Source of the DNA: Gemmatimonadota bacterium | Lineage (GTDB): Bacteria > Gemmatimonadota > Gemmatimonadetes > Gemmatimonadales > GWC2-71-9 | Assembly (NCBI GenBank): GCA_016713435.1 | Contig: JADJPD010000029.1 | Span: 4,708-68,707, forward strand | Length of the DNA: 64,000 nt | Direction of reading: 5' to 3' | In this document: piece after piece, positions 1-64,000 of the stretch | Position numbering within the stretch: position 1 is the stretch's first letter | Layout: every line of letters begins with the position of its first letter | The notes under the pieces: model-generated | What the model was told of the DNA's origin: nothing | The model's database searches: none | The model's input: only the letters and a program-made list of their open reading frames with translations | Position numbers and translations under genes: made by a program

Positions 1-1
1 C

Positions 2-1631
2 GCCCTCGCCTGGCACTTTCGCGCCGCCGCCCTCACCACCGGCCAGGACGACGCCATCTACCTCCTCCTCGCCAAGGCGCTCCGGGCGGGGAGTTACCGC
101 GACCTCTGGCTGGTGGAGGCGCCGGTGGAGTCGCGCTATCCGCCGGGGTATCCGGCGTTCCTGGCGGTGTTCGCGGGGACGGGCCCGGGGATGTTCGCGC
201 GCGGGGTGGCGCTCAACATCGCGCTCTCGATGCTGGGGCTGGCGCTGGCCTACCTGGTGGCGCGGCGCTGGTCGGCGCCGCTCGCCGCGCTCACGGTGGT
301 GGTGCTGGCCGTCAACCCGTCGCTGGTGCACTACGCCGGCGAGGTGCGGAGCGAGCCGCTCTTCCTGGTGCTGTCGCTGCTGGTGCTGGTGCTGCTGGCG
401 CGGCCGGCGCCGGGGCGGGGTCGCATGGTGCTGGCGGGCGCCCTCGCCATCCTCGGCGCCCTGACCCGAAGCATCGGGCTGGTGCTGCTGCCGGTGGTGC
501 TCGTCCCCTGGCTCCGCGCGCGCGCCTGGCGCGCCGCCGGCGCCTACGCGCTGGTGGCGCTGCTCACCGTGGGGGGCTGGCTCCTCTGGACGGTGCGCGC
601 CCCCGTGAAGCTGGCGGGCGAGAGCTACGTGGCCGATGCGCTCCTCTCGCACCCGCCCGCGCCCGCCCCGCGGCGGGCGCCACGCGGGGGCCGCGGTGCC
701 GGCGCCGGTCCCGTCCCCCGGCCTCGGCGCACCCGCGCCCGATGACGCCCCGGGCGCCGGCGCGGAGCCCGAGGGCCCCGCCGCGCGCTCGCGGAGCCTG
801 CTGGCACGCATCGGGGCGCGGGTGCGGCATCACGTGCCGGCGTTCATCGTGCGGCGGATCCCCACGCTGCTCGCCTGGCCGGCGGTGCCCGGCACCCGCC
901 TCGACAACCTCGCCGCGGCGCTCCTCGTCACCGTGGCGGGCGCCGTGGGCCTGGCGCTGGTGGCGGTGCGCTCGGGGCCCGCGCTCGTGTACCTGGCGGG
1001 CTACGCGGGCGTGCTGCTGGTGTGGCCCTATGCGCTGGGCCGGTTCCTGGTGCCGGTGCTGCCGTTCCTGGTGCTCATGCTGCTGCTGGGCCTCGCCCAG
1101 CTGCCGCGGCTCTGGCGCGGGGGCGAGCGCTGGCGGGCGGCGCTGCCGCTGGTGGCGCTGCTCCTCGTCTCCAGCGCCGGCGCCCTCCGGGCGCGCGAGG
1201 CCACGCTCGATCGCTGCGACCGCGCCGAGCCCTATGTGTCCGCCGGCTGCTTCACCGAGCGGCAGCGCGCCTTCTTCGCGATGACAGGTGTGGTGGCGAC
1301 CGCGCTCCCTGCTGACGCCATCCTGCTCACGCCCAAGGCCGCGACGCTCACGCTGCTCACGGGCCGCCGCACGGTGCACGAGCTCTACGCCGCCTCCCTC
1401 ACCCCCGACGCGCTGCTCCCTCACCTCGACCAGCTCGGCGTGAGCCACATCCTTCTGAGCCGGGTGCACGCCGACCAGCGCGCCCTGGCCCGCGACCTGC
1501 TCCCCGCCTGCGACGAGTTCCGCGTCCTCGCCACCGCCGGCGACGAGGCCCTCCTCCTGGCCCGCCAGCCCGCCGGCGCCGAGGCGCGGGCGTGCGGGCG
1601 CATCTCGGCGTTTCTCGGGGGGCAGTGGTGA
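2..1631 (+). CDS. ArnT/PMT-type (GT39/GT83-like) polytopic membrane glycosyltransferase; 5' end lies outside the window and the reading frame changes between ~650 and ~760 as assembled
   Basis: Frame 2 from nt 2 reads ALAWHFRAAALTTGQDDAIYLLLAKALRAGSYRDLW..YPPGYPAFL followed by several hydrophobic helices (ORF 113..745). The protein continues in frame 0 (ORF 636..1631) with more helices and a soluble tail ending at 1631. No single frame spans both parts. Confidence 0.55.
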
Positions 1632-1650
1632 GGGCGCGGTGCGCAGGGGC

Positions 1651-1881
1651 TTACCGCAGAGGCGCGGAGACGCAGAGGGCCGCAGAGGACCTGCGCTCGG
1701 AGCGGAGAGCCCACCGCAAAGGGAGTGCAGTGAATTGAGGGTGGTCTGGCAGCACGGTCAGGGACTGCTGTCGAACCCGAACGGACACCCACCAAAAGAC
1801 AGTGGGCTCACCTTGCGGTGAGCCCACCATCCTCGAGCAGTTCCTCTGCGGCCCTCTGCGTCTCCGCGCCTCTGCGGTGAA
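1651..1881 (+). mobile_element. MITE/REPIN-like element copy 1 (about 50-bp terminal inverted repeats, non-coding)
   Basis: The left arm 1651-1702 (TTACCGCAGAGGCGCGGAGACGCAGAGGGCCGCAGAGGACCTGCGCTCGGAG) is the near-perfect reverse complement of the right arm 1832-1881 (..CCTCTGCGGTGAA). The arms recur at 18456, 25544 and 59977. It lies between convergent genes. Confidence 0.7.
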
Positions 1882-1899
1882 TCCTCCACGCACCATGCC

Positions 1900-3427
1900 T
1901 CACCCCCCCCCCAACGCCCCCCCACCAATCTCCGCCCGCCGCCGCTCGAGCAGCGCCGGGTCGAAGGGCGCCGGGTAGGTCCAGGTCTCGGTCCACGCCA
2001 GCACCAGCGAGACCCCGGCGACCACCGCCGCCGTGACCGTGAGCGCCGGCGCCAGCCGCCCGTGGCGGATAGTGCCCACCAGCCAGGCGCCGCCGACGGC
2101 CGCCGCCAGCCAGAGGTGGAGCGGCAGCAGCACGAAGGGCCCCACGCCCCCCGACGTCTTCGGCGTGAGCGCGTAGGGCCGCGAGCGGCCGCGCAGCACG
2201 TCGAGCAGCGCGCCGGCGAAGTGGGGCCACTTGGCGTACTGCAGCAGCCCGGCGCGCCAGTGCCAGCCGCCCTCGTGCCGCCTGTCCAGGAAGTACGCAA
2301 AGCGGAACCGCTCCGCCGCGTGCAGCAGCAGGTACAGCCCCAGCACCAGCAGCAGCCCCTCGGCGCCGAGGAACGCGGGCGCGGCGTTGTCGGCGAGCAT
2401 GCCGAGGAGGGTGGGGAAGAGGATGAGCCAGAGGAGCGGCCGCAGGAAGTGCGCGCCGTGGAGCAGCGACAGGACGCCGTCGGTCACCGGCAGCCCGCGC
2501 CGGAGCCGGGCGACGGCCTCGCGCTTGAGGTCGAGCACGGCGCGCGCCCAGCGGGTCTGCTGCACCAGGTAGGCCCGCCAGTCCACCGGCGTGGTGCCGA
2601 GCGCCAGGATCTCGGGCACGTACACCCCGCGCCAGCCGGCGCCCCGGTAGCGCAGGGTGAGCAGCAGGTCCTCGGCGTCGTGGTCGGGGAAGCCGCCGGG
2701 GGAGGCGTCGGCGAGGGCCGCGAGCCGATGGCAGCCGTGGCTCCCCACCACGATGGGATGGCCCAGCGCGTAGCTCGCCATCTGGTGGGTGGAGTAGTAG
2801 GCGTACGTCTCCTCCGCCGCCCCGCGCGCAATGAAGCTGGCGGGCTGGTTGTAGTACACCTGCGCCGCCTGCACGTAGCCCACGCCGGGGTCCTGGAAGT
2901 AGCCCAGGGTCCGCTCCAGGTAGCCGGGCTCGGGGACCTGGTCGCTGTCGAAGGCCGCCAGCACGTCGTACTCCCGGAACCCCACCTCGGCCAGCCAGGC
3001 GTTGTAGTTCCCGTGCTTGGACCGCGCCGCGAAGCGGCCGGCCCCGGCCTGGTACTCCGGGCGGTGGCGGCGGGAGAAGTGGCGGACGCCCAGCCGGGCG
3101 CAGAGCCCGCGCACGGCGGGGTCGTCGCCCTCGTCGAGCACCCAGGTGTCGTGCGGGGTGCGGAGGGCCACGAGGGCACTGAGGGTGCGCTCCAGCATGG
3201 CGAGCGGCTCCGCCCCGGGACGATCGTGGTGACGGCCGCCACCGGAGCCTCCTCCCCGCGGCGAGCGGCACCGGGCGGCGCATGCGCCAGAGCGGGGTCC
3301 AGCGGAGGGCCCACACCAGCACCTCGTAGCCGAGCACCAGCGTGGCGATGGCGTAGAGGGGGACGTGGTCGCCCTGGCCGGGGAGGGTGGCCCATTGGTA
3401 GGCAAAGAGCATGACCCCGAGGGCCAC
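1900..3427 (-). CDS. Family-2 glycosyltransferase, cellulose-synthase-like with C-terminal TM helices; frameshifted near its N-terminus as assembled
   Basis: The long frame gives AEPLAMLERTLSALVALRTPHDTWVLDEGDD..FDSDQVPEPGYL..QQTRWARA followed by TM helices, with the stop at 1900. The N-terminal TM segment (VALGVMLFAYQWATLPG..WRMRRPVPLAAG) and the beta1 strand (EEAPVAAVTTIVPG) sit in the two other frames between ~3200 and ~3290. The start (GTG 3427 or ATG 3412) is uncertain. Confidence 0.6.
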
Positions 3428-3666
3428 CAGCGGCCGTGAGCCCCAGGTAGCGGCGGCGGCCGCCCTGGTCCAGCACGGCCTCGTCGCGCACGGGGGTGCG
3501 CTCCTCCGCCAGCGCGGTGGCGGTGGCCTCGATCCAGTCCCTGCGTGCGTGCACCCTGCCTCCCGGTCGGTGGCGCCGATGCCGGCCCAGAGCCTAGGGA
3601 CGGCGGGGCGGGGGCGGCCCGCCACGCGCGGTGGGCCCGTGACCGCGCGTGCGCGTCTCTCATGCC

Positions 3667-4590
3667 ATGACGCCCACCGCCCTCGACGTGCCCGAGTCCC
3701 GGTCGCCCACCACCGGGGCGCCGATGGCACCTCGCCCCGCGCGGCCGCCCGCGCTGCAGGACCTCTGGGCCTCCATGCGCGACCTCGCGGGCCACCACGA
3801 GCTCCTCGTGGAGCTGACGAAGCGCGACCTCCGGATCCGCTACACCCAGGCCGCCATGGGCGTGCTCTGGGCGGTGCTCACGCCGCTGGTGGTGGCGCTC
3901 TCCGGCTGGATGATCCGGTTCGGCATGAGCTACCTGGCGGGGGCGCCGATCCGGGCGCCGGAGCTGGCGGGGATCGCCATCAAGGCGGTGGCGTGGTCGT
4001 TCTTCACGGGGGCCATCTCGTTCGGGACGCTGAGCCTCACCGCCAACCTGCCGCTCGTCACCAAGGTGTACTTCCCCCGCGCCATCCTGCCGCTCTCGGC
4101 CGTCACCACCCAGATGGTAGACACCGCCATCGGCGCCGCGGCGCTGCTGGTGGTGCTCCCCCTCGCCCACATCGGCGTCCACCGCACACTCCTCTGGGTG
4201 CCGCTGCTGCTGGCGCTGCTGGTGCTGTTCACCAGCGGGCTCACGCTGATCGCGGCGGCGGGCAACGTCTTCTATCGCGACGCCAAGCACGTGATCCAGC
4301 TGGTGACGAGCTTCGGGATCTTCTTCACGCCGGTGTTCTTCGACGCGGGGGCGTTCGGACCGCGGGGGACGCGGTTCCTGCTCCTCAACCCGCTCGGCCC
4401 CGTCTTCGAGGGGCTCCGGCTGGCGATCGTGGACGGGCACCCGCTGCTGGTGCCCATCGTCAACGCCGAGGGGACGGTGCTGTGGAGCGCGGCGTACCTG
4501 GGCTACGCGGCGCTGTGGGCGGTGGGGCTGGCGTTCTTCGGGGCGCTCCTCTTCCGGCGGGTGGAATTCTCCTTCGCGGAGTACGTGTGA
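3667..4590 (+). CDS. ABC-2 type polysaccharide export permease (Wzm/TagG-like)
   Basis: Contains LWASMRDLAGHHELLVELTKRDLRIRYTQAAMGVLWAVLTPL plus about 6 TM helices. The TGA at 4588-4590 overlaps the GTG of the next gene. The start is ambiguous (GTG 3649, ATG 3667 or ATG 3724). Confidence 0.75.
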   Translation: MTPTALDVPESRSPTTGAPMAPRPARPPALQDLWASMRDLAGHHELLVELTKRDLRIRYTQAAMGVLWAVLTPLVVALSGWMIRFGMSYLAGAPIRAPELAGIAIKAVAWSFFTGAISFGTLSLTANLPLVTKVYFPRAILPLSAVTTQMVDTAIGAAALLVVLPLAHIGVHRTLLWVPLLLALLVLFTSGLTLIAAAGNVFYRDAKHVIQLVTSFGIFFTPVFFDAGAFGPRGTRFLLLNPLGPVFEGLRLAIVDGHPLLVPIVNAEGTVLWSAAYLGYAALWAVGLAFFGALLFRRVEFSFAEYV

Positions 4591-5792
4591 GCGGGCTGAT
4601 CGAGCTGGAGCGGGTGTGGAAGAAGTTCCGCTACGGCGAGGGCCACGGGCGGCTCCGGGACGCGATCCCGGCGCTGGTACGCCGCGCGCTCCGCCGCCCC
4701 GACCCCGACGCCGGCCTGCACCGGGGCGAGTTCTGGGCCCTGCAGGACCTCTCCTTCACCGTGCGGCCGGGACAGGCCCTCGGCCTCATCGGGCCCAACG
4801 GGGCGGGGAAGAGCACGGCGCTCAAGCTCCTCTGCGGCATCATGCGCCCCACGGCGGGGCGCTGCACGGTGCGCGGGCGGGTGGGCGCCCTCATCGAGGT
4901 GGCGGCCGGCTTCCACCCCGACCTCACCGGCCGCGAGAACATCTACCTCCAGGGCACCATCATGGGCATGCCGCGGCGGGAGATCACGGGCAAGTTCGAC
5001 GAGATCGTGGACTTCTCCGGGCTCGCGCCCTTCCTCGAGACGCCGGTGAAGCGCTACTCGAGCGGCATGCACGCGCGCCTCGGCTTCGCCATCGCGGCGC
5101 ACCTCGAGCCCGAGGTGCTGCTCATCGACGAGGTCCTCGCCGTGGGCGACGCGGCCTTCCAGGAGAAGGCCTTCGGCCGGATCACCGAGCTGGTGCAGCA
5201 GGACATCCCCGTGGTGGTGGTGTCCCACCAGCTCGACGCCATCACCACCCTCTGCACCCGGGCGCTGCTGCTGGACCAGGGCCAGGTGGCGCTCGCCGGG
5301 ACGCCGCAGGAGTGCATCACCGCCTACCTCCACGGCGTCACCGCGGCGCACGGGCCGGGGAGCGGGGACAGCCCGGTGCGGATCCTGGGCATCCACCTGG
5401 GGCGCGCGGCGGTGGAGTCGGGGCAGCGGCTCGGCGTGGAACTGACGGGCGTCACCGACGGCGGCCCCGCGGCCGACCGGCTCTCGGTCCGGGTGCGGGT
5501 GCGCCTGGCGCAGACGGGGGAGACGGTGTTCGAGACCGGCACCACCCAGCTCGGCCTCGCCCTGCCCGGGGCGGGGGAGTTCGCGCTGCAGCTGGAGCTG
5601 CAGATGAACGTGGCCCGCGGCATCTACCTGGTGGAGTCGGCGGTGTGGGACCGGCTGCACGGGCGGCAGCTGCTGCGCGGGCCGTCGAGCTATGTGGAGG
5701 TGCGGGGCGGGCCGCCGTTCGAGGGGCTGGTGCAGATGCATCCCCGCGCCCGCCTGCTGTCCGGCAGCTCCACGGCGGGGCACGTCCCATGA
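4587..5792 (+). CDS. Polysaccharide export ABC ATPase (Wzt/TagH-like) with a C-terminal beta-rich extension (possible Wzt_C glycan-binding domain)
   Basis: Walker A GPNGAGKST, signature YSSGMHARL and Walker B LLIDEVLAVGD are present, followed by an extra domain of about 150 aa. GTG 4587 overlaps the permease stop (GTGTGA). The N-terminal part of ORF 3411..5792 is a spurious read-through. Confidence 0.8.
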   Translation: MSGLIELERVWKKFRYGEGHGRLRDAIPALVRRALRRPDPDAGLHRGEFWALQDLSFTVRPGQALGLIGPNGAGKSTALKLLCGIMRPTAGRCTVRGRVGALIEVAAGFHPDLTGRENIYLQGTIMGMPRREITGKFDEIVDFSGLAPFLETPVKRYSSGMHARLGFAIAAHLEPEVLLIDEVLAVGDAAFQEKAFGRITELVQQDIPVVVVSHQLDAITTLCTRALLLDQGQVALAGTPQECITAYLHGVTAAHGPGSGDSPVRILGIHLGRAAVESGQRLGVELTGVTDGGPAADRLSVRVRVRLAQTGETVFETGTTQLGLALPGAGEFALQLELQMNVARGIYLVESAVWDRLHGRQLLRGPSSYVEVRGGPPFEGLVQMHPRARLLSGSSTAGHVP

Positions 5793-7111
5793 CCACGCCC
5801 GCCACCCGGAAGCTCGGCCCCGCGCTCCGCCGGCCGGGCGTGGAGCAGGTGGCCCGCGCGGCGCCGAGCAGCCCCATGGTGCCGGGCCGGGCGGGGCACC
5901 GCCCCGTGGCCATCGTGGACCTCGAGGCCAGCGCCCTCCCCCCCGCCGTGCAGGTACCGCGGCACTACGGCTCGGCGCTGGTGCTCTTCCGCTGGCACGG
6001 CGTCCCCGTGGGCCAGGCGGTGCTCCCCGTGCGCGAGGGGCGGGTCCCCGCCGACCTGCTCCGCGCCGCGCTCGAGCGGGAGGCCGCCCCCCGCATCGCC
6101 CGGCGCGAGCTGCGCCGCTGGCTCGGCGCGCCGGAGGATGAGGCGGTGGGGCCGCTGCCGTCGGTGTCGGTGGCCGTCTGCACCCGCGACCGCCCCGAGG
6201 ACCTGGCCCGCTGCCTCGCGGCGCTGGCCCGGCTGCCGGACACGGGCCACGAGGTGCTGGTGGTGGACAGCGCCTCGCATGGGGACGCCACCCGCCAGGT
6301 GGTGGCCGCGCACCCCGGCGTCCGCTACCTGCGTGAGGCGCGCCCGGGCCTGGACCGCGCCCGCAACCGCGCCCTGCGCGAGGCGCGCCACGAGGTGGTG
6401 GCCTTCACCGACGACGACGCGGCGGTGGACGCCGGCTGGCTCACCGCCATCCGCCGGCGCTTCGGCGACGCGCGCACCCTCTGCGTCACCGGGCTCACCC
6501 TGCCGCTCGAGCTGGAGACGCCGGCGCAGGTGTGGTTCGAGCGGACCAACGGCTTTGGCCGCGGCTTCGACCGGCTGGCGTTCCAGGGCGCGCTCATGAA
6601 CCCGTTCCGGATGGCGGTGGCCGGCGCCGGCGTCAACATGGCGCTCCGCCGCACGGTGACGGACCGGGTCGGTCCCTTCGACGAGGCGCTCGACGCCGGC
6701 ACGCCGACGCGCTCGGGTGGGGATCACGACATGTTCCTGCGGATCCTGCAGGCCGGGTACCAGATCGTCTACGAGCCGGCCGCGCTGGTCTGGCACCGCC
6801 ACCGGCGCGAGTGGGCGGCGCTCGAGGACGCGGTACGCGGCTACGGCACCGGGGTGTACGCCCTGCTCACCCGCCACCTGCTCGAGGGCGAGGTCGGCGC
6901 GCCGCAGCTGGCGCTCGGCTGGCTCCGCTGGCAGCTCCACGGGCTCTGGCGCGCCTGGCGCGGCGTCCCCGGCGCGGCCCCGGTGGCGCTGCACCTGGCC
7001 GAGCTCCGGGGCTGCCTCGAGGGACCGGGGGCCTACGCCCGCTCGCGCCGGCGCCTGACGGAGATGGCGCGGGCCGAGCGGGCCATCGCCGAGGCGGGGG
7101 CGGAGGCGTGA
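5789..7111 (+). CDS. Family-2 glycosyltransferase with an N-terminal extension of about 120 aa
   Basis: SVSVAVCTRDRPEDLARCLAAL, VLVVDSAS and AFTDDDA (DxD) motifs are present. ATG 5789 overlaps the upstream stop (ATGA). It is a paralogue of 8364..9653. Confidence 0.8.
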   Translation: MTTPATRKLGPALRRPGVEQVARAAPSSPMVPGRAGHRPVAIVDLEASALPPAVQVPRHYGSALVLFRWHGVPVGQAVLPVREGRVPADLLRAALEREAAPRIARRELRRWLGAPEDEAVGPLPSVSVAVCTRDRPEDLARCLAALARLPDTGHEVLVVDSASHGDATRQVVAAHPGVRYLREARPGLDRARNRALREARHEVVAFTDDDAAVDAGWLTAIRRRFGDARTLCVTGLTLPLELETPAQVWFERTNGFGRGFDRLAFQGALMNPFRMAVAGAGVNMALRRTVTDRVGPFDEALDAGTPTRSGGDHDMFLRILQAGYQIVYEPAALVWHRHRREWAALEDAVRGYGTGVYALLTRHLLEGEVGAPQLALGWLRWQLHGLWRAWRGVPGAAPVALHLAELRGCLEGPGAYARSRRRLTEMARAERAIAEAGAEA

Positions 7112-8360
7112 TGCTGCCGGCGCTCAGCGTGGTGATCCCCACCCACAACCGGCGCGACTCGCTGCTCCGCCTCCTCGCCGCACTGGAGCGCGGCACCCTG
7201 CCCGCCGAACGGTTCGAGGCGGTGGTGGTGGCGGACGGCTGCGCGGACGACACGGTGCGGGCTGGCGGCGGGCGCGTCGTTCTCGTTCCCCGTGCGGGTG
7301 TGCGAGCAGCAGCCGGGCGCGGCGCCGCCGCCGCCGGAACCTGGGCGCGGAGCAGGCGCGCGGTGCCGTGCTCGTCTTCCTGGACGATGACATCGAGCCG
7401 CTGCCGACCCTCCTGGCCACGCACCTCGACCTCCACGCCCGCCACGCCGACGAGCCCACCGCCGTGATCGGCGCCCCCATCCCCATCCGCGGCCCGCGCG
7501 ACTCGTACCAGCACATCGCCGTGTGGCATTGGTGGGAGGAGCAGCTGGCCCGGATGGAGCGGCCGGGGCACCGCTTCTCCTACCAGGACGTCTTCACCGG
7601 CGTTTTCTCGCTGCCGAAGGGCCTGTTCATGGCCACCGGCACCTTTGCCTGTGACCTGCCGGAGAGCTGCCGCGACGACTGGGAGTTCGGCATCCGGCTG
7701 CTGGCGCGTGGCACGCGGCTCCTCTACACCCGCGAGGGCGGCGGCTGGCACCACGAGATGCGGAACCACGCCGGCCTGCACGCGCGGAAGCTGGCCGAGG
7801 GCCGCGCCGACGTGGCGATTGCACGGCGGCATCCTGAGCTCTGGCCGTCGCTCCGGCTGGCGCAGCCGGTGGCGGGGCTGGCGCGGCGGCTGGTGTGGCT
7901 GGCGTTCCGGTCGCCGCGCCTGGCGGAGCGGTTCGAGCGGCTGGCGGCGCGGGTGCTGCCCGCGCTGGAGCGGCTCGGCGCGCGCGGCACCTGGCGGCAG
8001 GTGCAGGGGGCGGCGCTCCACTCCGCGTACTGGCGCGGGGTGGCGGTGGAGCTGGGCGGGCAGTCGCCGGCGCGGGAGCTGCGGCGGCTGGCGGCGCACG
8101 CGCAGGAGCGGCGCCGGGTGGCGCCGCCCCGCATCCTCCGGCTGGACCTGGCGTGGGGGCTGCCGGCGGCGGAGTTCGCCCTGGAGGCGGCGCGGCCGCA
8201 CGGGGCGGAGCTCCGCTGGGGCGCCATCCCGCTCGGCCACATCGCGGCGGCGCCCGGGCACGAACGGCTCCGGGGCCGTCACCTCCGGATGGAGCTGGCG
8301 GGGCCGCTGGCGCCGCGGCTCATGGTGGCGCTGGCGCTCGGCGCCGGGGCGCGGGACTGA
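7111..8360 (+). CDS. Family-2 glycosyltransferase, frameshifted (three frames used between ~7255 and ~7335) as assembled
   Basis: Frame 1 gives MLPALSVVIPTHNRRDSLLRLLAAL..VVVADGCADDTV. Frame 2 gives FPVRVCEQQPG. Frame 0 gives RNLGAEQARGAVLVFLDDDIEP.. through to the stop at 8360. The length is not a multiple of 3. Confidence 0.6.
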
Positions 8361-8363
8361 CGC

Positions 8364-9653
8364 GTGGCGGCCAGGCTGCACCAGCTCGGGCCCCCGGTGC
8401 GGGTGCTGGCGCTGGAGCTCACCGAGCCGCTGCCGCTGCTCACCGGCTGCGGCGGCTTCCGCGCACTCCGCTGCCTGGTGCGGCGCGAGGGGCGGCCGCT
8501 CGGCTGGCTCACGGTGGAGTTCCCGCCGCCGGTGGTGACGCCGGCGCTCTTCTTCGGCGCGCTGGCGCAGCAGCTGCCGCACGCCATCACCTCCGCGGTG
8601 GTGACGGCGGAGCTGGCGCCGGCACGGCGGCCGCGACCCTCGGCCCTCCCGCCCATCAGCGTGGTGGTGTGCACCCGCGACCGGGCGGAGTCGCTGGCGC
8701 ACTGCCTCGCCTCCCTCGCGGCACTCGATTACCCGCGCTTCGAGGTGGTCGTGGTGGACAACGCCTCCCGGGGTGAGGCCACCCGGCGGGTGGCCACCGC
8801 CGCCGGCGTGCGCTACGTGCGCGAGGAGCGGCCCGGGCTCGACTGGGCGCGGAATTGCGGCATCCGCGAGGCGCGGCACGCCATCATCGCCTTCACCGAC
8901 GACGACGTACGGGTGGACCCGGGCTGGCTGCTCGGCCTCGCGGCCGCCTTCGCCGACCCGGAGACGCAGCTGGTCACCGGGCTCATCGCGCCGGCCGAGC
9001 TCACCACGGCGGCGCAGCTGGCGTTCGAGTACGCGTACGGCGGCATGGACAAGGGGGTGGTGCCGGTGCGCCGCGCCGCGCGCTCGCCCGCGGACCTGGG
9101 CGCGCTGCTCGGCGCGCACCACCTGGGCGCCGGCGCCAACATGGCGTTCCGCCGCGCCATCTTCGACGAGGTGGGGAGCTTCGACACCGCGCTCGACGTC
9201 GGCACGCCGGCCCGGGGCGGCGGGGACCTCGACATGTTCTACCGCGTGCTCGCGTCAGGCGCGGTGGCGCGCTACGCGCCCGAGGCGCTGGTGTGGCACA
9301 CCCACCGCCGCGACTTCGCCGCGCTCCGGCGCCAGCTCCGCGACAACGGCCGCAGCTTCGGCGTGTACCTGATGACCCGCTGGAACGAGGCCCGGCCGGA
9401 CGGCCGCGGGGGCCTGGCCCGGTTCCAGGTGGCGCGCTACGCGACCGGGACCTGGCTGCGCTGGATGGGGAGCCGGGTGGTGCGGCGGTTCCAGAAGCAG
9501 GAGCCGCTCCCGCTCTGGCTGCAGGCGGAGGAGATCTGGGGGATGCTCACGGCGCCATGGGCGTTCACCGCCACGCGGCGGAGCGACGCCCGGCTCCGCG
9601 CCCGGACGCAGGCGCCGGGGCCCGCCTCCCGCCGGGCGACCGGGCGGCGCTGA
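8364..9653 (+). CDS. Family-2 glycosyltransferase with an N-terminal extension of about 100 aa (paralogue of 5789..7111)
   Basis: ISVVVCTRDRAESLAHCLASL, VVVVDNAS and AFTDDDV motifs are present. The C-terminal half is collinear with the 5789 gene (GGGDLDMFYRVL / GGDHDMFLRIL). The start is GTG. Confidence 0.8.
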   Translation: MAARLHQLGPPVRVLALELTEPLPLLTGCGGFRALRCLVRREGRPLGWLTVEFPPPVVTPALFFGALAQQLPHAITSAVVTAELAPARRPRPSALPPISVVVCTRDRAESLAHCLASLAALDYPRFEVVVVDNASRGEATRRVATAAGVRYVREERPGLDWARNCGIREARHAIIAFTDDDVRVDPGWLLGLAAAFADPETQLVTGLIAPAELTTAAQLAFEYAYGGMDKGVVPVRRAARSPADLGALLGAHHLGAGANMAFRRAIFDEVGSFDTALDVGTPARGGGDLDMFYRVLASGAVARYAPEALVWHTHRRDFAALRRQLRDNGRSFGVYLMTRWNEARPDGRGGLARFQVARYATGTWLRWMGSRVVRRFQKQEPLPLWLQAEEIWGMLTAPWAFTATRRSDARLRARTQAPGPASRRATGRR

Positions 9654-9729
9654 GCGGAAACCGCCTGTCGGCTTCATGCGACGGGCCGCGTCTCCCCTGC
9701 ACACCCGCGGCATCCACCCCGGAGACACA

Positions 9730-10051
9730 CCCGCGGGGCCCCCCCGGGGCCCCGGGGGCGGGGGGGGCGGGGGCGGGGGCCGGGCCGGGGCCCGGGGCCG
9801 GGGCGCCGCCGCGGGGGGGGGGCGGCGCCCCGCGGGGGGGCCCGGCGCCCCGCCGGCCGGGGGCGGCCCCCCCCCCCCCGCGGGGGGGGGGGGGGGGGGG
9901 GCCCGCCGCGGCGCCGGGGCCCCCCCCCCGGGGGGGGGGCGGCCCCGGGGGGGGGGGCGGCGGGGGGGCGGGGGCGGTGGGCGGGGGGGGGGGGGGGGGG
10001 GGGGCCGGGGCCCCCGCCGGGGGGGCGGCCCGGCCCCCCCCCGCCCGGGGG
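9730..10051. repeat. Low-complexity tract of essentially only G and C (a single T at 9978), with long homopolymers
   Basis: Direct reading shows no A and one T across 322 nt. There are G runs of 20 (9882-9901) and 22 (9983-10004) and a C run of 13 (9867-9879). It lies between the last GT2 gene and the DUF326 gene. Confidence 0.9.
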
Positions 10052-10134
10052 TCTGCCGCCGACGCCTGAGACGGACCGGGCGCCATTGGTGCCCGCGCTC
10101 CCCTTCCTTCCGCTGCTTCCGAGAGGACGCTTCT

Positions 10135-10494
10135 ATGGCTCACCAGACCGCGCCGCACCTCAGCCGCGAGATGCTCGACTGCATCGACGAGTGCCAGCAC
10201 TGCCATGCTACCTGCCTGGCCACTGTGCGGCATTGCCTCGAGATGGGCGGCAGGCACGCCGAGCCGGGGCACATCGCCCTGCTGCTGGACTGCGCCCAGA
10301 TCTGCGCCACCAGTGCCGACTTCATGCTGCGGAACTCGCCGCACCACCACCACACCTGCGCCGCCTGCGCGGAGATCTGCCGCGCCTGCGCCGAGGACTG
10401 TGAACGGGTGGACCCGAACGACGCGATGATGAAGGAATGCGCGGAGGATTGCCGGCGGTGTGCCGAGGAGTGCGCGCGGATGGCGACGGCGTAG
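10135..10494 (+). CDS. Cysteine-rich four-helix-bundle protein (DUF326 / copper-storage-like)
   Basis: Repeated CxxxCxxC(xxxC) helices are present: CIDECQHCHATC, DCAQICATS, CAACAEICRACAEDC and CAEDCRRCAEEC. A GAGAGGA sequence lies 8 nt upstream of ATG 10135. Confidence 0.8.
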   Translation: MAHQTAPHLSREMLDCIDECQHCHATCLATVRHCLEMGGRHAEPGHIALLLDCAQICATSADFMLRNSPHHHHTCAACAEICRACAEDCERVDPNDAMMKECAEDCRRCAEECARMATA

Positions 10495-12320
10495 GGGCTG
10501 GTGGCCGTGGTGCCGGAGCGCCGCTCCGGCAACGCGATCCTCACCTCCGAGTGGCCGGAGCAGGCTCCGGCGCTACGGGACTGCCGGCCGCCCCGGCTGC
10601 CGAGCGCTTCCATCGCCGCGGCAAGGGCCTGGTCGCGCCAGCGGGTGAGGAGGTCGGCGGGGAGGCCGGTGGTGGCGGTGAGGGCGTCGAGCGACTCGCC
10701 ACCGAGGAGCCGGAGGACGATGCGGCGGCGGTCCTGGTCGGTCCAGGTGGCGGGGTCGGGGCTGAGGGCGTCGGGCGGCGGGGCAGCGCGGTCGGGAGCG
10801 TGGGCCTGCGGGAGGCTCCGGCGGGCCAGGTGGCGGCGCTCGAGGGCGCGTTCCACCTGCCGGCGCCAGTGGAGCACCAGCGCGCGGGCGCGGTCGTCGA
10901 GGGCGCCCTCGCCGCGGCGGTCGGCGTAGAGACAGCCGATGAGCGCCTCCTCCAGCACCAGCGGCATCACGGCGAAGGCGCCCGCGCCGAGCGCCGAGGC
11001 GAGCAGCCGGTCATCGCCGCGCATGGTGCCGCTCACGAAGAGGTCGCGCCGGTCGAGCAGCGCCACGCCGAGCGAGCTGGTGCGGCTGGTGGCCGCGAAG
11101 CGGAACTGCGCCACCAGCTGGTCCACCCGTTCCCCCCACCCGAAGCGCCCCACCACCTCGTGGCGCGACGGCGTGAGCAGGCAGAAGAGCACCCGTTCGT
11201 AGCGGCCCGCGCGGGCCAGCGCGCGGAGGCCGTGCTCCAGCGCCGCGTCGAAGTCGAACCCCGGCTCCAGGCGCAGGTCGCCCGGCGGGTCGTCACCGGC
11301 GGGATCGCCGGCGACGGGGGGCAGCCCGTCCGCTCCATGCAGCCCCGGCCCGAGCTCGGCGACGCCATCGGTGGGGGTGAGCGGGTGGCCCAGCACCCGC
11401 ATGGTCTCCGCCACCTGCAGCTCGTAGTGCAGCGAGTCGAGCGTCACGCCCATCGCGGCGGCCGTCTCCCGCGTTTCCGCCAGCCCGGCCTGCACCACCT
11501 CGGCGAACTGCTCGGAGGTGACGGGCGCCCACGTCTGGTACTTCTCGAGCAGGCCGGCGAGCGCCGGGTCGGGGGTCCCCGCGCCGTGGCGGTAGGCCAT
11601 GGTGGTGAGCTCGTGCGCCATCGCCGTGATGGCGCCGAGCGGGGTGGCCTGCGCGGCGCCCGGGGTCATGACGGCGGCGATGTTGGTCATCCCGAGGCGG
11701 CGGCAGAGCGCGCGCCCGAGCGCCTCATACGGAAAGCCGAGCACCTTGATGGCGGCGAAGCCGCTGGGGAGCTGCTCCGTCTCCGCGAGGGCGCGGATCT
11801 GCGCGTACTCCCGCTGGAAGTGGCAGGCCACCAGCACCTCGCCCAGGTTGCGGAACATGCCGCAGAGGTACGCTTCCTCGGGGCTCGGGTAGTGGAGCCG
11901 GGTGGCCAGCTCGCGCGCGTGGTTGGCGGAGAGCATCGAGAGCAGCATCAGCTCCCGGAGCCCCGGCGACTTCCGCTGGTAGTGCTCGAACAGCATGAGG
12001 CCGACGACGAGGTCGCGGATCGTCTTGGCGCCGATCAGCGCGATGGCGTGCGTGGCGGTGAGCGCCGAGGTGCCCCAGCGGTTGTAGTAGGGGGAGTTGG
12101 CGGTCTTGAGGACCTTGAGGGTGAGGCCGTACTCCTTGAGCACCACGTCGGCCACTTCGCTCACCGAGGTGCGGTCGTCCTGCACCCAGGCCAGGATGGT
12201 GCCCACCTGCCGCGCGATGGCGGGGAAGCCCTCGCCCGCCATGATGCGCTCGAGGTAGCGCTCCACGGCGGCCCCCTGGTCGGCGGGCAGGGGCGTGGGG
12301 AGGGGGACGGGGACGGTCAC
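10140..12320 (-). CDS. HDOD-domain signalling protein with a central GAF-like region and a C-terminal HTH-like segment; the true 3' end is uncertain
   Basis: The N-terminus has FPAIARQVGTILAWVQDDRTSVSEVADVVLKEYGLTLKVLKTANSPYYN (HDOD). Later come GAF-like FAVMPLVLEEALIGCLYADR and RRRIVLRLLGGESLDALTATTGLPADLL. The last ~120 codons of the open frame are antisense to the DUF326 gene and run through two hairpins, so the real stop is probably near 10,500-10,600. Confidence 0.6.
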   Translation of the reverse strand: MTVPVPLPTPLPADQGAAVERYLERIMAGEGFPAIARQVGTILAWVQDDRTSVSEVADVVLKEYGLTLKVLKTANSPYYNRWGTSALTATHAIALIGAKTIRDLVVGLMLFEHYQRKSPGLRELMLLSMLSANHARELATRLHYPSPEEAYLCGMFRNLGEVLVACHFQREYAQIRALAETEQLPSGFAAIKVLGFPYEALGRALCRRLGMTNIAAVMTPGAAQATPLGAITAMAHELTTMAYRHGAGTPDPALAGLLEKYQTWAPVTSEQFAEVVQAGLAETRETAAAMGVTLDSLHYELQVAETMRVLGHPLTPTDGVAELGPGLHGADGLPPVAGDPAGDDPPGDLRLEPGFDFDAALEHGLRALARAGRYERVLFCLLTPSRHEVVGRFGWGERVDQLVAQFRFAATSRTSSLGVALLDRRDLFVSGTMRGDDRLLASALGAGAFAVMPLVLEEALIGCLYADRRGEGALDDRARALVLHWRRQVERALERRHLARRSLPQAHAPDRAAPPPDALSPDPATWTDQDRRRIVLRLLGGESLDALTATTGLPADLLTRWRDQALAAAMEALGSRGGRQSRSAGACSGHSEVRIALPERRSGTTATSPYAVAIRAHSSAHRRQSSAHSFIIASFGSTRSQSSAQARQISAQAAQVWWWCGEFRSMKSALVAQIWAQSSSRAMCPGSACLPPISRQCRTVARQVAWQCWHSSMQSSISRLRCGAVW
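10512..10571. terminator. Two copies of the palindrome GCCGGAGC-N-GCTCCGGC between convergent genes (terminator-like hairpins)
   Basis: 10512-10530 reads GCCGGAGCG-C-CGCTCCGGC and 10554-10571 reads GCCGGAGC-AG-GCTCCGGC. There are no T-tracts. Confidence 0.4.
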
Positions 12321-12406
12321 GGCGCCTCGGGCTGAGCCGGGGGCGGGACGCTCCTGCCCCCTGTCCTTCCCCTATCGGCCCGCGGGCGGGAAAGCTGTAG
12401 CGGACG

Positions 12407-14292
12407 TCAGGAAGGGCGGAGGCCGCCGGCCCGGCTCTCCTCGCGGACGCCCTCCGGGTCCCAGCCGCGGTCCTGGCCGTCGCTGAACTCGCCCCGATCG
12501 GACTGCAGCAGCGCCTCGAGGGCGGCGATGCGGTCGCGGGCCAGCGAGATGTAGGCGGAACGGTCGCGGCGGGTGGCGGCGAGCTCGGTGAGGGCGGCCT
12601 CGTCGTACTTGCGGAACACCTGCGCGGCGCGGTGCGCGGCGTAGGCGCGCATGCCGAGCAGGCGGAGCGCGTCCACGCCCACGCGGAGCGAGGTGTCGAG
12701 CGTGTCGCGGTAGATGTGAGTGAGGCCCAGGTCCATGAGCTCGTAGGTGTCGGGGCGGTCGGTGGCGCGGGCCAGCACGGTGAGGTGCGGGAAGTGCTGC
12801 TGCACCAGGCGCGCCAGCTCCAGGTTCTTCTCCGGGCTGTCGAGCGCCAGGATGATGACCCGCGCCTGGTGGGCGCCGGCCGCGGTGAGGAGGTCGAGGC
12901 GCGTGGCGTCGCCGTAGAAGACCTTGAGGCCCATGCGGCGGAGCAGCTCCACGCGGTCGCTGTCGTTGTCGAGCACCACGGCGGGATGGCCGTTGGCGCG
13001 GAGCAGCCGCCCCACCGTGTTGCCGAACCGGCCGAAGCCGCAGATGATCACCCCCGCCTGGTCATCGATGGCATCGGCGGCGCGCTCTTCCCCACGCCCG
13101 GCGATGACGCGCGGCGCGATGAGCCGCTCGTACGCCACCATGAGGAGCGGGGTGACGGCCATGCTGAGCGCGGTGACCGCGACGAGCGGGCCCGTCACCT
13201 CCACGCCGAGCACCCCGAGGCTCGCCGCGAAGGCCAGCAGCACGAAGGCGAACTCCCCCACCTGCGGCAAGGCGAAGGCGAGCAGCAGGCCCTGGTCGGT
13301 GGAGAGCCGGAAGACGCGCGCCAGCGCCGCCAGCACCAGCAGCTTGGCCACCAGCACCAGCCCCACCAGTCCCACGATGGTCCCCGGCCGCTCGGCGATG
13401 AGCCGGAAGTCGATGGACGCGCCCACCGCAATGAAGAACAAGCCGAGCAGCAGGCCCTTGAACGGCTCGATGTCGGCCTCGAGCTCGTGGCGGTACTCGC
13501 TGTCAGCCAGCACCACGCCGGCGAGGAAGGTCCCGAGCGCGGGCGAGAGTCCCACCGACTGCATCAGCAGCGCGATGCCGATCACCAGCAGGAGGGCGGC
13601 GGCGGTGAACAACTCGCGGAGCCCCGTGCGGGCCACGGCGCGGAGCGCCGGCCGCACCGCGAAGCGGCCGAGTGCGACGACACCGGCCACGGCGCCGAGC
13701 ACCACGAGCGTCTTGCCCCAGGCGGGGAGGCCGTCCGCCCAGCTGCCGTGCTCCGCCACCGCCACGGCGCCGGCCGGCGCCAGCAGCGGGAAGAGCGCCA
13801 GCATGGGGATCACGGCCAGGTCCTGGAAGAGCAGCACGGCGAAGCTGCTCTGGCCGGCCGCCGTCTTCATCAGGCCCTTCTCGCCCAGCATCTGCAGGAC
13901 GATGGCGGTGGAGCTCATGGACAGTGTCAGGCCCACGGCCACCGCGGCCGGGAACGGCAGCCCCAGCAGGAGGGCGATGCCCCCGAGCACGGCGGCGGTG
14001 CCCACCACCTGCAGCCCCCCGAGCCCGAGGATCGGCGCGCGGAGCCGCCAGAGGAGCGCGGGCTCCAGCTCGAGCCCCACCAGGAACAGCATCATCACCA
14101 CGCCGAACTCGGCCACGTGCATGACGTCGGCACCTTCCTGCCCCACCAGGTGGAGCCCGAAGGGCCCGATGATCACGCCGGCCAGGGAGGTAGCCGAGCA
14201 CCGAGCCGAGCCCCCGCCCGCTTGGCGAGCGGCACGGCCACGCACGCGGCCGCCAGGTAGACGAAGGCCTGGCCGAGGAAGCCGCCGCTCAT
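12407..14292 (-). CDS. kefC: Glutathione-gated K+ efflux antiporter, KefC/KefB-like (Na_H exchanger domain plus RCK/TrkA-N); two 1-nt insertions near the 5' end as assembled
   Basis: The start MSGGFLGQAFVYLAAACVAVPLAKRAG is in one frame and the body (..AGVIIGPFGLHLVG..QDLAVIPMLAL.., then GFGRFG NAD-fold) is in another. Removing one base from CCCCC 14211-14215 and one from GGG 14185-14187 restores the canonical LGSVLGYLLAGVIIGP. ATGA overlaps the upstream kefF-like gene. Confidence 0.8.
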
Positions 14293-14846
14293 GGGGCCTC
14301 CGCGGGGACGGGGAGGGTGTCGCGCAGCTGCTCGAGGTGGCGGCGGTAGGCGGCGGCGGCCGCGTCGATCTCCGGCAGCTCCATGCGGTGGCTGCCCAGC
14401 ACCACGTAGGGCGGGAGCCATTCCATGCCGCAGAGCCGCGCGGTCTGTTCCACGGGGAAGAGGAAGTCGGTGACCGGGTGCGCGTTGAAGCCGCCGGGCT
14501 GGTACGCCTGGGCGCCGCCGCCGGCGCTGGTGACCACCTGCAGCCGCTTGCCCCGGAGCCGGGTGCCGGCGCGCCCGTAGGCCCAGCCGTGCTCCAGGAC
14601 CAGGTCCTGCCACTGCTTGAGGATGGCGGGGGTGCTGTACCAGTAGAGCGGGTACTGCAGCAGGATCACGGGGTGGGTGAGCAGCAGTTCCTGCTCCCGC
14701 CGCACGTCGATGTCGAAGTCCGGGTACGCCTCGTAGAGGTCGTGGACGTAGACGCCGGGGAGGCCCGCGGCCGCGTCGAGCAGGCGGCGGTGGACCCGGG
14801 ACTTCTCGAGCGCGGGATGCGCAAAGAGCACGAGGATGGAGGCCAT
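14289..14846 (-). CDS. kefF: Flavodoxin-like NAD(P)H quinone oxidoreductase, KefF/KefG-type ancillary subunit
   Basis: MASILVLFAHPALEKSRVHRRL..LLQYPLYWYSTPAILKQWQD is present. It is translationally coupled to the kefC-like gene. The ORF upstream of ATG 14846 is not protein-like. Confidence 0.75.
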   Translation of the reverse strand: MASILVLFAHPALEKSRVHRRLLDAAAGLPGVYVHDLYEAYPDFDIDVRREQELLLTHPVILLQYPLYWYSTPAILKQWQDLVLEHGWAYGRAGTRLRGKRLQVVTSAGGGAQAYQPGGFNAHPVTDFLFPVEQTARLCGMEWLPPYVVLGSHRMELPEIDAAAAAYRRHLEQLRDTLPVPAEAP

Positions 14847-14923
14847 GCCCGAATGATCCCCGGTCCCGGTTTGGCCGCAAGCCCCGGATAGCCGCCGCCC
14901 CGCCCGGCCCTTATCCTCCTGCC

Positions 14924-16006
14924 ATGGCCCCGCCCCCCACTCTCCCTGACGCAACGGCCTGGGAGGCCGTGACCCGGCGCGATGCCGCGTGGGACGGGAA
15001 GTTCGTCTACGCGGTGACGAGCACCGGGATCTTCTGCCGGCCGTCCTGCCCCTCCCGGCGGGCGCGGCGGGACCGGGTGCGGTTCTACGCCACGCCGGCC
15101 GAGGCGCGGGCGGCGGGGTTCCGGGCCTGCAAGCGCTGCAAGCCGGAGCAGGCCAGCGTGGTGAGTGCGGCGGCGCAGGCGGTGGCGAAGGCGCGGGCCC
15201 TGCTCGATGCCGCGGGCGGCGCGCCGGTCTCGCTGGCCGAACTCTCGGCGGCCACGGGCCTGAGCGCCTGGCACCTGCAGCGCACCTTCAAGAAGCTCAC
15301 CGGCCTCTCGCCGCGGGAGTACGCCGAGGCCCGGCGCGCGGAACGGCTGCGTGAGGCACTCCGGGTGGAGCCGAGCGTGAGCCGGGCCACCTATGAGACG
15401 GGGTTCGGCTCGTCGAGCCGGCTCTACGAGCGGGCACACCTGCTGCTCGGCATGACGCCGGGCGCGTACAGGAAAGGCGGGGCGGGCATGGAGATCCGGT
15501 ACACCATCGTGGGCTCACCGCTCGGGCGACTGCTGGTGGGCGTCACCGCGCGCGGCGTGGCCGCCGTGCTGCTCGGCGAGGACGATCGCCTGCTGGTGGC
15601 GGAACTGGAGGAGAAGTTCCCCAATGCCGCACGCGAGCGCGTGGACGACGGCGCGGAGGAATGGCTCGGCGGGCTGGTGAAGGAGGTGGCGCGGCGGATC
15701 GAGCGCCCCGGGAGTCCGGGCGGCGCGCCGCTGCCGCTCGACCTGGTGGGCACGGCGTTCCAGTGGCGCGTCTGGCAGGCGCTGCTCGAGATCCCGGCCG
15801 GCGAGACGGTGAGCTACCAGGAACTGGCCGCGCGTCTCGGCATGCCCACGAGCACGCGGGCCGTGGCCAGCGCGGTGGCGGCCAATCGCGCGGCGGTGCT
15901 GGTGCCCTGCCACCGCGTGGTGCGCAGTGACGGGTCGCTCGGCGGCTATCGCTGGGGCCTGCCGCGAAAGCGGGCATTGCTCGAGCAGGAGCGCGCTACC
16001 TCCTGA
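14924..16006 (+). CDS. ada: Bifunctional Ada-like regulator / methylated-DNA-protein-cysteine methyltransferase
   Basis: The N-terminal Zn-Cys4 motif is FCRPSCPSRRA..CKRC. An AraC-type HTH (LSAWHLQRTFKKLTGLSPREY) follows, and the C-terminal active site is PCHRVV. Confidence 0.85.
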   Translation: MAPPPTLPDATAWEAVTRRDAAWDGKFVYAVTSTGIFCRPSCPSRRARRDRVRFYATPAEARAAGFRACKRCKPEQASVVSAAAQAVAKARALLDAAGGAPVSLAELSAATGLSAWHLQRTFKKLTGLSPREYAEARRAERLREALRVEPSVSRATYETGFGSSSRLYERAHLLLGMTPGAYRKGGAGMEIRYTIVGSPLGRLLVGVTARGVAAVLLGEDDRLLVAELEEKFPNAARERVDDGAEEWLGGLVKEVARRIERPGSPGGAPLPLDLVGTAFQWRVWQALLEIPAGETVSYQELAARLGMPTSTRAVASAVAANRAAVLVPCHRVVRSDGSLGGYRWGLPRKRALLEQERATS

Positions 16007-16046
16007 GGCTGCTTGCCGGGAGGACGCGTCGGCCCCAAACTCCGGC

Positions 16047-16439
16047 ATGTCCTCGCTCCGCACCACCGCCCTCGCGCTCACCGGCTTTGGGGTGCCGGCC
16101 ACCGTGGCCAGCGCCGAGATCCGCGAACTGAGCCCGGGGGAGCGGCTGCGCCGCGGGCTCGGCGCCGCGGGGCTCGGCCTCCTGCTCGCCATCCTGACGC
16201 TGCCCATTCCCATCGTGCATTTCGTCTTCCCGCTGGTGGCGCTGGTGGGCGGGCTGGTCCTCGGCGTGCGACGCTTCGGGCAGGGGGAGCTCTTCCACCG
16301 GGTGGAGGGGCCGTGCCCCTTCTGCGGGCGGGATGGGCGCTGGGGGCTCACCCACGCGCCGGTCAAGCTGCCGCGCGAACTCTCGTGCCCCGCCTGCCGC
16401 AAGACCCTCGAACTCGAGGCGCCGCGCACGGGGGGTTGA
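16047..16439 (+). CDS. Hypothetical membrane protein with a C-terminal zinc-ribbon (CPFC..CPAC)
   Basis: It starts MSSLRTTALALTG and has two hydrophobic helices, then GPCPFCGRDG..LSCPACRKTL. There is no recognisable family. Confidence 0.45.
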   Translation: MSSLRTTALALTGFGVPATVASAEIRELSPGERLRRGLGAAGLGLLLAILTLPIPIVHFVFPLVALVGGLVLGVRRFGQGELFHRVEGPCPFCGRDGRWGLTHAPVKLPRELSCPACRKTLELEAPRTGG

Positions 16440-16497
16440 GAAACGGCTTCCGGCGGGGATCTTTCGTCCGGTCCCCTCTCCCCTCCGGAGCCCCTCC

Positions 16498-17064
16498 ATG
16501 CGCATCTCCCCGCTGCTGGCCACCGCCCTCCTGGCGGCGCCGCTCGCCGCGCAGGTCCCCAGCCCTGACATCCAGATTGCCGCCGCCGTGCAGCCGCTGC
16601 CCGAGGCCGACCGCGCCAAGGCGACGGTGATCGGTTACCGCAACTACGGCCGCCTCACGGTGCTGCGCGAGGGGACGGGCCCCATGGTCTGCCTGGCGGA
16701 CGATCCCGCCGCGGAAGCCTGGCACGTGGCCTGTTACCACAAGGACCTCGAGCCCTTCATGGCGCGCGGCCGCGAGCTCGAGGCGCAGGGCCTCAAGCGG
16801 CCCGCCATCGACAGCGTCCGCCTGGCCGAGATCACGGCCAGGACGCTGCCGTTCCCCGACGGCCCGCGCGCACTGATCAACCTCTCGGCGCCCAAGGACA
16901 GCATCGACGCGGCCACCGGCATCGCGCGGAGCCCGCGGCGGCTCGACGTGCTCTACATCCCCTACGTGACGGGCGCCGCGGTGGGCCTCCCGGAGCGCCC
17001 GGGCGTGGGGCCGTGGGTGATGTATCCCGGGAAGCCGTGGGCGCACCTGATGATCATGCGCTGA
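16498..17064 (+). CDS. Secreted hypothetical protein
   Basis: It has a signal peptide, MRISPLLATALLAAPLAAQVPS. Codon usage is coding-like. The family is not recognised. Confidence 0.5.
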   Translation: MRISPLLATALLAAPLAAQVPSPDIQIAAAVQPLPEADRAKATVIGYRNYGRLTVLREGTGPMVCLADDPAAEAWHVACYHKDLEPFMARGRELEAQGLKRPAIDSVRLAEITARTLPFPDGPRALINLSAPKDSIDAATGIARSPRRLDVLYIPYVTGAAVGLPERPGVGPWVMYPGKPWAHLMIMR

Positions 17065-17065
17065 C

Positions 17066-18548
17066 GTGGACCCGATCGAGCGCGACTGCTTCTGGCTCGC
17101 GGGGCTCGCGCCCCGCGAGGTGACCCCGCTGGCCGCACCCGCCACCGCCGACATCGTGGTGGTGGGCGCCGGCCTCACGGGGCTCTGGTGCGCGCTCTTC
17201 CTCAAGGAGATGGCGCCGGAGCGGGAGGTCGCGGTGGTGGAGCAGGGCATCGCCGCCTACGGGGGCGAGCGGCCGGAACGCCGGCATGCTCTCCGAGACC
17301 GTGGACCACAGCCATGCCCTGGCCATCCAGCACTTCGGGATGGACGAGGCCCGCCGCCTGGCCCGCGTGGGCGAGGCGAACGTGGCGGAGATGCTCGCCT
17401 TCCTGGCCGAGCGAGGCATTGCCTGCGAGTGGGAGCCGACGGGGCGCCTCATGGTGGCGCTCACCGACGGGCACGTCGAGGAGTGCCACCGGAACCTGGC
17501 CATCGCGCAGGAACTCGGCATCACGGGCTGGCGCTACCTCAGTGCGGACGAGGTGCGGGCCGAGGTGCACAGCCCGCTCTACCGGGGCGCCCTGGCGGTG
17601 AGCCGGGGCGGCATCTGCAACCCGGCGCGGCTCACCGACGGCCTTCGCGCCGAGGCGGTGCGCCAGGGGGTGCGGGTGTACGAGCGGTCGGTGGTGCGCG
17701 CCATCGAGGAGGAGGGGCGCCAGCTCCGGGTGCGGAGCGCGGCGGGCGGCTCGCTCGTGGCCGGGCACGTGGTGCTGGCGACGAGCGCCTACACCCACCA
17801 CCTGCTGCCGAGGGTGCTGCGCCGCTTCATCCCGCTGTACGACTACATCATGGTCAGCGAGCCGCTGAGCGCCGCCCAGTGGCAGGCGATCGGCTGGCAG
17901 AAGCGCCAGGGCATCACCGACGGCCGCACCTTCTTCAACTACTACCGGCCAACGGCCGACGGCCGGGTGCTCTGGGGCACCAGCGAGGCCGCCTACCACG
18001 GCCCGAACCGCGTGGACCCGGCGTGCGACCACTCGCCTGGTCACTATGCCTCGCTCGAGGCCGGCTGGAAGCGGCACTTCCCCGATGCGGCGGACTTGCG
18101 CTGGGAGTACCGGTGGGGCGGTGCCATCTGCTCCACTACGCGCCTGACGCCGTTCTTCGGCCGTGCCTTCGAGAACCGGCTCTCCTACGGCCTCGGCTTC
18201 ACCGGCCACGGCCTCGGCAGCACCCGCATCGCCGGGCGCATCCTGGCCCACATGGCCCTGAACCGTCCTGGCGACGTGCTCTCCCTCCCGCTCGTGACCC
18301 AGCCCCCCTTCCCATATCCGCCGGAGCCGCTCCGCGGCTGGGCGGTGAACGCGGTGACGCGCGCGCTGCGCCAGGTGGACGAGGGGCGGCCGCCGAACCT
18401 CATGCTGCGGGCGCTGGACCGGCTGGGGATCGGGTTCGTCGGGTGGGCGCGGGGGTTCACCGCAGAGACTCAGAGGCGCGGAGGGCGCAGAGGACCTGCA
18501 CGGCACAGCGGGGCTGTCTCGAGACGAGCCCGCCGTCCGGGGGTGTGA
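17066..18548 (+). CDS. FAD-dependent oxidoreductase (DAO family, gamma-glutamylputrescine-oxidase-like); 1-nt frameshift at GGGGG 17261-17265, and the stop codon lies inside repeat element copy 2
   Basis: ADIVVVGAGLTGLW (dinucleotide fold) is in frame 2. After the G5 run, the frame of ORF 17286..18548 continues as ..SGRNAGML... Deleting one G restores the GASGRNAG motif. The last ~30 codons are element sequence. Confidence 0.7.
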
Positions 18549-18676
18549 GTTCGGCCCAGGCCACGACCCCATCCGGCTGCCAGACCACCCTAAATTCACT
18601 GCACTCCCGTCGCGGTGGGCCCCTCTCGAGCGCAGGTCCTCTGCGGCCTCTGGGTCCTCCGCGCCTCTGCGGTGAA
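18456..18676 (-). mobile_element. MITE/REPIN-like element copy 2 (inverted relative to copy 1)
   Basis: The arms are TTCACCGCAGAG..GCAGAGGACCTGC and ..GCAGGTCCTCTGCGG..CGCGCCTCTGCGGTGAA. The internal block CCAGACCACCCTAAATTCACTGCACTCCC is the reverse complement of the copy 1 block. Confidence 0.7.
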
Positions 18677-18693
18677 CCACCGGAGCGCTCAGC

Positions 18694-20055
18694 TCACCCT
18701 TCGACGCGCGTCAAGGCCGCATCGAGCGCCTCCAGCGCGAAGTCCACGTCCGCGGCCGTGAGGCACATGGGGGGCTTGATGCGGAGGGTGTTGCCGTCGA
18801 GGCCGCCCTTGCCGATCAGGATGCCGAACTCGCGCAGGTGCTCCATGACGGCCAGCGCCTCTTCCTTGGCGGGCGCCTTGGTGCCGCGGTCCTTCACCAG
18901 CTCCACGCCGAGCATGAGGCCCTTGCCCCGGACGTCGCCGATCAGGCGGTGGCGGCGCTGCAGGTCCTCGAGGCCGGCCTTGAAGCGGCCGCCGACGGAC
19001 TTGGCCTTGCCCTGGATGCCCTCGTCGTCGATCACCTGCAGCGTGGCGAGGCCGGCCGCCATGCTGATGGGGTTGCCGCCGAAGGTGTTGAAGTGGATGC
19101 GCTGCGTCAGCTTCTCGGCGATCTCGCGCCGGGTGGTGACGGCCGCGAGCGGCGCCCCGTTGCCGATGCCCTTCGCCATGGTGACGATGTCCGGCACCAC
19201 GCCGTAGTTCTGGAAGCCCCAGTAGTGCTCGCCGGTGCGGCCGAAGCCGGTCTGCACCTCGTCGGCGATGCAGAGGCCGCCGGCGGCGCGGGCGTGGGCG
19301 TACGCCTCACGGAGATAGTTGGCCGCGCCCTGCGTGGCGCCGCCCACGCCCTGGATCGGTTCCGCCATGAACGCGGCGATGCCGCCCGGCGTCGAGTAGC
19401 GGATGATCTCCCGCACCTCGTTGGCGCTCTTGGTGGCGATCTCCTCCGGCGTCCCGCTGAAGGGGCTCCGGTACGGGTCGGGGCAGACCGCGTGATGGAA
19501 GCCGGAGTTGAGCTGCTGCGGGAACTTCCAGGTGTGGTGGCTGGTGGCCGCCATCATGGAGGAACTGCCGCCGTGATAGCTGTTCCGGACGGCGATCACG
19601 TCCTGGTTCCCGGTGTAGGCCCGGGCCAGCAGCACCGCGAGGTCGTTGGCCTCGCTCCCGGAGTTGACGAAATACGTGACGTCGAGGCCCGGCGGCATCT
19701 TGGACGCCAGCTTCTCGGCCAGCTTCGGGAAGTTGGGGTGCAGGTAGATGGTGGTGGTGTGCGCCAGCGTCTCGGCCTGCTCCTGGATGGCCTTGGTGAC
19801 CCGCGGGTGGCAGTGCCCCACGCTCACCGTGACGATGCCGGCGAAGAGGTCGAGGTAGCGCCGTCCCGTCTCGTCGAAGAGGTACTGCATGTGGCCCTCG
19901 ACGATCAGCAGCGGCTCCCGGTAGAGCGTGAAGATCGCGGGGTTGGTGTAGCGCTGCCGGAGGGCGAGGATCTCCGCCTTGGAGGGCCCGGTGTAGGGGC
20001 GGGGGCGGTGGTCGCTCGGGGGCATGGTCGGGATGCTCGGGGCGGTGGCGGTCAT
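18694..20055 (-). CDS. Class-III PLP aminotransferase (beta-alanine-pyruvate / AGXT2-like)
   Basis: FVNSGSEANDLA, ADEVQTGFGRTG and VPDIVTMAKGIGNG (PLP lysine) motifs are present. The full-length ORF is 453 aa. Confidence 0.8.
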   Translation of the reverse strand: MTATAPSIPTMPPSDHRPRPYTGPSKAEILALRQRYTNPAIFTLYREPLLIVEGHMQYLFDETGRRYLDLFAGIVTVSVGHCHPRVTKAIQEQAETLAHTTTIYLHPNFPKLAEKLASKMPPGLDVTYFVNSGSEANDLAVLLARAYTGNQDVIAVRNSYHGGSSSMMAATSHHTWKFPQQLNSGFHHAVCPDPYRSPFSGTPEEIATKSANEVREIIRYSTPGGIAAFMAEPIQGVGGATQGAANYLREAYAHARAAGGLCIADEVQTGFGRTGEHYWGFQNYGVVPDIVTMAKGIGNGAPLAAVTTRREIAEKLTQRIHFNTFGGNPISMAAGLATLQVIDDEGIQGKAKSVGGRFKAGLEDLQRRHRLIGDVRGKGLMLGVELVKDRGTKAPAKEEALAVMEHLREFGILIGKGGLDGNTLRIKPPMCLTAADVDFALEALDAALTRVEG

Positions 20056-20163
20056 GCGGGATTCCTCTGGTGCGGTGCTGCCGGGGGACCTCCAGGGATG
20101 GCCCCCACCTCGGTGCTGGCGAGATCCCCGCTCGCCTCGTGCTGCGGGCGCGACCCTAGCGCC

Positions 20164-21621
20164 TCACTTGCTCATCCAGTTGGTCCCGGCCTCCCGGTTC
20201 CACTTGGTGGTGATCTTCCGGCTCTGGGTCCAGAACTCGAGCGAGCCCTTCCCCGTGATGTCGCCCACGCCGAAGCGGGAGTCGTTCCAGCCGCCGAAGC
20301 CGAAGGGCTCGCGCGGCACCGGGACGCCCACGTTGACGCCCACCATGCCGGCGCTCGCCCGTTCCATGGCGCTCCGCGCCGCCCCGCCCGACTCCGTGAA
20401 GATGGACGCCGCGTTGCCGTAGGGCGAGGCATTCTCCACCGCAATGGCGCCATCCAGGTCCTTGGTCCGGACGATGGCCAGCACCGGGCCGAACACTTCC
20501 TCCTGGGCAATCTTCATCTCGGGACGGACGTGGTCCAGCACCGTGGCGCCCACGTACCAGCCGCCTTCCTTGCCGGGAACGGTGGCGCCGCGGCCGTCCA
20601 CGAGCAGCGTGGCGCCCTGCGCCACCGCCTCCGTGATGTAGCCCTCGATGCGCGCCTTGGCCGCGGCGGTGATGACGGGGCCCACGTCCTTGCCCGCCAC
20701 CATCCGCCGGGCCTGGTGGGCCAGCTTGTCCACGATGTGGTCGGTGGCGGAGACCGCCACCATCACCGAGGCCGCCATGCAGCGCTGGCCGGTGCAGCCC
20801 GACATCGCCGCGAGCACGCCGCCCGCGGCCATCTCCGGGTCGGCATCGGGCATGACGATGACGTGGTTCTTGGCGCCACCGAGGCAGAGGGCGCGCTTCA
20901 GGTTCCCCGTGGCGCGGCGATAGACGGCCTGCGCCACCCTGGTGGAGCCCACGAAGGTGATGGCGCGGATCCGCGGGTGGTCGCACAGCGCCTCGGCGAC
21001 CTCGCGGTCGCCCTGGACCACGTTGAAGACGCCGTCAGGGAGGCCGGCCTCCTTGAGCAGGGCGGCGATCCGGAGCGAGCTGTACGGCACCGTCTCCGAG
21101 GGCTTCATGATGAAGCAGTTGCCGAGCGCGATGGCGTTCGGGATGCTCCAGTGCGGCACCATCGAGGGGAAGTTGAACGGGTTGATGGCGGCCACGACGC
21201 CGAGTGGGACCCGCTCGAGGCGGCACTCGACGCCGCGGCTCACCTCCAGCACCTCGCCCCCCGCCAGCTGCGGCAGCGAGCAGGCAAACTCGGTCAGCTC
21301 GATGGCCTTGAGGATCTCGGCGTCCGCCTCGCCGGGGAGCTTGCCGTGCTCCTCGGTGATCAGGGCGGAGAGCTCGCGGAGGTGCTTCTCCAGCAGGGTC
21401 TTGTAGCGGAAGAAGACCTGCACCCGCTCCTTGATGGGCAGCGTGCTCCAGGCGGGGAAGGCGGCCTCCGCGGCCTGGATCGCACGGTCCACCGTGGCGG
21501 CGTCGCCGAGGGGGACGCGGCCCAGCCGTGAGCCATCGGCCGGGTTGTGCACGTCCATGAACCGGGGGCCGCCGGCGACCGGCTGGCCGCCGATGACGTG
21601 GGTGCAGTCGGGGTACTTCAC
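20164..21621 (-). CDS. mmsA: Methylmalonate-semialdehyde dehydrogenase (CoA-acylating), aldehyde dehydrogenase family
   Basis: FPSMVPHW, the catalytic Cys in GQRCMA, and the C-terminus KITTKWN typical of MmsA are present. GTG 21621 is preceded by GAGGAG. An alternative ATG lies at 21729. Confidence 0.8.
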   Translation of the reverse strand: MKYPDCTHVIGGQPVAGGPRFMDVHNPADGSRLGRVPLGDAATVDRAIQAAEAAFPAWSTLPIKERVQVFFRYKTLLEKHLRELSALITEEHGKLPGEADAEILKAIELTEFACSLPQLAGGEVLEVSRGVECRLERVPLGVVAAINPFNFPSMVPHWSIPNAIALGNCFIMKPSETVPYSSLRIAALLKEAGLPDGVFNVVQGDREVAEALCDHPRIRAITFVGSTRVAQAVYRRATGNLKRALCLGGAKNHVIVMPDADPEMAAGGVLAAMSGCTGQRCMAASVMVAVSATDHIVDKLAHQARRMVAGKDVGPVITAAAKARIEGYITEAVAQGATLLVDGRGATVPGKEGGWYVGATVLDHVRPEMKIAQEEVFGPVLAIVRTKDLDGAIAVENASPYGNAASIFTESGGAARSAMERASAGMVGVNVGVPVPREPFGFGGWNDSRFGVGDITGKGSLEFWTQSRKITTKWNREAGTNWMSK

Positions 21622-21829
21622 GGGGGGCTCCTCAGGAGCGCGGGATGAGGCAGGGGAGTCTGGCGCGTCCCGGGGATCATTGTCAATGTTGTGGGCAGGT
21701 TCCTGATTACTATTGTAGGCGGGACCCATGGACCAACGCCCGGTGCCGAGTGGCGCGGGCCTTGCCCTTTCGGGACCAAGCCGGCGGCCATCTGGTCCGC
21801 CCCCACACACCTAAGTACAGGCTGGATCT
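21622..21829. promoter_or_regulatory. Divergent intergenic region with locally lowered G+C (probable promoters for mmsA and the Ig-like/M8 lipoprotein gene)
   Basis: This AT-enriched stretch, ..TCATTGTCAATGTTGTGGGCAGGTTCCTGATTACTATTGTAGG.., sits between divergent starts. I could not define confident -35/-10 boxes. Confidence 0.3.
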
Positions 21830-23461
21830 ATGATTAGGATGTCGGAACCGTCCCGGTCCCGCGGTACCGTCCTGCGTGCATCCCTGCACCGGTCATGGCA
21901 ATTTCCGATGCTGCTCCTGGCGGCGGCCGCCATCGTGGCCGGCTGCGGCGGTGGCGGTTCGGACCCGAGCGGCCAGCAGGCGCTCGACCTCCTGACCCAG
22001 CCCCCGGCCACCGCCCAGACGCGCGCGGCGCTGGCGCCGGCACCGGTGGTCCAGCTCTTCGATGCAGATGGCAACGCGCTGGCCCAGGCCGGGGTCACCG
22101 TCACCGCCACCCTGCAGTCCGGCAGCGGCTCGCTGATGGGCACCACCACGGCGCAGACCAACGCGCAGGGGCAGGCCACCTTCAGCAACCTGAGCATCGC
22201 CGGCACCACCGGCACCAAGACGCTGCGCTTCAGCGCCACGGGCTTTGCCGGGATCAACTCCAGCAACATCACGCTCACGGCGGGCGCCGCGGCGCAACTC
22301 GTGGCCAACAGCACCCTGTCGCAGACCGCGCTGCTCAACTCGGCGGTGGGCACCAAGCCGTCGGTGAAGGTGGCGGACCTCGACGGCAACGGCGTGGGCG
22401 GCGTGTCCGTCACCTTCGCGGTGACGGCGGGCGGTGGCTCGGCCACGGGCACCGCCGCCACGAGCGACGGCAACGGCATCGCCACGGTGGGCAGCTGGAC
22501 GGTGGGTGGCGCCCTCGGCACCAACACCATGACGGCCACCTCGGCGGGCCTGACCGGTAGCCCGATCAGCTTCACGGCCACGGGCGCCAACACCATCTCC
22601 AACTTCACCATCACCCTGGTGTACCTCACCAGCGCCACGGTGGCGCAGCAGGCCGCCTTCGACGCCGCCAAGGCGCGCTGGGAGCAGATCATCACCGGTG
22701 ACCTGGCCGACTTCACCATCCCGGTGGCGTTCAACACCACCGATTGCGGTGCCGGCGTGTCGCAGGCCATCAGCGGCACCGTGGACGACGTCCGCATCTA
22801 CGTGGAGCTGAGCGCCATCGACGGCGTTGGCAACGTCCTGGGTGCCGCCGGTCCCTGCGACCTCCGGCCGAGCGGCAGCAAGCTGCCGTACGTCGGCATC
22901 ATGAACTTCGACACCGCCGACCTGGTGCAGCTGCAGACCGACGGTGAGCTCAATGACGTGATCCTCCACGAGATGGGCCATGTGCTGGGCTACGGCACGC
23001 TGTGGGAGGCCATCCCCGGCTTCTGGTCGCTGACCTGGCTGTCCGGCGGCTGCCCGGCCAACAGCCCGATCTTCAACGGTCCCGCCGCCCTCGCCGCCTA
23101 CAAGACCAACGGCGCGCCGAGCGCCACCTCCGTCCCGGTCGAGGACAGCGGCACCTGCAGCGGCCCCGACGGCGACGGCACCCGGGACTCGCACTGGGAG
23201 GAGAGCGTCTTCAAGAGCGAGCTCATGACCGGCTTCATCAGCGGCACCGTGCGTCCGCTCAGCGCCACCACAATCCGCTCGCTGGAGGACCTCGGCTACA
23301 CGGTGGATGCCACCAAGGGTGATGCGTTCGACATCACGACCCAGCCCACGCTGGTCCGCCCGGGAGCGGCGCCCAAGGCCCTCACGCGCGACGTGATCCG
23401 CCTGCCGCGCTGGACCGTGGACCCGACCGGGCACCGGCGGTCGCAGTACTCGACGCCCTGA
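21830..23461 (+). CDS. Lipoprotein with two bacterial Ig-like modules fused to a leishmanolysin-like (M8) zinc metalloprotease domain
   Basis: The lipobox is LLLAAAAIVAGC. Ig-like modules are present (VVQLFDADGNALAQAGVTVTATL.., VSVTFAVTAGGGSATG). The HExxH motif is ILHEMGHVLGYG, with downstream DSHWEESVFKSELMTG resembling the GP63 SH..DELM block. Confidence 0.7.
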   Translation: MIRMSEPSRSRGTVLRASLHRSWQFPMLLLAAAAIVAGCGGGGSDPSGQQALDLLTQPPATAQTRAALAPAPVVQLFDADGNALAQAGVTVTATLQSGSGSLMGTTTAQTNAQGQATFSNLSIAGTTGTKTLRFSATGFAGINSSNITLTAGAAAQLVANSTLSQTALLNSAVGTKPSVKVADLDGNGVGGVSVTFAVTAGGGSATGTAATSDGNGIATVGSWTVGGALGTNTMTATSAGLTGSPISFTATGANTISNFTITLVYLTSATVAQQAAFDAAKARWEQIITGDLADFTIPVAFNTTDCGAGVSQAISGTVDDVRIYVELSAIDGVGNVLGAAGPCDLRPSGSKLPYVGIMNFDTADLVQLQTDGELNDVILHEMGHVLGYGTLWEAIPGFWSLTWLSGGCPANSPIFNGPAALAAYKTNGAPSATSVPVEDSGTCSGPDGDGTRDSHWEESVFKSELMTGFISGTVRPLSATTIRSLEDLGYTVDATKGDAFDITTQPTLVRPGAAPKALTRDVIRLPRWTVDPTGHRRSQYSTP

Positions 23462-23481
23462 TCGATCCACCTGAGAACGGC

Positions 23482-23515
23482 CCGCGGGCGGGGAGCCAAG
23501 GCTCCCCGCCCGCGG
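23482..23515 (+). terminator. Strong hairpin downstream of the M8 lipoprotein gene
   Basis: CCGCGGGCGGGGAGCC-AA-GGCTCCCCGCCCGCGG forms a 16-bp perfect stem. It is followed by TGCATTTGG. Confidence 0.6.
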
Positions 23516-23677
23516 TGCATTTGGGGACCTGCGTCACACGCAGCACCTCACCCGCCGGCCGTTCCTGCCCGCCTCACGGAAGCCCCGTAGCTCCCGTCAC
23601 GGACGAACCCGATCGTTTCGCTACAGTTTGTTCTGTCGTTGGACTCCCGCTGATCCCAGTGACCCCCTGGAGGTTCC

Positions 23678-24250
23678 GTGCGCGGTGCACTTCGCGCGGC
23701 GCTCGCCGCGTGCCTGCTCATGATGATGCCCGGCCTGCTGCCGGCCCAGGCCAGCGCCCGGCGCGGCGTCTGGCTCGGGCTCGGCCTCGGGCACGGGTCG
23801 GCCCAGCTCACCTGTGCCATCTGTGCCGGCGGCCGGGATGGCGGCCTGTCCGGCTTCGTGCGCTGCGGCGTGGCCCTCTCGCCGCGCCTGCTGATCGGTG
23901 CCGAGGTGCTGGGCTGGCGCCGCCACGAGGGCGGTGGTGATTACACGCTGACCTCGGCCCAGGGCCTCCTGGTGCTCTATCCCTGGCGCACCCGGGCCCT
24001 GCACTTCTCCACCGGGGCCGGCCTGGCGCGCTACACCGCGCAGGACACCGACAACGAGATCAGCACCCAGGCCTTCGCCATGCAGGTCGGCGCGGGCTGG
24101 GACGTGCCGGTGCGCCGGGGGATCTCGGTGACGCCGTTCGTCAACTTCGTGGCCACCACCGGCGCCGACGTGAAGGTGAACTCCACCGCGTCGAGCCTCT
24201 CCGCCAACTCGAGCCTCATCCAGTTCGGCCTCGGCGTCACGCTGCACTGA
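23678..24250 (+). CDS. Small outer-membrane beta-barrel protein (OmpA-beta/porin-family-like)
   Basis: It has a signal peptide ..LLPAQA, alternating-hydrophobic strands and the terminal strand FGLGVTLH. It resembles 60241..60894 (ends GIGVGITLH). Confidence 0.65.
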   Translation: MRGALRAALAACLLMMMPGLLPAQASARRGVWLGLGLGHGSAQLTCAICAGGRDGGLSGFVRCGVALSPRLLIGAEVLGWRRHEGGGDYTLTSAQGLLVLYPWRTRALHFSTGAGLARYTAQDTDNEISTQAFAMQVGAGWDVPVRRGISVTPFVNFVATTGADVKVNSTASSLSANSSLIQFGLGVTLH

Positions 24251-24273
24251 CGCCCGCCCACCGGAGGATTTCC

Positions 24274-25521
24274 ATGCGACCCTCGCCGTTCCTGCGCCAG
24301 TCCCTGACGGCGCTCCTGACCCTCGCCGCCGCCTGCGACTCCGGCTTCAGCCGCCTGAGCCCGCCCGAGGAGACGGGGCCGAGCGTGGCCTACGGCCTCT
24401 GGAGTCCCGGCCTCAACGACACCTGCACCAAGGCCGTCCACGACGCCTACTCGGTGGTGGGCCCCGACGGGAAGCGCTATCCCACCTGGCATCCCGCGGT
24501 GGACCCGTCGGGCTGCACCTTCGGGCACGAGCACGGGCGGGACCCGCGCGGCTCACGCCTCTACGCCGAGGTGGGGCCGATCCCCTTCGGGCTGGCCAAC
24601 GAGGCGCTGGAGACGTGGGACCCGCAGAACCCGCGGCGCGAGGATCACTTTGGCCACAAGCTGGACTGGGAGAACGACGTGGAGATGGTGCGGGAGGACG
24701 GCGTCACCGGCGCCATCTTCACCGTGAAGTGCGACGTCCTCGCCAAGCTGCACCAGGGCACGCACTCGAAGGATGCCTTCACCAACAACCTGCACGAGCT
24801 GGTGTATCACATCCGCTGCAGCGACCGCACCGAGCTGCACGTGACCATGATGACGGCCATCGGCGAGGCCGGCGGCTTCACGCGCACCTGCGACGGCACC
24901 CACGTGGACGTGGGCACGCCGGTGCCGGCCAACTCCCCCGACGGGGGCGGCCAGCGCCGGGTGCCGGACAAGCTGTGCGTGGACCAGTTCCTCCGCGCCG
25001 CCGCCAACGGCGAGCGCGCCGACTACGGCCGCGCCCTGCACGAGAGCTGGGAAACGTCCAACGTGATCCGCACCGCGAGCGGGCGCACGCTGGCGCACTT
25101 CAACCCGTACTTCCAGGTCTTCTCGCCGAGCCGCTACTACGACCCGGCGGCGCCGAACCTGGTGGGCCGCCCCATCGCCGTGTGCGACAGCCTCGACCCC
25201 TCGCGCAATCGCCAGAACGACCTCTGCGACCTCTCCACAGCCGACGGCACGCTCACGGGCCTGGCGTTCGACGACGCGCGCTCGCGCTTCAACGGGGTGC
25301 GGCGGTTCATCGACGTCAACGAGAACGACATCGACAACGCCGACGGGCCGCGGGTCTGGTACACCGACCCCTTCGGCCGCAACGCGGCGCGCGACCCGTT
25401 CCCGGGCTCGGTGCGGCAGTGGATCGCGCCGGTGCACAACGAGTACGGGTTCCGGATCAACGGGCCGGTGATCGGCTCCGAGCGCAACTACGGCCACCCG
25501 ACGGTCCACGCACCCAACTAG
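24274..25521 (+). CDS. Conserved hypothetical lipoprotein, His-rich (HEHGRDP, HFGHKLDWE, HQGTHSKD)
   Basis: The lipobox is LLTLAAAC. A 415-aa ORF lies 23 nt after the OM barrel gene. The family is not recognised. Confidence 0.55.
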   Translation: MRPSPFLRQSLTALLTLAAACDSGFSRLSPPEETGPSVAYGLWSPGLNDTCTKAVHDAYSVVGPDGKRYPTWHPAVDPSGCTFGHEHGRDPRGSRLYAEVGPIPFGLANEALETWDPQNPRREDHFGHKLDWENDVEMVREDGVTGAIFTVKCDVLAKLHQGTHSKDAFTNNLHELVYHIRCSDRTELHVTMMTAIGEAGGFTRTCDGTHVDVGTPVPANSPDGGGQRRVPDKLCVDQFLRAAANGERADYGRALHESWETSNVIRTASGRTLAHFNPYFQVFSPSRYYDPAAPNLVGRPIAVCDSLDPSRNRQNDLCDLSTADGTLTGLAFDDARSRFNGVRRFIDVNENDIDNADGPRVWYTDPFGRNAARDPFPGSVRQWIAPVHNEYGFRINGPVIGSERNYGHPTVHAPN

Positions 25522-25543
25522 GGCTTCGGCGGGGTGTGCGAGG

Positions 25544-25766
25544 TTCACCGCAGAGGCGCGGAGCCGCAGAGGGCCGCAGAGGACCTGCGCTCGGAGAGGG
25601 GAGAAATTCTCAGGGTGAGTGCAGTGAATCAGAGGTGGCTGGGGCGGGGGGGGGGGGGGGGGGCCGGAGGGGCCCCCCCCCCACCCCAGCGGGGTACCTA
25701 GGGTGAGCCCACCATCCCCGAGCAGGTCCTCTGCGGCCCTCCGCGTCTCCGCGCCTCTGCGGTGAA
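25544..25766 (+). mobile_element. MITE/REPIN-like element copy 3, whose centre is replaced by a G18...C10 tract
   Basis: The arms TTCACCGCAGAGGCGCGGAGCCGCAGAGGGCCGCAGAGGACCTGCGCTCGGAG and ..CCTCTGCGGTGAA are present, as are the internal GAGTGCAGTGAAT and GGTGAGCCCACCATCC blocks. There is a G/C-only stretch at 25641-25690. Confidence 0.7.
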
Positions 25767-25786
25767 CCACGCGCCGATCCCGCTCG

Positions 25787-26728
25787 CTAGAACCGCCGCA
25801 GCGGCACGTCCCCGTTGGAGGTCTCGCCGATGTAGAGGATGACGTCCCGTGCCTGGTAGCCGGGGGCGGTGACGCGGACGGCCTGGGTGCGGCAGCGGTC
25901 CACGAGCTTCCGGTCGAAGACCAGCTTGTACTCGCCCTGGGCGTTGGTGAAGGTGCCGTAGGGCGTGCCGAGGATCTGGAGCCGGGCGCCGGGGAGCGGG
26001 CGGCCGTTGTCCTCGCGGTAGATGCGGCCGAGCACCTGCGCCATGCCGCGGGGCACGGAGGTGTCGGTCGAGTCCTCCGGCGGAAGGGAGCAGCCGCGGG
26101 AGTCCTGCGGCTGCTCCGTTTCCCAGGGGCGCGAGTCGCGGGTGCCGGCCGTGGGACCGAGGCGGGTCGAGGGCCGGCCGAAGAGGCGCTGGGCCTCGTT
26201 GACCAGCGCGGGGTCGGCCGCGGCGGTGCCGGGGGCCGGGGTGGTGGCGGTGCTGGGCGCCCCGGGTGTAGCGGACTCATCGGGCGCGTCGTTGGGGTCG
26301 GGGCTGGTGGCCTCGGTGCGCGCCGCGTCGGGCGGGGCGTTGGGGTTCTCTTCCGGCGTGGGCGTCACGCGCGCGGTGGAGCCGGGATCCTGGTCGGGCC
26401 CGGGCGTGAGCGGGGCCGTGACCTCCGGCGGCGGCGGCGCGGGCTGCGCCGGCTCCGGTGCGCGCGGGGTCGGCGTGGGCTTGGGCGGGGCGAAGTCGAG
26501 GGTGATCGGCCGCTCGGTCACCGGGGTGTTCCCGAGCCCGGTGCGGTCCGCGATCTGCTGGCCCACCGGCTTGAGCACCAGCAGGATGACGGCCACGTGC
26601 AGCACGATGCTGGTGACGCTGCCGAGGCTCCAGCGGCCGCGCGCGGGTTCGGCCGGCGGGAGGGTGGAAAAGGCAGCGCCCGGCGCCGTTCGCACCGGGC
26701 CGGGCGTGCCGCCATCCGGACCTGCCAC
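25787..26728 (-). CDS. Membrane-anchored Pro-rich protein (TonB-like architecture) with a C-terminal carboxypeptidase-regulatory-like beta-sandwich
   Basis: The TM anchor is SIVLHVAVILLVLKP. A long P/T/A-rich linker (PKPTPTPRAPEPAQPAPPPPE..) follows. The C-terminus GRIYREDNGRPLPGARLQILGTPYGTFTNAQGEYKL is CarboxypepD_reg-like. GTG 26728 is a tentative start. The rest of the 1060-aa ORF is antisense to the HEAT gene. Confidence 0.55.
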   Translation of the reverse strand: MAGPDGGTPGPVRTAPGAAFSTLPPAEPARGRWSLGSVTSIVLHVAVILLVLKPVGQQIADRTGLGNTPVTERPITLDFAPPKPTPTPRAPEPAQPAPPPPEVTAPLTPGPDQDPGSTARVTPTPEENPNAPPDAARTEATSPDPNDAPDESATPGAPSTATTPAPGTAAADPALVNEAQRLFGRPSTRLGPTAGTRDSRPWETEQPQDSRGCSLPPEDSTDTSVPRGMAQVLGRIYREDNGRPLPGARLQILGTPYGTFTNAQGEYKLVFDRKLVDRCRTQAVRVTAPGYQARDVILYIGETSNGDVPLRRF

Positions 26729-26745
26729 TGGCTCGGGCTCCCCGC

Positions 26746-27144
26746 TCAGTAGGTGGTGTCCCAGTCCACCTTCGCTGCCCGGCGGCAGCGCACGCACATG
26801 AGCGTCTCGGGGCGCCCGTCGAACTCCTGGCGGGCGGTGCAGTCGGGACAGACGGCGTAGGTGGTGACCAGGCGAGGGCCGACGAGCGTGGGCCGCATGA
26901 CCCCGGTGCGCACCACGATGCTCCAGGCGTCCGGGCGCTCGGTCCGGTAGCGGACCTCGGACGCGCGGACCCGCACCTGCTCGGTGTCCACCTGCAGCAG
27001 GAGGGTGCCATCCGGGGCTTCCTCGATCACCGGATACCAGGCCCCGCGGCGGAGCAGGTCGGCGGTCGCGGCCGTGCCGGCGGCCCACCCGCGATAGATG
27101 CGGGCTTCCCCGGAACGGCGGCTTGGCGGAGGGGGGGCGGTCAT
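26746..27144 (-). CDS. Small hypothetical protein with a C-terminal zinc-ribbon (CPDC..CVRC)
   Basis: It starts at ATG 27144 (MTAPPPPSRR..) and contains ..YAVCPDCTARQEFDGRPETLMCVRCRRAAKV. It lies 17 nt upstream of the TonB-like gene. Confidence 0.5.
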   Translation of the reverse strand: MTAPPPPSRRSGEARIYRGWAAGTAATADLLRRGAWYPVIEEAPDGTLLLQVDTEQVRVRASEVRYRTERPDAWSIVVRTGVMRPTLVGPRLVTTYAVCPDCTARQEFDGRPETLMCVRCRRAAKVDWDTTY

Positions 27145-27226
27145 GCCCAAATGATACCCCGAACGCGCCCCTGACGCACCACCCCGCCTCGCGTAACGGT
27201 GCTCCCGAGGTAAATTCCCTCCCTTC

Positions 27227-29086
27227 ATGGCCACCTCCCCCCTCGCCGACCTGCTGCTCGCCCTCCAGGGGCTGGTGCAGCGGCTCCGCGTCCTGCCCGC
27301 CGGGCACCCGGACCTCCACGCCGCCGCGCAGGCGGTGGAGCGGGGGCTGGTGCCGGTCATCGGCGCGCGGGACCGGATGGTGGTGACGGTGCGCAGCGTG
27401 CAGCTCGTGGTGGATGGGATGGAAACGAGTCCCGACTACGAGCCGCTCCGGGACCTGGCCGGGCAGCTCCGCGACGCCGGCGTGGCCGCCATCGAGTTCC
27501 GCTTCGGCGCCACGGGGCCCGAGCTCATCACCGTCTTTGCCGAGCTCCTGGCCGGGGGCGCCATGCTGCCGGGGTCGGAGCACGTGAGCTTCCGGGCCGT
27601 GAGCCACGTGGACACGCCGTCGCACGATCCCTGGCTGGCGCTCGAGCGGCTCATCCTCGACGATCCGGTGCGCCGCCACGCCACGCGGGATCCCGTGGAG
27701 CTGGCGATCGCGCTGGAGCTGCACCCGGCCGGCACCCGCGGCAACTTCTCCGTCCTCGCCGCGCTCACCGCCATTGCACAGGCGAGCGCCGAGGAGGCCG
27801 AGAGCCTCGGCGCGCTGGCGGCGCTCCTCACCGCCCTGCCCGCCGCCGCGCTGCGCCGCCTGCTGGCCCCCAGCGGCCACGTGGAGGCGCAGCGCGATTT
27901 CGTGCTGGCGCTGGCCCACACCGCCGACCTGCCGCTCCTCCTCCGCCTGCTGCAGGCCGCGCTGCCCGGCCGCGAGGCCCGCCTCACCGCCGCATCGGTG
28001 CGCCTGCTCGGCCGGCTGGTGCGGGACGAGCACCCGACGGCGCGCACGGCGCTCCTGCACGCCTTCACCGCGCTGCTGGCCCGCCCCGGCAGCGAGGAGC
28101 CGGTGGCCGAGGGCGGCGCCGGGCCGGAGCGGGTGCTGAGCCTGGCGTTCGAGACGGGCATCCTCGAGGCCGGCACCCTGGCGGCCGCCGACCGCATGAT
28201 CGGCCGGCGCCAGTCGGGGCCGCTGCTGGCGCTGCTCGAGACCGTCCCGCGCGAGGACAGCGTCGCGCAGGCGGTGCGGGGCCGCGTCTATCACCCGCGC
28301 ACCGTGCGCGAGGTGCTGGCCACCGACCCGCTGGACCTCGACCTGCTCGACAAGCTGATCCCCGCCGCCGGCATCGAGGCGGCACCGGCGCTGCTCGACG
28401 CGCTCGCCACGTCGCGCGAGCGGCGGGTGCGGCTCCGGCTGCTGGAACTGCTGTCGCGCTACGGCAGCGCCGTCGGCCCGCTGGCGCAGGACCGGCTGGA
28501 GGGGATGCCGTGGTACGTGCAGCGGAACCTGCTGGCCCTGCTGGCCCGGATCCCCGACCGGCCCGCCAGCTTCACGGCCGGCCCGCTGCTCGAGCACCGC
28601 GACCCGCGCGTCCGCCACGAGGCCGTCGCGCTGGCCATCGCGGACCCGAGCGAGCGCGACCACGGCCTCACCGCCGCCCTCCTGTCCGCGCACGAGCCCA
28701 CGCTCCGCCTGGGCCTCGAGGCGCTCAGCGAGTACTGCCCGCCGGTCCTGCTGCCGCAGGTGCTGGCGCGCGCCACCGATCCCGCGCTCCCGGCCGAGAT
28801 GCGCGCGCTCGCAGTGAGCGCGCTGGCGCCCATCGACGACCCGCTGGTGCTCCGCTTCCTCCGCCGCCTCGTGGTGGCCGGCGGCCTCACCGGCTTCGGG
28901 CGCCTCGCGCCCAAGAGCCCGCCGATGCTCGCCGCCCTCCGCGGCCTCGCCCTGCACTGGGCCCGCCACCCGAAGGTGGGGCCGGTCCTCGAGGCCGCCC
29001 GCCAGTCGAAGGACCCCGACGTCCGCGCCGCCATCGCCGCGACGCGCCGCTCCGGGGCCACCAACAGCCCGGTGACGCCGCCGTGA
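27227..29086 (+). CDS. HEAT/armadillo-repeat protein
   Basis: The C-terminal half has repeated helical pairs with HRDPRVRHEAVALA, SKDPDVRAAIAA and ATDPALPAEMRALAVSAL. The stop overlaps the start of the next gene (GTGA). Confidence 0.65.
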   Translation: MATSPLADLLLALQGLVQRLRVLPAGHPDLHAAAQAVERGLVPVIGARDRMVVTVRSVQLVVDGMETSPDYEPLRDLAGQLRDAGVAAIEFRFGATGPELITVFAELLAGGAMLPGSEHVSFRAVSHVDTPSHDPWLALERLILDDPVRRHATRDPVELAIALELHPAGTRGNFSVLAALTAIAQASAEEAESLGALAALLTALPAAALRRLLAPSGHVEAQRDFVLALAHTADLPLLLRLLQAALPGREARLTAASVRLLGRLVRDEHPTARTALLHAFTALLARPGSEEPVAEGGAGPERVLSLAFETGILEAGTLAAADRMIGRRQSGPLLALLETVPREDSVAQAVRGRVYHPRTVREVLATDPLDLDLLDKLIPAAGIEAAPALLDALATSRERRVRLRLLELLSRYGSAVGPLAQDRLEGMPWYVQRNLLALLARIPDRPASFTAGPLLEHRDPRVRHEAVALAIADPSERDHGLTAALLSAHEPTLRLGLEALSEYCPPVLLPQVLARATDPALPAEMRALAVSALAPIDDPLVLRFLRRLVVAGGLTGFGRLAPKSPPMLAALRGLALHWARHPKVGPVLEAARQSKDPDVRAAIAATRRSGATNSPVTPP

Positions 29087-30183
29087 TCGCCGCCGCCCGC
29101 TTCCTCCGCGCCCTGGGCGATGCCCTCGACGCCCGCTCCCGCGACGGGGCCGACGCCCAGCTCCGCACCGTGGACACCGCCTGCCACGAGCGGCTCCGCG
29201 ACCTGCTGCTCGAGGACGGCCGCCCCGTCTTCCGCTTCTCGCGCGACGGCCTCTGCTACGGCGCCCTGGTCCTGAGCGACCTGGCGGTCTGGCCCTGGAG
29301 CGCGCGCCTGGCCATGCGGGGCGTCGAGCGCCTGGAGTTCACGGCGCTCCCCGGCATCGGGACCCTCGCCGCATTCCTCGACTATGCCGCCGGCCTCCTC
29401 CCGGCCGGCGGCATCGCGCCCCGGCTCACCCCCGATGGCCTCCGCTGGGGCCTCGACCTCGGCGACAGCACCAGCGACCGCCACCCGCTCGCCGAGGAGC
29501 TCGACGTGGTGCGCGAGGTGTTCCGCTCGGTGGAGCGCGGCCTGACCATCCGCGCCGGCGACGCGATGCTGGTGAGCGCGGCCCTCGAGGGCCACGTGCA
29601 GGGCACCCGCCTCGTGGTGCCGCTCCTCGCCGGCACCGAGCGCGAGGATTACCAGCCGGCCCACGCGGTCAACACCACGCTCCTCGCGGTGGCGCTGGCC
29701 CACTCGCTCGAATTGCCTGCCACGGAACGCGCCGAGGCGGCGCTCGCCGGGCTGCTCCACGACATCGGCATGACCCGCATGCCCGCCCAGACGCTCTCCG
29801 CCGCGCGCTTCACGCCGGAGGACCGCGAGGTGCTGCGGAGCCACCCCCTCGAGGGCGCGCGCCTCCTCCTCCGCCAGGGCGACCGCTTCGAGACCGCGGC
29901 GGTGGTGGCCTACGAGCATCACCTGCGGAAGGACGGCAGCGGCTACCCGCGCCTGAGTTACCCCCGCGCGCCCCACCGCCTGAGCGAGGTGGTGGCGGTC
30001 TGTGACGCCTTCGACGCCCTCCTCGCCACCCGGCCCGACCGGCCCGCCCTCGACCCCGCCACCGCGCTCCGCCAGCTGGAGCGGAGCGCGGTCACCCAGT
30101 ATGACGCCGAGGTGGTGTCGGCCCTGGGTGCCGTGGTGCTCGGCGGGTCGGCTCCCGGCGGGCTTCCCTTGACAGTCCGATAA
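29083..30183 (+). CDS. HD-GYP-type phosphohydrolase (probable c-di-GMP phosphodiesterase) with an uncharacterised N-terminal domain
   Basis: HAVNTTLLAVALA, GLLHDIGM and YEHHLRKDGSGYP (HD .. HHxxxDGxGYP) motifs are present. It is translationally coupled to the HEAT gene. Confidence 0.8.
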   Translation: MIAAARFLRALGDALDARSRDGADAQLRTVDTACHERLRDLLLEDGRPVFRFSRDGLCYGALVLSDLAVWPWSARLAMRGVERLEFTALPGIGTLAAFLDYAAGLLPAGGIAPRLTPDGLRWGLDLGDSTSDRHPLAEELDVVREVFRSVERGLTIRAGDAMLVSAALEGHVQGTRLVVPLLAGTEREDYQPAHAVNTTLLAVALAHSLELPATERAEAALAGLLHDIGMTRMPAQTLSAARFTPEDREVLRSHPLEGARLLLRQGDRFETAAVVAYEHHLRKDGSGYPRLSYPRAPHRLSEVVAVCDAFDALLATRPDRPALDPATALRQLERSAVTQYDAEVVSALGAVVLGGSAPGGLPLTVR

Positions 30184-30276
30184 ACCCAGTCGTATTTGAG
30201 CCTGACCGCCCGACTGCCGGGGACCCGTGCGGGGACCCCGAGGCCCGGGCCTGCACCCTGGAAGGGGAGTGAGACG

Positions 30277-31167
30277 ATGTCCGACGTGAAGGAACTGCCG
30301 GCGGTGCCGCCGATCGAGGCGCGGGGGTACGCGCATCCCGAGGTGCTGGTGTCCACGCAGTGGGTGGCGGACCACCTCGACGATCCCGCGGTGCGGCTGC
30401 TCGAGTCCAATGAGGACCTGCTGCTCTACGAGACGGGCCACCTCCCCGGCGCCGTGAAGATCGACTGGGTGCACGACCTCAACGATCCCGTCACCCGCGA
30501 CTACCTGGACCGGGCGCGCTTCGAGGAGCTGCTCCGGAAGAAGGGGATCCACGCGGACACCACCATCGTGTTCTACGGCGACAAGAACAACTGGTGGGCC
30601 ACGTACGCCTTCTGGGTCTTCAGCCTCTTCGGGCTGCGGAACCTCAAGCTCATGGACGGCGGCCGGCTGCGGTGGGTGGAGGAGGGCCGGCCGATGGTCA
30701 CCGACCTGCCGATCCCGCCGCGCGGCACCATCACCGTGGGGGAGCGGAACGACGCCCTGATCCGCGCCTTCCGCGACGACGTGCTGGCGCACGTGGGGCG
30801 GCAGGGCCAGCTGGTGGACGTGCGGAGCCCCGAGGAGTACCGCGGCGAGCGCCTGCACATGCCCGACTATCCCAACGAGGGCTCGGTGCGAGGCGGCCAC
30901 ATCCCCGGCGCCCGCAGCATCCCGTGGGCGCGCGCCGTGAACCCCGACACCCACACCTTCCGCCCCGCGAGCGAACTGCGCCGGCTCTACGTGGAGGAGC
31001 AGGGGCTCGACCCGGCGCGCGAGACCATCGCCTACTGCCGCATCGGCGAGCGGTCGAGCCACTCGTGGTTTGCGCTCACCTACCTGCTGGGCTTCCGCGA
31101 CGTGAAGAACTACGACGGCTCGTGGACGGAGTGGGGCAACGGGGTGCGGCTGCCCATCGAGAAGTGA
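30277..31167 (+). CDS. Two-domain rhodanese, thiosulfate/3-mercaptopyruvate sulfurtransferase (CysA/SseB-like)
   Basis: It has a tandem rhodanese fold, GHLPGAV and GHIPGA motifs, and the active-site loop CRIGERSS. The RBS GGGGAGTGAG precedes ATG 30277. Confidence 0.8.
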
Positions 31168-31176
31168 ACACGCGAT

Positions 31177-31268
31177 CCTCGGCTGAAGCCGAGGCTCGGC
31201 GCGGCTGAAGCCGCGGAAGTCCCTCACGGGACTCCTCCTGGGGGCCGTCCTCGGTGCGAGGGCGGCCC
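31177..31268. terminator. Array of four consecutive stem-loops between convergent genes; the first two share the loop context GGC-TGAA-GCC
   Basis: CCTCGGC-TGAA-GCCGAGG (31177-31194), CGCGGC-TGAA-GCCGCG (31200-31215), AGTCCC-TCAC-GGGACT (31218-31233) and GGGCCGTCCTCG-GTG-CGAGGGCGGCCC (31242-31268, followed by TTCGTGCTT). Confidence 0.5.
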
Positions 31269-31281
31269 TTCGTGCTTGGGG

Positions 31282-32040
31282 TTAGAGGAGCTTGGGGAGG
31301 AGGGCGCCGGCGGCGCCGGTCAGCTTCACGTCGGCGATGTCGTCGAAGGCGGTGGCGCCCGGGTCGAGGACCACCAGGGCGCCGTGCCTCGCCACCGCCT
31401 GGGCCAGGCCCGCGGCGGGCTGCACCGCGCCCGCGGTGCCGATCACCAGGCAGGTGTCGGCCCGCTCGGCGGCGGCCATCGCGGCGGCGAGCGCCGCGTC
31501 GGGCAGCGACTCCCCGAACCAGACCACGTCGGGGCGGTAGAGCCCCTCGCAGTGGGGGCAGCGGGGCAGGGTGTCCACCGAGGTGGCGTCCACCGGGCCG
31601 TCGTGCTCCGCGCGGAAATCGCAGGTGGTGCAGCGGACGTGGTGGATGGAGCCGTGCAGGCGGATGGGGTAGGCGGGGTCGGGCGCCACGCCGAGCGCGG
31701 TGGCGGCCTCGCGGGCGGCGCGCTCGTGCAGGGCGTCCACGTTCTGGGTCACGAGCGTGACGCCGGGGCGCGAGAGCATCCACCGCGCCAGGGCGCGATG
31801 GCCCGGGTTGGGGCGGCAGCTGGCCACGAGGCCGCGGCGCCAGCCGTACCACTCCCACACCAGGCGCGGGTCGCGCGCAAAGGCCTCGGCGGTGGCCAGG
31901 TCCTCGGCGCGGAACTGCTTCCAGAGCCCGCCGGCTCCACGGAAGGTGGGCACGCCCGACTCCGCGCTGATCCCCGCTCCCGTGAGCACCAGCACCGCGG
32001 ACCCCGCCAGCAGCATCCGCGCCTCCTCGATCCGCTCCAT
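31282..32040 (-). CDS. cobB: NAD-dependent protein deacylase (sirtuin, CobB/Sir2 family)
   Basis: GAGISAESGVPTFRG, QNVDALHERA and HGS are present, along with the Zn ribbon CTTC..CPHC. ATG 32040 overlaps the sufE-like stop. Confidence 0.85.
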   Translation of the reverse strand: MERIEEARMLLAGSAVLVLTGAGISAESGVPTFRGAGGLWKQFRAEDLATAEAFARDPRLVWEWYGWRRGLVASCRPNPGHRALARWMLSRPGVTLVTQNVDALHERAAREAATALGVAPDPAYPIRLHGSIHHVRCTTCDFRAEHDGPVDATSVDTLPRCPHCEGLYRPDVVWFGESLPDAALAAAMAAAERADTCLVIGTAGAVQPAAGLAQAVARHGALVVLDPGATAFDDIADVKLTGAAGALLPKLL

Positions 32041-32459
32041 CAGCCCAGCTCGCCGGCCATGCGCTTGAGGCGACCCACCATGGCGGTGAGGCCGTGGGTG
32101 CGGGTCATGCCGAGCGCCTCGCCGAGGCCGAGCTGGTCGAGCAGGTCGCCGGGGAGGGCGGCCACCTCGGCGGGGGCGGCGTGATCGATCCCCTTGGCCA
32201 GGAGCGAGACGAAGCCGCGCACCGTCGGCGCCTCCTTCGGCGCGTCGGCGTGCAGCACCACGCCGTCGCCTTCCTTCCTCAGGTAGAGGAAGACGGGCGA
32301 CTGGCACTCGGGCACGCGATTGAGGCCGGCGTCGCGCGCGGCGTGGTACTCCGCCGGGAGGTCCGGCAGCTTCTTGCTGTAGTCGAGGAGCAGCTCGAGG
32401 CGCGTCTGCTTGTCCGCCGCCTGGAAGCGGCGGACGATCCTGGCCAGGGCGTCGGTCAT
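32040..32459 (-). CDS. sufE: SufE-like cysteine desulfuration (sulfur acceptor) protein
   Basis: The protein is 139 aa and contains RLELLLDYSKKLP, the active-site context VPECQSPVF, and GLTAMVGRLK. Confidence 0.75.
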   Translation of the reverse strand: MTDALARIVRRFQAADKQTRLELLLDYSKKLPDLPAEYHAARDAGLNRVPECQSPVFLYLRKEGDGVVLHADAPKEAPTVRGFVSLLAKGIDHAAPAEVAALPGDLLDQLGLGEALGMTRTHGLTAMVGRLKRMAGELG

Positions 32460-32497
32460 GCGGGGAATCTAGCGGGCCCCGGCACCCGTCGCGCGGG

Positions 32498-33832
32498 TCA
32501 GGCGGCGGGTTTCACCAGGAAGAGCCGGACGTGATAGGCGCCGGCGGCGAGGAGGCCCGCCAGGAACACCGCCGCGCCCGCGGTGGCCAGCGCGCGATTC
32601 CCGAGGAAGAGCGAGGCTACCAGCAGCACCATCCCGAGGGTGTGTCCTGCCCCGGCGGCCCACGCCAGCGGCGGATGCACCAGGTCCGCCAGCTGCGGCG
32701 TGCCGGGCCGGCCCTGCTGCCGGGCAAAGCGATAGTGCCAGGTGAGCGTGGCGAGGATCCGGAAGCTCACCGCGATGGTGAGCCCGCTGAGCCAGCCCAG
32801 GAGCATGGTCACCACGAAGCCGGTGATGAATCCCGGCACCCGGAGGCCGAGCGCCACCGCCGCGAGCCCGAAGCCGGTGCCGGTCACCAGCCAGAGCAGC
32901 GCGGCGAGCGCCAGCGAGGTGGTGGGGTCGAGCCGCCGCGTGCTGCGGCGCCCGTACCACTGGAGCATGTGCCCCGCGAAGAACGCGATCCCGCCGGCCA
33001 TGGTGAGCGCGCCCGCCCACGTCAGCCAGCTCCACCCCCCCATGGCGCCGATGGCGAAGAGCACGGTCCCGCTCGCCAGCGCGCGGCGCAGGCCGCGGAC
33101 GATGTCATCGCGCTGCTCGATGGCGCCGAGGAACATCGGCAGCATCCGGCTCCCCACGCCCATCGCCGTGATGGTGCCGAAGCCCACCAGCGCGAAGGTG
33201 AAGTGGGACGCGAGCAGCGGCAGCCTCGGCGTGGTCCACCACCCGAAGGCGTCCCCGATCCGCGCACCGGCGACGGCCATGGCGTTGCCGAGGCCGATGT
33301 GCGCGTACGAGATGGCGAGGCCCACTTCCTTGTTGCGGTTGGCCTTCTTCCGCGCGGGCAGGATGTTCCACGCGTGCCCGTACACGCCGGCGAAGAGCAG
33401 CAGGTATCCGAGCCCCAGCATGCTGCGCCAGCCGGTCCACAAGCCGTGCACCAGGATGCAGGTGCCGAGCAGGTGGAAGCCGTAGGACCACCAGGCCACC
33501 CGGGTGCTGCGCGTGGCGGCCCCCATGAGCGCGGGCACGACCTGGTAGAGCACGCCCGTGATCACGGTGACGAGCCAGCCCAGCGTGAAGATGTGGGTGA
33601 GCGCCAGCACCCGCGGGTCGAGGAAATTGGCCGTCGCCAGCTGCCCCGCCAGCGGCACCAGCAGCACGCTGCCGAGGAGGAACCACGCGAGGGCGGTGGC
33701 GATGTGGCCCGCGACGAGGGGGTACGACGGCGGGGCGGGGGCGTTCACGGGCAGCGTGCGGCCGAGCGGCGCAGGGCCGGGCGCGGGCGGGTGCATCGGG
33801 AGCGGGGAGGTACGAAGGATCGGCGTCGCCAT
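32498..33832 (-). CDS. Polytopic integral membrane protein (about 12 TM helices); family not confidently recognised (distant haem-copper-oxidase-subunit-I/NnrS-like impression only)
   Basis: The 444-aa ORF is hydrophobic throughout and has conserved-looking His residues (LTHIFTLGW, HFTFALVGFG, FAGHMLQWYG). Confidence 0.5.
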   Translation of the reverse strand: MATPILRTSPLPMHPPAPGPAPLGRTLPVNAPAPPSYPLVAGHIATALAWFLLGSVLLVPLAGQLATANFLDPRVLALTHIFTLGWLVTVITGVLYQVVPALMGAATRSTRVAWWSYGFHLLGTCILVHGLWTGWRSMLGLGYLLLFAGVYGHAWNILPARKKANRNKEVGLAISYAHIGLGNAMAVAGARIGDAFGWWTTPRLPLLASHFTFALVGFGTITAMGVGSRMLPMFLGAIEQRDDIVRGLRRALASGTVLFAIGAMGGWSWLTWAGALTMAGGIAFFAGHMLQWYGRRSTRRLDPTTSLALAALLWLVTGTGFGLAAVALGLRVPGFITGFVVTMLLGWLSGLTIAVSFRILATLTWHYRFARQQGRPGTPQLADLVHPPLAWAAGAGHTLGMVLLVASLFLGNRALATAGAAVFLAGLLAAGAYHVRLFLVKPAA

Positions 33833-33854
33833 ATTATCACCTGTTGGTGAGAAT
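33833..33854 (-). promoter_or_regulatory. Inverted repeat covering the Shine-Dalgarno sequence of the 32498..33832 gene (possible RBS-sequestering hairpin or operator)
   Basis: The minus-strand mRNA reads AUUCUCACC-AACA-GGUGAUAAU-AUG. The GGUGA SD is paired with UCACC, giving 9-bp arms with one mismatch. Confidence 0.35.
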
Positions 33855-33910
33855 ATAGCGGCACCGGCCCGCGACGCACCAGCCCGGTGCGCCGCGGACC
33901 GGCTCGGGGA

Positions 33911-34453
33911 TCAGGCCGCCTTGGCGGCGGGGTCCGGCGCGGCGGCCGGCCGGGCCAGCACGCCGGCGAGCTTGCCCGAGGCGAAGCCGAAGAGCGCCCC
34001 CACGATCATGGAGGAGCCCACGGCCACCAGCGCGTTGGCCGGGCTGGCGGTGGTGAGGCTCTCGCGCGTGAGGTTGGCACCGGGGTTGCCGAGGAGGAAG
34101 GCGAAGACCGCGGCGTAGCCGTACACGCTGGCGGGAATCGTCCCGAGCGCCGGCAGGTGCGCGGCGAGGCAGAGCAGGGTGACGGTCACGGCCACCACCA
34201 CGGCGGCGCTCACGGCGCCCGGGGGCGCCACGGTGACGAGGAGCATGGCGGCCACCCAGCCCATGGCGGCGCCGAAGAGGTTGCAGGTGAGGGTCTTCCG
34301 GAGGGCGTCCGTGGTGCCCCCGGTGTGGAAGTAGCACGCCCAGGCGAGGAACGCCGCCCAGATCAGGTAGTGGGTCATCACCTGCAGGAACAGGAAGGTG
34401 GCGACCCCCCCGAGCAACCCGATGCTGAGCGACAGTGCGACGAGCTGTGACAT
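33911..34453 (-). CDS. Small inner-membrane protein (DUF1097-like)
   Basis: The protein is 180 aa with 5-6 TM helices and contains WAAFLAWACYFHTGG. The family call is from memory only. Confidence 0.5.
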   Translation of the reverse strand: MSQLVALSLSIGLLGGVATFLFLQVMTHYLIWAAFLAWACYFHTGGTTDALRKTLTCNLFGAAMGWVAAMLLVTVAPPGAVSAAVVVAVTVTLLCLAAHLPALGTIPASVYGYAAVFAFLLGNPGANLTRESLTTASPANALVAVGSSMIVGALFGFASGKLAGVLARPAAAPDPAAKAA

Positions 34454-34623
34454 GGACGTGCCCTCCGGAAGAAGTGGTGGGACGAGCCTGCCCCGCGTGT
34501 GGCGGGTGGAGCGCCGGCGGTGGTGCGCGCGGCCGGGACGGATGGGATGGGGCGAACGAATGGAGCTGGCGGGAAGGCGCTGGCGCGCCCCGGCCCGCCG
34601 GGGAGGCGGGCCCTAGATAGGCC

Positions 34624-34655
34624 CCGGTCCCGGCGCTGTCAAGCACCGGGACCGG
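34624..34655 (-). terminator. Hairpin downstream of icd
   Basis: CCGGTCCCGG-CGCTGTCAAGCA-CCGGGACCGG lies 50 nt after the icd stop. There is no U-tract. Confidence 0.4.
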
Positions 34656-34705
34656 AAACCGGGCACGCCTGTCAGGCAGGCGCGCCCGCGGGATGGCGGC
34701 GGGTG

Positions 34706-35959
<1,254 letters not shown>

Positions 35960-36069
35960 GGGGCGGGGCCTCGGGTAAGTTGGGGAGGAAGCTGGTGGCG
36001 GGCCGGGCGGGACTGGCAGCCCGCGACCGGCCGGTCCTGCAGGTCCCTCAATATACGTCCCCTCGCCCG

Positions 36070-37818
36070 ATGAGCGATCCCGCCGCCGCCTTACGCGACT
36101 CCCTCGCCCGGCAATCCCGGGCCATGGAATCCGCGCACGCGATGCTGGCCGTCTTCGATGCCCACCAGGCGCAGTTCCGCCTGGTGACGCGCCGGGCCGA
36201 GGGTCGCTTCCTCACGCGCGACTGGCGCGGCGGCCAGCAGGACGCCGCCGAGCGCCTCACGCTCTACCGCCAGTTCGTGCAGTGGTGCGTGCAGGACCTG
36301 CGCCGGTCCCGGGGCGACGCCACCGCCGACCTCGCCTTCTGGCGCGTGCTGCGGGAGGCCTACCACCGGCTGGCCCGCGAGCGGACCGACGCCGAGCTGG
36401 CGCTCACGTTCTTCAACTCCGTCGTGCGGCAGGTGCTCCGCGCGGTGGGTCCCGAGGCAGGCGTCTACTGCGACGACCGCGACTTCCAGGTCCTGCCCCC
36501 GCCGCTCACCGGCCCCGGCATCCGCCGGGTGCCGGGGGCGGGGCTCGAGATGATGTTCCACGCCGCGCTGGCGCAGCTGCCCTTCGCCGCGCAGTACCCC
36601 GGCCTCGGCGAGGATGCCCATCGCCTGGCGCGGGTGGTGGCGGAGGACCTGGCCCGCCGCCCGCGCACGCCCGCCCCCGAGGCGCTCGAGCTCTACCCCA
36701 TGCCGTTCTACCGGAACAAGGGGGCCTACCTGGTCGGCCGCCTGGTGGCACCCGGGCTGCTCATCCCGGTGGTGCTGCCGCTGGTCCACGACGAGCGCGG
36801 CATCCGGGTGGACGCCGTGCTGCTCACCTCGGAGGAGGTGAGCGTCGTCTTCTCCTTCACCCGCTCCTACTTCCACGTGGAGGCGGAGTGCCCCCGGGCG
36901 CTGGTCGAGTTCCTGCGCACCCTCATGCCCCGGAAGCCGCTCGACGAGCTCTACACCTCCCTCGGCTTCCACAAGCACGGCAAGACGGAGCTGGTGCGGG
37001 CGCTGCTCCGCCACATGCAGGCCAACGACGCCCGCTTCGAGGTGGCCGAGGGCGACAAGGGCCTCGTGATGGCGGTCTTCGCCATGCCGTCGCTCAACGT
37101 GGTGTTCAAGATCATCAAGGACCGCTTCGGGCCGCCCAAGCAGACCACGCGGGCCCAGGTGATGGAGAAGTACCGGCTGGTCTTCGTGCGCGACCGGGTG
37201 GGCCGGCTGGCCGATGCGCAGGAGTTCGAGGAGCTCGAGTTCGAGCGCGGGCGCTTCCACCCCGACGTCCTGGCGGAGCTCGAGGCGGAGTGCCCCACCA
37301 TGCTGCGCGCCGAGGGCGAGCGCGTGGTGGTCCGCCATCTCTACACCGAGCGCCGGGTGACCCCGCTCAACGTCTACCTGAAGCAGGTGGACGAGGCGCA
37401 CGCGCTCGACGCGGTGCTCGACTACGGCCAGGCCATCAAGGACCTCGCCGCCGCCAACATCTTCACCGGCGACATGCTGCTCAAGAACTTCGGCGTGACC
37501 CGCAACGGCCGCGTCATCTTCTACGACTACGACGAGCTCTGCCTCCTCACCGAGTGCCGCTTCCGCGCCCTCCCCCAGGCCCGCCACGACGACGACGAGT
37601 ACTCGGCCGAGCCGTGGTTCTCCGTCGGCGAGCACGACATCTTCCCCGAGGAGTTCCGCACTTTCCTCACCCTGCCCGGCCGCGCGGGCCAGGCCTTCCT
37701 CGAGGCCCACGGCGACCTGCTCACCGTCGAGTACTGGCGCCACATGCAGCGGCTCGCCGAGCAGGGCGAGATCGTCGACATCTTCCCCTACCGGCCGAGC
37801 CGGCGGCTGCGGGCGTAG
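36070..37818 (+). CDS. aceK: Isocitrate dehydrogenase kinase/phosphatase
   Basis: The protein is 582 aa. Blocks collinear with AceK include [58 protein letters not shown] and FPEEF. It is transcribed divergently from icd. Confidence 0.8.
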
Positions 37819-37894
37819 GGCGCACGGGCCTCTGCGCCCCCGTGGTGGGGCGGTTACATTCCCGCCTCCACGCCACCCCTATTCCCGGCCGCCC

Positions 37895-39853
<1,959 letters not shown>

Positions 39854-39856
39854 CCG

Positions 39857-41338
39857 CTAGCCGCCGAACGACCACCCCGCCAGCGACGCCGCATAGAACA
39901 GCGCCAGCGCCAGGTACGCGGCGAAGCTCACGCCGAGGAGGACCGCGAAGCGGAGCGGCGGCCGCGCCCAGGCGGGGACGCGCGGCGGGAGATGCCGGTA
40001 GTTGAGCAGGAAGAGCGCCACCGGGAAGATCACCGTCCCCACGAAGCCGATCACCGCGGACAGCAGGATGAGCGGCCCCGGCGCGTCGAGCGTCATCGTG
40101 ACGCAGGTGATGGCGGTGAGCGCGGCAATGCACCGCCAGTACCACTGCTGGCGGGTGGCGCCCGAGCCGGGGAAGACGGTGCGGAGGATGTCGGCCTGCA
40201 TCCGGCTCACCCCATCCACGGTGGCGAGCCAGGTGTCGGTGAGGAAGAGGGCGGCCACGAGGAGGAACAGCAGCTTGCCGGCCGGGCCCCAGCTCACCTC
40301 GAAGAAGCGCGCCTGCACCACGGCCAGGTCGTAGTCCTGCGGGAGCAGCCCCTTGGGGAACAGCAGGGCCCAGGCCAGCAGGCACGTCATCAGCGTGGTG
40401 AAGAGGTTGCCGATGATGCCGACGAGGGCATCGGCGGTGAGGTAGCGCCGCCAGCGGATCCACGTGGCGTGGCCGTCCGCACTGTCTTCCGGAGTCAGCT
40501 CCCCATGCTCGGACGGTTCCGCGGGCCCGCCGCTCGCGCCGTGGATGTGCGCGCGATAGGTGCCCATGCCCGTGCCCTTCTCGAGCAGCCAGTAGCTGTA
40601 GAGCAGGATCCAGAACCCGCCGAGGCCGGCGAAGGTGATCCCGGTGAGGAGCTTGGTGGCGTCGCCCGGGTCCCAGGGACGGGGCATGGCGCCGCCGGGC
40701 GGTGCCACGATGGCGGGAAGGAACGACGGCAGCGCGTGCAGCACCTCGGGGGAGAGGCAGGCCCATACGAGACCGATGACGGTGACGATGGCCACCACCT
40801 TCATCACCGCCTCGATGAGCCGGTACACCACGCCGGAACTCACCAGCGCCACGGTGAACCCGGCAATGGACGCGTAGCCCCAGAAGAGCGTCTGCCCGCG
40901 CGCGCTCCAGCCGGCGGGGAACCCGGTGAGGGCCGCCAGCGCCGTCCCCCCGGCCGACGCGAAGGCGCCGAACCAGAGGAACGACAGCGTCATCAGCACC
41001 CAGAGGAAGAGGCCGAGGCCTTTCGAGAGGCGGAAGAAGCCGCGGAAGACGCTCTCGCCGGTGAGCAGCGTGTAGCGGCCGATCTCCACGTTGAGCGGGA
41101 ACTGCAGCAGGCAGGCCGGCACCAGCAGGAAGAGGAACGTGAGGCCGTACTTGGCCACCAGGTACGGCCACCACACCAGCTCGCCGCTCCCCTGCGCGAG
41201 CGCCATCCACACGATCCCGGGCCCCAGGGCACGCGCCCAGCCGGGAAAGGCGGGCAGCGGGCGCGCGGTGGCGCGGCCGGGACCCGCGTCAACGGAGGCA
41301 GCAGGCACCGCATGACCTTGGGCGTCGGCAGGCATCAC
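39857..41338 (-). CDS. Nramp-family divalent metal transporter-like membrane protein
   Basis: ALGPGIVWMALAQGSGELVWWPYL is followed by 11-12 TM helices. The start is GTG 41338 or ATG 41335. Confidence 0.65.
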   Translation of the reverse strand: MMPADAQGHAVPAASVDAGPGRATARPLPAFPGWARALGPGIVWMALAQGSGELVWWPYLVAKYGLTFLFLLVPACLLQFPLNVEIGRYTLLTGESVFRGFFRLSKGLGLFLWVLMTLSFLWFGAFASAGGTALAALTGFPAGWSARGQTLFWGYASIAGFTVALVSSGVVYRLIEAVMKVVAIVTVIGLVWACLSPEVLHALPSFLPAIVAPPGGAMPRPWDPGDATKLLTGITFAGLGGFWILLYSYWLLEKGTGMGTYRAHIHGASGGPAEPSEHGELTPEDSADGHATWIRWRRYLTADALVGIIGNLFTTLMTCLLAWALLFPKGLLPQDYDLAVVQARFFEVSWGPAGKLLFLLVAALFLTDTWLATVDGVSRMQADILRTVFPGSGATRQQWYWRCIAALTAITCVTMTLDAPGPLILLSAVIGFVGTVIFPVALFLLNYRHLPPRVPAWARPPLRFAVLLGVSFAAYLALALFYAASLAGWSFGG

Positions 41339-41361
41339 GGCTCCTTCGCCGGGGCGGGGGC

Positions 41362-42234
41362 ATGAGGGATCGCGCGCGGGCGCGCCTCGAGATCCTCGGC
41401 GCGGCCTTCCTCTTCTCCACGGGTGGGGCCGCCATCAAGGCGGCCGACTTCTCGAGCTGGCAGGTGGCGGGTTTCCGCTCCGGCATCGCGGCGGTCGCGG
41501 TCTGGCTGTTCCTTCCCGAGGCGCGTCGCCTGCGCCAGGGGCGGCTCGGCGTCACCCTGGCGACGGCCATGGCCTACGCGGCGACGCTCATCCTCTTTGT
41601 GCTGGCCAACCGGCTCACCACGGCGGCCAACACCATCTTCCTCCAATCCACGGCGCCCGTCTACATCCTGCTGCTGGCCCCCTGGCTCCTGAAGGAGCAT
41701 GTGCGCCGGCAGGACCTGATGTTCATGGGGCTCATCGCGGTGGGGATGGCCTGCTTCTTCGCGGGGCGGCAGCAGGTGTTCGCCACGGCGCCGGACCCGG
41801 TGCGCGGGAATATCCTCGCGCTCTGCTCCGGTGTCACCTACGCGGCCATGCTGCTCGGCCTGCGCCACATGGGGACCCAGGGCGGGAGCCCGGCTGCGGC
41901 GGTGGCGCTGGGCAACCTGCTGGCGTTCCTGCTCGCCGCCCCGCAGGCGTTCCCCCTGGGCAGCCACAGTGGGGTGAGCTGGGCCGTGGTGTCCTACCTC
42001 GGGATCTTCCAGATTGGCCTGGCCTACGCGCTCCTCACGCGCGGCATCCCGCACGTCCCCACCTTCGAGGCCAGCCTGCTCCTGTTCCTCGAGCCGGCCC
42101 TCAATCCGCTGATCGCCTGGTTCGTGCACGGCGAGTTCCCCGGCCCGTGGGCCCTCACCGGCGGGGCCATCATCCTGGCCGCCACCGGCTTCAAGGGGTG
42201 GACCGACTCTCGCGCCACGCCCCACCCCACATAG
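41362..42234 (+). CDS. EamA/DMT-superfamily transporter
   Basis: It has ten TM helices in two EamA halves (LGAAFLFSTGGAAIK.., ..LFLEPALNPLIAWF). Confidence 0.75.
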   Translation: MRDRARARLEILGAAFLFSTGGAAIKAADFSSWQVAGFRSGIAAVAVWLFLPEARRLRQGRLGVTLATAMAYAATLILFVLANRLTTAANTIFLQSTAPVYILLLAPWLLKEHVRRQDLMFMGLIAVGMACFFAGRQQVFATAPDPVRGNILALCSGVTYAAMLLGLRHMGTQGGSPAAAVALGNLLAFLLAAPQAFPLGSHSGVSWAVVSYLGIFQIGLAYALLTRGIPHVPTFEASLLLFLEPALNPLIAWFVHGEFPGPWALTGGAIILAATGFKGWTDSRATPHPT

Positions 42235-42256
42235 CTCCGGATCCCGGAGACGGCAA

Positions 42257-42290
42257 CACCAGAGGGAGCCCGGTCCGGCTCCCTCTGGTG
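42257..42290. terminator. Bidirectional terminator-like hairpin
   Basis: CACCAGAGGGAGCC-CGGTCC-GGCTCCCTCTGGTG forms a 14-bp stem. It is followed by CTTTCCCCC and lies between convergent genes. Confidence 0.6.
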
Positions 42291-42334
42291 CTTTCCCCCA
42301 TCGCGCCCTGCGGTGCGCCGCGCGCCGGCCCCGC

Positions 42335-43675
42335 TCAGTCGATCGGCAGCCAGCTCGGGACCGACGCCGGGACTTCGTTGGAGAGATCCGCGGCCGCAGG
42401 GTCGGTGAGCGCGCCGAGGAACGCCACGATGTCGTCCACGTCCGCGTCGTTGATGGTGAGCGGGGTGGCCACGAACTGGTCCAGCGTGGCGAGGATGTCG
42501 GTGACGTCCTGCGGCGTACTCCGCACGGTGGCCTGGAGCGCGGCGGGCAACTGGGTGACATCGTAGCCGGCCAGCGCCTGCTGCACGTTGACGTAGTGCT
42601 TGACCGCGGCACGGAGCGTGGCGTAGGCGCCGTTGTGCATGTAGGGCGCGGTGAGCGTCACGTTCCGCAGCGGCGGCGTCCGGAACGCGTAGCGCTCGCT
42701 CGGCGTCCCGGTGACGTTCTCGCGCCCGTGGTCCACCCCCGGCCCGTTGGTGCCCGGCCCGAACTGCGGGATGGCGATGTTGTGGAACTTCTGGTCGGTG
42801 AAGAGCGGGCCGCCGTGGCACTTGGCGCAGTTGGCCGTGCCGTAGAAGAGGATGGCGCCGCGCTTCTCCTGGTCGGTGAGCGCATCCTTGTTGCCGGCCA
42901 GGTACTCATCGAACGGCGTGTTGACCCGCGTCCACGCCTTGATCTCGAACGCCGCGATGGCGTTGGCCACGTGGGCGATGGTGGCGCCGTGCACCGACAG
43001 GCCGTAGGCCGCCGTGAAGAGCGTGTCGTACTTCGGGATGGCGCGGAGGCGGGTCATGATCCCGTCCCAGATCCCCGTGAAGTTGGTGTCGGCCAGGTCG
43101 GCCAGTTCGTTCTGGCCGGGCGCGCCGCGCATCTCGTCGCGGCTCGTGATCGGGAAGAGCGCCTGCGCCGCCAGCACGCTCGAGAGGCCGGGCGGGGTCT
43201 GGGCCCCGGCGGGGGTGGTGAACCCCTGCTGCACCGAGCCGCCGACGCGCGCGTCCCAGAACATGGTGCCCCACGCCGGGTAGCCACGGTTGAAGACGTC
43301 CGGCGCGTGCCGTGGGATGTCCACGCCGCCGCCGCCCCGCGTGGGCCCGCGCCCCGCCGCCCCCTGGCCCAACGAGAGCGTCCGGTGGTCCGTGGTGCTC
43401 TCCAGCGGGTGGTGGCAGGTGGCGCACGACATGTCGCGGTTCCCGCCCAGCTCCTTGTCGAACATGAGCGCCTGCCCCAGCGCGAACATCTCCGCCGACG
43501 GCATGTTCAGCGGGGGCAGCGGCGCCACGTTGGCGGCCTGCAGCAGCGGCGCCAGGTCGTCGTCGAGGCTCGGGGTGCCGCCGGTCTTGGAGTCGGCGGA
43601 ACACGCCACGATGAGCCCGAGGAGGGGAAGCAGGCGGAACGCGCGGGGCATCAGGGCGGCTCGGGTTGGGGTCAT
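42335..43675 (-). CDS. Di-haem cytochrome c peroxidase (CCP/MauG family) lipoprotein
   Basis: Two CxxCH sites are present (CATCHH, CAKCHG), along with FRTPPLRNVTLTAPYMHNG and the lipobox LGLIVAC. An alternative start lies at 43651. Confidence 0.85.
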   Translation of the reverse strand: MTPTRAALMPRAFRLLPLLGLIVACSADSKTGGTPSLDDDLAPLLQAANVAPLPPLNMPSAEMFALGQALMFDKELGGNRDMSCATCHHPLESTTDHRTLSLGQGAAGRGPTRGGGGVDIPRHAPDVFNRGYPAWGTMFWDARVGGSVQQGFTTPAGAQTPPGLSSVLAAQALFPITSRDEMRGAPGQNELADLADTNFTGIWDGIMTRLRAIPKYDTLFTAAYGLSVHGATIAHVANAIAAFEIKAWTRVNTPFDEYLAGNKDALTDQEKRGAILFYGTANCAKCHGGPLFTDQKFHNIAIPQFGPGTNGPGVDHGRENVTGTPSERYAFRTPPLRNVTLTAPYMHNGAYATLRAAVKHYVNVQQALAGYDVTQLPAALQATVRSTPQDVTDILATLDQFVATPLTINDADVDDIVAFLGALTDPAAADLSNEVPASVPSWLPID

Positions 43676-43688
43676 ATATCTTCGAAGA

Positions 43689-44333
43689 ATGTCGGGGAAG
43701 ACGCCAGTCCTTGTCGAATCTGTGCGGGTCCGGGACGGCCGGGCCCCGCTCTGGCACCTGCACGTGCGCCGGCTGGCGCTGAGCTGCGAGGCGCTCAGCA
43801 TCCCGTTCCCCCGGGCGCTGCTGGTTCCCAGTGACGGTGAAGACCGGGTCCACCGTCTCACCGTGTCGCTCGGGGGGGCGGAGGTGACCACCCGTCCCGT
43901 CGGCCCGGTGGCCCCGGTGCGGCTGGTCTCGAGCGCGGTGGTGCACGAGCCGTACCCCCACAAGCTCACCGACCGGTCGCCGTTCGAGCGGGCACAGGCC
44001 GCCGCCCGCACCGCCGGGGCCGATGACGCAATCCTTTATACCGCAGCAGGTTCCGTTGCCGAGTCGGGAATCTGGTGCCTGTTCTGGTGGGAGCCGGCGG
44101 GCCCGGCAGCCCCGGCCCTGGACCTCGGCATCCTGCCCGGGGTGTCGCGTGCGCGCATAACCGAGCTCGCCGGCGGGGTTGCCGAGCGCCGCGTGGACCG
44201 GGCGGGCCTCCGGGGGCGTTCGCTGTTCGTGGCCAACGCGGTGCGGGGCATCGTGGCGGTGGCCGCGCTCGACGGGGAAATGGTCCCGCCGGACCCCCGG
44301 ACGGAGGCGCTGGCGGCACGGTTCTGGCCTTGA
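43689..44333 (+). CDS. Class-IV aminotransferase fold protein, short form (aminodeoxychorismate-lyase-like)
   Basis: The protein is 214 aa and contains HKLTDRSPFERA, GADDAILY, ILPGVSRARI and FVANAVRGIVAV. Confidence 0.6.
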   Translation: MSGKTPVLVESVRVRDGRAPLWHLHVRRLALSCEALSIPFPRALLVPSDGEDRVHRLTVSLGGAEVTTRPVGPVAPVRLVSSAVVHEPYPHKLTDRSPFERAQAAARTAGADDAILYTAAGSVAESGIWCLFWWEPAGPAAPALDLGILPGVSRARITELAGGVAERRVDRAGLRGRSLFVANAVRGIVAVAALDGEMVPPDPRTEALAARFWP

Positions 44334-44394
44334 CCGACCCGGGGGCGGTCACTAGGTTCCCCCGGCTCTTGGAGGCGGCGGGTAACCGCCCCGT

Positions 44395-44469
44395 GGTGGT
44401 TGTAGCTCAATCGGTTAGAGCGCCGGACTGTGGCTCCGGAGGTTGCGGGTTCGATCCCCGTCAGCCACC
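44395..44469 (+). tRNA. tRNA-His (GTG) with encoded G-1
   Basis: Cloverleaf folded by hand: acceptor GTGGTTG/CAGCCAC, anticodon stem CCGGA/TCCGG, loop CTGTGGC. There is an extra 5' G. CCA is not encoded. Confidence 0.85.
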
Positions 44470-44485
44470 CTACATGACGGTCCGT

Positions 44486-44558
44486 AGGTCCGTAGCTCAA
44501 TTGGTAGAGCACCGGTCTCCAAAACCGGGGGTTGGGGGTTCGATTCCCTCCGGGCCTG
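44486..44558 (+). tRNA. tRNA-Trp (CCA)
   Basis: Acceptor AGGTCCG/CGGGCCT, anticodon loop CTCCAAA, T-loop TTCGATT. Confidence 0.85.
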
Positions 44559-44583
44559 CTCTGGAAGGTCGCTGGAAACGTAC

Positions 44584-44656
<73 letters not shown>

Positions 44657-44674
44657 TTGGGGTGGCCCCCCATC

Positions 44675-44746
44675 GGCCCCATCGTCTATCGGTTAGGACG
44701 CGACCCTTTCAAGGTTGAAAGACGGGTTCGATTCCCGTTGGGGCTA
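44675..44746 (+). tRNA. tRNA-Glu (TTC)
   Basis: Acceptor GGCCCCA/TGGGGCT, anticodon stem CGACC/GGTTG, loop CTTTCAA. Confidence 0.85.
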
Positions 44747-44784
44747 CCTGATCGGTTCGGCGCACGACAGTGCGCAGCGGGCAC

Positions 44785-44857
44785 GCGCCGCTAGCTCAAT
44801 TGGCAGAGCAAGTGACTCTTAATCACTAGGTTGTAGGTTCGATTCCTACGCGGCGCA
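44785..44857 (+). tRNA. tRNA-Lys (CTT)
   Basis: Acceptor GCGCCGC/GCGGCGC, anticodon stem AGTGA/TCACT, loop CTCTTAA. Confidence 0.85.
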
Positions 44858-44866
44858 CTCAGCAGA

Positions 44867-44898
44867 CGGCCCCGGCACTCCTCCGAGTGCCGGGGCCG
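44867..44898. terminator. Hairpin terminator after the tRNA cluster (also faces the convergent kinase gene)
   Basis: CGGCCCCGGCACTC-CTCC-GAGTGCCGGGGCCG forms a 14-bp stem. It is followed by TGTTCGTTCC. Confidence 0.65.
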
Positions 44899-44923
44899 TG
44901 TTCGTTCCTCGCACCCGCCCCGC

Positions 44924-46624
44924 TCAGTCAGCCGAGACGATGCCCCGCAGCCGGTCCACCCAGGTGGGCTCCGGCGCCGTCACCAGCGCCGCCCGCCAGG
45001 CGCGCAGGAACTCGCCGGCATCGGCGAAGCGCGCCTCGGCGTCGGGCGCGAGCGCGCGGGTAAGGACGCGCGCCACCGGCGGGGCGACGTCAGGCAGTGA
45101 TGGCGCCGCCTCCCGCTGCCGCCGGAGCACGTGCTCCACGGTGCCGCCGCCGAAGGGCGCCCAGCCGGTGAGCGCGTACGCCGCGAGCGCGGCCGCGCCG
45201 TAGAGGTCGGTGCGCTCGTCCACCGGGCGGCCCTCCACCTGCTCGGGCGGGGCGAAGCCGGGCGTCCCCGCGTGTGCCCGCCCGCCGTGCACCCCCGCGA
45301 TGCCGAAGTCGCTGAGCCGCCAGTAGCGCCAGCGGTCGATCAGCACGTTCTCCGGCTTGAGGTCCAGGTGGAGCACGCCGGCCCGGTGTGCCGCCTGCAG
45401 CCCCTCCAGCAGCTGCGCGAACTGGCTCCCCACCTCCTCGATGGGCCGGGCCCCGTGGCGCGCCACCAGCGTGGCCAGGCTCCCCGATTCCGCCAGTTCC
45501 ATGGTGTACCAGACGATGCCGCTGCGGGTGTCCCAGTCGTGCACCGGGATGATGGCGGGGTGCTGCAGCCGCGCCGCCATGCTCGCCTCGTGCCGGAACC
45601 GCGCGATGGCCCGCGGGTCCCGCGCCCGCTCCGCGTGCAGCAGCTTGAGCGCCACGTCCCGCTCGAGCGCGACGTCCCGCACCCGCCACACGGTGCCGGC
45701 GCCGCCCTCGCCGAGCGGGGCCAGCACCTGGTAGTCCGCCCCCACCAGCGCCTGCAGCCCCTCCGCCGTGGTGGGCACGATGCCCGGCTCCACCGCCCGG
45801 ACGGGCACCGCCGCGGGGGCCTGGTCGGCCCGCTCGAGGGCGCGCAGGAACGCCGGCAGGGTGGGGAAGCGCGCCTCGCGCACCGGCGAGAGCGCCTGCG
45901 CAAAGACCGCCTGCGCCCCCGGCCCGAGCGGCAGGTGGGCCGCCGTCTCGGCGCCCACGGTGCCGGCGGGGAGGCCGGTGAGCGCCGCCACCAGCGTGCA
46001 GGCCAGCTGCCACTGGTCCGACAGCGCATCCGGCTGCCATCCCGTGGCCCACTCCGGCGCCCACGGGATGCTGCCCCGCTCCGGGGCGAGCCCCGCCGGG
46101 ATCACCGCCCGCGGCAGCGCCCAGTGCCAGCCTAACAACCACACCCGCCCGCCCGGCGCCTGCCACAAGAGCTCGGGCCCGATGGCGCCGTGGCAGTCGC
46201 CCCGGTCGTGGAGCGAGGCCACGGTGCTGCCGAGCTGGCGCAGCACGTCGAGTGCGAGCACGGGCTGCAGGGCGCCGTCGCGCGCCAGCCGGGGGGCCAG
46301 CGCCTCGCCCGCGATCCAGCGGCGCAGGTAGCCGGGGCCTCGCACCACGTTGCGGCTGCGGGCCCAGAAGTGATACGCGGTGGGAGCGCTGACGGCGTTG
46401 CGATGCGCCAGCGCGCGGGCCTCCGCCGTGAGCCACTCCGCGTGCGCCGGGTCGGGGGCGGTCACCAGGGAGAGCGACCGGCCCAGGGCATCAACCACTT
46501 CCTGGCTGTGCCGCCAGCGGTCGAGCCACACGCCTTCATGCCCCCAGCCCCACTGGCTGGGCAGCTTCCAGTCCACGAGGTGGGCCGGAAGGCTGGCGGG
46601 ATTGGGGGCAGGGGTTGCGCTCAT
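44924..46624 (-). CDS. Tandem pseudokinase - Ser/Thr protein kinase (Hanks type)
   Basis: The C-terminal half has GEGGAGTVWRV, VALKLL, HRAGVLHLDLKPENVLI, SDFGIAG and APPE. The N-terminal half is kinase-like but degenerate (HDRGDCHGAIGPELLW, with no Gly-loop or VAIK). ATG 46624. Confidence 0.8.
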   Translation of the reverse strand: MSATPAPNPASLPAHLVDWKLPSQWGWGHEGVWLDRWRHSQEVVDALGRSLSLVTAPDPAHAEWLTAEARALAHRNAVSAPTAYHFWARSRNVVRGPGYLRRWIAGEALAPRLARDGALQPVLALDVLRQLGSTVASLHDRGDCHGAIGPELLWQAPGGRVWLLGWHWALPRAVIPAGLAPERGSIPWAPEWATGWQPDALSDQWQLACTLVAALTGLPAGTVGAETAAHLPLGPGAQAVFAQALSPVREARFPTLPAFLRALERADQAPAAVPVRAVEPGIVPTTAEGLQALVGADYQVLAPLGEGGAGTVWRVRDVALERDVALKLLHAERARDPRAIARFRHEASMAARLQHPAIIPVHDWDTRSGIVWYTMELAESGSLATLVARHGARPIEEVGSQFAQLLEGLQAAHRAGVLHLDLKPENVLIDRWRYWRLSDFGIAGVHGGRAHAGTPGFAPPEQVEGRPVDERTDLYGAAALAAYALTGWAPFGGGTVEHVLRRQREAAPSLPDVAPPVARVLTRALAPDAEARFADAGEFLRAWRAALVTAPEPTWVDRLRGIVSAD

Positions 46625-46850
46625 GGGCCGGAAGTCGATGTGAGGACTGCTCAAAGTATCGGGGGGCCGGGTCCGGACCCAAGCCCCGGGCGGCGGCCCG
46701 GTTCTCTTCCTCCCCGGCTGGGAAGGGTGGTATCCCCCCAACGTCATACTCCGGGGCATGGAACTTGTTACTTGTGCCCCAAATCACCCCCGCCGAGGCC
46801 CCAAGTCTCGGCGCCACCGTACCATGCGCCTCTTGAGACCGGGACCCGCC

Positions 46851-49800
46851 ATGCGGAATACCCTGCGTTTTGCCATCCTCGCCGCCCTCTTCGTTTCGGC
46901 TGCCTGTGGGGGCGGGGACAGCTCCGGGCCCTCCGACCCGGTCCCGACCTCCCTCGCCATCTCCGGCGGGAACAACCAGACGGCGACGGTGGGGACGGCG
47001 GTGGCGGTGGCGCCGGCGGTCCTGGTGAAGGACCAGCGCGGCAACGGCATCCCAGGCATCACGGTCACCTTCCAGGTGGCGAGCGGGGGCGGCGCCGTCA
47101 CCGGCGCCCAGGCCACCACGGACCAGGGCGGCGTGGCACGGGTGGGCAGCTGGGTCCTCGGGACCGCCACCGGCGCCAACACGCTGAACGCGGCGGTCAC
47201 CGGCCTCACGGCGGTCACCTTCACGGCCACGGCAACGCCGGGCGCCCCGGCTGCCCTCTTCTTCGTGACCCCGCCGTCCGGAACCGCCAGCAGCGGCACC
47301 GCCTTCGCCCAGCAGCCTGTCCTCCAGCTCAAGGACGTCTTCGGCAACAACGCCACGACGGCCGGCGTGCAGGTCACCGCCGCCATCGCCACCGGCGGCG
47401 GCACGCTGCTCGGCACGGCGACGGTGGCCTCGAACGCCAGCGGCGTGGTGACCTTCACCGGCCTCGGCCTCACCGGCGCCGTGGGCGCGCGGACCCTGAG
47501 CTTCACGGCCACCGGCCTGCCCGCGCTCACCTCGGGTGCCATCCAGCTCGGCGCGGGCGCGGCTGCCTCCGTGGCGGCGGTGGGAGCACCACCTTGACGG
47601 GCGTGGCGGGCGGCGCGGCGCAGGGCGGGGCCACCGTGCTCGTCAGTGACGCCAGCGCCAACCCGGTGGCGGGGGCTACCGTCACGTTCGCGATCACGGC
47701 GGGGGGCGGCTCGGTCACCGGCGGCACGGCCACCACCGATGCGCAGGGCCACGCCAGCGTCGGGTCCTGGACGCTCGGGACCGTGGCCGGCCAGGTGAAC
47801 ACCATGACGGCGACGGTGGGCACCCTCCCCGCCGTCAGCTTCACCGCCACCCCGACGGCCGCGGCCGCCGGCGCCCTTTCCATTACCACCCAGCCGGGCG
47901 GCACCACCGCGACGAGCGGCGCCCCGCTGGCGCCCCAGCCGGTGCTGCAGGTGACCGATGCCTTCGGGAACGCCGTGGCGCAGGCGGGCGTGAACGTCAC
48001 CGCCAGCCTCGCGAGCGGCGGCGGCACCCTCGGTGGCACCACCACCGTGGCGTCCGGCGCGGGGGGTGGCGTCACCTTCACCGACCTGGCCGTCACCGGC
48101 GCCGCCGGGGCCCGGACGCTGGCCTTCAGTGCGGCCGGGCTCACCGGCGCCACCTCCGCCAGCTTCACGCTCGGCGCGGGCGCCGCCACGACGATCGCGC
48201 TCAACGGGGGCAACAACCAGTCGGCCGCGGTGAACACCGCGGTGGCGGTGGCGCCGAGCGTCCTGGTCACGGACGCGAGCGGCAACCCCGTGAGCGGGGT
48301 GAGCGTCACCTTCGCCGTCACGGGCGGGGGCGGGGCGCTGACCGGCGCCGCGGCCACCACCAACGCGAGCGGCATCGCCGCCGTGGGGAGCTGGACGCTC
48401 GGCACCAGCGCGGGCGCCAACACCCTCACGGCCACCAGCGCGGGCCTCGCCGGCTCGCCCGTCAGCTTCACGGCCACCGCCACGGCGGCCGGCGGTGCCA
48501 GCATCGTCGCCAACGCGGGCAACGCGCAGGTGGCCACCGTCAACACCGCGGTGGCGACGGCGCCGAGCGTCTTCGTGGCCGATGCCTTCGGCAACCCGGC
48601 CCCCGGCGTGAGCGTCACCTTCGCCGTGGCCACCGGTGGCGGCAGCGTCACCGGCGCCGCGGCCACCACCAACGCCAGCGGCATCGCCACCGTGGGGAGC
48701 TGGACGCTCGGCACGGCGGCGGGAGCCAACTCGCTCACGGCCACGGCGGCGGGCCTCACCGGCTCGCCCGTCACCTTCACGGCCACGGGCGCGGCCGGCA
48801 TCGCCAGCACCATCGCGGTCTCCGCGGGCAACGGGCAGTCGGCCACCGTGGGCAGCGCGGTGGCCACGGCCCCGCGGGTGCTGGTGGCCGACGCGTTCGG
48901 CAACCCGAAGAGCGGCGTCAGCGTCACCTTCGCGGTGGCCACCGGCGGCGGCAGCGCCACCGGGAGCAGTGCCACCACCAACGCCAGCGGCCTCGCGTCC
49001 GTGGGCAGCTGGACGCTCGGCACGGCCACGGGCAGCAACACGCTGACCGCCACGAGCGCGGGCCTCACCGGCTCGCCCCTCACGTTCACGGCGTCGGGCA
49101 CGGCGGCCGCCGCGGCGACCATCGCCCTCAACGCGGGCAACGGGCAGAGTGCCACCTCCGGCACCGCGGTCGCCGTCGCGCCCAGCGTACTGGTCAGCGA
49201 CGCGTTCGGGAACCCGGTGAGCGGCGCCAGTGTCACCTTCGCCGTCGCCACGGGCGGTGGAAGCGTCACCGGCGGCAGCGCCACGAGCAACGGCAGCGGC
49301 ATCGCCACGGTGGGCAGCTGGACCCTGGGCTCCGGTGCCGGCAGCAACACGCTCACGGCCACGAGCGCCGGCCTCGCCGGCTCGCCCGTCACCTTCACGG
49401 CCACCGCCACGGCGGCCTCGGCCACCGCCCTGGCGCTCACCACCCAGCCCTCCGGCTCGGCGGGGAGCGGGGTGGCGTTCGTGCAGCAGCCGGTGGTCCA
49501 GCTCCGCGACGGCTTCGGCAACGCCGTGGCGCAGGCGGGCGTGACCGTCACCGCGAGCATCGCGACGGGCGGCGGCAGCCTCGGCGGCACCGCCGCCGTG
49601 GCCACCGACGCGCAGGGCCAGGCCGCGTTCACCAACCTGAGCATCACGGGCACCGCCGGCTCGCGCACGCTGGCGTTCAGCGCCGCCGGCCTCGCCGGCG
49701 CCACCTCGGGGCCCATCACCATCACGGCGGGCGCCGCGGCGACGATCGCGGTGAACGCGGGCAACAACCAGAGCGCCACGGTCAACAGCGCCGTGGCGGT

Positions 49801-52800
49801 CGCGCCGAGCGTGCTCGTCACCGACGCGAGCGGCAACCCGGTGAGCGGCGCCAGCGTCACCTTCGCGGTGGCCACCGGCGGCGGCAGCGCCACCGGCCAG
49901 AGCGCCACCACCAACGCGAGCGGCATCGCCTTCGTGGGCAGCTGGACGCTCGGCACCACGGCCGGCGCCAACACGCTCACCGCCACGAGCGCCGGCCTCG
50001 CCGGCTCGCCCGTCACCTTCACGGCCACCGGCACCGCCGGCCTCGCCACCCAGATCACCGCCTCCGCGGGCGACGGCCAGTCGGCCGCGGCGGGCACCGC
50101 GGTGGCCATCGCGCCCGCGGTCCTGGTGCGCGACGCGTTCAGCAACCCCGTCCCCGGCGCGAGCGTGACGTTCGCGATCGCGACGGGCGGCGGCAGCCTG
50201 ACCGGCGCCACCGCCAGCACCAATGCGAGCGGCATCGCCACCGTCGGCAGCTGGACCCTCGGCGCCGCCGTGGGCAGCAACACCCTGACGGGGCGGACCG
50301 GCCTCCTCACGCCCGTCACCTTCACGGCCACCGGGACCACCGGCGCGGCCGCGCTCCTCACCAAGACCGCGGGCGACAACCAGGCGGCCACGGCCGGCAC
50401 CGCCGTGGGCGTGGCGCCGTCGGTCACCCTCACCGATGCCTTCGGCAACCCGGTGAGCGGCGCGAGCGTCACCTTTGCCGTGGCCACCGGCGGCGGCAGC
50501 GTCACCGGCGGCTCCGCCACCACCAACGCCAGCGGCGTGGCGACCGTCGGCAGCTGGACCCTCGGCGCCGTGGCGGGCGGCAACACCCTCACCGCCACGG
50601 CGGGGGCGCTCAACGTCACCTTCAGCGCCACCGGCAACGCCGGCACCGCGACGACCATCGCCCTCAACGGCGGCGACGGCCAGGCCGGCAGCGTGGGTGG
50701 CACCCTCGGCACCGCCGTCAGCGTGCTGGTGCGCGATGCGGGCACCAACCCGGTGAGCGGCTACGGCGTCAGCTTCAGCGCGCAGAACGGCGGCACCGTG
50801 AACTGCGGCGGCGGCCCCGCCGCGAGCTGCCTCGCCACCACCAACGGCAGCGGCATCGCCAGCGCCAGCTGGACGCTCGGCAGCACGAGCGGCGTCCAGA
50901 CGGCCACCGCGACGGCCGGCGGCCTCACCGGCTCGCCCGTCACCTTCACCGCCACGGCCACCGCGGGCGCGGCCACGAAGCTCTCCATCACCACGCAGCC
51001 CTCGGCCTTGGCCCAGAACGGCACGGTGCTGGCGCAGCAGCCGGTGCTCCAGCTGCTCGACGCCAACAACAACCCGGTGCTCCAGGCCGGCATCGACATC
51101 GACGCCGCCATCCAGTCCTCGGCGGTGCAGCTGGGCGGCACCACCACGGTGACCACCGACGCCGCGGGCCAGGCCGCCTTCACGGACCTGCTCCTGCTCG
51201 GCGCCACCGGCAGCTATCCCATCCGCTTCACCTCGGGAGCCCTGACGGCCGCCACCTCGTCGAGCGTGGCCGTCACGGCCGGCGCGGCGGTGGCCATCGC
51301 CATCAACGCCGGCAACGGCCAGAGCGCCACGGCGGGCAGCAGCGTGGCGGTGGCGCCCAGCGTGAAGGTGACGGACGTCAGCGGCAACGCGGTGAGCGGG
51401 GTCAGCGTCACCTTCGCGGTGACCTCCGGCGGCGGCAGCGCCACCGGCCTCGGCGCCACCACCAATGCCAGCGGCATCGCCACGGTGGGGAGCTGGACGC
51501 TCGGCACCGCGGCGGGCAACAACCTGCTGTCGGCCACGAGCGCCGGCCTGGCCGGCTCTCCGGTCAGCTTCACGGCGACCGGCACCGCCGGCGCGGCCAC
51601 CACGCTGGCGCTCTCGGGCGGCAACGGCCAGGCCGGCGCGGCCGGCGCGGCCCTCGCCACCCCGCTCGCGGTGCTCGTCACCGACGCCAACGGCAACCCG
51701 GTGAGCGGCACCACCATCACCTGGGCCACGGGGAGCGGCGGCTCGCTCACCCCGGCCACCAGCCAGACGAACGCCAGCGGCATCGCCACCACGAGCTGGA
51801 CGCTCGGCGGTGCCACCGGGGCGCAGGGGGCCACCGCCACCGCCGCGGGCCTCGCGGGCTCACCCGTCAGCTTCAGTGCCACCGCCACGGCGGCCGGCGC
51901 CGCCACCCTCGCCCTCGACGCGGGCGACAACCAGGCGGCCACGGCGGGCAGCGCGGTGGCCACGGCGCCGAGCGTGCTGGTCAGCGACGCCTTCGGCAAC
52001 CCGGTGAGCGGCGTCGCCGTCACCTTCGCCGTGGCCTCGGGCGGCGGCAGCGTCACCGGCGGCAGCGCCACCACCAACGCCAGCGGCATCGCCACGGTGG
52101 GCAGCTGGACGCTCGGCGGCACCGCCGGCGCCAACACGCTCACCGCCACGAGCGCGGGCCTGGCGGGCTCGCCCGTCACCTTCACCGCCACCGGCACGGC
52201 CGGCACCGCGGCGAGTCTCGCGCTCAATGCCGGCACCGGCCAGACGGCCACCGTCGGCGTGGCCGTGGCCACCCGGCCGAGTGTCGTGGTGCGCGACGCC
52301 TTCAGCAACCCGGTCAGCGGCGTGACGGTCACCTTTGCCGTGGCCACCGGCGGCGGCAGCGTCTCGGGCGGCAGCGCCACCACCAATGCGAGCGGCATCG
52401 CCACCGTGGGCAGCTGGACGCTCGGGACCACGGCGGGCAGCAACAGCCTCACGGCTACCAGCGCGGGCCTGACCGGGTCACCCGTCACCTTCACGGCCAC
52501 CGGCACGGCCGCAGCCGCCACGACCATCGCGCTCAACGCCGGCAACGGCCAGAGCGCCACGGCGGGCACCGCGGTGGCCACGGCGCCGAGCGTGCTGGTC
52601 ACCGACCAGTACGGCAATGCGCGGAGCGGGGTGAGTGTCACCTTCGCGGTGGCCACGGGCGGCGGCAGCGTCACCGGCGGCGCCGCCACCACCAACGCGG
52701 GCGGCATCGCCACGGTGGGCAGCTGGACGCTCGGCGGCACGGCGGGCAGCAACACGCTCACCGCCACGAGCGCCGGCCTTGCCGGCTCGCCGGTCACCTT

Positions 52801-55800
52801 CTCCGCCACCGGCACCGTCGGTGCCCCGGCGAGCATCACGAAGACGGCGGGCGACAACCAGGCCGCCACCGCGGGTGCGGCCGTCCCGGTGGCGCCCGCG
52901 GTCACCATCAGGGACGCCAACGGCAACGCCGTGAGCGGTGTCAGCGTCACCTTCGCCATCGTCACGGGCGGCGGCAGCGTCACCGGCGGCAGCGCCACCA
53001 CCAACGGCAGCGGCGTCGCCACGGTGGGCAGCTGGACCCTGGGCGCGGTGGCGGGCGGCAACACGCTCAGCGCCACGGCCGGCGCCCTCAGCACCACCTT
53101 CAGCGCCACCGGCAACGCCGGCAGCGCCACGACCATCACCCTGAACGGCGGCGACAACCAGGCCGCCACCGTCGGCTCCACGCTGGGCACGGCGCTCAGC
53201 GTGGTGGTCCGGGACGGGGGCAGCAACGCCGTGAGCGGCTACAGCGTCGGCTTCAGCGCGCAGAGCGGCGGCACGGTGAACTGCGGCAGCGGGGCCGCCG
53301 CGAGCTGCCTCGCCACCACCAACGGCAGCGGCATCGCCAGCGCCACCTGGACCCTCGGCAGCACCGCGGGCGCCCAGGCGGCCACCGCCACCGCCGGCGG
53401 CCTCACCGGCTCACCGGTGACGTTCAGCGCCACCGCCAACGCCGGCGCCGCCTCACTCATGAGCGCCAGCGCGGGCCAGGGCCAGAGCGCCAGCGCCGGC
53501 ACCGCGGTGGCCACGGCCCCGGCGGTGCTGGTCACCGACGCCTTCGGCAACCCGAAGAGCGGCGTCAGCGTCACCTTCGCGGTCGCGAGCGGCGGCGGCA
53601 GCCTGACCGGCGGCGGGACCGTGCTCACCAACGGCAGCGGCATCGCCACGGTGGGCGGCTGGACCCTCGGCGCCACGGCGGGGAGCAACAGCGTCACCGC
53701 CACCAGCGTGGGGCTCGGCGGCTCGCCGGTCACCTTCACCGCCACCGGCACCACCGGCCCGGCGGCCACCCTCGCGCTCGCGGCCGGCGACGGCCAGTCC
53801 GCGCAGGTCGGCTCGGCCGTGGCCACCGACCCGGCGGTGCTGGTCACCGACGCCTTCGGCAACCCGGTGAGCGGCGTGAGCGTCACCTTCGCCGTCACGG
53901 CGGGCGGCGGCGGCGTCGCCACCACCAGCACCAGCACCGACGCGCAGGGCCTCGCCACCGCGGGCGCCTGGACGCTCGGCACCACCCCGGGGACCAACAC
54001 GGTGACGGCCACGAGCGCCGGCCTCGCCGGGTCGCCCGTCAGCTTCACGGCCACGGCCACCACCGCCCCGGCCTCGGTGCTGCTGCTCAGCACCGCGCCG
54101 TCCGCCACCGCCGCGAGCGGCGCGGCGTTCGCGCAGCAGCCCGTGGTCACGCTCGAGGACGCCTTCGGCAACACCGTGGCGCAGGCGGGAGTCCCCGTCA
54201 CCGTGGGCTTCGCGAGCGGCAGCGGGACCTTCCTCGGCAGCTCCACCGTCGCCACCAGCGCGGGCGGCACGGCCACCTTCAGCGGGCTCGGCATCAGCGG
54301 GCTCGCCGGCAGCTATACGCTCCGCTTCAGCTCCACCGGCCTCACCGCCGCCACCAGCGGCGCCATCACCCTCTCGGCGGGGGCGGCCACCGCGTTCACC
54401 CTCCAGGCCGGCAACAACCAGTCGGCAACGGTGAACACCGCCATCGGCGTCCTCCCGGCGGTCAAGGTCACCGACGCCGCGGGCAATCCGGTGAGCGGCG
54501 TCGCCGTCACCTTCGCCGTGGCTTCGGGCGGCGGCAGCGTCAGCGGCGGCAGCGCCACCACCAATGGCGCGGGCATCGCCTCGCCGGCATCCTGGACGCT
54601 CGGCACCGCCGCGGGCAGCAACACGCTCACGGCCACGAGCGCGGGCCTGGCCGGCTCGCCGATCACCTTCACGGCCACCGGCACCGCGGGCGCGCCCGCC
54701 ACGCTGACGGCGCAGAGCGCCACCAGCCAGAGCGGCCGCGTGGGCATCGCCGCCACGGCCCTCCCGTCGCTGCTGGTGCGCGACCAGTTCGGCAACCCCG
54801 TCCCCAGCGCCAACGTGACCTTCCAGGTGGCGGCCGGCGGCGGCGCCATCACCGGCGGCAACGCCCTCACCAGCGCCAGCGGCGTCGCCACCCTCGGCAG
54901 CTGGACCTTCGGCACCACCGTGACCACCAACACGGTCACCGCCGCCGTGGGCGCGCTCACCCCGCTCGCCTTCGACGCCAGCGTCACCTTCGAGGTCGCC
55001 GAGGTGAGCGGCGGCGGCGTGCACGGCTGCGCGCGCACGGTGGATGGCGTGGCCTTCTGCTGGGGCGCCAACAACCTCGGCAGCGTGGGCGACGGCACCA
55101 GCACCCAGCGCCTGGCCCCGGCCGGTGTGCTCGGCGGCCACACCTTCATCCACCTCGAGGCGGGCGCCGACTTCTCCTGCGGCCTCGATGGCGCGGGCCT
55201 CGCCTACTGCTGGGGCAACAACACCAACGGTGCCCTGGGCAAGGGCTCGGCGGGCAACTCCTTCACCCCGGTGGCGGTGGCCGGCGGGCGCGCGTACACC
55301 GACGTGACTCTGCAGCGCGCGGCGGGCACCAACCACGCCTGTGCCCTCACCGCGACCGGCCTCCTCTACTGCTGGGGCAACAACGCGAGCGGCCAGTTCG
55401 GGACCGGGCCCGGCGGTGCGGCCACCAACTTGAGTCCGGTGCAGGCCGGCCAGTCCGGCGGTGGCGTCACTTACACCTACGTGACGGTTGGCAACCTTTA
55501 CACCTGCGCGATCCGCACCGGCGGCTCGGCGTATTGCTGGGGCAACAACAGCTTCGGCCAGTTGGGCACGTGGAACAAGACGAACCAGACGACCCCGGCC
55601 GCGGTTAGCGGAGGGCTCACCTTCTCCGAGCTCGCCGGGGGCCAGGTGCACACGTGCGGGCTGACCGTCGCGGGGACGGTCTACTGCTGGGGGCTCAACG
55701 CCTTCGGTCGGCTCGGGCAAGATCCGAATGTGCTGAGCGAGAGCCTGACCCCCGTGCAGGTCCCTGGCCTTGCCGGCGTGCTGCACATCGCCGCTGGCGG

Positions 55801-56089
55801 CGGGCACACCTGCGCCCTCCTCAACACGGGCGAGGTCTACTGCTGGGGCTCGAGCGAATCGGGTGAACTCGGCAACGGCGTCTCCGGCGTCGGCACCTTC
55901 TCCTTCACGCCGGTGGCCGTCACCCTGCCGCCGGGCGTGGGCAGCTTCACCAGCATCACCGCCGGCGCGGCCTGGGCCTGCGGCATCGGCGGCACCAGCG
56001 CCTACTGCTGGGGCGAGGGCAGCAACGCCCAGCTCGGCAACGGCAACATCGTGGACGTGGACGTGCCGGGCGCGGTCAGCAACCCGTAA
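46851..56089 (+). CDS. Giant surface lipoprotein of about 3,079 aa: about 26 tandem bacterial Ig-like modules plus a C-terminal seven-blade RCC1-like beta-propeller; one frameshift near 47575-47595 as assembled
   Basis: Signal/lipobox MRNTLRFAILAALFVSAAC in frame 0 (ORF 46758..47597). After ..AAASVAAVG the protein continues in the frame of ORF 46190..56089. Recurrent modules of ~100 aa are present (..NGGNNQSA.V.TAVAVAPSVLVTDA.GNPVSGVSVTFAVATGGGSVTG..ASGIATVGSWTLGT.AG.NTLTATSAGLAGSPVTFTAT). From 54989 there are seven copies of the xHxCAL...G..YCWGxNxxGQLG blade. Confidence 0.8.
46950..54988 (+). repeat. Coding tandem repeats of about 290-300 bp (Ig-like modules), two sequence subtypes
   Basis: About 21 A-type units (VTF..GGGS.TG..SWTLG) are interrupted by about 5 B-type units (TTQP..QQPV.QL.D.FGN.VAQAGV.VTA..). 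Many exact nucleotide strings of 20-40 nt recur, for example GGCATCGCCACGGTGGGCAGCTGGAC. Confidence 0.85.
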
Positions 56090-56108
56090 GCGGCCCCGGC
56101 GCCACGCG

Positions 56109-56142
56109 AACGGGGGCGGCACCGCGTGGTGCCGCCCCCGTT
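56109..56142. terminator. Bidirectional hairpin terminator after the giant gene
   Basis: AACGGGGGCGGCACC-GCGT-GGTGCCGCCCCCGTT forms a 15-bp stem. It is followed by TCGTC. Confidence 0.65.
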
Positions 56143-56145
56143 TCG

Positions 56146-56619
56146 TCAGCCATGCCAGGTTTCCCAGGTGAGCCCACAGCGTTGCTGGAAATAGAGGGGG
56201 GGATGTCCTTCGCGGTCGAGCAGCGCGTGCAGCATCTCGTGCCGCACCACCAGCTCGTGGGCCACGTAGCCCTCGGCCACCGCGATGCGCACCTCGTCGC
56301 CCACGCGGGACCAGAGGCCCACCTTGGGCCCCTCGTGCGTCGGGAAGGTCATCGCCCCGGGCACCACGTACCAGCGGATCCGGGTGAAGCGCCCCGTGCG
56401 CTGCGCGCACGACTCGGTGGCCTGCCACCAGCTGAGGTAGGCCGCGGGCGGCGTCATCGGCACGGCGTTGGCGGGGAAGTCGCTCGACGGCTCGAGCATG
56501 GTACACGCGGCTAGGAGCAGCATGACCCCTGCGAGTGACGCCTTCCGGGTGGAGGCGTGCGTCTCTCCAGGGGTCCACGCCGCGCCCGCCGCGCCGCTCC
56601 GCCGCGAATCAGCAGTCAT
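56146..56619 (-). CDS. Small putative lipoprotein with an HExxH motif (possible minimal zinc metallopeptidase)
   Basis: It has the lipobox-like MLLLAAC and the motif VVRHEMLHALLDREGH. The start is uncertain (ATG 56619 or 56523). Confidence 0.5.
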   Translation of the reverse strand: MTADSRRSGAAGAAWTPGETHASTRKASLAGVMLLLAACTMLEPSSDFPANAVPMTPPAAYLSWWQATESCAQRTGRFTRIRWYVVPGAMTFPTHEGPKVGLWSRVGDEVRIAVAEGYVAHELVVRHEMLHALLDREGHPPLYFQQRCGLTWETWHG

Positions 56620-56720
56620 GTGGTTGGAGAAGCCGCACCGGGCGCGGCTTCACACCATGGCGCGCGCGGGGTTGCTTCGGCGCGCGGCTCCTGCCAAACT
56701 CCCGGACAACCTCCTACACC

Positions 56721-58310
56721 ATGCTGCCAGCCGCCCGATTCCCGCGCCGATTCCGGCTCCCGTTACTCCTGCTCGTCCCCGCCGCCGGCGTGGTCGCCGC
56801 GCTCGCCGCCTTCCGGCCGGCGCCGGCGCCGCCCGCACTGGTGATCCTCGTCACCGTCGACCAGATGCGCGGCGACTACCTCCTTCGCTGGCGCACCCAG
56901 TGGACCGGCGCCTTCCGCCGCCTCGAGCGCGAGGCCGCCGTCTTCCCCGAGGGCCGGCAGGACCACGCACTCACCGAGACGGCCCCTGGCCACGCCACGC
57001 TGCTCTCCGGCCGCGTGCCCGCTGGCACCGGCATCGTCACCAACGGCCTCGGCGTCGGCGACTCGACGGTGCATCTCCTCGGTACCACCGGCGGCGGCGC
57101 CTCACCGTGGCGCTTTCGCGGTCCCACGCTGGTGGACTGGCTCCGCAGGGCGGACAGCGGCACGCGCGTGCTCTCCGTCTCCGCCAAGGACCGTGCCGCC
57201 ATCCTCCCCATCGGGAAGACGCGCGCCAGCGTCATCTGGTACAGCGACGGCCGCTTCACCACCAGCAGCTACTACCGCGACACCCTGCCCGAGTGGGTCG
57301 AGGCCTGGAACGCGCGCGGCGGCGTCGCCGCCGTGAGCGGGCGCCCGTGGCGGCTCCTGCTGCCTGACTCGGCCTACCCGGAACCCGACAGCGTCCCGCG
57401 CGAGAACCGGGGCAAGGACTTCACCTTCCCGCACGTGGCGCACGAGCCGGTGGCCGAGGGCGTCAAGCGCACGCCGTGGGTGGACTCGCTGATCCTCGAC
57501 CTGACCCTGGCCGGTGTCCGCGCGCTCGACCTTGGCCGCCGCGCCCGTCCCGACCTCCTCGCCGTCTCCCTCTCCGGCACCGACTACATCGGCCACGCCT
57601 TCGGGCCCGACAGCCGCGAGGTGCACGACCACCTGCTGCACGTGGACCGCTGGCTGGGCCAGTTCCTCGACTCGCTCGAGGCCCGGGTGGGGAAGGGCCG
57701 CGTGTTGCTCGTGCTCTCCGCCGACCACGGCGTGACCCCGTTCCCCGAGCTCACGCAGGCCCGGGGCCAGGACGCCGGGTACCTCCGGCTCGGCGCCCTG
57801 ACGCGCGAGGTCAACCGCCAGCTCCGCGACCGCTACGCCGGCGCCCCCAGGCTGGTGCAGGACAACGGCCTCCTCTACGCCGACCGCGAGCAGCTGCGCG
57901 AGGCCGGCGTCTCCCCGGAAAGCCTGGCAACCGCCCTCGCCGCCCAGGCCTGGCGCCTCCCCGGCGTGGTGGACGCCTGGACCCCCGCCACCCTCGGCGC
58001 GGCGCTCCCCGTCAACCTCCACGCCCGTCGCTGGGCGCGGCAGCTGCCCCGCGACTTCTCCTGGCTCCTCGCCGTCCAGGCCAAGCCCGGCTGGGTCTAC
58101 GCCGACGGCCCCGGCAGCGACGCCCAGCATGGCACCACCAATGACGATGATGCCGGGGTCCCCGTGATCTTCCTGGGCCCCGGCATCCCCGCGGGGATCT
58201 TCCCCGACACGGTGCGCACGGTCGACATTGCCCCCACCCTCGCCAGCCTCCTCGGCCTCAAGCCCGAGGGGCGGCTCGACGGCCGGCCCATCCGGAGGCT
58301 CACACGATGA
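56721..58310 (+). CDS. Alkaline-phosphatase-superfamily enzyme (nucleotide pyrophosphatase/phosphodiesterase, NPP-like)
   Basis: It has a signal sequence, then LVTVDQMRGDYL, TETAPGHATLLSG, GTDYIGHAFGP and LSADHG motifs. Confidence 0.75.
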   Translation: MLPAARFPRRFRLPLLLLVPAAGVVAALAAFRPAPAPPALVILVTVDQMRGDYLLRWRTQWTGAFRRLEREAAVFPEGRQDHALTETAPGHATLLSGRVPAGTGIVTNGLGVGDSTVHLLGTTGGGASPWRFRGPTLVDWLRRADSGTRVLSVSAKDRAAILPIGKTRASVIWYSDGRFTTSSYYRDTLPEWVEAWNARGGVAAVSGRPWRLLLPDSAYPEPDSVPRENRGKDFTFPHVAHEPVAEGVKRTPWVDSLILDLTLAGVRALDLGRRARPDLLAVSLSGTDYIGHAFGPDSREVHDHLLHVDRWLGQFLDSLEARVGKGRVLLVLSADHGVTPFPELTQARGQDAGYLRLGALTREVNRQLRDRYAGAPRLVQDNGLLYADREQLREAGVSPESLATALAAQAWRLPGVVDAWTPATLGAALPVNLHARRWARQLPRDFSWLLAVQAKPGWVYADGPGSDAQHGTTNDDDAGVPVIFLGPGIPAGIFPDTVRTVDIAPTLASLLGLKPEGRLDGRPIRRLTR

Positions 58311-58669
58311 GCGCCTTCCCCGCGCTCCCCTGCTTTCCCTGCCCGCACCAGTCGGCCTGCTGCGGCTACGGCGTCACCCTCTCCGAGGAGGAGGCGCGCG
58401 ATCTCTCTGCGCGCCACGGCGAGGAGAAGGTCTACCGCACCCGCTGGGGCGAGTGGCGGACCCGCGTCCGCAACCGCCGCTGTATCTTCATCGTGAACAA
58501 CGCCTGCTCCATCCACGCCGACCCGTCCTATCCCGCCGTCTGCCGGGCCTTCCCCTGGACCGACGCCGAGACCGGCGGGCCGTACGAGTACGACCAGACC
58601 ATCTGCCCGGAGTTCCTCGCCCGGCCGGAACTGGTCCAGATCGGCAAGCGCGGCGGCACCCCCGCCTGA
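58307..58669 (+). CDS. YkgJ-family cysteine-cluster protein (UPF0153)
   Basis: CFPCPHQSACCGYG is present, then C..C..C further on (RRCIFIVNNACSIH..AVCRAFP). ATGA overlaps the NPP gene. Confidence 0.65.
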   Translation: MSAFPALPCFPCPHQSACCGYGVTLSEEEARDLSARHGEEKVYRTRWGEWRTRVRNRRCIFIVNNACSIHADPSYPAVCRAFPWTDAETGGPYEYDQTICPEFLARPELVQIGKRGGTPA

Positions 58670-58698
58670 GTCCCCCGTCCCCTTCCCGGAGTCCCGTC

Positions 58699-60066
58699 AT
58701 GCATCGTCCCGCGGCCGCCGCCGTCCTCGTCCTCAGCTTCGTGGCCGCGCCCGTCGCGGCGCAGTCCGACCCGGCGCTGCTCCGCCGCGCGGAGCGCCTG
58801 CTCGACCAGACGATCCTCATTGACGGCCACAACGACCTCCCCTGGGAGATCCGCACCAACAGGGACCACCCGCGCGACGTGGCTGCCTACGACCTGCGGC
58901 AGCGCACCCCCGGCCACACCGACCTCGCCCGGCTCCGCGCCGGCCACGTCGGGGCGCAGTTCTGGTCCATCTACATCCCCGGCGAGATCCGGGACAGCGG
59001 CTACGCCCGGGTGCAGCTGGAGCAGTTCGACATCGCCCGCCGCATGGTGGCGCGCTACCCCGAGGCCTTCACCCTGGCGCTCACCGCCGACGACATCGTC
59101 GCGGCGCACCGCAAGGGCCGCATCGCCACCCTCCTCGGCATGGAAGGCGGCCACGCCATCGAGAACTCGCTCGGCGCCCTCCGCTCGTACTACGCCCTCG
59201 GGGCCCGCTACATGACGCTCACCCACAACGTCACCCTCGACTGGGCCGACGCCGCGCAGGACACCCTGAAGCACGGCGGCCTCACCCCCTTCGGCCGCGA
59301 GGTGGTGCGGGAGATGAACCGGCTCGGCATGCTGGTGGACCTGAGCCACGTCTCCCCCGGCGTCATGAGCGACGCGCTGGACGTGGCGGAGGCCCCGGTG
59401 ATCTTCTCGCACTCCTCCGCCTACGCGATCACGCCTCACAAGCGGAACGTCCCCGACTCCATCCTGGCCCGCCTCCCGAAGAACGGCGGCGTGGTCATGG
59501 TGACGTTCGTCTCCTCGTTCATCTCCGACGCCAACCGCCGCGCCGACCTTGCCGCCGACAGCGCCGTGGGCGCCGCCCTCCGCGGCATCACCGACTCCAC
59601 CGAGCGACGCCGCATCGCGCGCGAGGTCCGCGCCGCGCACCCCGTCCCGCCCGCCACCATCGCCGACGTGGCCGACCACATCGAGCACGTGGTCAAGGTG
59701 GCCGGCATCGACCACGTGGGCCTGGGCGGCGACTACGACGGCACCACCGACCTCCCCGTCGGGATGGAGGACGTCTCGAAGTACCCGGCGCTCTTCGCCG
59801 AGCTCATGCGCCGTGGCTGGAGTGACGCCAACCTCAAGAAGCTCGCGGGCGAGAACCTGCTCCGCGCCTTCCGCCAGGCCGAGCGCACCGCCGCCCGCCT
59901 CCAGCGCGAGCCCACGGCGACCATCGAGCTGCGACGATCGAGTCGCTGCACCAGCGGTGCCCGGCGCCGGTGTGACTCAACGCAGAGACGCGGAGGGCGC
60001 AGAGGGCCGCAGAGGACCTGCGTTCGGAGTTGGCGGGTCGCCTCAGGGACAGCCCGCGGTCTTTGA
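58699..60066 (+). CDS. Membrane (renal-type) dipeptidase, peptidase family M19; the ORF runs ~30 codons into repeat element copy 4
   Basis: It has a signal peptide, then IDGHNDLPWEIR, GMEGGHAIE, TLTHN, DLSHVS, FSHSS and GLGGDYDG motifs. The stop at 60064-60066 lies inside the element. Confidence 0.8.
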   Translation: MHRPAAAAVLVLSFVAAPVAAQSDPALLRRAERLLDQTILIDGHNDLPWEIRTNRDHPRDVAAYDLRQRTPGHTDLARLRAGHVGAQFWSIYIPGEIRDSGYARVQLEQFDIARRMVARYPEAFTLALTADDIVAAHRKGRIATLLGMEGGHAIENSLGALRSYYALGARYMTLTHNVTLDWADAAQDTLKHGGLTPFGREVVREMNRLGMLVDLSHVSPGVMSDALDVAEAPVIFSHSSAYAITPHKRNVPDSILARLPKNGGVVMVTFVSSFISDANRRADLAADSAVGAALRGITDSTERRRIAREVRAAHPVPPATIADVADHIEHVVKVAGIDHVGLGGDYDGTTDLPVGMEDVSKYPALFAELMRRGWSDANLKKLAGENLLRAFRQAERTAARLQREPTATIELRRSSRCTSGARRRCDSTQRRGGRRGPQRTCVRSWRVASGTARGL

Positions 60067-60210
60067 GCGGGTGTGGCTCCGGGTCCGGCAATCGGATCCC
60101 AACCCGTAGCGGCGCCCAATCCCAGGAAGGGCAGAGCCCGGGGCTCGCTAGACGCCTCCCCAGGCTCGATCCGCAGGCCCTCTGCGGCCCTCCGCGTCTC
60201 TGCGCCTCCC
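59977..60210. mobile_element. MITE/REPIN-like element copy 4 (degenerate; only the arms are conserved)
   Basis: The left arm is TCAACGCAGAGACGCGGAGGGCGCAGAGGGCCGCAGAGGACCTGCGTTCGGAG. The right arm is CCGCAGGCCCTCTGCGGCCCTCCGCGTCTCTGCGCCTCC. The internal sequence is unrelated to copies 1-3. Confidence 0.6.
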
Positions 60211-60240
60211 CGGATCCGGGGAACCGGGCGCACGGCCGCC

Positions 60241-60894
60241 TCAGTGCAGCGTGATCCCCACCCCGATCCCCACCACCCGCTCGTCGTGCGTGTCGTAGTG
60301 CTGCCGCTGGATGTCCACCAGCGGCGTGATCGACGCGCGCCGCCCCACCGGGATGTCGTAGCCGAGGCCGATCGAGACCGCCGAGCCGTTCTTCGTGATG
60401 GTCCGGCCGCCGGGTCCGTACTCATCGTACACGTCCGCCGCGAAGCCGAGCCCGCCCTTGAGCCAGAGGCCGCTGTTCCGGGCCGGGTACCATTGCCCCA
60501 CCGCCATGATGGTGCCGAGGGACCGGTCGTAGCCCTCGTAACGATAGGTCCGCGCCCAGCCGTTGAGCTCCACGCCCAGCAGGAACGAGCGGCTGACGGT
60601 GCCGCCCAGCTTGATGAACACCATGCCGCCGCCCTGGTCGTCGCTCCAGCCCAGGCCGTCGTTGGCGTCGAACGATTCCGATCCGGCCCCGAGCCCCGCC
60701 GAGAACCACAGGCCGCGCCGGCGGCTCGTCCCGCCGTCGTCGTCGCGCACTTCACGCAGGCCGCAGCGGCAATCGCCGTCGCGATCACGCGGCCGCGCGG
60801 GACGGCGCTCGGTGGTGCTGTCATCCTGGGCGTGGGCCGCGGCCGGCAGCGCCAGCGCGAGGAGGGCCAGGGTGGTGAAGACGATGCGTCGCAC
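60241..60894 (-). CDS. Small outer-membrane beta-barrel protein
   Basis: GTG 60894 is preceded by AGGAGG. The signal peptide is ..LPAAAHAQ. It has beta-strand periodicity and a terminal GIGVGITLH. Confidence 0.65.
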   Translation of the reverse strand: MRRIVFTTLALLALALPAAAHAQDDSTTERRPARPRDRDGDCRCGLREVRDDDGGTSRRRGLWFSAGLGAGSESFDANDGLGWSDDQGGGMVFIKLGGTVSRSFLLGVELNGWARTYRYEGYDRSLGTIMAVGQWYPARNSGLWLKGGLGFAADVYDEYGPGGRTITKNGSAVSIGLGYDIPVGRRASITPLVDIQRQHYDTHDERVVGIGVGITLH

Positions 60895-60908
60895 GGGAAA
60901 CCTCCTGG

Positions 60909-61640
60909 TTAGTCGTGTGCGGAATACTGAACGGTGAGGCCAAGGGTGAGGACCCGCTGGCGATAGCCGCCCGGGCCCCCGACATCGAGGAAATACAGGT
61001 CCACGGCGGGACCGATCGTGGTGTGGGTCCCGACGGGCACGAGGAGTCCCGCGCCCACGTTCCACGCCAGCCCCACGTCGAAGGCCAGCGGCACGTCGCA
61101 GTCGCAGTAGCCGTCGTCGAAGAGGTCGTTCCACCACGAGTCTTCCCACTGCAGCTGGTAGGCGCCGACCCCGCCGCCGGCCCGCAGGTAGAGCCCGGAG
61201 GACGGCGCCGGCGTCAGCCGCCCGCCGAGGAGCAGGAGGCCGGTGGTCTCGACGGTCTGGTTGCCGGTGAAGTTGATCCAGCCCATGGTCTCGAGCCCCA
61301 CCGAGAACTCGGGGGCCACCTGCGCCCCCACCCCGAACGAGGCCGTCGGCACCGTGTGGGACGGGGCGTAGGCGAGCCCGCCGTGCGGCCGGATGGAGAG
61401 CGCCGCCGCGCCGAGGTTGAAGCCGGCGTAGAAGCGCGGCTGGAAACGCTGCTCCCGCAGGTCGTCGTCTTCCTCTTCTATTGTGTCGTGATGATCCCGG
61501 GTCTCCGGTGCGGCCACCTCGGTGCTGTCCGGCACCTCCCGCAGGTAGGGATTGTCCCCGCGCCGGTCCTTCCCCGACTGGGCCAGGAGCGGCGCCGCGA
61601 GAGCGGCGAGGAGCAGGGTGGTGAGGGCGACGGGGCGCAT
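60909..61640 (-). CDS. Small outer-membrane beta-barrel protein with an acidic N-terminal linker
   Basis: The signal peptide is MRPVALTTLLLAALAAPLLAQS. An acidic stretch EEEDDD follows. It has beta-strand periodicity and a terminal LTLGLTVQYSAHD. Confidence 0.6.
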   Translation of the reverse strand: MRPVALTTLLLAALAAPLLAQSGKDRRGDNPYLREVPDSTEVAAPETRDHHDTIEEEDDDLREQRFQPRFYAGFNLGAAALSIRPHGGLAYAPSHTVPTASFGVGAQVAPEFSVGLETMGWINFTGNQTVETTGLLLLGGRLTPAPSSGLYLRAGGGVGAYQLQWEDSWWNDLFDDGYCDCDVPLAFDVGLAWNVGAGLLVPVGTHTTIGPAVDLYFLDVGGPGGYRQRVLTLGLTVQYSAHD

Positions 61641-61823
61641 GGAGTGCGGCTCCGGCTGGTTATGTTTGGGTCTCGAACGAGCTGCCTGACCCCTGTAGAT
61701 GCAAGCGGCGGACCAGATTTCGAACTTCCTTTCAAGTCATTCTGCCAGCAGTGCTTGCCGAGTTTTTCCACAGCCTGACGACTTACAAATTTTCGTCCGC
61801 CGAGAGCGGCTGGAGAGTTTTCG

Positions 61824-62546
61824 ATGACCACGAGCGGCCGCGCCAACCTCTTCCTTGGCCTCGCCGTTGTGCTTGCGCTGGTCTTCATACGGCTGGGCCT
61901 CTGGCAGGTCTCGCGGCTCCAGGAGAAGCGGGCCATCAATGCCGTCGCTGCGGAGCGCCGTGGCCGGCCGGTGGTGGACCTCGATGATCCGGCCCAGGCG
62001 GCCACGGTGGCCGGTGCCGGGATCCAGAACCGGCGGGTGACGATCACCGGGCGGTACGACGCGGCGGCGGAGGTGGTGCTGCGGGGGCAGATCGTGCAGG
62101 GGGTGCCGGGGGTCCGGTTCGTGACGCCGCTCCGGCCGCTGCGCGGCGACACGGCGATCCTGGTGCAGCGCGGCTATGTGTCGAGCCCCGATGCCCAGAC
62201 CATCGATCCGGCCAAGTTCGTGGAGGACGGGGTGGTGCGGGTGGCGGGCATCGGCCTCACGCTGCCGGACTCGGGCGTCCTGGGCCAGCCCATGGAGAAG
62301 GATGGCGTCACCACGTGGCGGCGGGTGGATCTCGCGGCGCTCCGCGCCCGGCTCCCCTATCCGGTGGCCGGCTATTACATCCTCCAGACCCCGGACTCCG
62401 CGCTTCCCAAGCTCCCGCGCCGCGACGACGCCCCCGCCTTCGACGAGGGCGCCCACCTGAGCTACGCCATCCAGTGGTTCGCCTTCGCCACCATCGCGCT
62501 GGTGGGGGGCTTCCTGTTCCGGTTCCGCCGCCCCGCGGAGCGCTGA
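61824..62546 (+). CDS. SURF1-family cytochrome oxidase biogenesis protein
   Basis: The N-terminal TM has LGLWQVSRLQEK and the C-terminal TM has HLSYAIQWFAFATIAL. Confidence 0.8.
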   Translation: MTTSGRANLFLGLAVVLALVFIRLGLWQVSRLQEKRAINAVAAERRGRPVVDLDDPAQAATVAGAGIQNRRVTITGRYDAAAEVVLRGQIVQGVPGVRFVTPLRPLRGDTAILVQRGYVSSPDAQTIDPAKFVEDGVVRVAGIGLTLPDSGVLGQPMEKDGVTTWRRVDLAALRARLPYPVAGYYILQTPDSALPKLPRRDDAPAFDEGAHLSYAIQWFAFATIALVGGFLFRFRRPAER

Positions 62547-62753
62547 GAACCGGCGGCGGATTGTTGCGTCTTCCCCCGTGGGGGCGTGTCCGCAGGCGTA
62601 CACCTATGTGGTGATGCCACAACAAGTTCCATTTTTCGCCTCGGACGGCGATTCGGAACTGCTGGCGCCATCGGCATTTAGGTGCTACCCTCTCCCTCCC
62701 GCGATAGGCACGACCCCTGCCGTCGCCGTATCCGTCTACTGCCCGCAGGTCCC

Positions 62754-64000
62754 GTGGTGTCTAGTCGTCCCTTCCGTCGCGCTCTCCTTGCCCTCCTCTG
62801 CGCCGCCACCCTGGTGCGCTGCGGCGGGGGCGATGACCTGACCCTCCCCTCCGAAGGCCTGCCCACCGCCATTGCCGCCCTCGCGGGCGACGGGCAGTCG
62901 GGCACCGTGGGGCAGCCGCTCCCGGACACGCTGATCGCGCGGGTGACCGACGCCAAGGACCGTCCGGTGCAGGGTGCGCGGGTGGTGTTCCAGGCCATCG
63001 CCGGGGGCGCCGGGGCCGACCTGATCCCCGACACCGCCGTGACCGACGCCGACGGCCAGGCCCGGAGTGTCTGGCTCCTCGGCACCCTGGCCGGGCAACA
63101 GCGGGTGGAGGCGCGGGTGATCGTGGCGCCGCCCGCCACCACCGTCCTCAAGACCCCGTTCACCGCCACCGCCCTCGCGGCGGCGGCGGATACCATCCTC
63201 GTGGTGAAGGGCCAGGGGCAGGTGGGCACCGTGGGCGCGGTGCTCACGGACTCGCTCGGCGTTCTGGTCACCGACCGCTTCGGCAATCCCATCAGCGGGC
63301 GGACGGTCAGCTGGACCGTGCCTGGCGGCCAGGGCTCGGTGAGCGCGGCGAGCACCGTGACCGGCGCCGACGGCCGCACGGCCGTGACCCGGCGCCTCGG
63401 CCCCAACGCCGGGGCGCAGACGGCCGCGGCGGCGTCGGCGGGGCTCAAGGGCTCTCCCGTCAGCTTCACGCACACGGCCACGGCGGGCGGCGCCACCACG
63501 CTGGTCAAGGTGCACGGCGACGCGCAGACGGCGCCGGCCGGCTTCCAGCTCACCGACTCCCTGGTGGTCCAGGCCCGGGACGCCAACGGCAACGGCGTCC
63601 CGGGGCTCAGCGTCATCTGGGTGGTGGCCACCGGCGGCGGCTCGGTCACGGCACAGAGCAGCGTCACTGATGCGCAGGGCCGCGCCTTCACCTTCTGGAA
63701 TCTCGGGCCGGCGGCCGGCGGCAACACCGTGACCGCGGCGGTCACCGGCCTGCCGCAGGTGAGCTTCAGCGCCACCGGCACCAGCGCGCAGCCGGCGGCC
63801 ATCCAGGCGCAGAGCGCCACCAGCCAGGCCGGCACCGCGGGCGCGGCCGTCGCCGCGCTGCCGTCGGTCAAGGTCACCGACCAGAACAACAACCCGGTCC
63901 CCGGGGTCACCGTCACCTTCGCCGTGACCCAGGGCGGCGGCAGCGTCTCCGACGGGCAGGGGAGCGGCCCGAGTGTCTCCATCCCCACCAACGCCGGCGG
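62754..64000 (+). CDS. Surface lipoprotein made of bacterial Ig-like modules, 3' end outside the window
   Basis: It is open from GTG 62754 (VVSSRPFRRALLALLCAATLVRCGGG) to the window end, so it is not in the ORF track. Modules include ARVTDAKDRPVQGARVVFQA, VTDRFGNPISGRTVSWTV, ARDANGNGVPGLSVIWVVATGGGSVTA and VTDQNNNPVPGVTVTFAVTQGGGSV. ORF 62678..63991(-) is its antisense shadow. Confidence 0.7.
   Translation, partial: MVSSRPFRRALLALLCAATLVRCGGGDDLTLPSEGLPTAIAALAGDGQSGTVGQPLPDTLIARVTDAKDRPVQGARVVFQAIAGGAGADLIPDTAVTDADGQARSVWLLGTLAGQQRVEARVIVAPPATTVLKTPFTATALAAAADTILVVKGQGQVGTVGAVLTDSLGVLVTDRFGNPISGRTVSWTVPGGQGSVSAASTVTGADGRTAVTRRLGPNAGAQTAAAASAGLKGSPVSFTHTATAGGATTLVKVHGDAQTAPAGFQLTDSLVVQARDANGNGVPGLSVIWVVATGGGSVTAQSSVTDAQGRAFTFWNLGPAAGGNTVTAAVTGLPQVSFSATGTSAQPAAIQAQSATSQAGTAGAAVAALPSVKVTDQNNNPVPGVTVTFAVTQGGGSVSDGQGSGPSVSIPTNAG

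Follow-up and report, generated by a model that had tools for sequence, protein, structure and literature searches.

A dispersed palindromic repeat family located after gene ends in Gemmatimonadota, with a terminator-like interior

Anatomy and gene context of the repeat

The window, by which we mean the whole stretch of 64,000 nucleotides of Gemmatimonadota DNA that was analysed, carries four copies of a ~230-bp repeat, all of them at the positions reported in the initial annotation. Copy 1 sits between a plus-strand gene that ends at 1631 and a minus-strand glycosyltransferase gene whose stop-codon side starts at 1900. The copies, and the parts of copy 1, are arranged as follows:

1632..1899, no strand assigned: full unit of copy 1, filling the space between the two stops (93.7% flank identity with its ortholog on contig L094)
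1650..1881: core of copy 1, bounded by the terminal inverted repeats
1650..1702, plus strand: left arm of copy 1, with CTTACC, GCAGAGG-type units and ACCTGC; A-side variant GACCTGCGCTCGGAG
1703..1785, plus strand: A-side interior of copy 1, with a decayed mirror hairpin GAGCCCACCGCAAAGGGAG, a conserved block GAGTGCAGTGAATTGAGGGTGGTCTGG and the central hairpin C (1748-1772)
1786..1827, minus strand: terminator-like module of copy 1, composed of hairpin B and a tail, in an orientation that suits the minus-strand gene
1829..1881, minus strand: right arm of copy 1, reading inward; B-side variant GAACTGCTCGAGGATGG
18456..18676, no strand assigned: copy 2, interior oriented opposite to that of copy 1
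25544..25766, no strand assigned: copy 3, oriented as copy 1
59977..60210, no strand assigned: copy 4, the most diverged, with arms at 59977-60027 and 60160-60210

Each arm follows the consensus TTCA(C/A)C, three to five tandem GCAGAGG units spaced at 8-10 nt, and A(A/C)CTGC; one unit in the left arm of copy 1 is the shorter variant GCGGAG. The arms in the window are 49-58 nt long, with a within-copy complementarity of 88-92%. The pattern CGCAGAGN{10,35}GCAGAGGRMCTGC matches exactly these eight arms and no other site in the 64 kb, compared to 0 matches expected by chance (100 shuffles), which bears out the four loci with inverted arms of ~50 nt originally described. On either side, a degenerate G-rich extension of the arm continues ~20 nt past TTCACC, and the whole unit spans the inter-stop spacer. 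The element measures 221-270 nt at ~74% GC, and its interior consists of hairpins and short conserved blocks.

Hairpin B of copy 1 (1802-1827, minus strand) has the structure GTGGGCTCACC-GCAA-GGTGAGCCCAC, followed by the tail UGUCUUUUGGUGGGUG (1801-1786). As first annotated, copies 1 and 2 share an internal block in inverted orientation (45 nt, 93% identity), and GGTGAGCCCACCATCC adjoins the right arm in both copies 1 and 3. In copy 2, hairpin B is located on the plus strand at 18508-18533 and the U tract is lost. The center of copy 3 (25634-25694) is a poly-G/poly-C corruption; the orthologous contig L128 is normal there. Copy 4, which had been described as keeping only its arms, possesses a diverged hairpin-B-like module plus a tail GGTCTTTGAGCGGGTGTGG on the plus strand (60032-60076). 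The plus-strand open reading frames at copies 2 and 4 extend ~30 codons inside the element: the DAO-family gene at copy 2 has lost its own stop and its frame runs to 18548, and the M19 dipeptidase frame at copy 4 is open as far as 60066.

Mapping of convergent junctions by a frame map based on third-codon-position GC (GC3) gave ten in the window, as initially counted. Four are occupied by the element, and no copy lies elsewhere. Plain hairpins are present at four further junctions (31167/31282, 42234/42335, 44858/44924 and 56089/56146), one junction has a gap of 3 nt (39853/39857), and the remaining one (9653/10140), originally taken as a fifth simple hairpin, contains ~300 nt of G/C homopolymer junk. 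The convergent-only placement first proposed holds for the window and loosens among relatives, in which copies lie at 12 convergent, seven co-directional and 0-1 divergent junctions, as judged from gene calls that depend on the GC3 heuristic on short contigs. In total, 45 of 60 element sides face the 3' end of a gene, with stop codons located 15-26 nt from TTCACC. The actual rule of this family is placement immediately after a stop codon and avoidance of divergent promoter gaps.

The strong folding anticipated for the transcript was confirmed by computation: the RNA of 1632-1899 has a predicted folding energy of -182.3 kcal/mol (z = -12.95). Over 22 copies, 93.8% of cells are paired, and changes on both sides were found at 17 pairs, compared to 7.1 in shuffles (none of 500 shuffles reached 17). 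Hairpin B itself occurs with two stem types, which differ by two compensated pairs. The compensated changes in the arms could reflect gene conversion between copies or arms rather than selection.

Terminator-like module and variation among relatives

The window is 93.7% identical to one Gemmatimonadales metagenome-assembled genome (MAG), which has copies on at least 14 contigs; copies were found on another 25 metagenome contigs, and related ones in many Gemmatimonadota MAGs. The arm thus does occur beyond the window. Many contigs end within a copy, as one would expect if the repeat is high-copy. The design of the arms is conserved across the phylum, with the terminal motif TTCAMC...GKTGAA kept throughout, and the interiors vary. 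Plasmid relatives gave no blastn match.

Adjoining one arm, most copies have a GC-rich hairpin B with a U/G-rich tail behind it (UGUCUUUUGG or AUGUUUUUGUGGG, for example), and on the opposite side of the interior a mirror copy of the hairpin that is decayed or, in some subfamilies, intact. In lower-GC lineages, the same arms enclose a canonical hairpin and U6 terminator; in some other copies, such as copy 2, U tracts are weak or absent. A half element at one co-directional junction is so oriented that it would terminate the upstream gene, and the module faces the upstream gene at five of the seven co-directional junctions, a proportion that is not significant. Hairpin B of copy 1 was not flagged by a simple terminator scan, so the terminator reading rests on inspection together with the canonical lower-GC versions. 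Read from this anatomy, the element probably terminates transcription, consistent with the terminator or RNA-structure function suggested at first. In Longimicrobium, GCAGAGG hairpins adjoin separate canonical terminators and do not enclose one, so the arms may serve a role other than termination. A scan of positions 1-20000 of the window found no sigma-70-like promoter site.

Individual junctions are occupied differently among relatives. Junction 2 is empty in L115-117, where 12 nt separate the stops; at junction 3 of L147, which is empty too, the spacer is 9 nt long compared to 265 nt in the window. In other relatives, junction 2 is occupied by a copy of the CACAGAGG subfamily or of GCGAAGG type, by half a copy or by plain hairpins; the CACAGAGG subfamily is also present at another locus (L082:2300). 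Whole units of ~230 nt, including the non-repetitive interior blocks, show 80-85% identity at unrelated loci. Two further palindromes were observed. One, in L148-151, has the analogous organization (GGCGGNAG)n - terminator - (CCGAGCCG)n, with a unit number that differs between strains; the other is a second palindromic repeat in L111, which is absent from the window and the other loci.

Comparison of orthologous loci revealed that the interior is inverted in two of five pairs (copy 1 of the window against L094, and L054 against L133), in both of which the flanks and the outer ends of the arms are co-linear. A third inversion distinguishes L111 from the window at junction 2. Both orientations were found only between genomes ~5% apart and never within one population. 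The copies are also well conserved. In the flanking genes, divergence at third codon positions is 13.5-15.2%, compared to 3 of 100 positions in orthologous arms and 10 of 132 in the interior; for L054 and L133, aligning arms and interior in the inverted frame gives ~6 differences over ~230 positions. Relative to synonymous sites, conservation of orthologous copies is 2-5 times stronger. Instead of selection, gene conversion among copies or between arms could account for this conservation above the neutral rate. Four features had escaped the initial annotation: the conservation of the arm design across the phylum, the terminator module inside the element, the often inverted interior and the above-neutral conservation.

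Comparison with known repeat families

The statements that the window holds no transposase, that the copies lack a target-site duplication and that no named family matches all stood up to closer inspection. A Pfam search found no transposase, recombinase or Y1 domain among the ~45 predicted proteins of the window, and in none of the relative loci examined does a pair of arms 0.5-4 kb apart enclose a gene. A search for target-site duplications (repeats of 3-6 nt at offsets of 0-30 in ten copies, the outer boundary of the element being uncertain) yielded none above the shuffled-pair control at any offset; CTAG flanks copy 3 only. Against Rfam, only tRNAs in the window reached the gathering threshold, and at E-value thresholds the element gave only generic long-hairpin matches far below it (MIR1437, 64 against 168 bits; BjrC68, 27 against 39 bits). 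Literature searches by topic and by arm strings found no published description of the family, the string matches being unrelated, and nothing published on Gemmatimonadota repeats or terminators. Insertion into existing hairpins was considered and rejected: flank similarity within copies was not significantly above that between copies (window lineage, p ~0.09), and what the flanks have in common is the degenerate 20-nt extension of the arms.

Of the two classes named at first, MITE-like and REPIN-like, what stands is the mobile behavior, namely empty sites and exchanges of subfamily. Like a MITE, the element has a short core bounded by terminal inverted repeats, is small and without an internal transposase, and occurs in many dispersed copies whose presence or absence differs among relatives. 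Membership is nevertheless not established, because neither the flanking target-site duplication of a MITE nor, in the window and the loci examined, an autonomous partner was found.

REP, BIME and REPIN sequences are GC-rich, extragenic, high-copy and hairpin-forming; they favor convergent junctions and the 3' ends of genes, and they influence the stability of mRNAs (PMC3184786). A REP is an imperfect palindrome of 20-40 nt that often carries a GTAG head, and two REPs make up a REPIN. The REPIN-like label is not borne out: each arm of the present element comprises 3-5 tandem direct GCAGAGG units and is not self-palindromic, and the window shows no RAYT.

The SPRITE of pneumococci, a short dispersed non-coding repeat with a long stem and a U-rich tract near CDS 3' ends, is strongly enriched between convergent genes, has no established target-site duplication and was proposed to be a co-opted terminator (PMC3049150). 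The present element is similar in its stem, which most copies follow with a U-rich tail, in the lack of a target-site duplication and in its enrichment near CDS 3' ends, especially convergent ones, which is the mark of a terminator-like repeat of this type. However, SPRITE is ~105 nt long and AT-rich, has only AAAA/TTTT terminal repeats, numbers ~30 copies and is confined to S. pneumoniae and S. mitis, whereas the present element has 230-270 nt, ~74% GC and GCAGAGG arms of 50-70 nt that enclose a terminator module, and extends across a phylum. No sequence resemblance between the two was noticed, and they are set apart by description.

Correia repeat-enclosed elements, the MITEs of Neisseria, carry terminal repeats of 26 bp and duplicate a TA target. 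A review describes terminal inverted repeats that bound a short core in more than 100 copies, cleavage by RNase III of the hairpins at the repeats, inversion of the core, presence and position that vary between strains, and outward promoters, an IHF site and a location mostly upstream of genes (PMC10969869). The present element differs in having no duplication and, in positions 1-20000 of the window, no promoter-like site, and in lying after stop codons. ERIC/IRU and YPAL elements are imperfect palindromes (127-168 bp) that are transcribed together with the gene at whose 3' end they lie and alter mRNA stability according to orientation; they come from enterobacteria, another phylum, and have neither a terminator module nor arms of sub-repeats. 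No sequence resemblance to ERIC/IRU or YPAL elements was noticed, and they too are set apart by description. The paired DNA-uptake sequences (DUS) of Neisseria resemble the arms in that inverted copies of a short conserved motif form hairpins after genes; DUS, however, are abundant genome-wide, whereas in the window the frequency of GCAGAGG away from the elements shows no enrichment. Altogether, the closest description is an undescribed dispersed palindromic repeat family of Gemmatimonadota, kin in kind to SPRITE, Correia and REP elements.

Origin, function and significance of the cassette

On balance, we lean toward a MITE-like mobile cassette that has been kept as a terminator or RNA structure at the 3' ends of genes. 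Such a cassette would spread, or would once have spread, as a whole unit by a mechanism that leaves no target-site duplication, and recombination between its arms would repeatedly flip the interior and keep the arms matched. A transcript arriving from the side of hairpin B would end at the intrinsic-terminator-like module, whereas one from the other side would copy both arms and form a stem of ~50 bp. This stem would stop read-through and 3' exonucleases, and would be a likely substrate of RNase III. In this way, the cassette would insulate neighboring genes and set their mRNA 3' ends, which we propose as the reason for its conservation above the neutral rate.

The most serious competitor, to which we give appreciable though clearly smaller weight, is a MITE that is selfish throughout and serves the host in no way; it would accumulate after stop codons, mostly between convergent genes, only because it does least harm there, and its hairpins would be by-products of its terminal inverted repeats. 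The presence/absence polymorphism and the subfamily structure agree with it, as do the open reading frames that copies damage or extend and the lack of a significant match between module orientation and the upstream gene; moreover, the same 3'-end bias has been so explained for pneumococcal repeats and IS elements. What speaks against it is that non-autonomous copies should decay neutrally, yet orthologs exceed synonymous sites 2-5 times in conservation, that compensated changes keep the pairing of hairpin B, and that the arm design holds phylum-wide while the changing interiors repeatedly contain terminators. Ectopic gene conversion could mimic the constraint that is counted here.

Y1 transposases act on single-stranded hairpins and leave no target-site duplication. 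A REPIN-like system moved by a single-copy enzyme of this kind (RAYT or IS200/IS605-type) encoded elsewhere in the genome would thus suit a strongly hairpin-forming repeat without duplication that is high-copy, follows gene ends as REPs do and has TTCAMC...GKTGAA ends conserved across the phylum. We consider it unlikely, since the arms are tandem direct repeats instead of short REP palindromes with a GTAG head, none of the ~45 window proteins has a Y1 domain and no examined locus has arms flanking a gene.

The inversions raise the question of an inverton, in which a dedicated invertase flips the interior and thereby chooses which neighboring gene is terminated or read through. Three inversions with breakpoints within the arms (two of the five orthologous pairs, and L111), an asymmetric interior with a good, polar terminator module on one side only, and the precedent of Correia elements, which invert too, are in line with it. 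However, arms of 50-70 bp suffice for ordinary homologous recombination, the window contains no recombinase and, as scanned over positions 1-20000, no promoter-like site inside the element, and orientations differ only between genomes ~5% apart, so we give this reading very little credence. Equally improbable are non-mobile native terminators whose stems grew in place, convergently, by slippage of tandem units and hairpin-templated repair. The arm units of 8-10 nt, numbering from three to five or more, and the strain-variable unit number of the L148-151 palindrome could be so produced, but not readily the 80-85% identity of ~230-nt units with non-repetitive blocks at unrelated loci, the clean empty sites or the different subfamilies at one junction. 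Finally, GCAGAGG as a genome-wide DNA-uptake sequence or Chi site, with inverted clusters doubling as terminators, has the precedent of Neisseria DUS pairs and a phylum-wide motif in its favor and is largely refuted, as the motif occurs 10 times outside the four elements against 8.9 expected (window, third-order Markov model).

A bolder proposal, which we regard as speculative and improbable as a whole, is that the arms are a phylum-wide platform recognized by a conserved factor, which might be a protein that binds RNA or DNA or an enzyme that mobilizes without duplication. In that case, the host would maintain the cassette as a portable terminator, and its flipping by recombination would decide to which of two adjoining genes the efficient terminator falls; the cassette would act as a reversible and heritable regulator of 3' ends at hundreds of loci.

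Gemmatimonadota are common in soil and wastewater and have been little studied. The family may hold a large share of their gene-end junctions (four of the ten convergent ones here), and it repeatedly breaks MAG assemblies; recognizing it would improve annotation, help to explain contig breaks and flag open reading frames that are extended into the repeat. Should the cassette terminate transcription in both directions in a 74% GC host, it could be of use to high-GC synthetic biology as a compact insulator. A single junction that is empty in some close relatives and in others holds plain hairpins or one of several cassettes provides a natural experiment on whether mobile palindromes are domesticated as terminators, and the conserved arms together with the lack of a target-site duplication point to a possible new mechanism of mobilization.

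The element at gene junctions of the window

The four ~230-bp loci with inverted arms in the window read as the initial annotation had described them. Within a copy, the arms are 49-58 nt long and 88-92% complementary in a repeat search of the window, which also recovered the inverted internal block common to copies 1 and 2 (45 nt at 93%). Across the 64 kb, the degenerate arm pattern CGCAGAGN{10,35}GCAGAGGRMCTGC matches the eight arms alone, where shuffles predict 0 matches, and RNA 1632-1899 has a folding energy of -182.3 kcal/mol (z = -12.95 relative to dinucleotide-shuffled sequences). Copy 4, previously taken to retain arms only, possesses a diverged hairpin-plus-tail module at 60032-60076.

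Copies of the element and other features of the window
1651-1881: copy 1
18456-18676: copy 2
25544-25766: copy 3
59977-60210: copy 4
9745-10051: G/C-only homopolymer runs, in junction 9653-10140
25634-25694: G/C-only homopolymer runs, copy 3 centre
18420-18548: DAO-family oxidoreductase, own stop lost by a small deletion relative to the related locus L113, now extending 31 codons into copy 2
59880-60066: M19 dipeptidase ORF, open ~30 codons into copy 4, well beyond the Pfam domain end
21830-23461 (+): leishmanolysin-like Peptidase_M8 with Big_1 and CarboxypepD_reg, upstream of junction 3 (the junction of copy 3)
39853-39857: convergent ABC-F type ATPase and unannotated 483-aa protein ending 3 nt apart, leaving terminator structures no space
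44396-44858 (+): five-tRNA cluster (His-GTG, Trp-CCA, Glu-CTC, Glu-TTC, Lys-CTT); a strong hairpin comes next, in the gap shared with a convergent Ser/Thr kinase gene
46190-56089 (+): 3299-codon ORF, a ~309-nt unit in ~30 tandem copies that encode Ig-like bacterial Big_1 domains (Pfam E = 6.6e-34, 700-aa sample)
62757-64000 (+): second Big_1 protein, continuing past the window end

Gene mapping by third-codon-position GC (GC3; window GC 73.7%) confirmed ten convergent junctions. Four hold the element and one is a 3-nt gap, as annotated, whereas ordinary GC-rich hairpins occupy four rather than five; the remaining junction, 9653-10140, consists of ~300 nt of G/C homopolymer runs. With ~48 junctions in total, the placement of all four copies in the ten convergent ones would have a probability of ~0.002 by chance. 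The ORFs upstream of copies 2 and 4 continue past the element's edge for ~30 codons. In copy 3 the middle is corrupted by poly-G/poly-C, judged from the orthologous metagenome contig L128, whose flanks are 95% identical to those of copy 3 and whose sequence there is normal; the G/C runs thus appear to be artefacts of assembly or polishing, and real sequence, perhaps another element, may be hidden at 9653-10140.

Anatomy and interior inversion

Alignment of 22 oriented copies revealed a common plan. Each arm runs from TTCACC through GCAGAGG-type units, usually four and spaced 8-10 nt, to ACCTGC or AACTGC. Inside, one side carries a strong hairpin, termed B (GTGGGCTCACC-TTGC-GGTGAGCCCAC); going inward from the arm, the hairpin gives way to a U/G-rich tail, for example UGUCUUUUGGUGGGUG or AUGUUUUUGUGGGUG, so that the module resembles an intrinsic terminator. 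Hairpin B went unflagged in a crude terminator scan; this high-GC lineage has poor U tracts, and copy 2 has lost its own. The opposite side holds a decayed mirror image (GAGCCCACCGCAAAGGGAG ... GTGAATTGAGGGTGG), which is intact in one subfamily (L005, L082:2300 and L113) as two terminators facing each other, and a small hairpin C sits at the centre. Beyond TTCACC, copies share ~20 nt of degenerate G-rich sequence (GGGGCTNGGYGCG...), and most adjacent stop codons are 15-26 nt away from TTCACC; the unit therefore spans the entire stop-to-stop gap. Pairing is maintained across copies (93.8% of cells paired), with two-sided changes at 17 pairs compared to 7.1 in shuffles, none of 500 of which attained 17. 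The two stem types of hairpin B, CTCACC/GGTGAG and CTCGTC/GACGAG, differ by two compensated pairs.

Copy 1 and its ortholog L094 match co-linearly in the flanks and outer arm ends, arm-specific differences included, whereas the ~145-nt interior is reverse-complemented, starting at about GAGGA(C/A)CTGC inward. The interior is likewise inverted between L054 and L133, and between L111 and the window at junction 2 (the junction of copy 2); three other orthologous pairs keep its orientation. The breakpoints fall within the arms, as expected of recombination between 50-70-bp inverted repeats, and neither an invertase gene nor a promoter-like site inside the element was seen; the flipping is therefore read as homologous recombination between the arms, which would additionally keep them matched. 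Correia elements, too, are reported to invert the core that their terminal repeats enclose (PMC10969869).

Dispersal among relatives

An arm-pattern scan of a species-representative genome collection, verified with an HMM of the eight arms, located the arm beyond the four window loci, and the real matches among those listed are concentrated in Gemmatimonadota MAGs. Window 783-8781 aligns co-linearly, at 93.7% identity, with L094 of Gemmatimonadales MAG_MBR_H10.49, and the window therefore derives from a close relative of that genome. At least 14 contigs of MAG_MBR_H10.49 carry copies, and many begin or stop within one, as high-copy repeats typically cause; with a stricter 20-mer, 25 further short metagenome contigs were found. 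At four copies per 64 kb, a genome would by extrapolation hold a few hundred. Elements or arms of the TTCAACGCAGAG...GCAGTTCCTCTGCG design also occur in L095 (1667-1788, Chthoniobacteraceae MAG), L049, L104 and L064, contigs binned to Verrucomicrobiota, Acidobacteriota or unclassified bacterium, which could reflect mis-binning or horizontal transfer.

States of two junctions, traced via orthologs of a flanking gene (percentages, flanking protein identity to the window)
Junction 2, flanked by aminotransferase and DAO oxidoreductase genes
Window, L112, L143 (97-100%): CGCAGAGG-type copy
L111 (98%): half copy in opposite orientation, plus unrelated palindromic repeat
L113, L114 (95%): CACAGAGG-subfamily copy; subfamily also at unrelated locus L082:2300
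L115-117 (88%): empty, stops 12 nt apart
L144 (86%): GCGAAGG-type relative
L145, L146 (84-85%): plain terminator hairpins
Junction 3
L147 (81%): empty, TGA-GGCGCGCGG-CTA, compared to 265 nt in the window
L148-151 (73%): different, analogous palindrome, (GGCGGNAG)n - terminator hairpin - (CCGAGCCG)n

These junction states, together with the 80-85% identity of whole units at unrelated loci, show that the whole unit dispersed and did not grow in place. Consistent with the initial annotation, no target-site duplication was found at any offset, and no transposase, recombinase or Y1 domain among ~45 predicted window proteins; none of the fetched loci has arms enclosing a gene. At 3940-4060 of L111, the far half of the element gives way to a second, unrelated palindrome with arms GCGGCGGAGCTACGCTCCGCCGACT / AGTCGGCGGAGCGTAGCTCCGCCGC, which was found neither in the window nor in any other fetched locus. 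The palindrome of L148-L151 (~2767-2865) has 8-nt tandem-unit arms around a canonical terminator hairpin between two stop codons, with unit number differing between strains, which suggests that Gemmatimonadota more widely surround terminators with stems of short tandem units.

Other Gemmatimonadaceae MAGs and Longimicrobium have hairpins with TTCA(A/C)C-(GCAGAGG N1-3)3-5-AACTGC arms and differing interiors; judged from these loci, the phylum shares the arm design but not the interiors. The lower-GC CBHWBX lineage has a ~183-nt element around a canonical terminator (GAACGGCGAC...GTCGCCGTTC + TTTTTT), and L091 holds a similar one. The arms of Longimicrobium meet at a 6-8-nt loop and frequently adjoin a separate canonical terminator rather than surround one. 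In the Gemmatimonadetes MAG RYN_360 (L041 6450-6650, L034 208-380, L080 1250-1431), CGCAGAGG-type arms enclose CACAGAGG-type arms, and (GGCACAGAGG)n arrays have grown to at least five units, which points to elements inserting into each other or to slippage of arm units. Outside the elements, GCAGAGG is not enriched in the window (10 observed, 8.9 expected), and it is therefore not a genome-wide signal like an uptake sequence or Chi site.

The claim that the element occurs only at convergent junctions holds in the window and fails in relatives. Among copies of the window's lineage with both flanks callable by GC3, 12 junctions are convergent, 7 co-directional and 0-1 divergent, and 45 of 60 element sides face the 3' end of a gene; the governing rule is therefore a position immediately behind a stop codon and outside divergent promoter gaps, with a preference for convergent pairs that is strong but not exclusive.

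Constraint, affinities and proposed working

In the comparison of the window with L094, the two flanking genes diverge by 13.5-15.2% at third codon positions, the arms at 3/100 positions and the interior at 10/132. L054 and L133 differ at ~6 of ~230 aligned positions (arms and interior, inverted frame), and copy 3 is nearly identical to L128 except for its corrupted centre. The element is conserved above the synonymous rate. Inserted non-autonomous copies are expected to drift neutrally, and the conservation therefore suggests host-level selection, although gene conversion among many copies could yield an equal signal.

The MITE/REPIN-like reading proposed initially survives in part. The element is a dispersed palindromic unit; however, it shows no target-site duplication of the kind expected of MITEs, and its arms, which are tandem direct units rather than palindromes, speak against REP membership. 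With REP/BIME it shares GC-rich hairpins biased to convergent gene ends (PMC3184786), and with Correia elements terminal repeats, inversion and, as predicted here, RNase III processing (PMC10969869); these resemblances do not establish membership in any of the families. The absence of a named family was borne out by Rfam, and searches of a paper library by topic and sequence string returned no description of it.

Altogether, the element is a dispersed, non-coding palindromic cassette directly after stop codons, whose presence varies among relatives. A transcript entering from the hairpin-B side would contain an arm, the hairpin and a U-rich tail, and would terminate there. One from the other side would copy both arms into a stem of ~50 bp, which would stop read-through and 3' exonucleases and make a good RNase III substrate. 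The cassette would thus shield neighbouring, mostly convergent, genes from transcription into each other. The family is real and well defined, and appears undescribed; it is of the small palindromic mobile repeat type doubling as a 3'-end structure, a category that is itself not new. What merits pursuit is the phylum-wide GCAGAGG-unit arm design, the dispersal with no target-site duplication, the frequent flips of a polar terminator-like module, and the conservation above the neutral rate.

Follow-up and report, generated by a model that had tools for sequence, protein, structure and literature searches.

Inverse autotransporters (invasin, intimin, InvD and FdeC; type Ve) carry a Big_1-type Ig rod of about 4-10 modules that ends in a non-Ig C-terminal tip domain. 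The Leptospira proteins LigA and LigB are surface adhesins with a lipoprotein anchor and 12-13 tandem bacterial Ig-like domains, of the Big_2 rather than the Big_1 type, and LigB ends in a non-repeat C-terminal domain that is not a propeller. The same succession of anchor, tandem stalk and terminal non-stalk domain characterizes the fibrillar adhesins, for which Big_1 is among the stalk domains listed by Monzon et al. 2021 (PMC8286594); the main text of this survey makes no mention of RCC1, propellers or Gemmatimonadetes. Seven-blade RCC1-like propellers are found in BLIP-II from Streptomyces exfoliatus, a secreted bacterial protein binder, and in RCC1, UVR8 and the RLDs of HERC2. A related seven-blade propeller forms the ectodomain of plant CRINKLY4 (PDB 7a0j and 7a0k), where every blade has two cysteines in a C(X~10)CWG motif; crystal structures show these to be joined by a disulfide in each blade, which the authors took to reflect adaptation to an extracellular environment (PMC4617170; bioRxiv 10.1101/2020.08.10.245050). 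BLIP-II and UVR8 lack this blade-disulfide pattern (bioRxiv 10.1101/2020.08.10.245050), which has been called unique to CRINKLY4 in a structural paper on the plant protein.

Here, we analyzed a 64,000-nucleotide stretch of DNA (the window) from a wastewater-sludge Gemmatimonadales bacterium, in which positions 46851-56089 of the forward strand encode a lipobox, 26 tandem Ig-like modules and a C-terminal RCC1-like propeller. The product probably serves in binding at the cell surface over a long reach, and on balance we favor a lipid-anchored, rod-like cell-envelope protein of the fibrillar-adhesin type with the propeller as its distal ligand-binding head. The N-terminal signal peptide would be cut at the lipobox and Cys19 acylated, as predicted from the sequence; the 26 abutting invasin/intimin-type domains, recognized by profiles and models, would form a stiff stalk with the propeller at its end, roughly 100 nm long if each domain is assumed to add about 4 nm; each blade may be stapled by a disulfide between the cysteines of a C-x8/9-CWG motif; and the ligand of the propeller would be a protein or a glycan, located either on other cells or within the floc matrix. 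Compared with the Lig proteins, which have half as many repeats, the stalk is of the Big_1 type. The architecture differs from that of inverse autotransporters in that there is no N-terminal beta-barrel or LysM region, module 1 starting at aa 31, 11 residues past the lipobox cysteine, after an N-terminal piece without a barrel profile match, and in that the tip is an RCC1 propeller instead of the C-type-lectin-like domain (Intimin_C or invasin D5). Membership in that group was rejected, as the 12-stranded beta-barrel and the lectin-like tip are both absent and only the Big_1 passenger is shared. With respect to fibrillar adhesins, the protein has multiple tandem stalk domains (26 modules) but no recognized adhesive domain, the adhesive role of the head being putative, and its surface-attachment features consist of the lipobox, with no sorting domain or signal C-terminal to the propeller within the ORF.

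The initial annotation had treated 46851-56089 as one unbroken gene for a protein of about 3,079 aa, and the length is recovered once a single base is added, but the window does not hold a single ORF, a frame break at 47581/47582 having gone unnoticed. The span measures 9,239 nt, which is not divisible by 3. On translation, the first frame (46851..47597, + strand) yields 248 aa comprising the signal, M1 (A), M2 (B) and the start of M3 before a TGA at 47595-47597, and the second (47582..56089, + strand) contributes 2,835 codons from M3 to M26 plus the propeller, with its stop at 56087-56089; the latter frame is part of an ORF at 46190-56089 that makes sense only from 47582 on. At the break (47579..47584, + strand), the window reads GGTGGGA, whereas its relatives have GTGGGGA and the intact ortholog from a related species (L002) has GTCGGGA, leaving the window one G short in a G run. 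Insertion of one G after 47581 (GGG to GGGG) gives 9,240 nt, that is, 3,079 aa, equal to the length first proposed. As deposited, this single base would cause the gene to be annotated as two ORFs or as a pseudogene.

The break has one of two origins, a single-base error in the consensus or a private mutation that arose very recently. That the missing G is real, so that the gene here is a true and very recent pseudogene or a split gene encoding a lipoprotein stub of 248 aa and a remainder of 2,835 aa that is not exported, is less likely than not, though it carries some weight. The window sequence itself holds the break and, over the 7.9 kb upstream, shows no coding indels relative to contigs about 98% identical to it; therefore, the assembly is not generally indel-ridden. 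Against this, an extra base, either a G after 47581 or a C after 47584, is present in all site-crossing contigs from seven related sludge metagenome runs (X1-X7), which represent related strains (best word share with the window 0.53) and not the window's own, and a further contig (X9) stops at 47584 with an overhang that continues with the extra C. L002 is also in frame at this site, and the 8.5 kb 3' of the break are free of further stops or frame errors (dN/dS 0.15-0.33). Furthermore, the site is a short G run, a typical place for consensus errors, and another homopolymer difference occurs at 46711, 870 nt upstream of the break. Comparison with L002 gave dN/dS values of 0.13-0.21 in the stalk and 0.33 in the propeller, on either side of the break. 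Judged from these comparisons, purifying selection maintains an intact copy of the gene in the lineage. No record matched the 248-aa stub in an exact-sequence lookup, and sludge metatranscriptome contigs cover portions of the propeller-coding region.

At the N terminus, 46851..46907 on the + strand comprises the start codon followed by the signal peptide with its lipobox (MRNTLRFAILAALFVSAA-C19), as identified by translation and a PROSITE-like lipobox regular expression. The start codon at 46851 opens MRNTLRFAILAALFVSAAC, in agreement with the lipoprotein assignment made initially, and this segment fits the PS51257-style pattern of PROSITE (basic n-region, uncharged h-region and a cysteine within the first ~35 residues), although the serine at position -3 is non-canonical. 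The mature protein would begin at Cys19, the residue predicted to carry the lipid. The same N terminus is found in the orthologs L002, L003, P0202 and P0246.

The stalk spans 46941..55000 on the + strand (aa 31-2717) and was resolved by HMM segmentation into 26 tandem modules of about 103-108 aa without linkers, of which 21 are A-type (Big_1) and five are B-type. Their order, A B A B A A A A B A A A A' B A A A A A A A' A A B A A, matches exactly the one read initially. The B modules, all on the + strand, are M2 (47244..47558), M4 (47864..48181), which gave a weak, sub-threshold Pfam match to Invasin_D3, M9 (49418..49732), M14 (50969..51283) and M24 (54068..54382). Both A' modules carry an NCG..C insert, M13 (50645..50968, + strand) with the inserted loop TVNCGGGPAASC (Cys1319/Cys1327) and M21 (53123..53446, + strand) with the loop TVNCGSGAAASC (Cys2145/Cys2153). 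An AF2 model of an A-B-A segment reached a pLDDT of 97.4 and a pTM of 0.86, so that the three-domain arrangement is confidently predicted, and its top Foldseek matches were FdeC (4e9l), InvD (5ldy) and invasin (1cwv), with intimin also among them. The structure prediction that had been recommended for the stalk thus assigns an invasin/FdeC-type Ig fold to both A and B modules. Because these best structural matches are adhesins, the array can be read as a fibrillar stalk. A PDB sequence search with B+A+A modules returned no match, and NCBIfam did not assign any portion of it to a family.

The placement of the B modules had been taken to suggest super-repeats created by segmental duplication, a proposal that fares poorly in the sequence comparison. 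The only clear two-module case is M12-M13 versus M20-M21 (83% and 80% amino acid identity, the latter between the two A' modules), and a permutation test was significant at offset 8 only (p about 0.01). At offsets 5 and 10, the A/B type agrees but sequence identity is not raised, and a regular five-module super-repeat was rejected, as it finds no support in sequence identity. Overall, modules are at most about 83% identical to each other, at the DNA and protein levels alike. In Periscope proteins, by definition, the tandem repeats are highly identical at the DNA level and undergo expansion and contraction in populations (Whelan 2022, PMC9704523); assignment to this class was rejected in view of this ceiling of about 83%, the 1:1 orthology with L002 and length variation only between species.

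The propeller occupies 55001..56086 on the + strand (aa 2718-3079) at the C-terminal end of the protein. Pfam RCC1 (PF00415) matches it at 2.8e-48 in seven stretches, in line with the seven blades originally counted, and WD40_RLD (PF25390) matches at 1.3e-61 with 209 bits (cut-off 150). An RCC1 fold for the C-terminal part, as proposed at the outset, is supported alike by the profile search, by an AF2 model with a pLDDT of 92.4 and a pTM of 0.88 and by Foldseek, which aligned this model with UVR8 at a TM score of 0.91, an rmsd of 1.8 A and an E-value of 1e-35. UVR8 was also matched in a PDB sequence search (6e-50), together with HERC2, RCC1 and RPGR. The blade core motif given in the initial annotation holds in seven blades as an approximation only, the departures being AFCWG and ..SVG in blade 1, ..QFG in blade 3 and SSESGELG in blade 6. 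A cysteine pair is present in every blade, spaced C-x9-CWG in six of the seven and C-x8-CWG in the remaining one. These blade pairs are at least 90% conserved among 102 homologs and, across 4,096 blades, both cysteines occur in 2,118 and neither in 1,892, with only 86 having one alone. Since all 18 non-lipobox cysteines of the protein occur in pairs, the blade pairs are conserved and CRINKLY4 offers a parallel, the propeller would be extracytoplasmic. The propeller is nonetheless much closer to UVR8/RCC1 than to CRINKLY4 (6e-50 versus 1.6e-12 in the PDB sequence search; TM 0.91 versus 0.57, the CRINKLY4 Foldseek match being 1e-16); the cysteine spacing is x8/9 instead of about x10, and neither the TNFR-like cysteine-rich domain nor the receptor kinase of CRINKLY4 is present in the window ORF. 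Guanine-nucleotide exchange on Ran or chromatin binding is not expected of an exported bacterial propeller.

A lipobox by itself does not imply surface exposure, and the protein could instead reside in the periplasm or at the inner leaflet, with its propeller binding or inhibiting a periplasmic target in the way that BLIP-II, a bacterial RCC1-like propeller that binds protein tightly (PMC9218822), does with beta-lactamases. In one distant relative (L079), a PF00144 beta-lactamase-family gene lies directly upstream of the 899-aa ortholog, but this neighbor is missing from the window. We consider such a location unlikely, given that the stalk's best structural analogs are surface adhesins and that 26 domains in an extended stalk, estimated at roughly 100 nm, would exceed typical periplasmic widths.

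A wrong repeat number is more doubtful still. A search for Nanopore runs gave none, short-read contigs of related strains do break up inside the array, and the M1-M5 region differs from that of L002 by a three-module block, as might occur if the window had been misassembled and the true module count were not 26. However, inter-module identity tops out well short of complete identity (see above), and L002, an independent assembly from a related species, is colinear with the window over M5-M26 and the propeller (48175-56173, 90.3% identity), with 1:1 orthology of modules M6-M26 (88-99% identity) and with gaps only within the propeller and in totals that are multiples of three. In the segment 46712-48198, which covers M1-M4 and the beginning of M5, the L002 alignment has a single gap, the 1-nt one at the frame break. 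Lastly, a programmed -1 ribosomal frameshift setting the amount of full-length protein, which at the break site would give back the full protein, is a negligible prospect and was discarded, as the site (GCG GCG GTG GGA) contains no X XXY YYZ slippery heptamer and every relative has the protein in one frame.

The initial description of RCC1 propellers as mainly eukaryotic is contradicted by the search results. With two stalk modules plus the propeller as the query, 180,169 cluster representatives matched at E<=1e-3 and 51,023 at E<=1e-30, and RCC1 blades were found in 124 of the best 150 matches. The propeller alone matched >7,900 proteins, including many Gemmatimonadota lipoproteins with Big_1/Big_2 and RCC1 domains. 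This is also in agreement with a review in whose dataset the RCC1/BLIP-II group is mostly bacterial (PMC9218822). The nearest relatives form an uncharacterized Gemmatimonadales family with the same MRN..ACGGGD lipobox N terminus, the same (A/B)n module types and a single C-terminal propeller, differing from the window protein only in module number (5 to 29) and A/B order. Its members include P0202 and P0210 (both 899 aa), P0301 (1,526 aa), P0252 (1,852 aa), P0268 (2,050 aa), P0246 (2,344 aa) and P0260 (2,475 aa), and the window protein is therefore a long family member and not an outlier. The syntenic orthologs L002 (3,389 aa), L003 (2,150 aa) and P0210 are intact, with module counts of 5, 17 or 29, and L001-L003 and P0210 share with the window the downstream order of genes, with a phosphodiesterase, an M19 dipeptidase and SURF1. 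Relatives are annotated by JGI as "adhesin/invasin", and metagenomic protein catalogues, in which this architecture is common, already label it automatically as "adhesin/invasin" and "RCC1 family". A literature search for RCC1 combined with Gemmatimonadetes, lipoprotein or adhesin found no paper on such proteins. Together, these data describe a family that is populous, large, bacterial and uncharacterized.

If the surface-binding reading is true, RCC1-like propellers would be added to the bacterial surface binding heads, a candidate factor for flocs or attachment would be available in a wastewater phylum that is abundant yet little studied, and the "crinkly" blade-disulfide pattern would be widespread in bacteria rather than plant-specific. 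More speculatively, and with low expectation, the C-x9-CWG propeller might be an unrecognized ligand-binding head of fibrillar adhesins, used by Gemmatimonadota in sludge flocs and part of a very large class in bacteria with the CRINKLY4 blade-disulfide pattern in common, possibly by descent, on a stalk that grew from 5 to 29 modules at one syntenic locus and so tuned the reach of the head.

Among the neighboring genes, neither lipoprotein surface-export machinery nor a partner gene was found; those in the window include a kinase, a cytochrome c peroxidase, a phosphodiesterase and an M19 dipeptidase. A small convergent ORF (56146..56619, - strand) encodes 157 aa with a lipobox-like LLLAAC and an HEMLH motif, and its product is 54% identical to that of L079 4575-5042, which adjoins the family gene in that distant relative.

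The giant gene at 46851-56089 (+ strand) does not form the single open frame in the window that the initial annotation read: the span of 9,239 nt is no multiple of three, and the frame opened by the ATG at 46851, which begins MRNTLRFAILAALFVSAACGGGD and matches a PROSITE-style lipoprotein rule, ends after 248 codons at the TGA at 47595-47597; that annotation had therefore read across a frame break. The remainder of the protein is encoded by the frame of the ORF at 46190-56089 (+ strand), which makes sense only from 47582 onward. Adding one G after 47581 (GGG to GGGG) yields a 9,240-nt gene for 3,079 aa that reads ...AAASVAAVGSTTLTGVAGG... across the junction. The break site was compared in eight sludge or bioreactor metagenome runs. 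In seven of these (X1-X7), the contigs spanning the site were ~98% identical to the window and all carried an extra base, which is a G after 47581 except in a more divergent strain, where it is a C after 47584; in the eighth (X9), the contig stops at 47584 and its overhang carries on with an extra C. The version found in the window was absent from all eight runs. The ortholog in L002, the genome sequence of another species, reads GCC GTC GGG AGC (AVGS) in a single frame at this site, the only position in the entire gene where a frame-breaking gap separates it from the window, and dN/dS between the two was 0.13 upstream of the break, 0.15 immediately past it, 0.21 in the remaining stalk, and 0.33 in the propeller. 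The extra base in the relatives, the in-frame ortholog, and these ratios therefore indicate that the lineage maintains one intact gene. The missing G is either an error in the consensus or a private mutation of very recent date, with the artefact slightly ahead. Compared with contigs about 98% identical to it, the window had no coding indels over 7.9 kb upstream, so the assembly is not error-ridden in general. At 46711-46715, 870 nt away from the frame break, there is a second homopolymer discrepancy: this intergenic C run is one C shorter in the window than in the contigs of all five runs compared (X1-X5). A 763-aa homolog in NCBI (P0121), 65% identical to the N terminus, closes with a tail out of character (...SRRSWPGSSAAPACSRR); it may be a further case, from a different assembly, of a family gene called in frame-shifted or truncated form. 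With a G+C content of 70-80% across the window, the long ORFs on the - strand within the gene (47527-50748, 1,073 aa; 51214-53226, 670 aa; 53453-56578, 1,041 aa), with GC3 near 1.0, are taken to be by-products of high G+C and repeat composition rather than genes.

Segmentation with HMMs built first from one A and one B module and later from all modules resolved aa 31-2717 into 26 abutting modules (M1-M26) of 100-108 aa each, in exactly the order of A, B, and A' types initially proposed. The A modules match Big_1, one of them at 38 bits (cut-off, 34.9), and the B modules match Invasin_D3, CarboxypepD_reg, and Big_1 below threshold only; because B modules give a weak signal with the A profile, the two types are divergent relatives. 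An AF2 model of an A-B-A unit (47582-48490; 86 aligned homologs) reached a pLDDT of 97.4 and a pTM of 0.86, and its top PDB matches were FdeC, InvD, invasin, and intimin D0-D1. The mature protein would comprise 3,061 aa (280 kDa, pI 4.4), with a stalk made up to 65% of Ala, Thr, Gly, and Ser and containing just 2.8% charged residues. The idea that segmental duplication created regular super-repeats finds weak support: M12-M13 and M20-M21 (83% and 80% identical) are the sole clear segmental duplication, and a permutation test over module offsets was significant at offset 8 only (p about 0.01), whereas offsets 5 and 10, with the best agreement of A/B type (0.86 and 0.88), showed no elevated identity. 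No two modules exceed 83% identity, in protein and DNA alike, and because its repeats are so divergent the protein falls outside the Periscope proteins, in which repeats are near-identical (PMC9704523).

The C-terminal 362 aa match RCC1 at 2.8e-48 in seven stretches and WD40_RLD at 1.3e-61, a PDB sequence search retrieved UVR8 at 6e-50, and the AF2 model (pLDDT 92.4) superimposes on UVR8 with a TM score of 0.91 and an rmsd of 1.8 A; profiles, sequence match, and model thus agree on the RCC1 fold. The protein contains 19 cysteines, namely Cys19 of the lipobox, two C-x7-C pairs in the A' inserts, and one C-x8/9-CWG pair in each of the seven blades. Among 102 aligned bacterial homologs, the cysteine pairs of the blades show a conservation of 90% or more, with the consensus AGxxHTCGLTxxGxAYCWGxNxxGQLG, and in a raw count of 4,096 blades from 270 proteins, made regardless of relatedness, 2,118 had both cysteines, 1,892 neither, and 86 a single one. 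Plant CRINKLY4 ectodomains share this cysteine-pair motif, as C(X~10)CWG (PMC4617170). In the CRINKLY4 crystal structures each blade has one disulfide, which the authors read as an extracellular adaptation "unique" to CRINKLY4 (bioRxiv 10.1101/2020.08.10.245050). We infer that the window propeller also forms blade disulfides, consistent with an exported protein. It is much closer to UVR8/RCC1 than to CRINKLY4 in sequence and fold, so the shared cysteine pattern may be convergent. The abundance of this "crinkly" cysteine-pair blade in bacteria is the most interesting by-product of the analysis. Relative to L002, the amino acid differences and all in-frame indels are concentrated in blades 3-5 (55322-55834; propeller aa 108-278), with hardly any change in blades 1, 2, 6, and 7. 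The dN of the propeller is roughly double the stalk value; this and the clustering would be compatible with a diversifying binding face.

The closest genomes are Gemmatimonadales/Gemmatimonadaceae metagenome-assembled genomes from membrane bioreactors and sludge. One of them, L001, is 91-93% identical to the window in DNA, and its contig begins within the module array. The L002 ortholog is intact (3,389 aa, 29 modules), and that of L003 has 2,150 aa and 17 modules in the order ABABABBABBABBABBA, with an [A B B] super-repeat. Window positions 48175-56173 are colinear with L002 at 90.3%, with gaps solely inside the propeller that sum to multiples of three. M1-M4 pair with M1-M4 and M6-M26 with M9-M29 of L002 at 88-99%, and L002 has an extra A-B-A block. 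This alignment supports the module count of the window for most of the array, and the one-to-one pairing points to old, individually conserved modules that have not been homogenised. Compared with L002, dS was 0.42-0.47 in the first four modules (46851-48175) and 0.22 in the rest of the stalk (48176-55000), and the three-module indel sits where these regions meet. The downstream genes of the window (phosphodiesterase, M19 dipeptidase, a small ORF, SURF1, and another lipoprotein with Big_1 modules) are retained in synteny in L001-L003 and also next to an 899-aa family member with just five modules (ABABA) and a propeller; this synteny therefore defines one locus with stalks of 5, 17, 26, and 29 modules.

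In an exhaustive HMMER search with two stalk modules and the propeller, 180,169 cluster representatives passed E<=1e-3 and 51,023 passed E<=1e-30; the top 150 matches, of 902-7,235 aa, include family members with 11-20 modules and giants with multiple propellers. The propeller alone matched >7,900 proteins, many of them Gemmatimonadota proteins combining Big_1/Big_2 and RCC1 with lipobox-like N termini. These numbers contradict the view that RCC1 propellers are mainly eukaryotic, as does a review in which the RCC1/BLIP-II group is mostly bacterial among the highly repetitive propellers covered (PMC9218822). The window protein is a long representative of a Gemmatimonadales family that is large but uncharacterised and, compared with characterised adhesins, a new combination of lipid anchor, Big_1 stalk, and RCC1 head; RCC1 is not among the adhesive domains catalogued in the main text of a fibrillar-adhesin survey (PMC8286594). 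A lipid-anchored, fibrillar adhesin-like protein is the best-supported reading, in which acylated Cys19 would anchor the protein, the 26 Ig domains would form a stiff stalk, and the cysteine-paired propeller would serve as a distal binding head, in a mode resembling that of invasin and intimin and also that of the lipoproteins LigA and LigB of Leptospira. The protein lacks a beta-barrel and has just 11 residues between the lipobox Cys and module 1, and is therefore no inverse autotransporter. Parts of 55009-56179 are represented in contigs from sludge metatranscriptomes, weak evidence that the propeller region is transcribed, DNA carry-over being an alternative source of these contigs. Overall, the architecture had been accurately observed, the frame break missed, and the interpretation right in part.

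The neighbouring genes in the window gave no functional hint. The second lipoprotein (...LLCAATLVRCGGGDD...; Big_1, Pfam 1.5e-29) begins 6.6 kb downstream of the giant gene, at 62682-64000 (+ strand), running past the window end, and has a conserved counterpart at this position in each of L001, L002, and L003. A convergent 157-aa ORF (56146-56619, - strand), without a match in a Pfam search, shares 54% identity with the ORF found in its place next to the 899-aa member in a distant relative (L079); given its lipobox-like LLLAAC and its HEMLH (HExxH) motif, it may encode a small metallopeptidase lipoprotein. Directly upstream of the 899-aa ortholog, on the same strand, L079 carries a PF00144 beta-lactamase-family gene (395-1522, + strand) that is not present in the window, a notable neighbour in that BLIP-II is an RCC1-like beta-lactamase inhibitor. 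Upstream of the giant gene, the Ser/Thr kinase gene (44924-46759, - strand) has its Pkinase domain confined to aa 343-577; its 340-aa N-terminal part has no Pfam match but coding-like GC3 from about 46600 downward, so its true start is uncertain. The cytochrome c peroxidase gene is separated from the kinase gene by a cluster of five tRNA genes (His-GTG, Trp-CCA, Glu-CTC, Glu-TTC, and Lys-CTT; 44396-44858, + strand), and the G+C maximum of 80.7%, at 8001-10000, extends across two family-2 glycosyltransferase genes.
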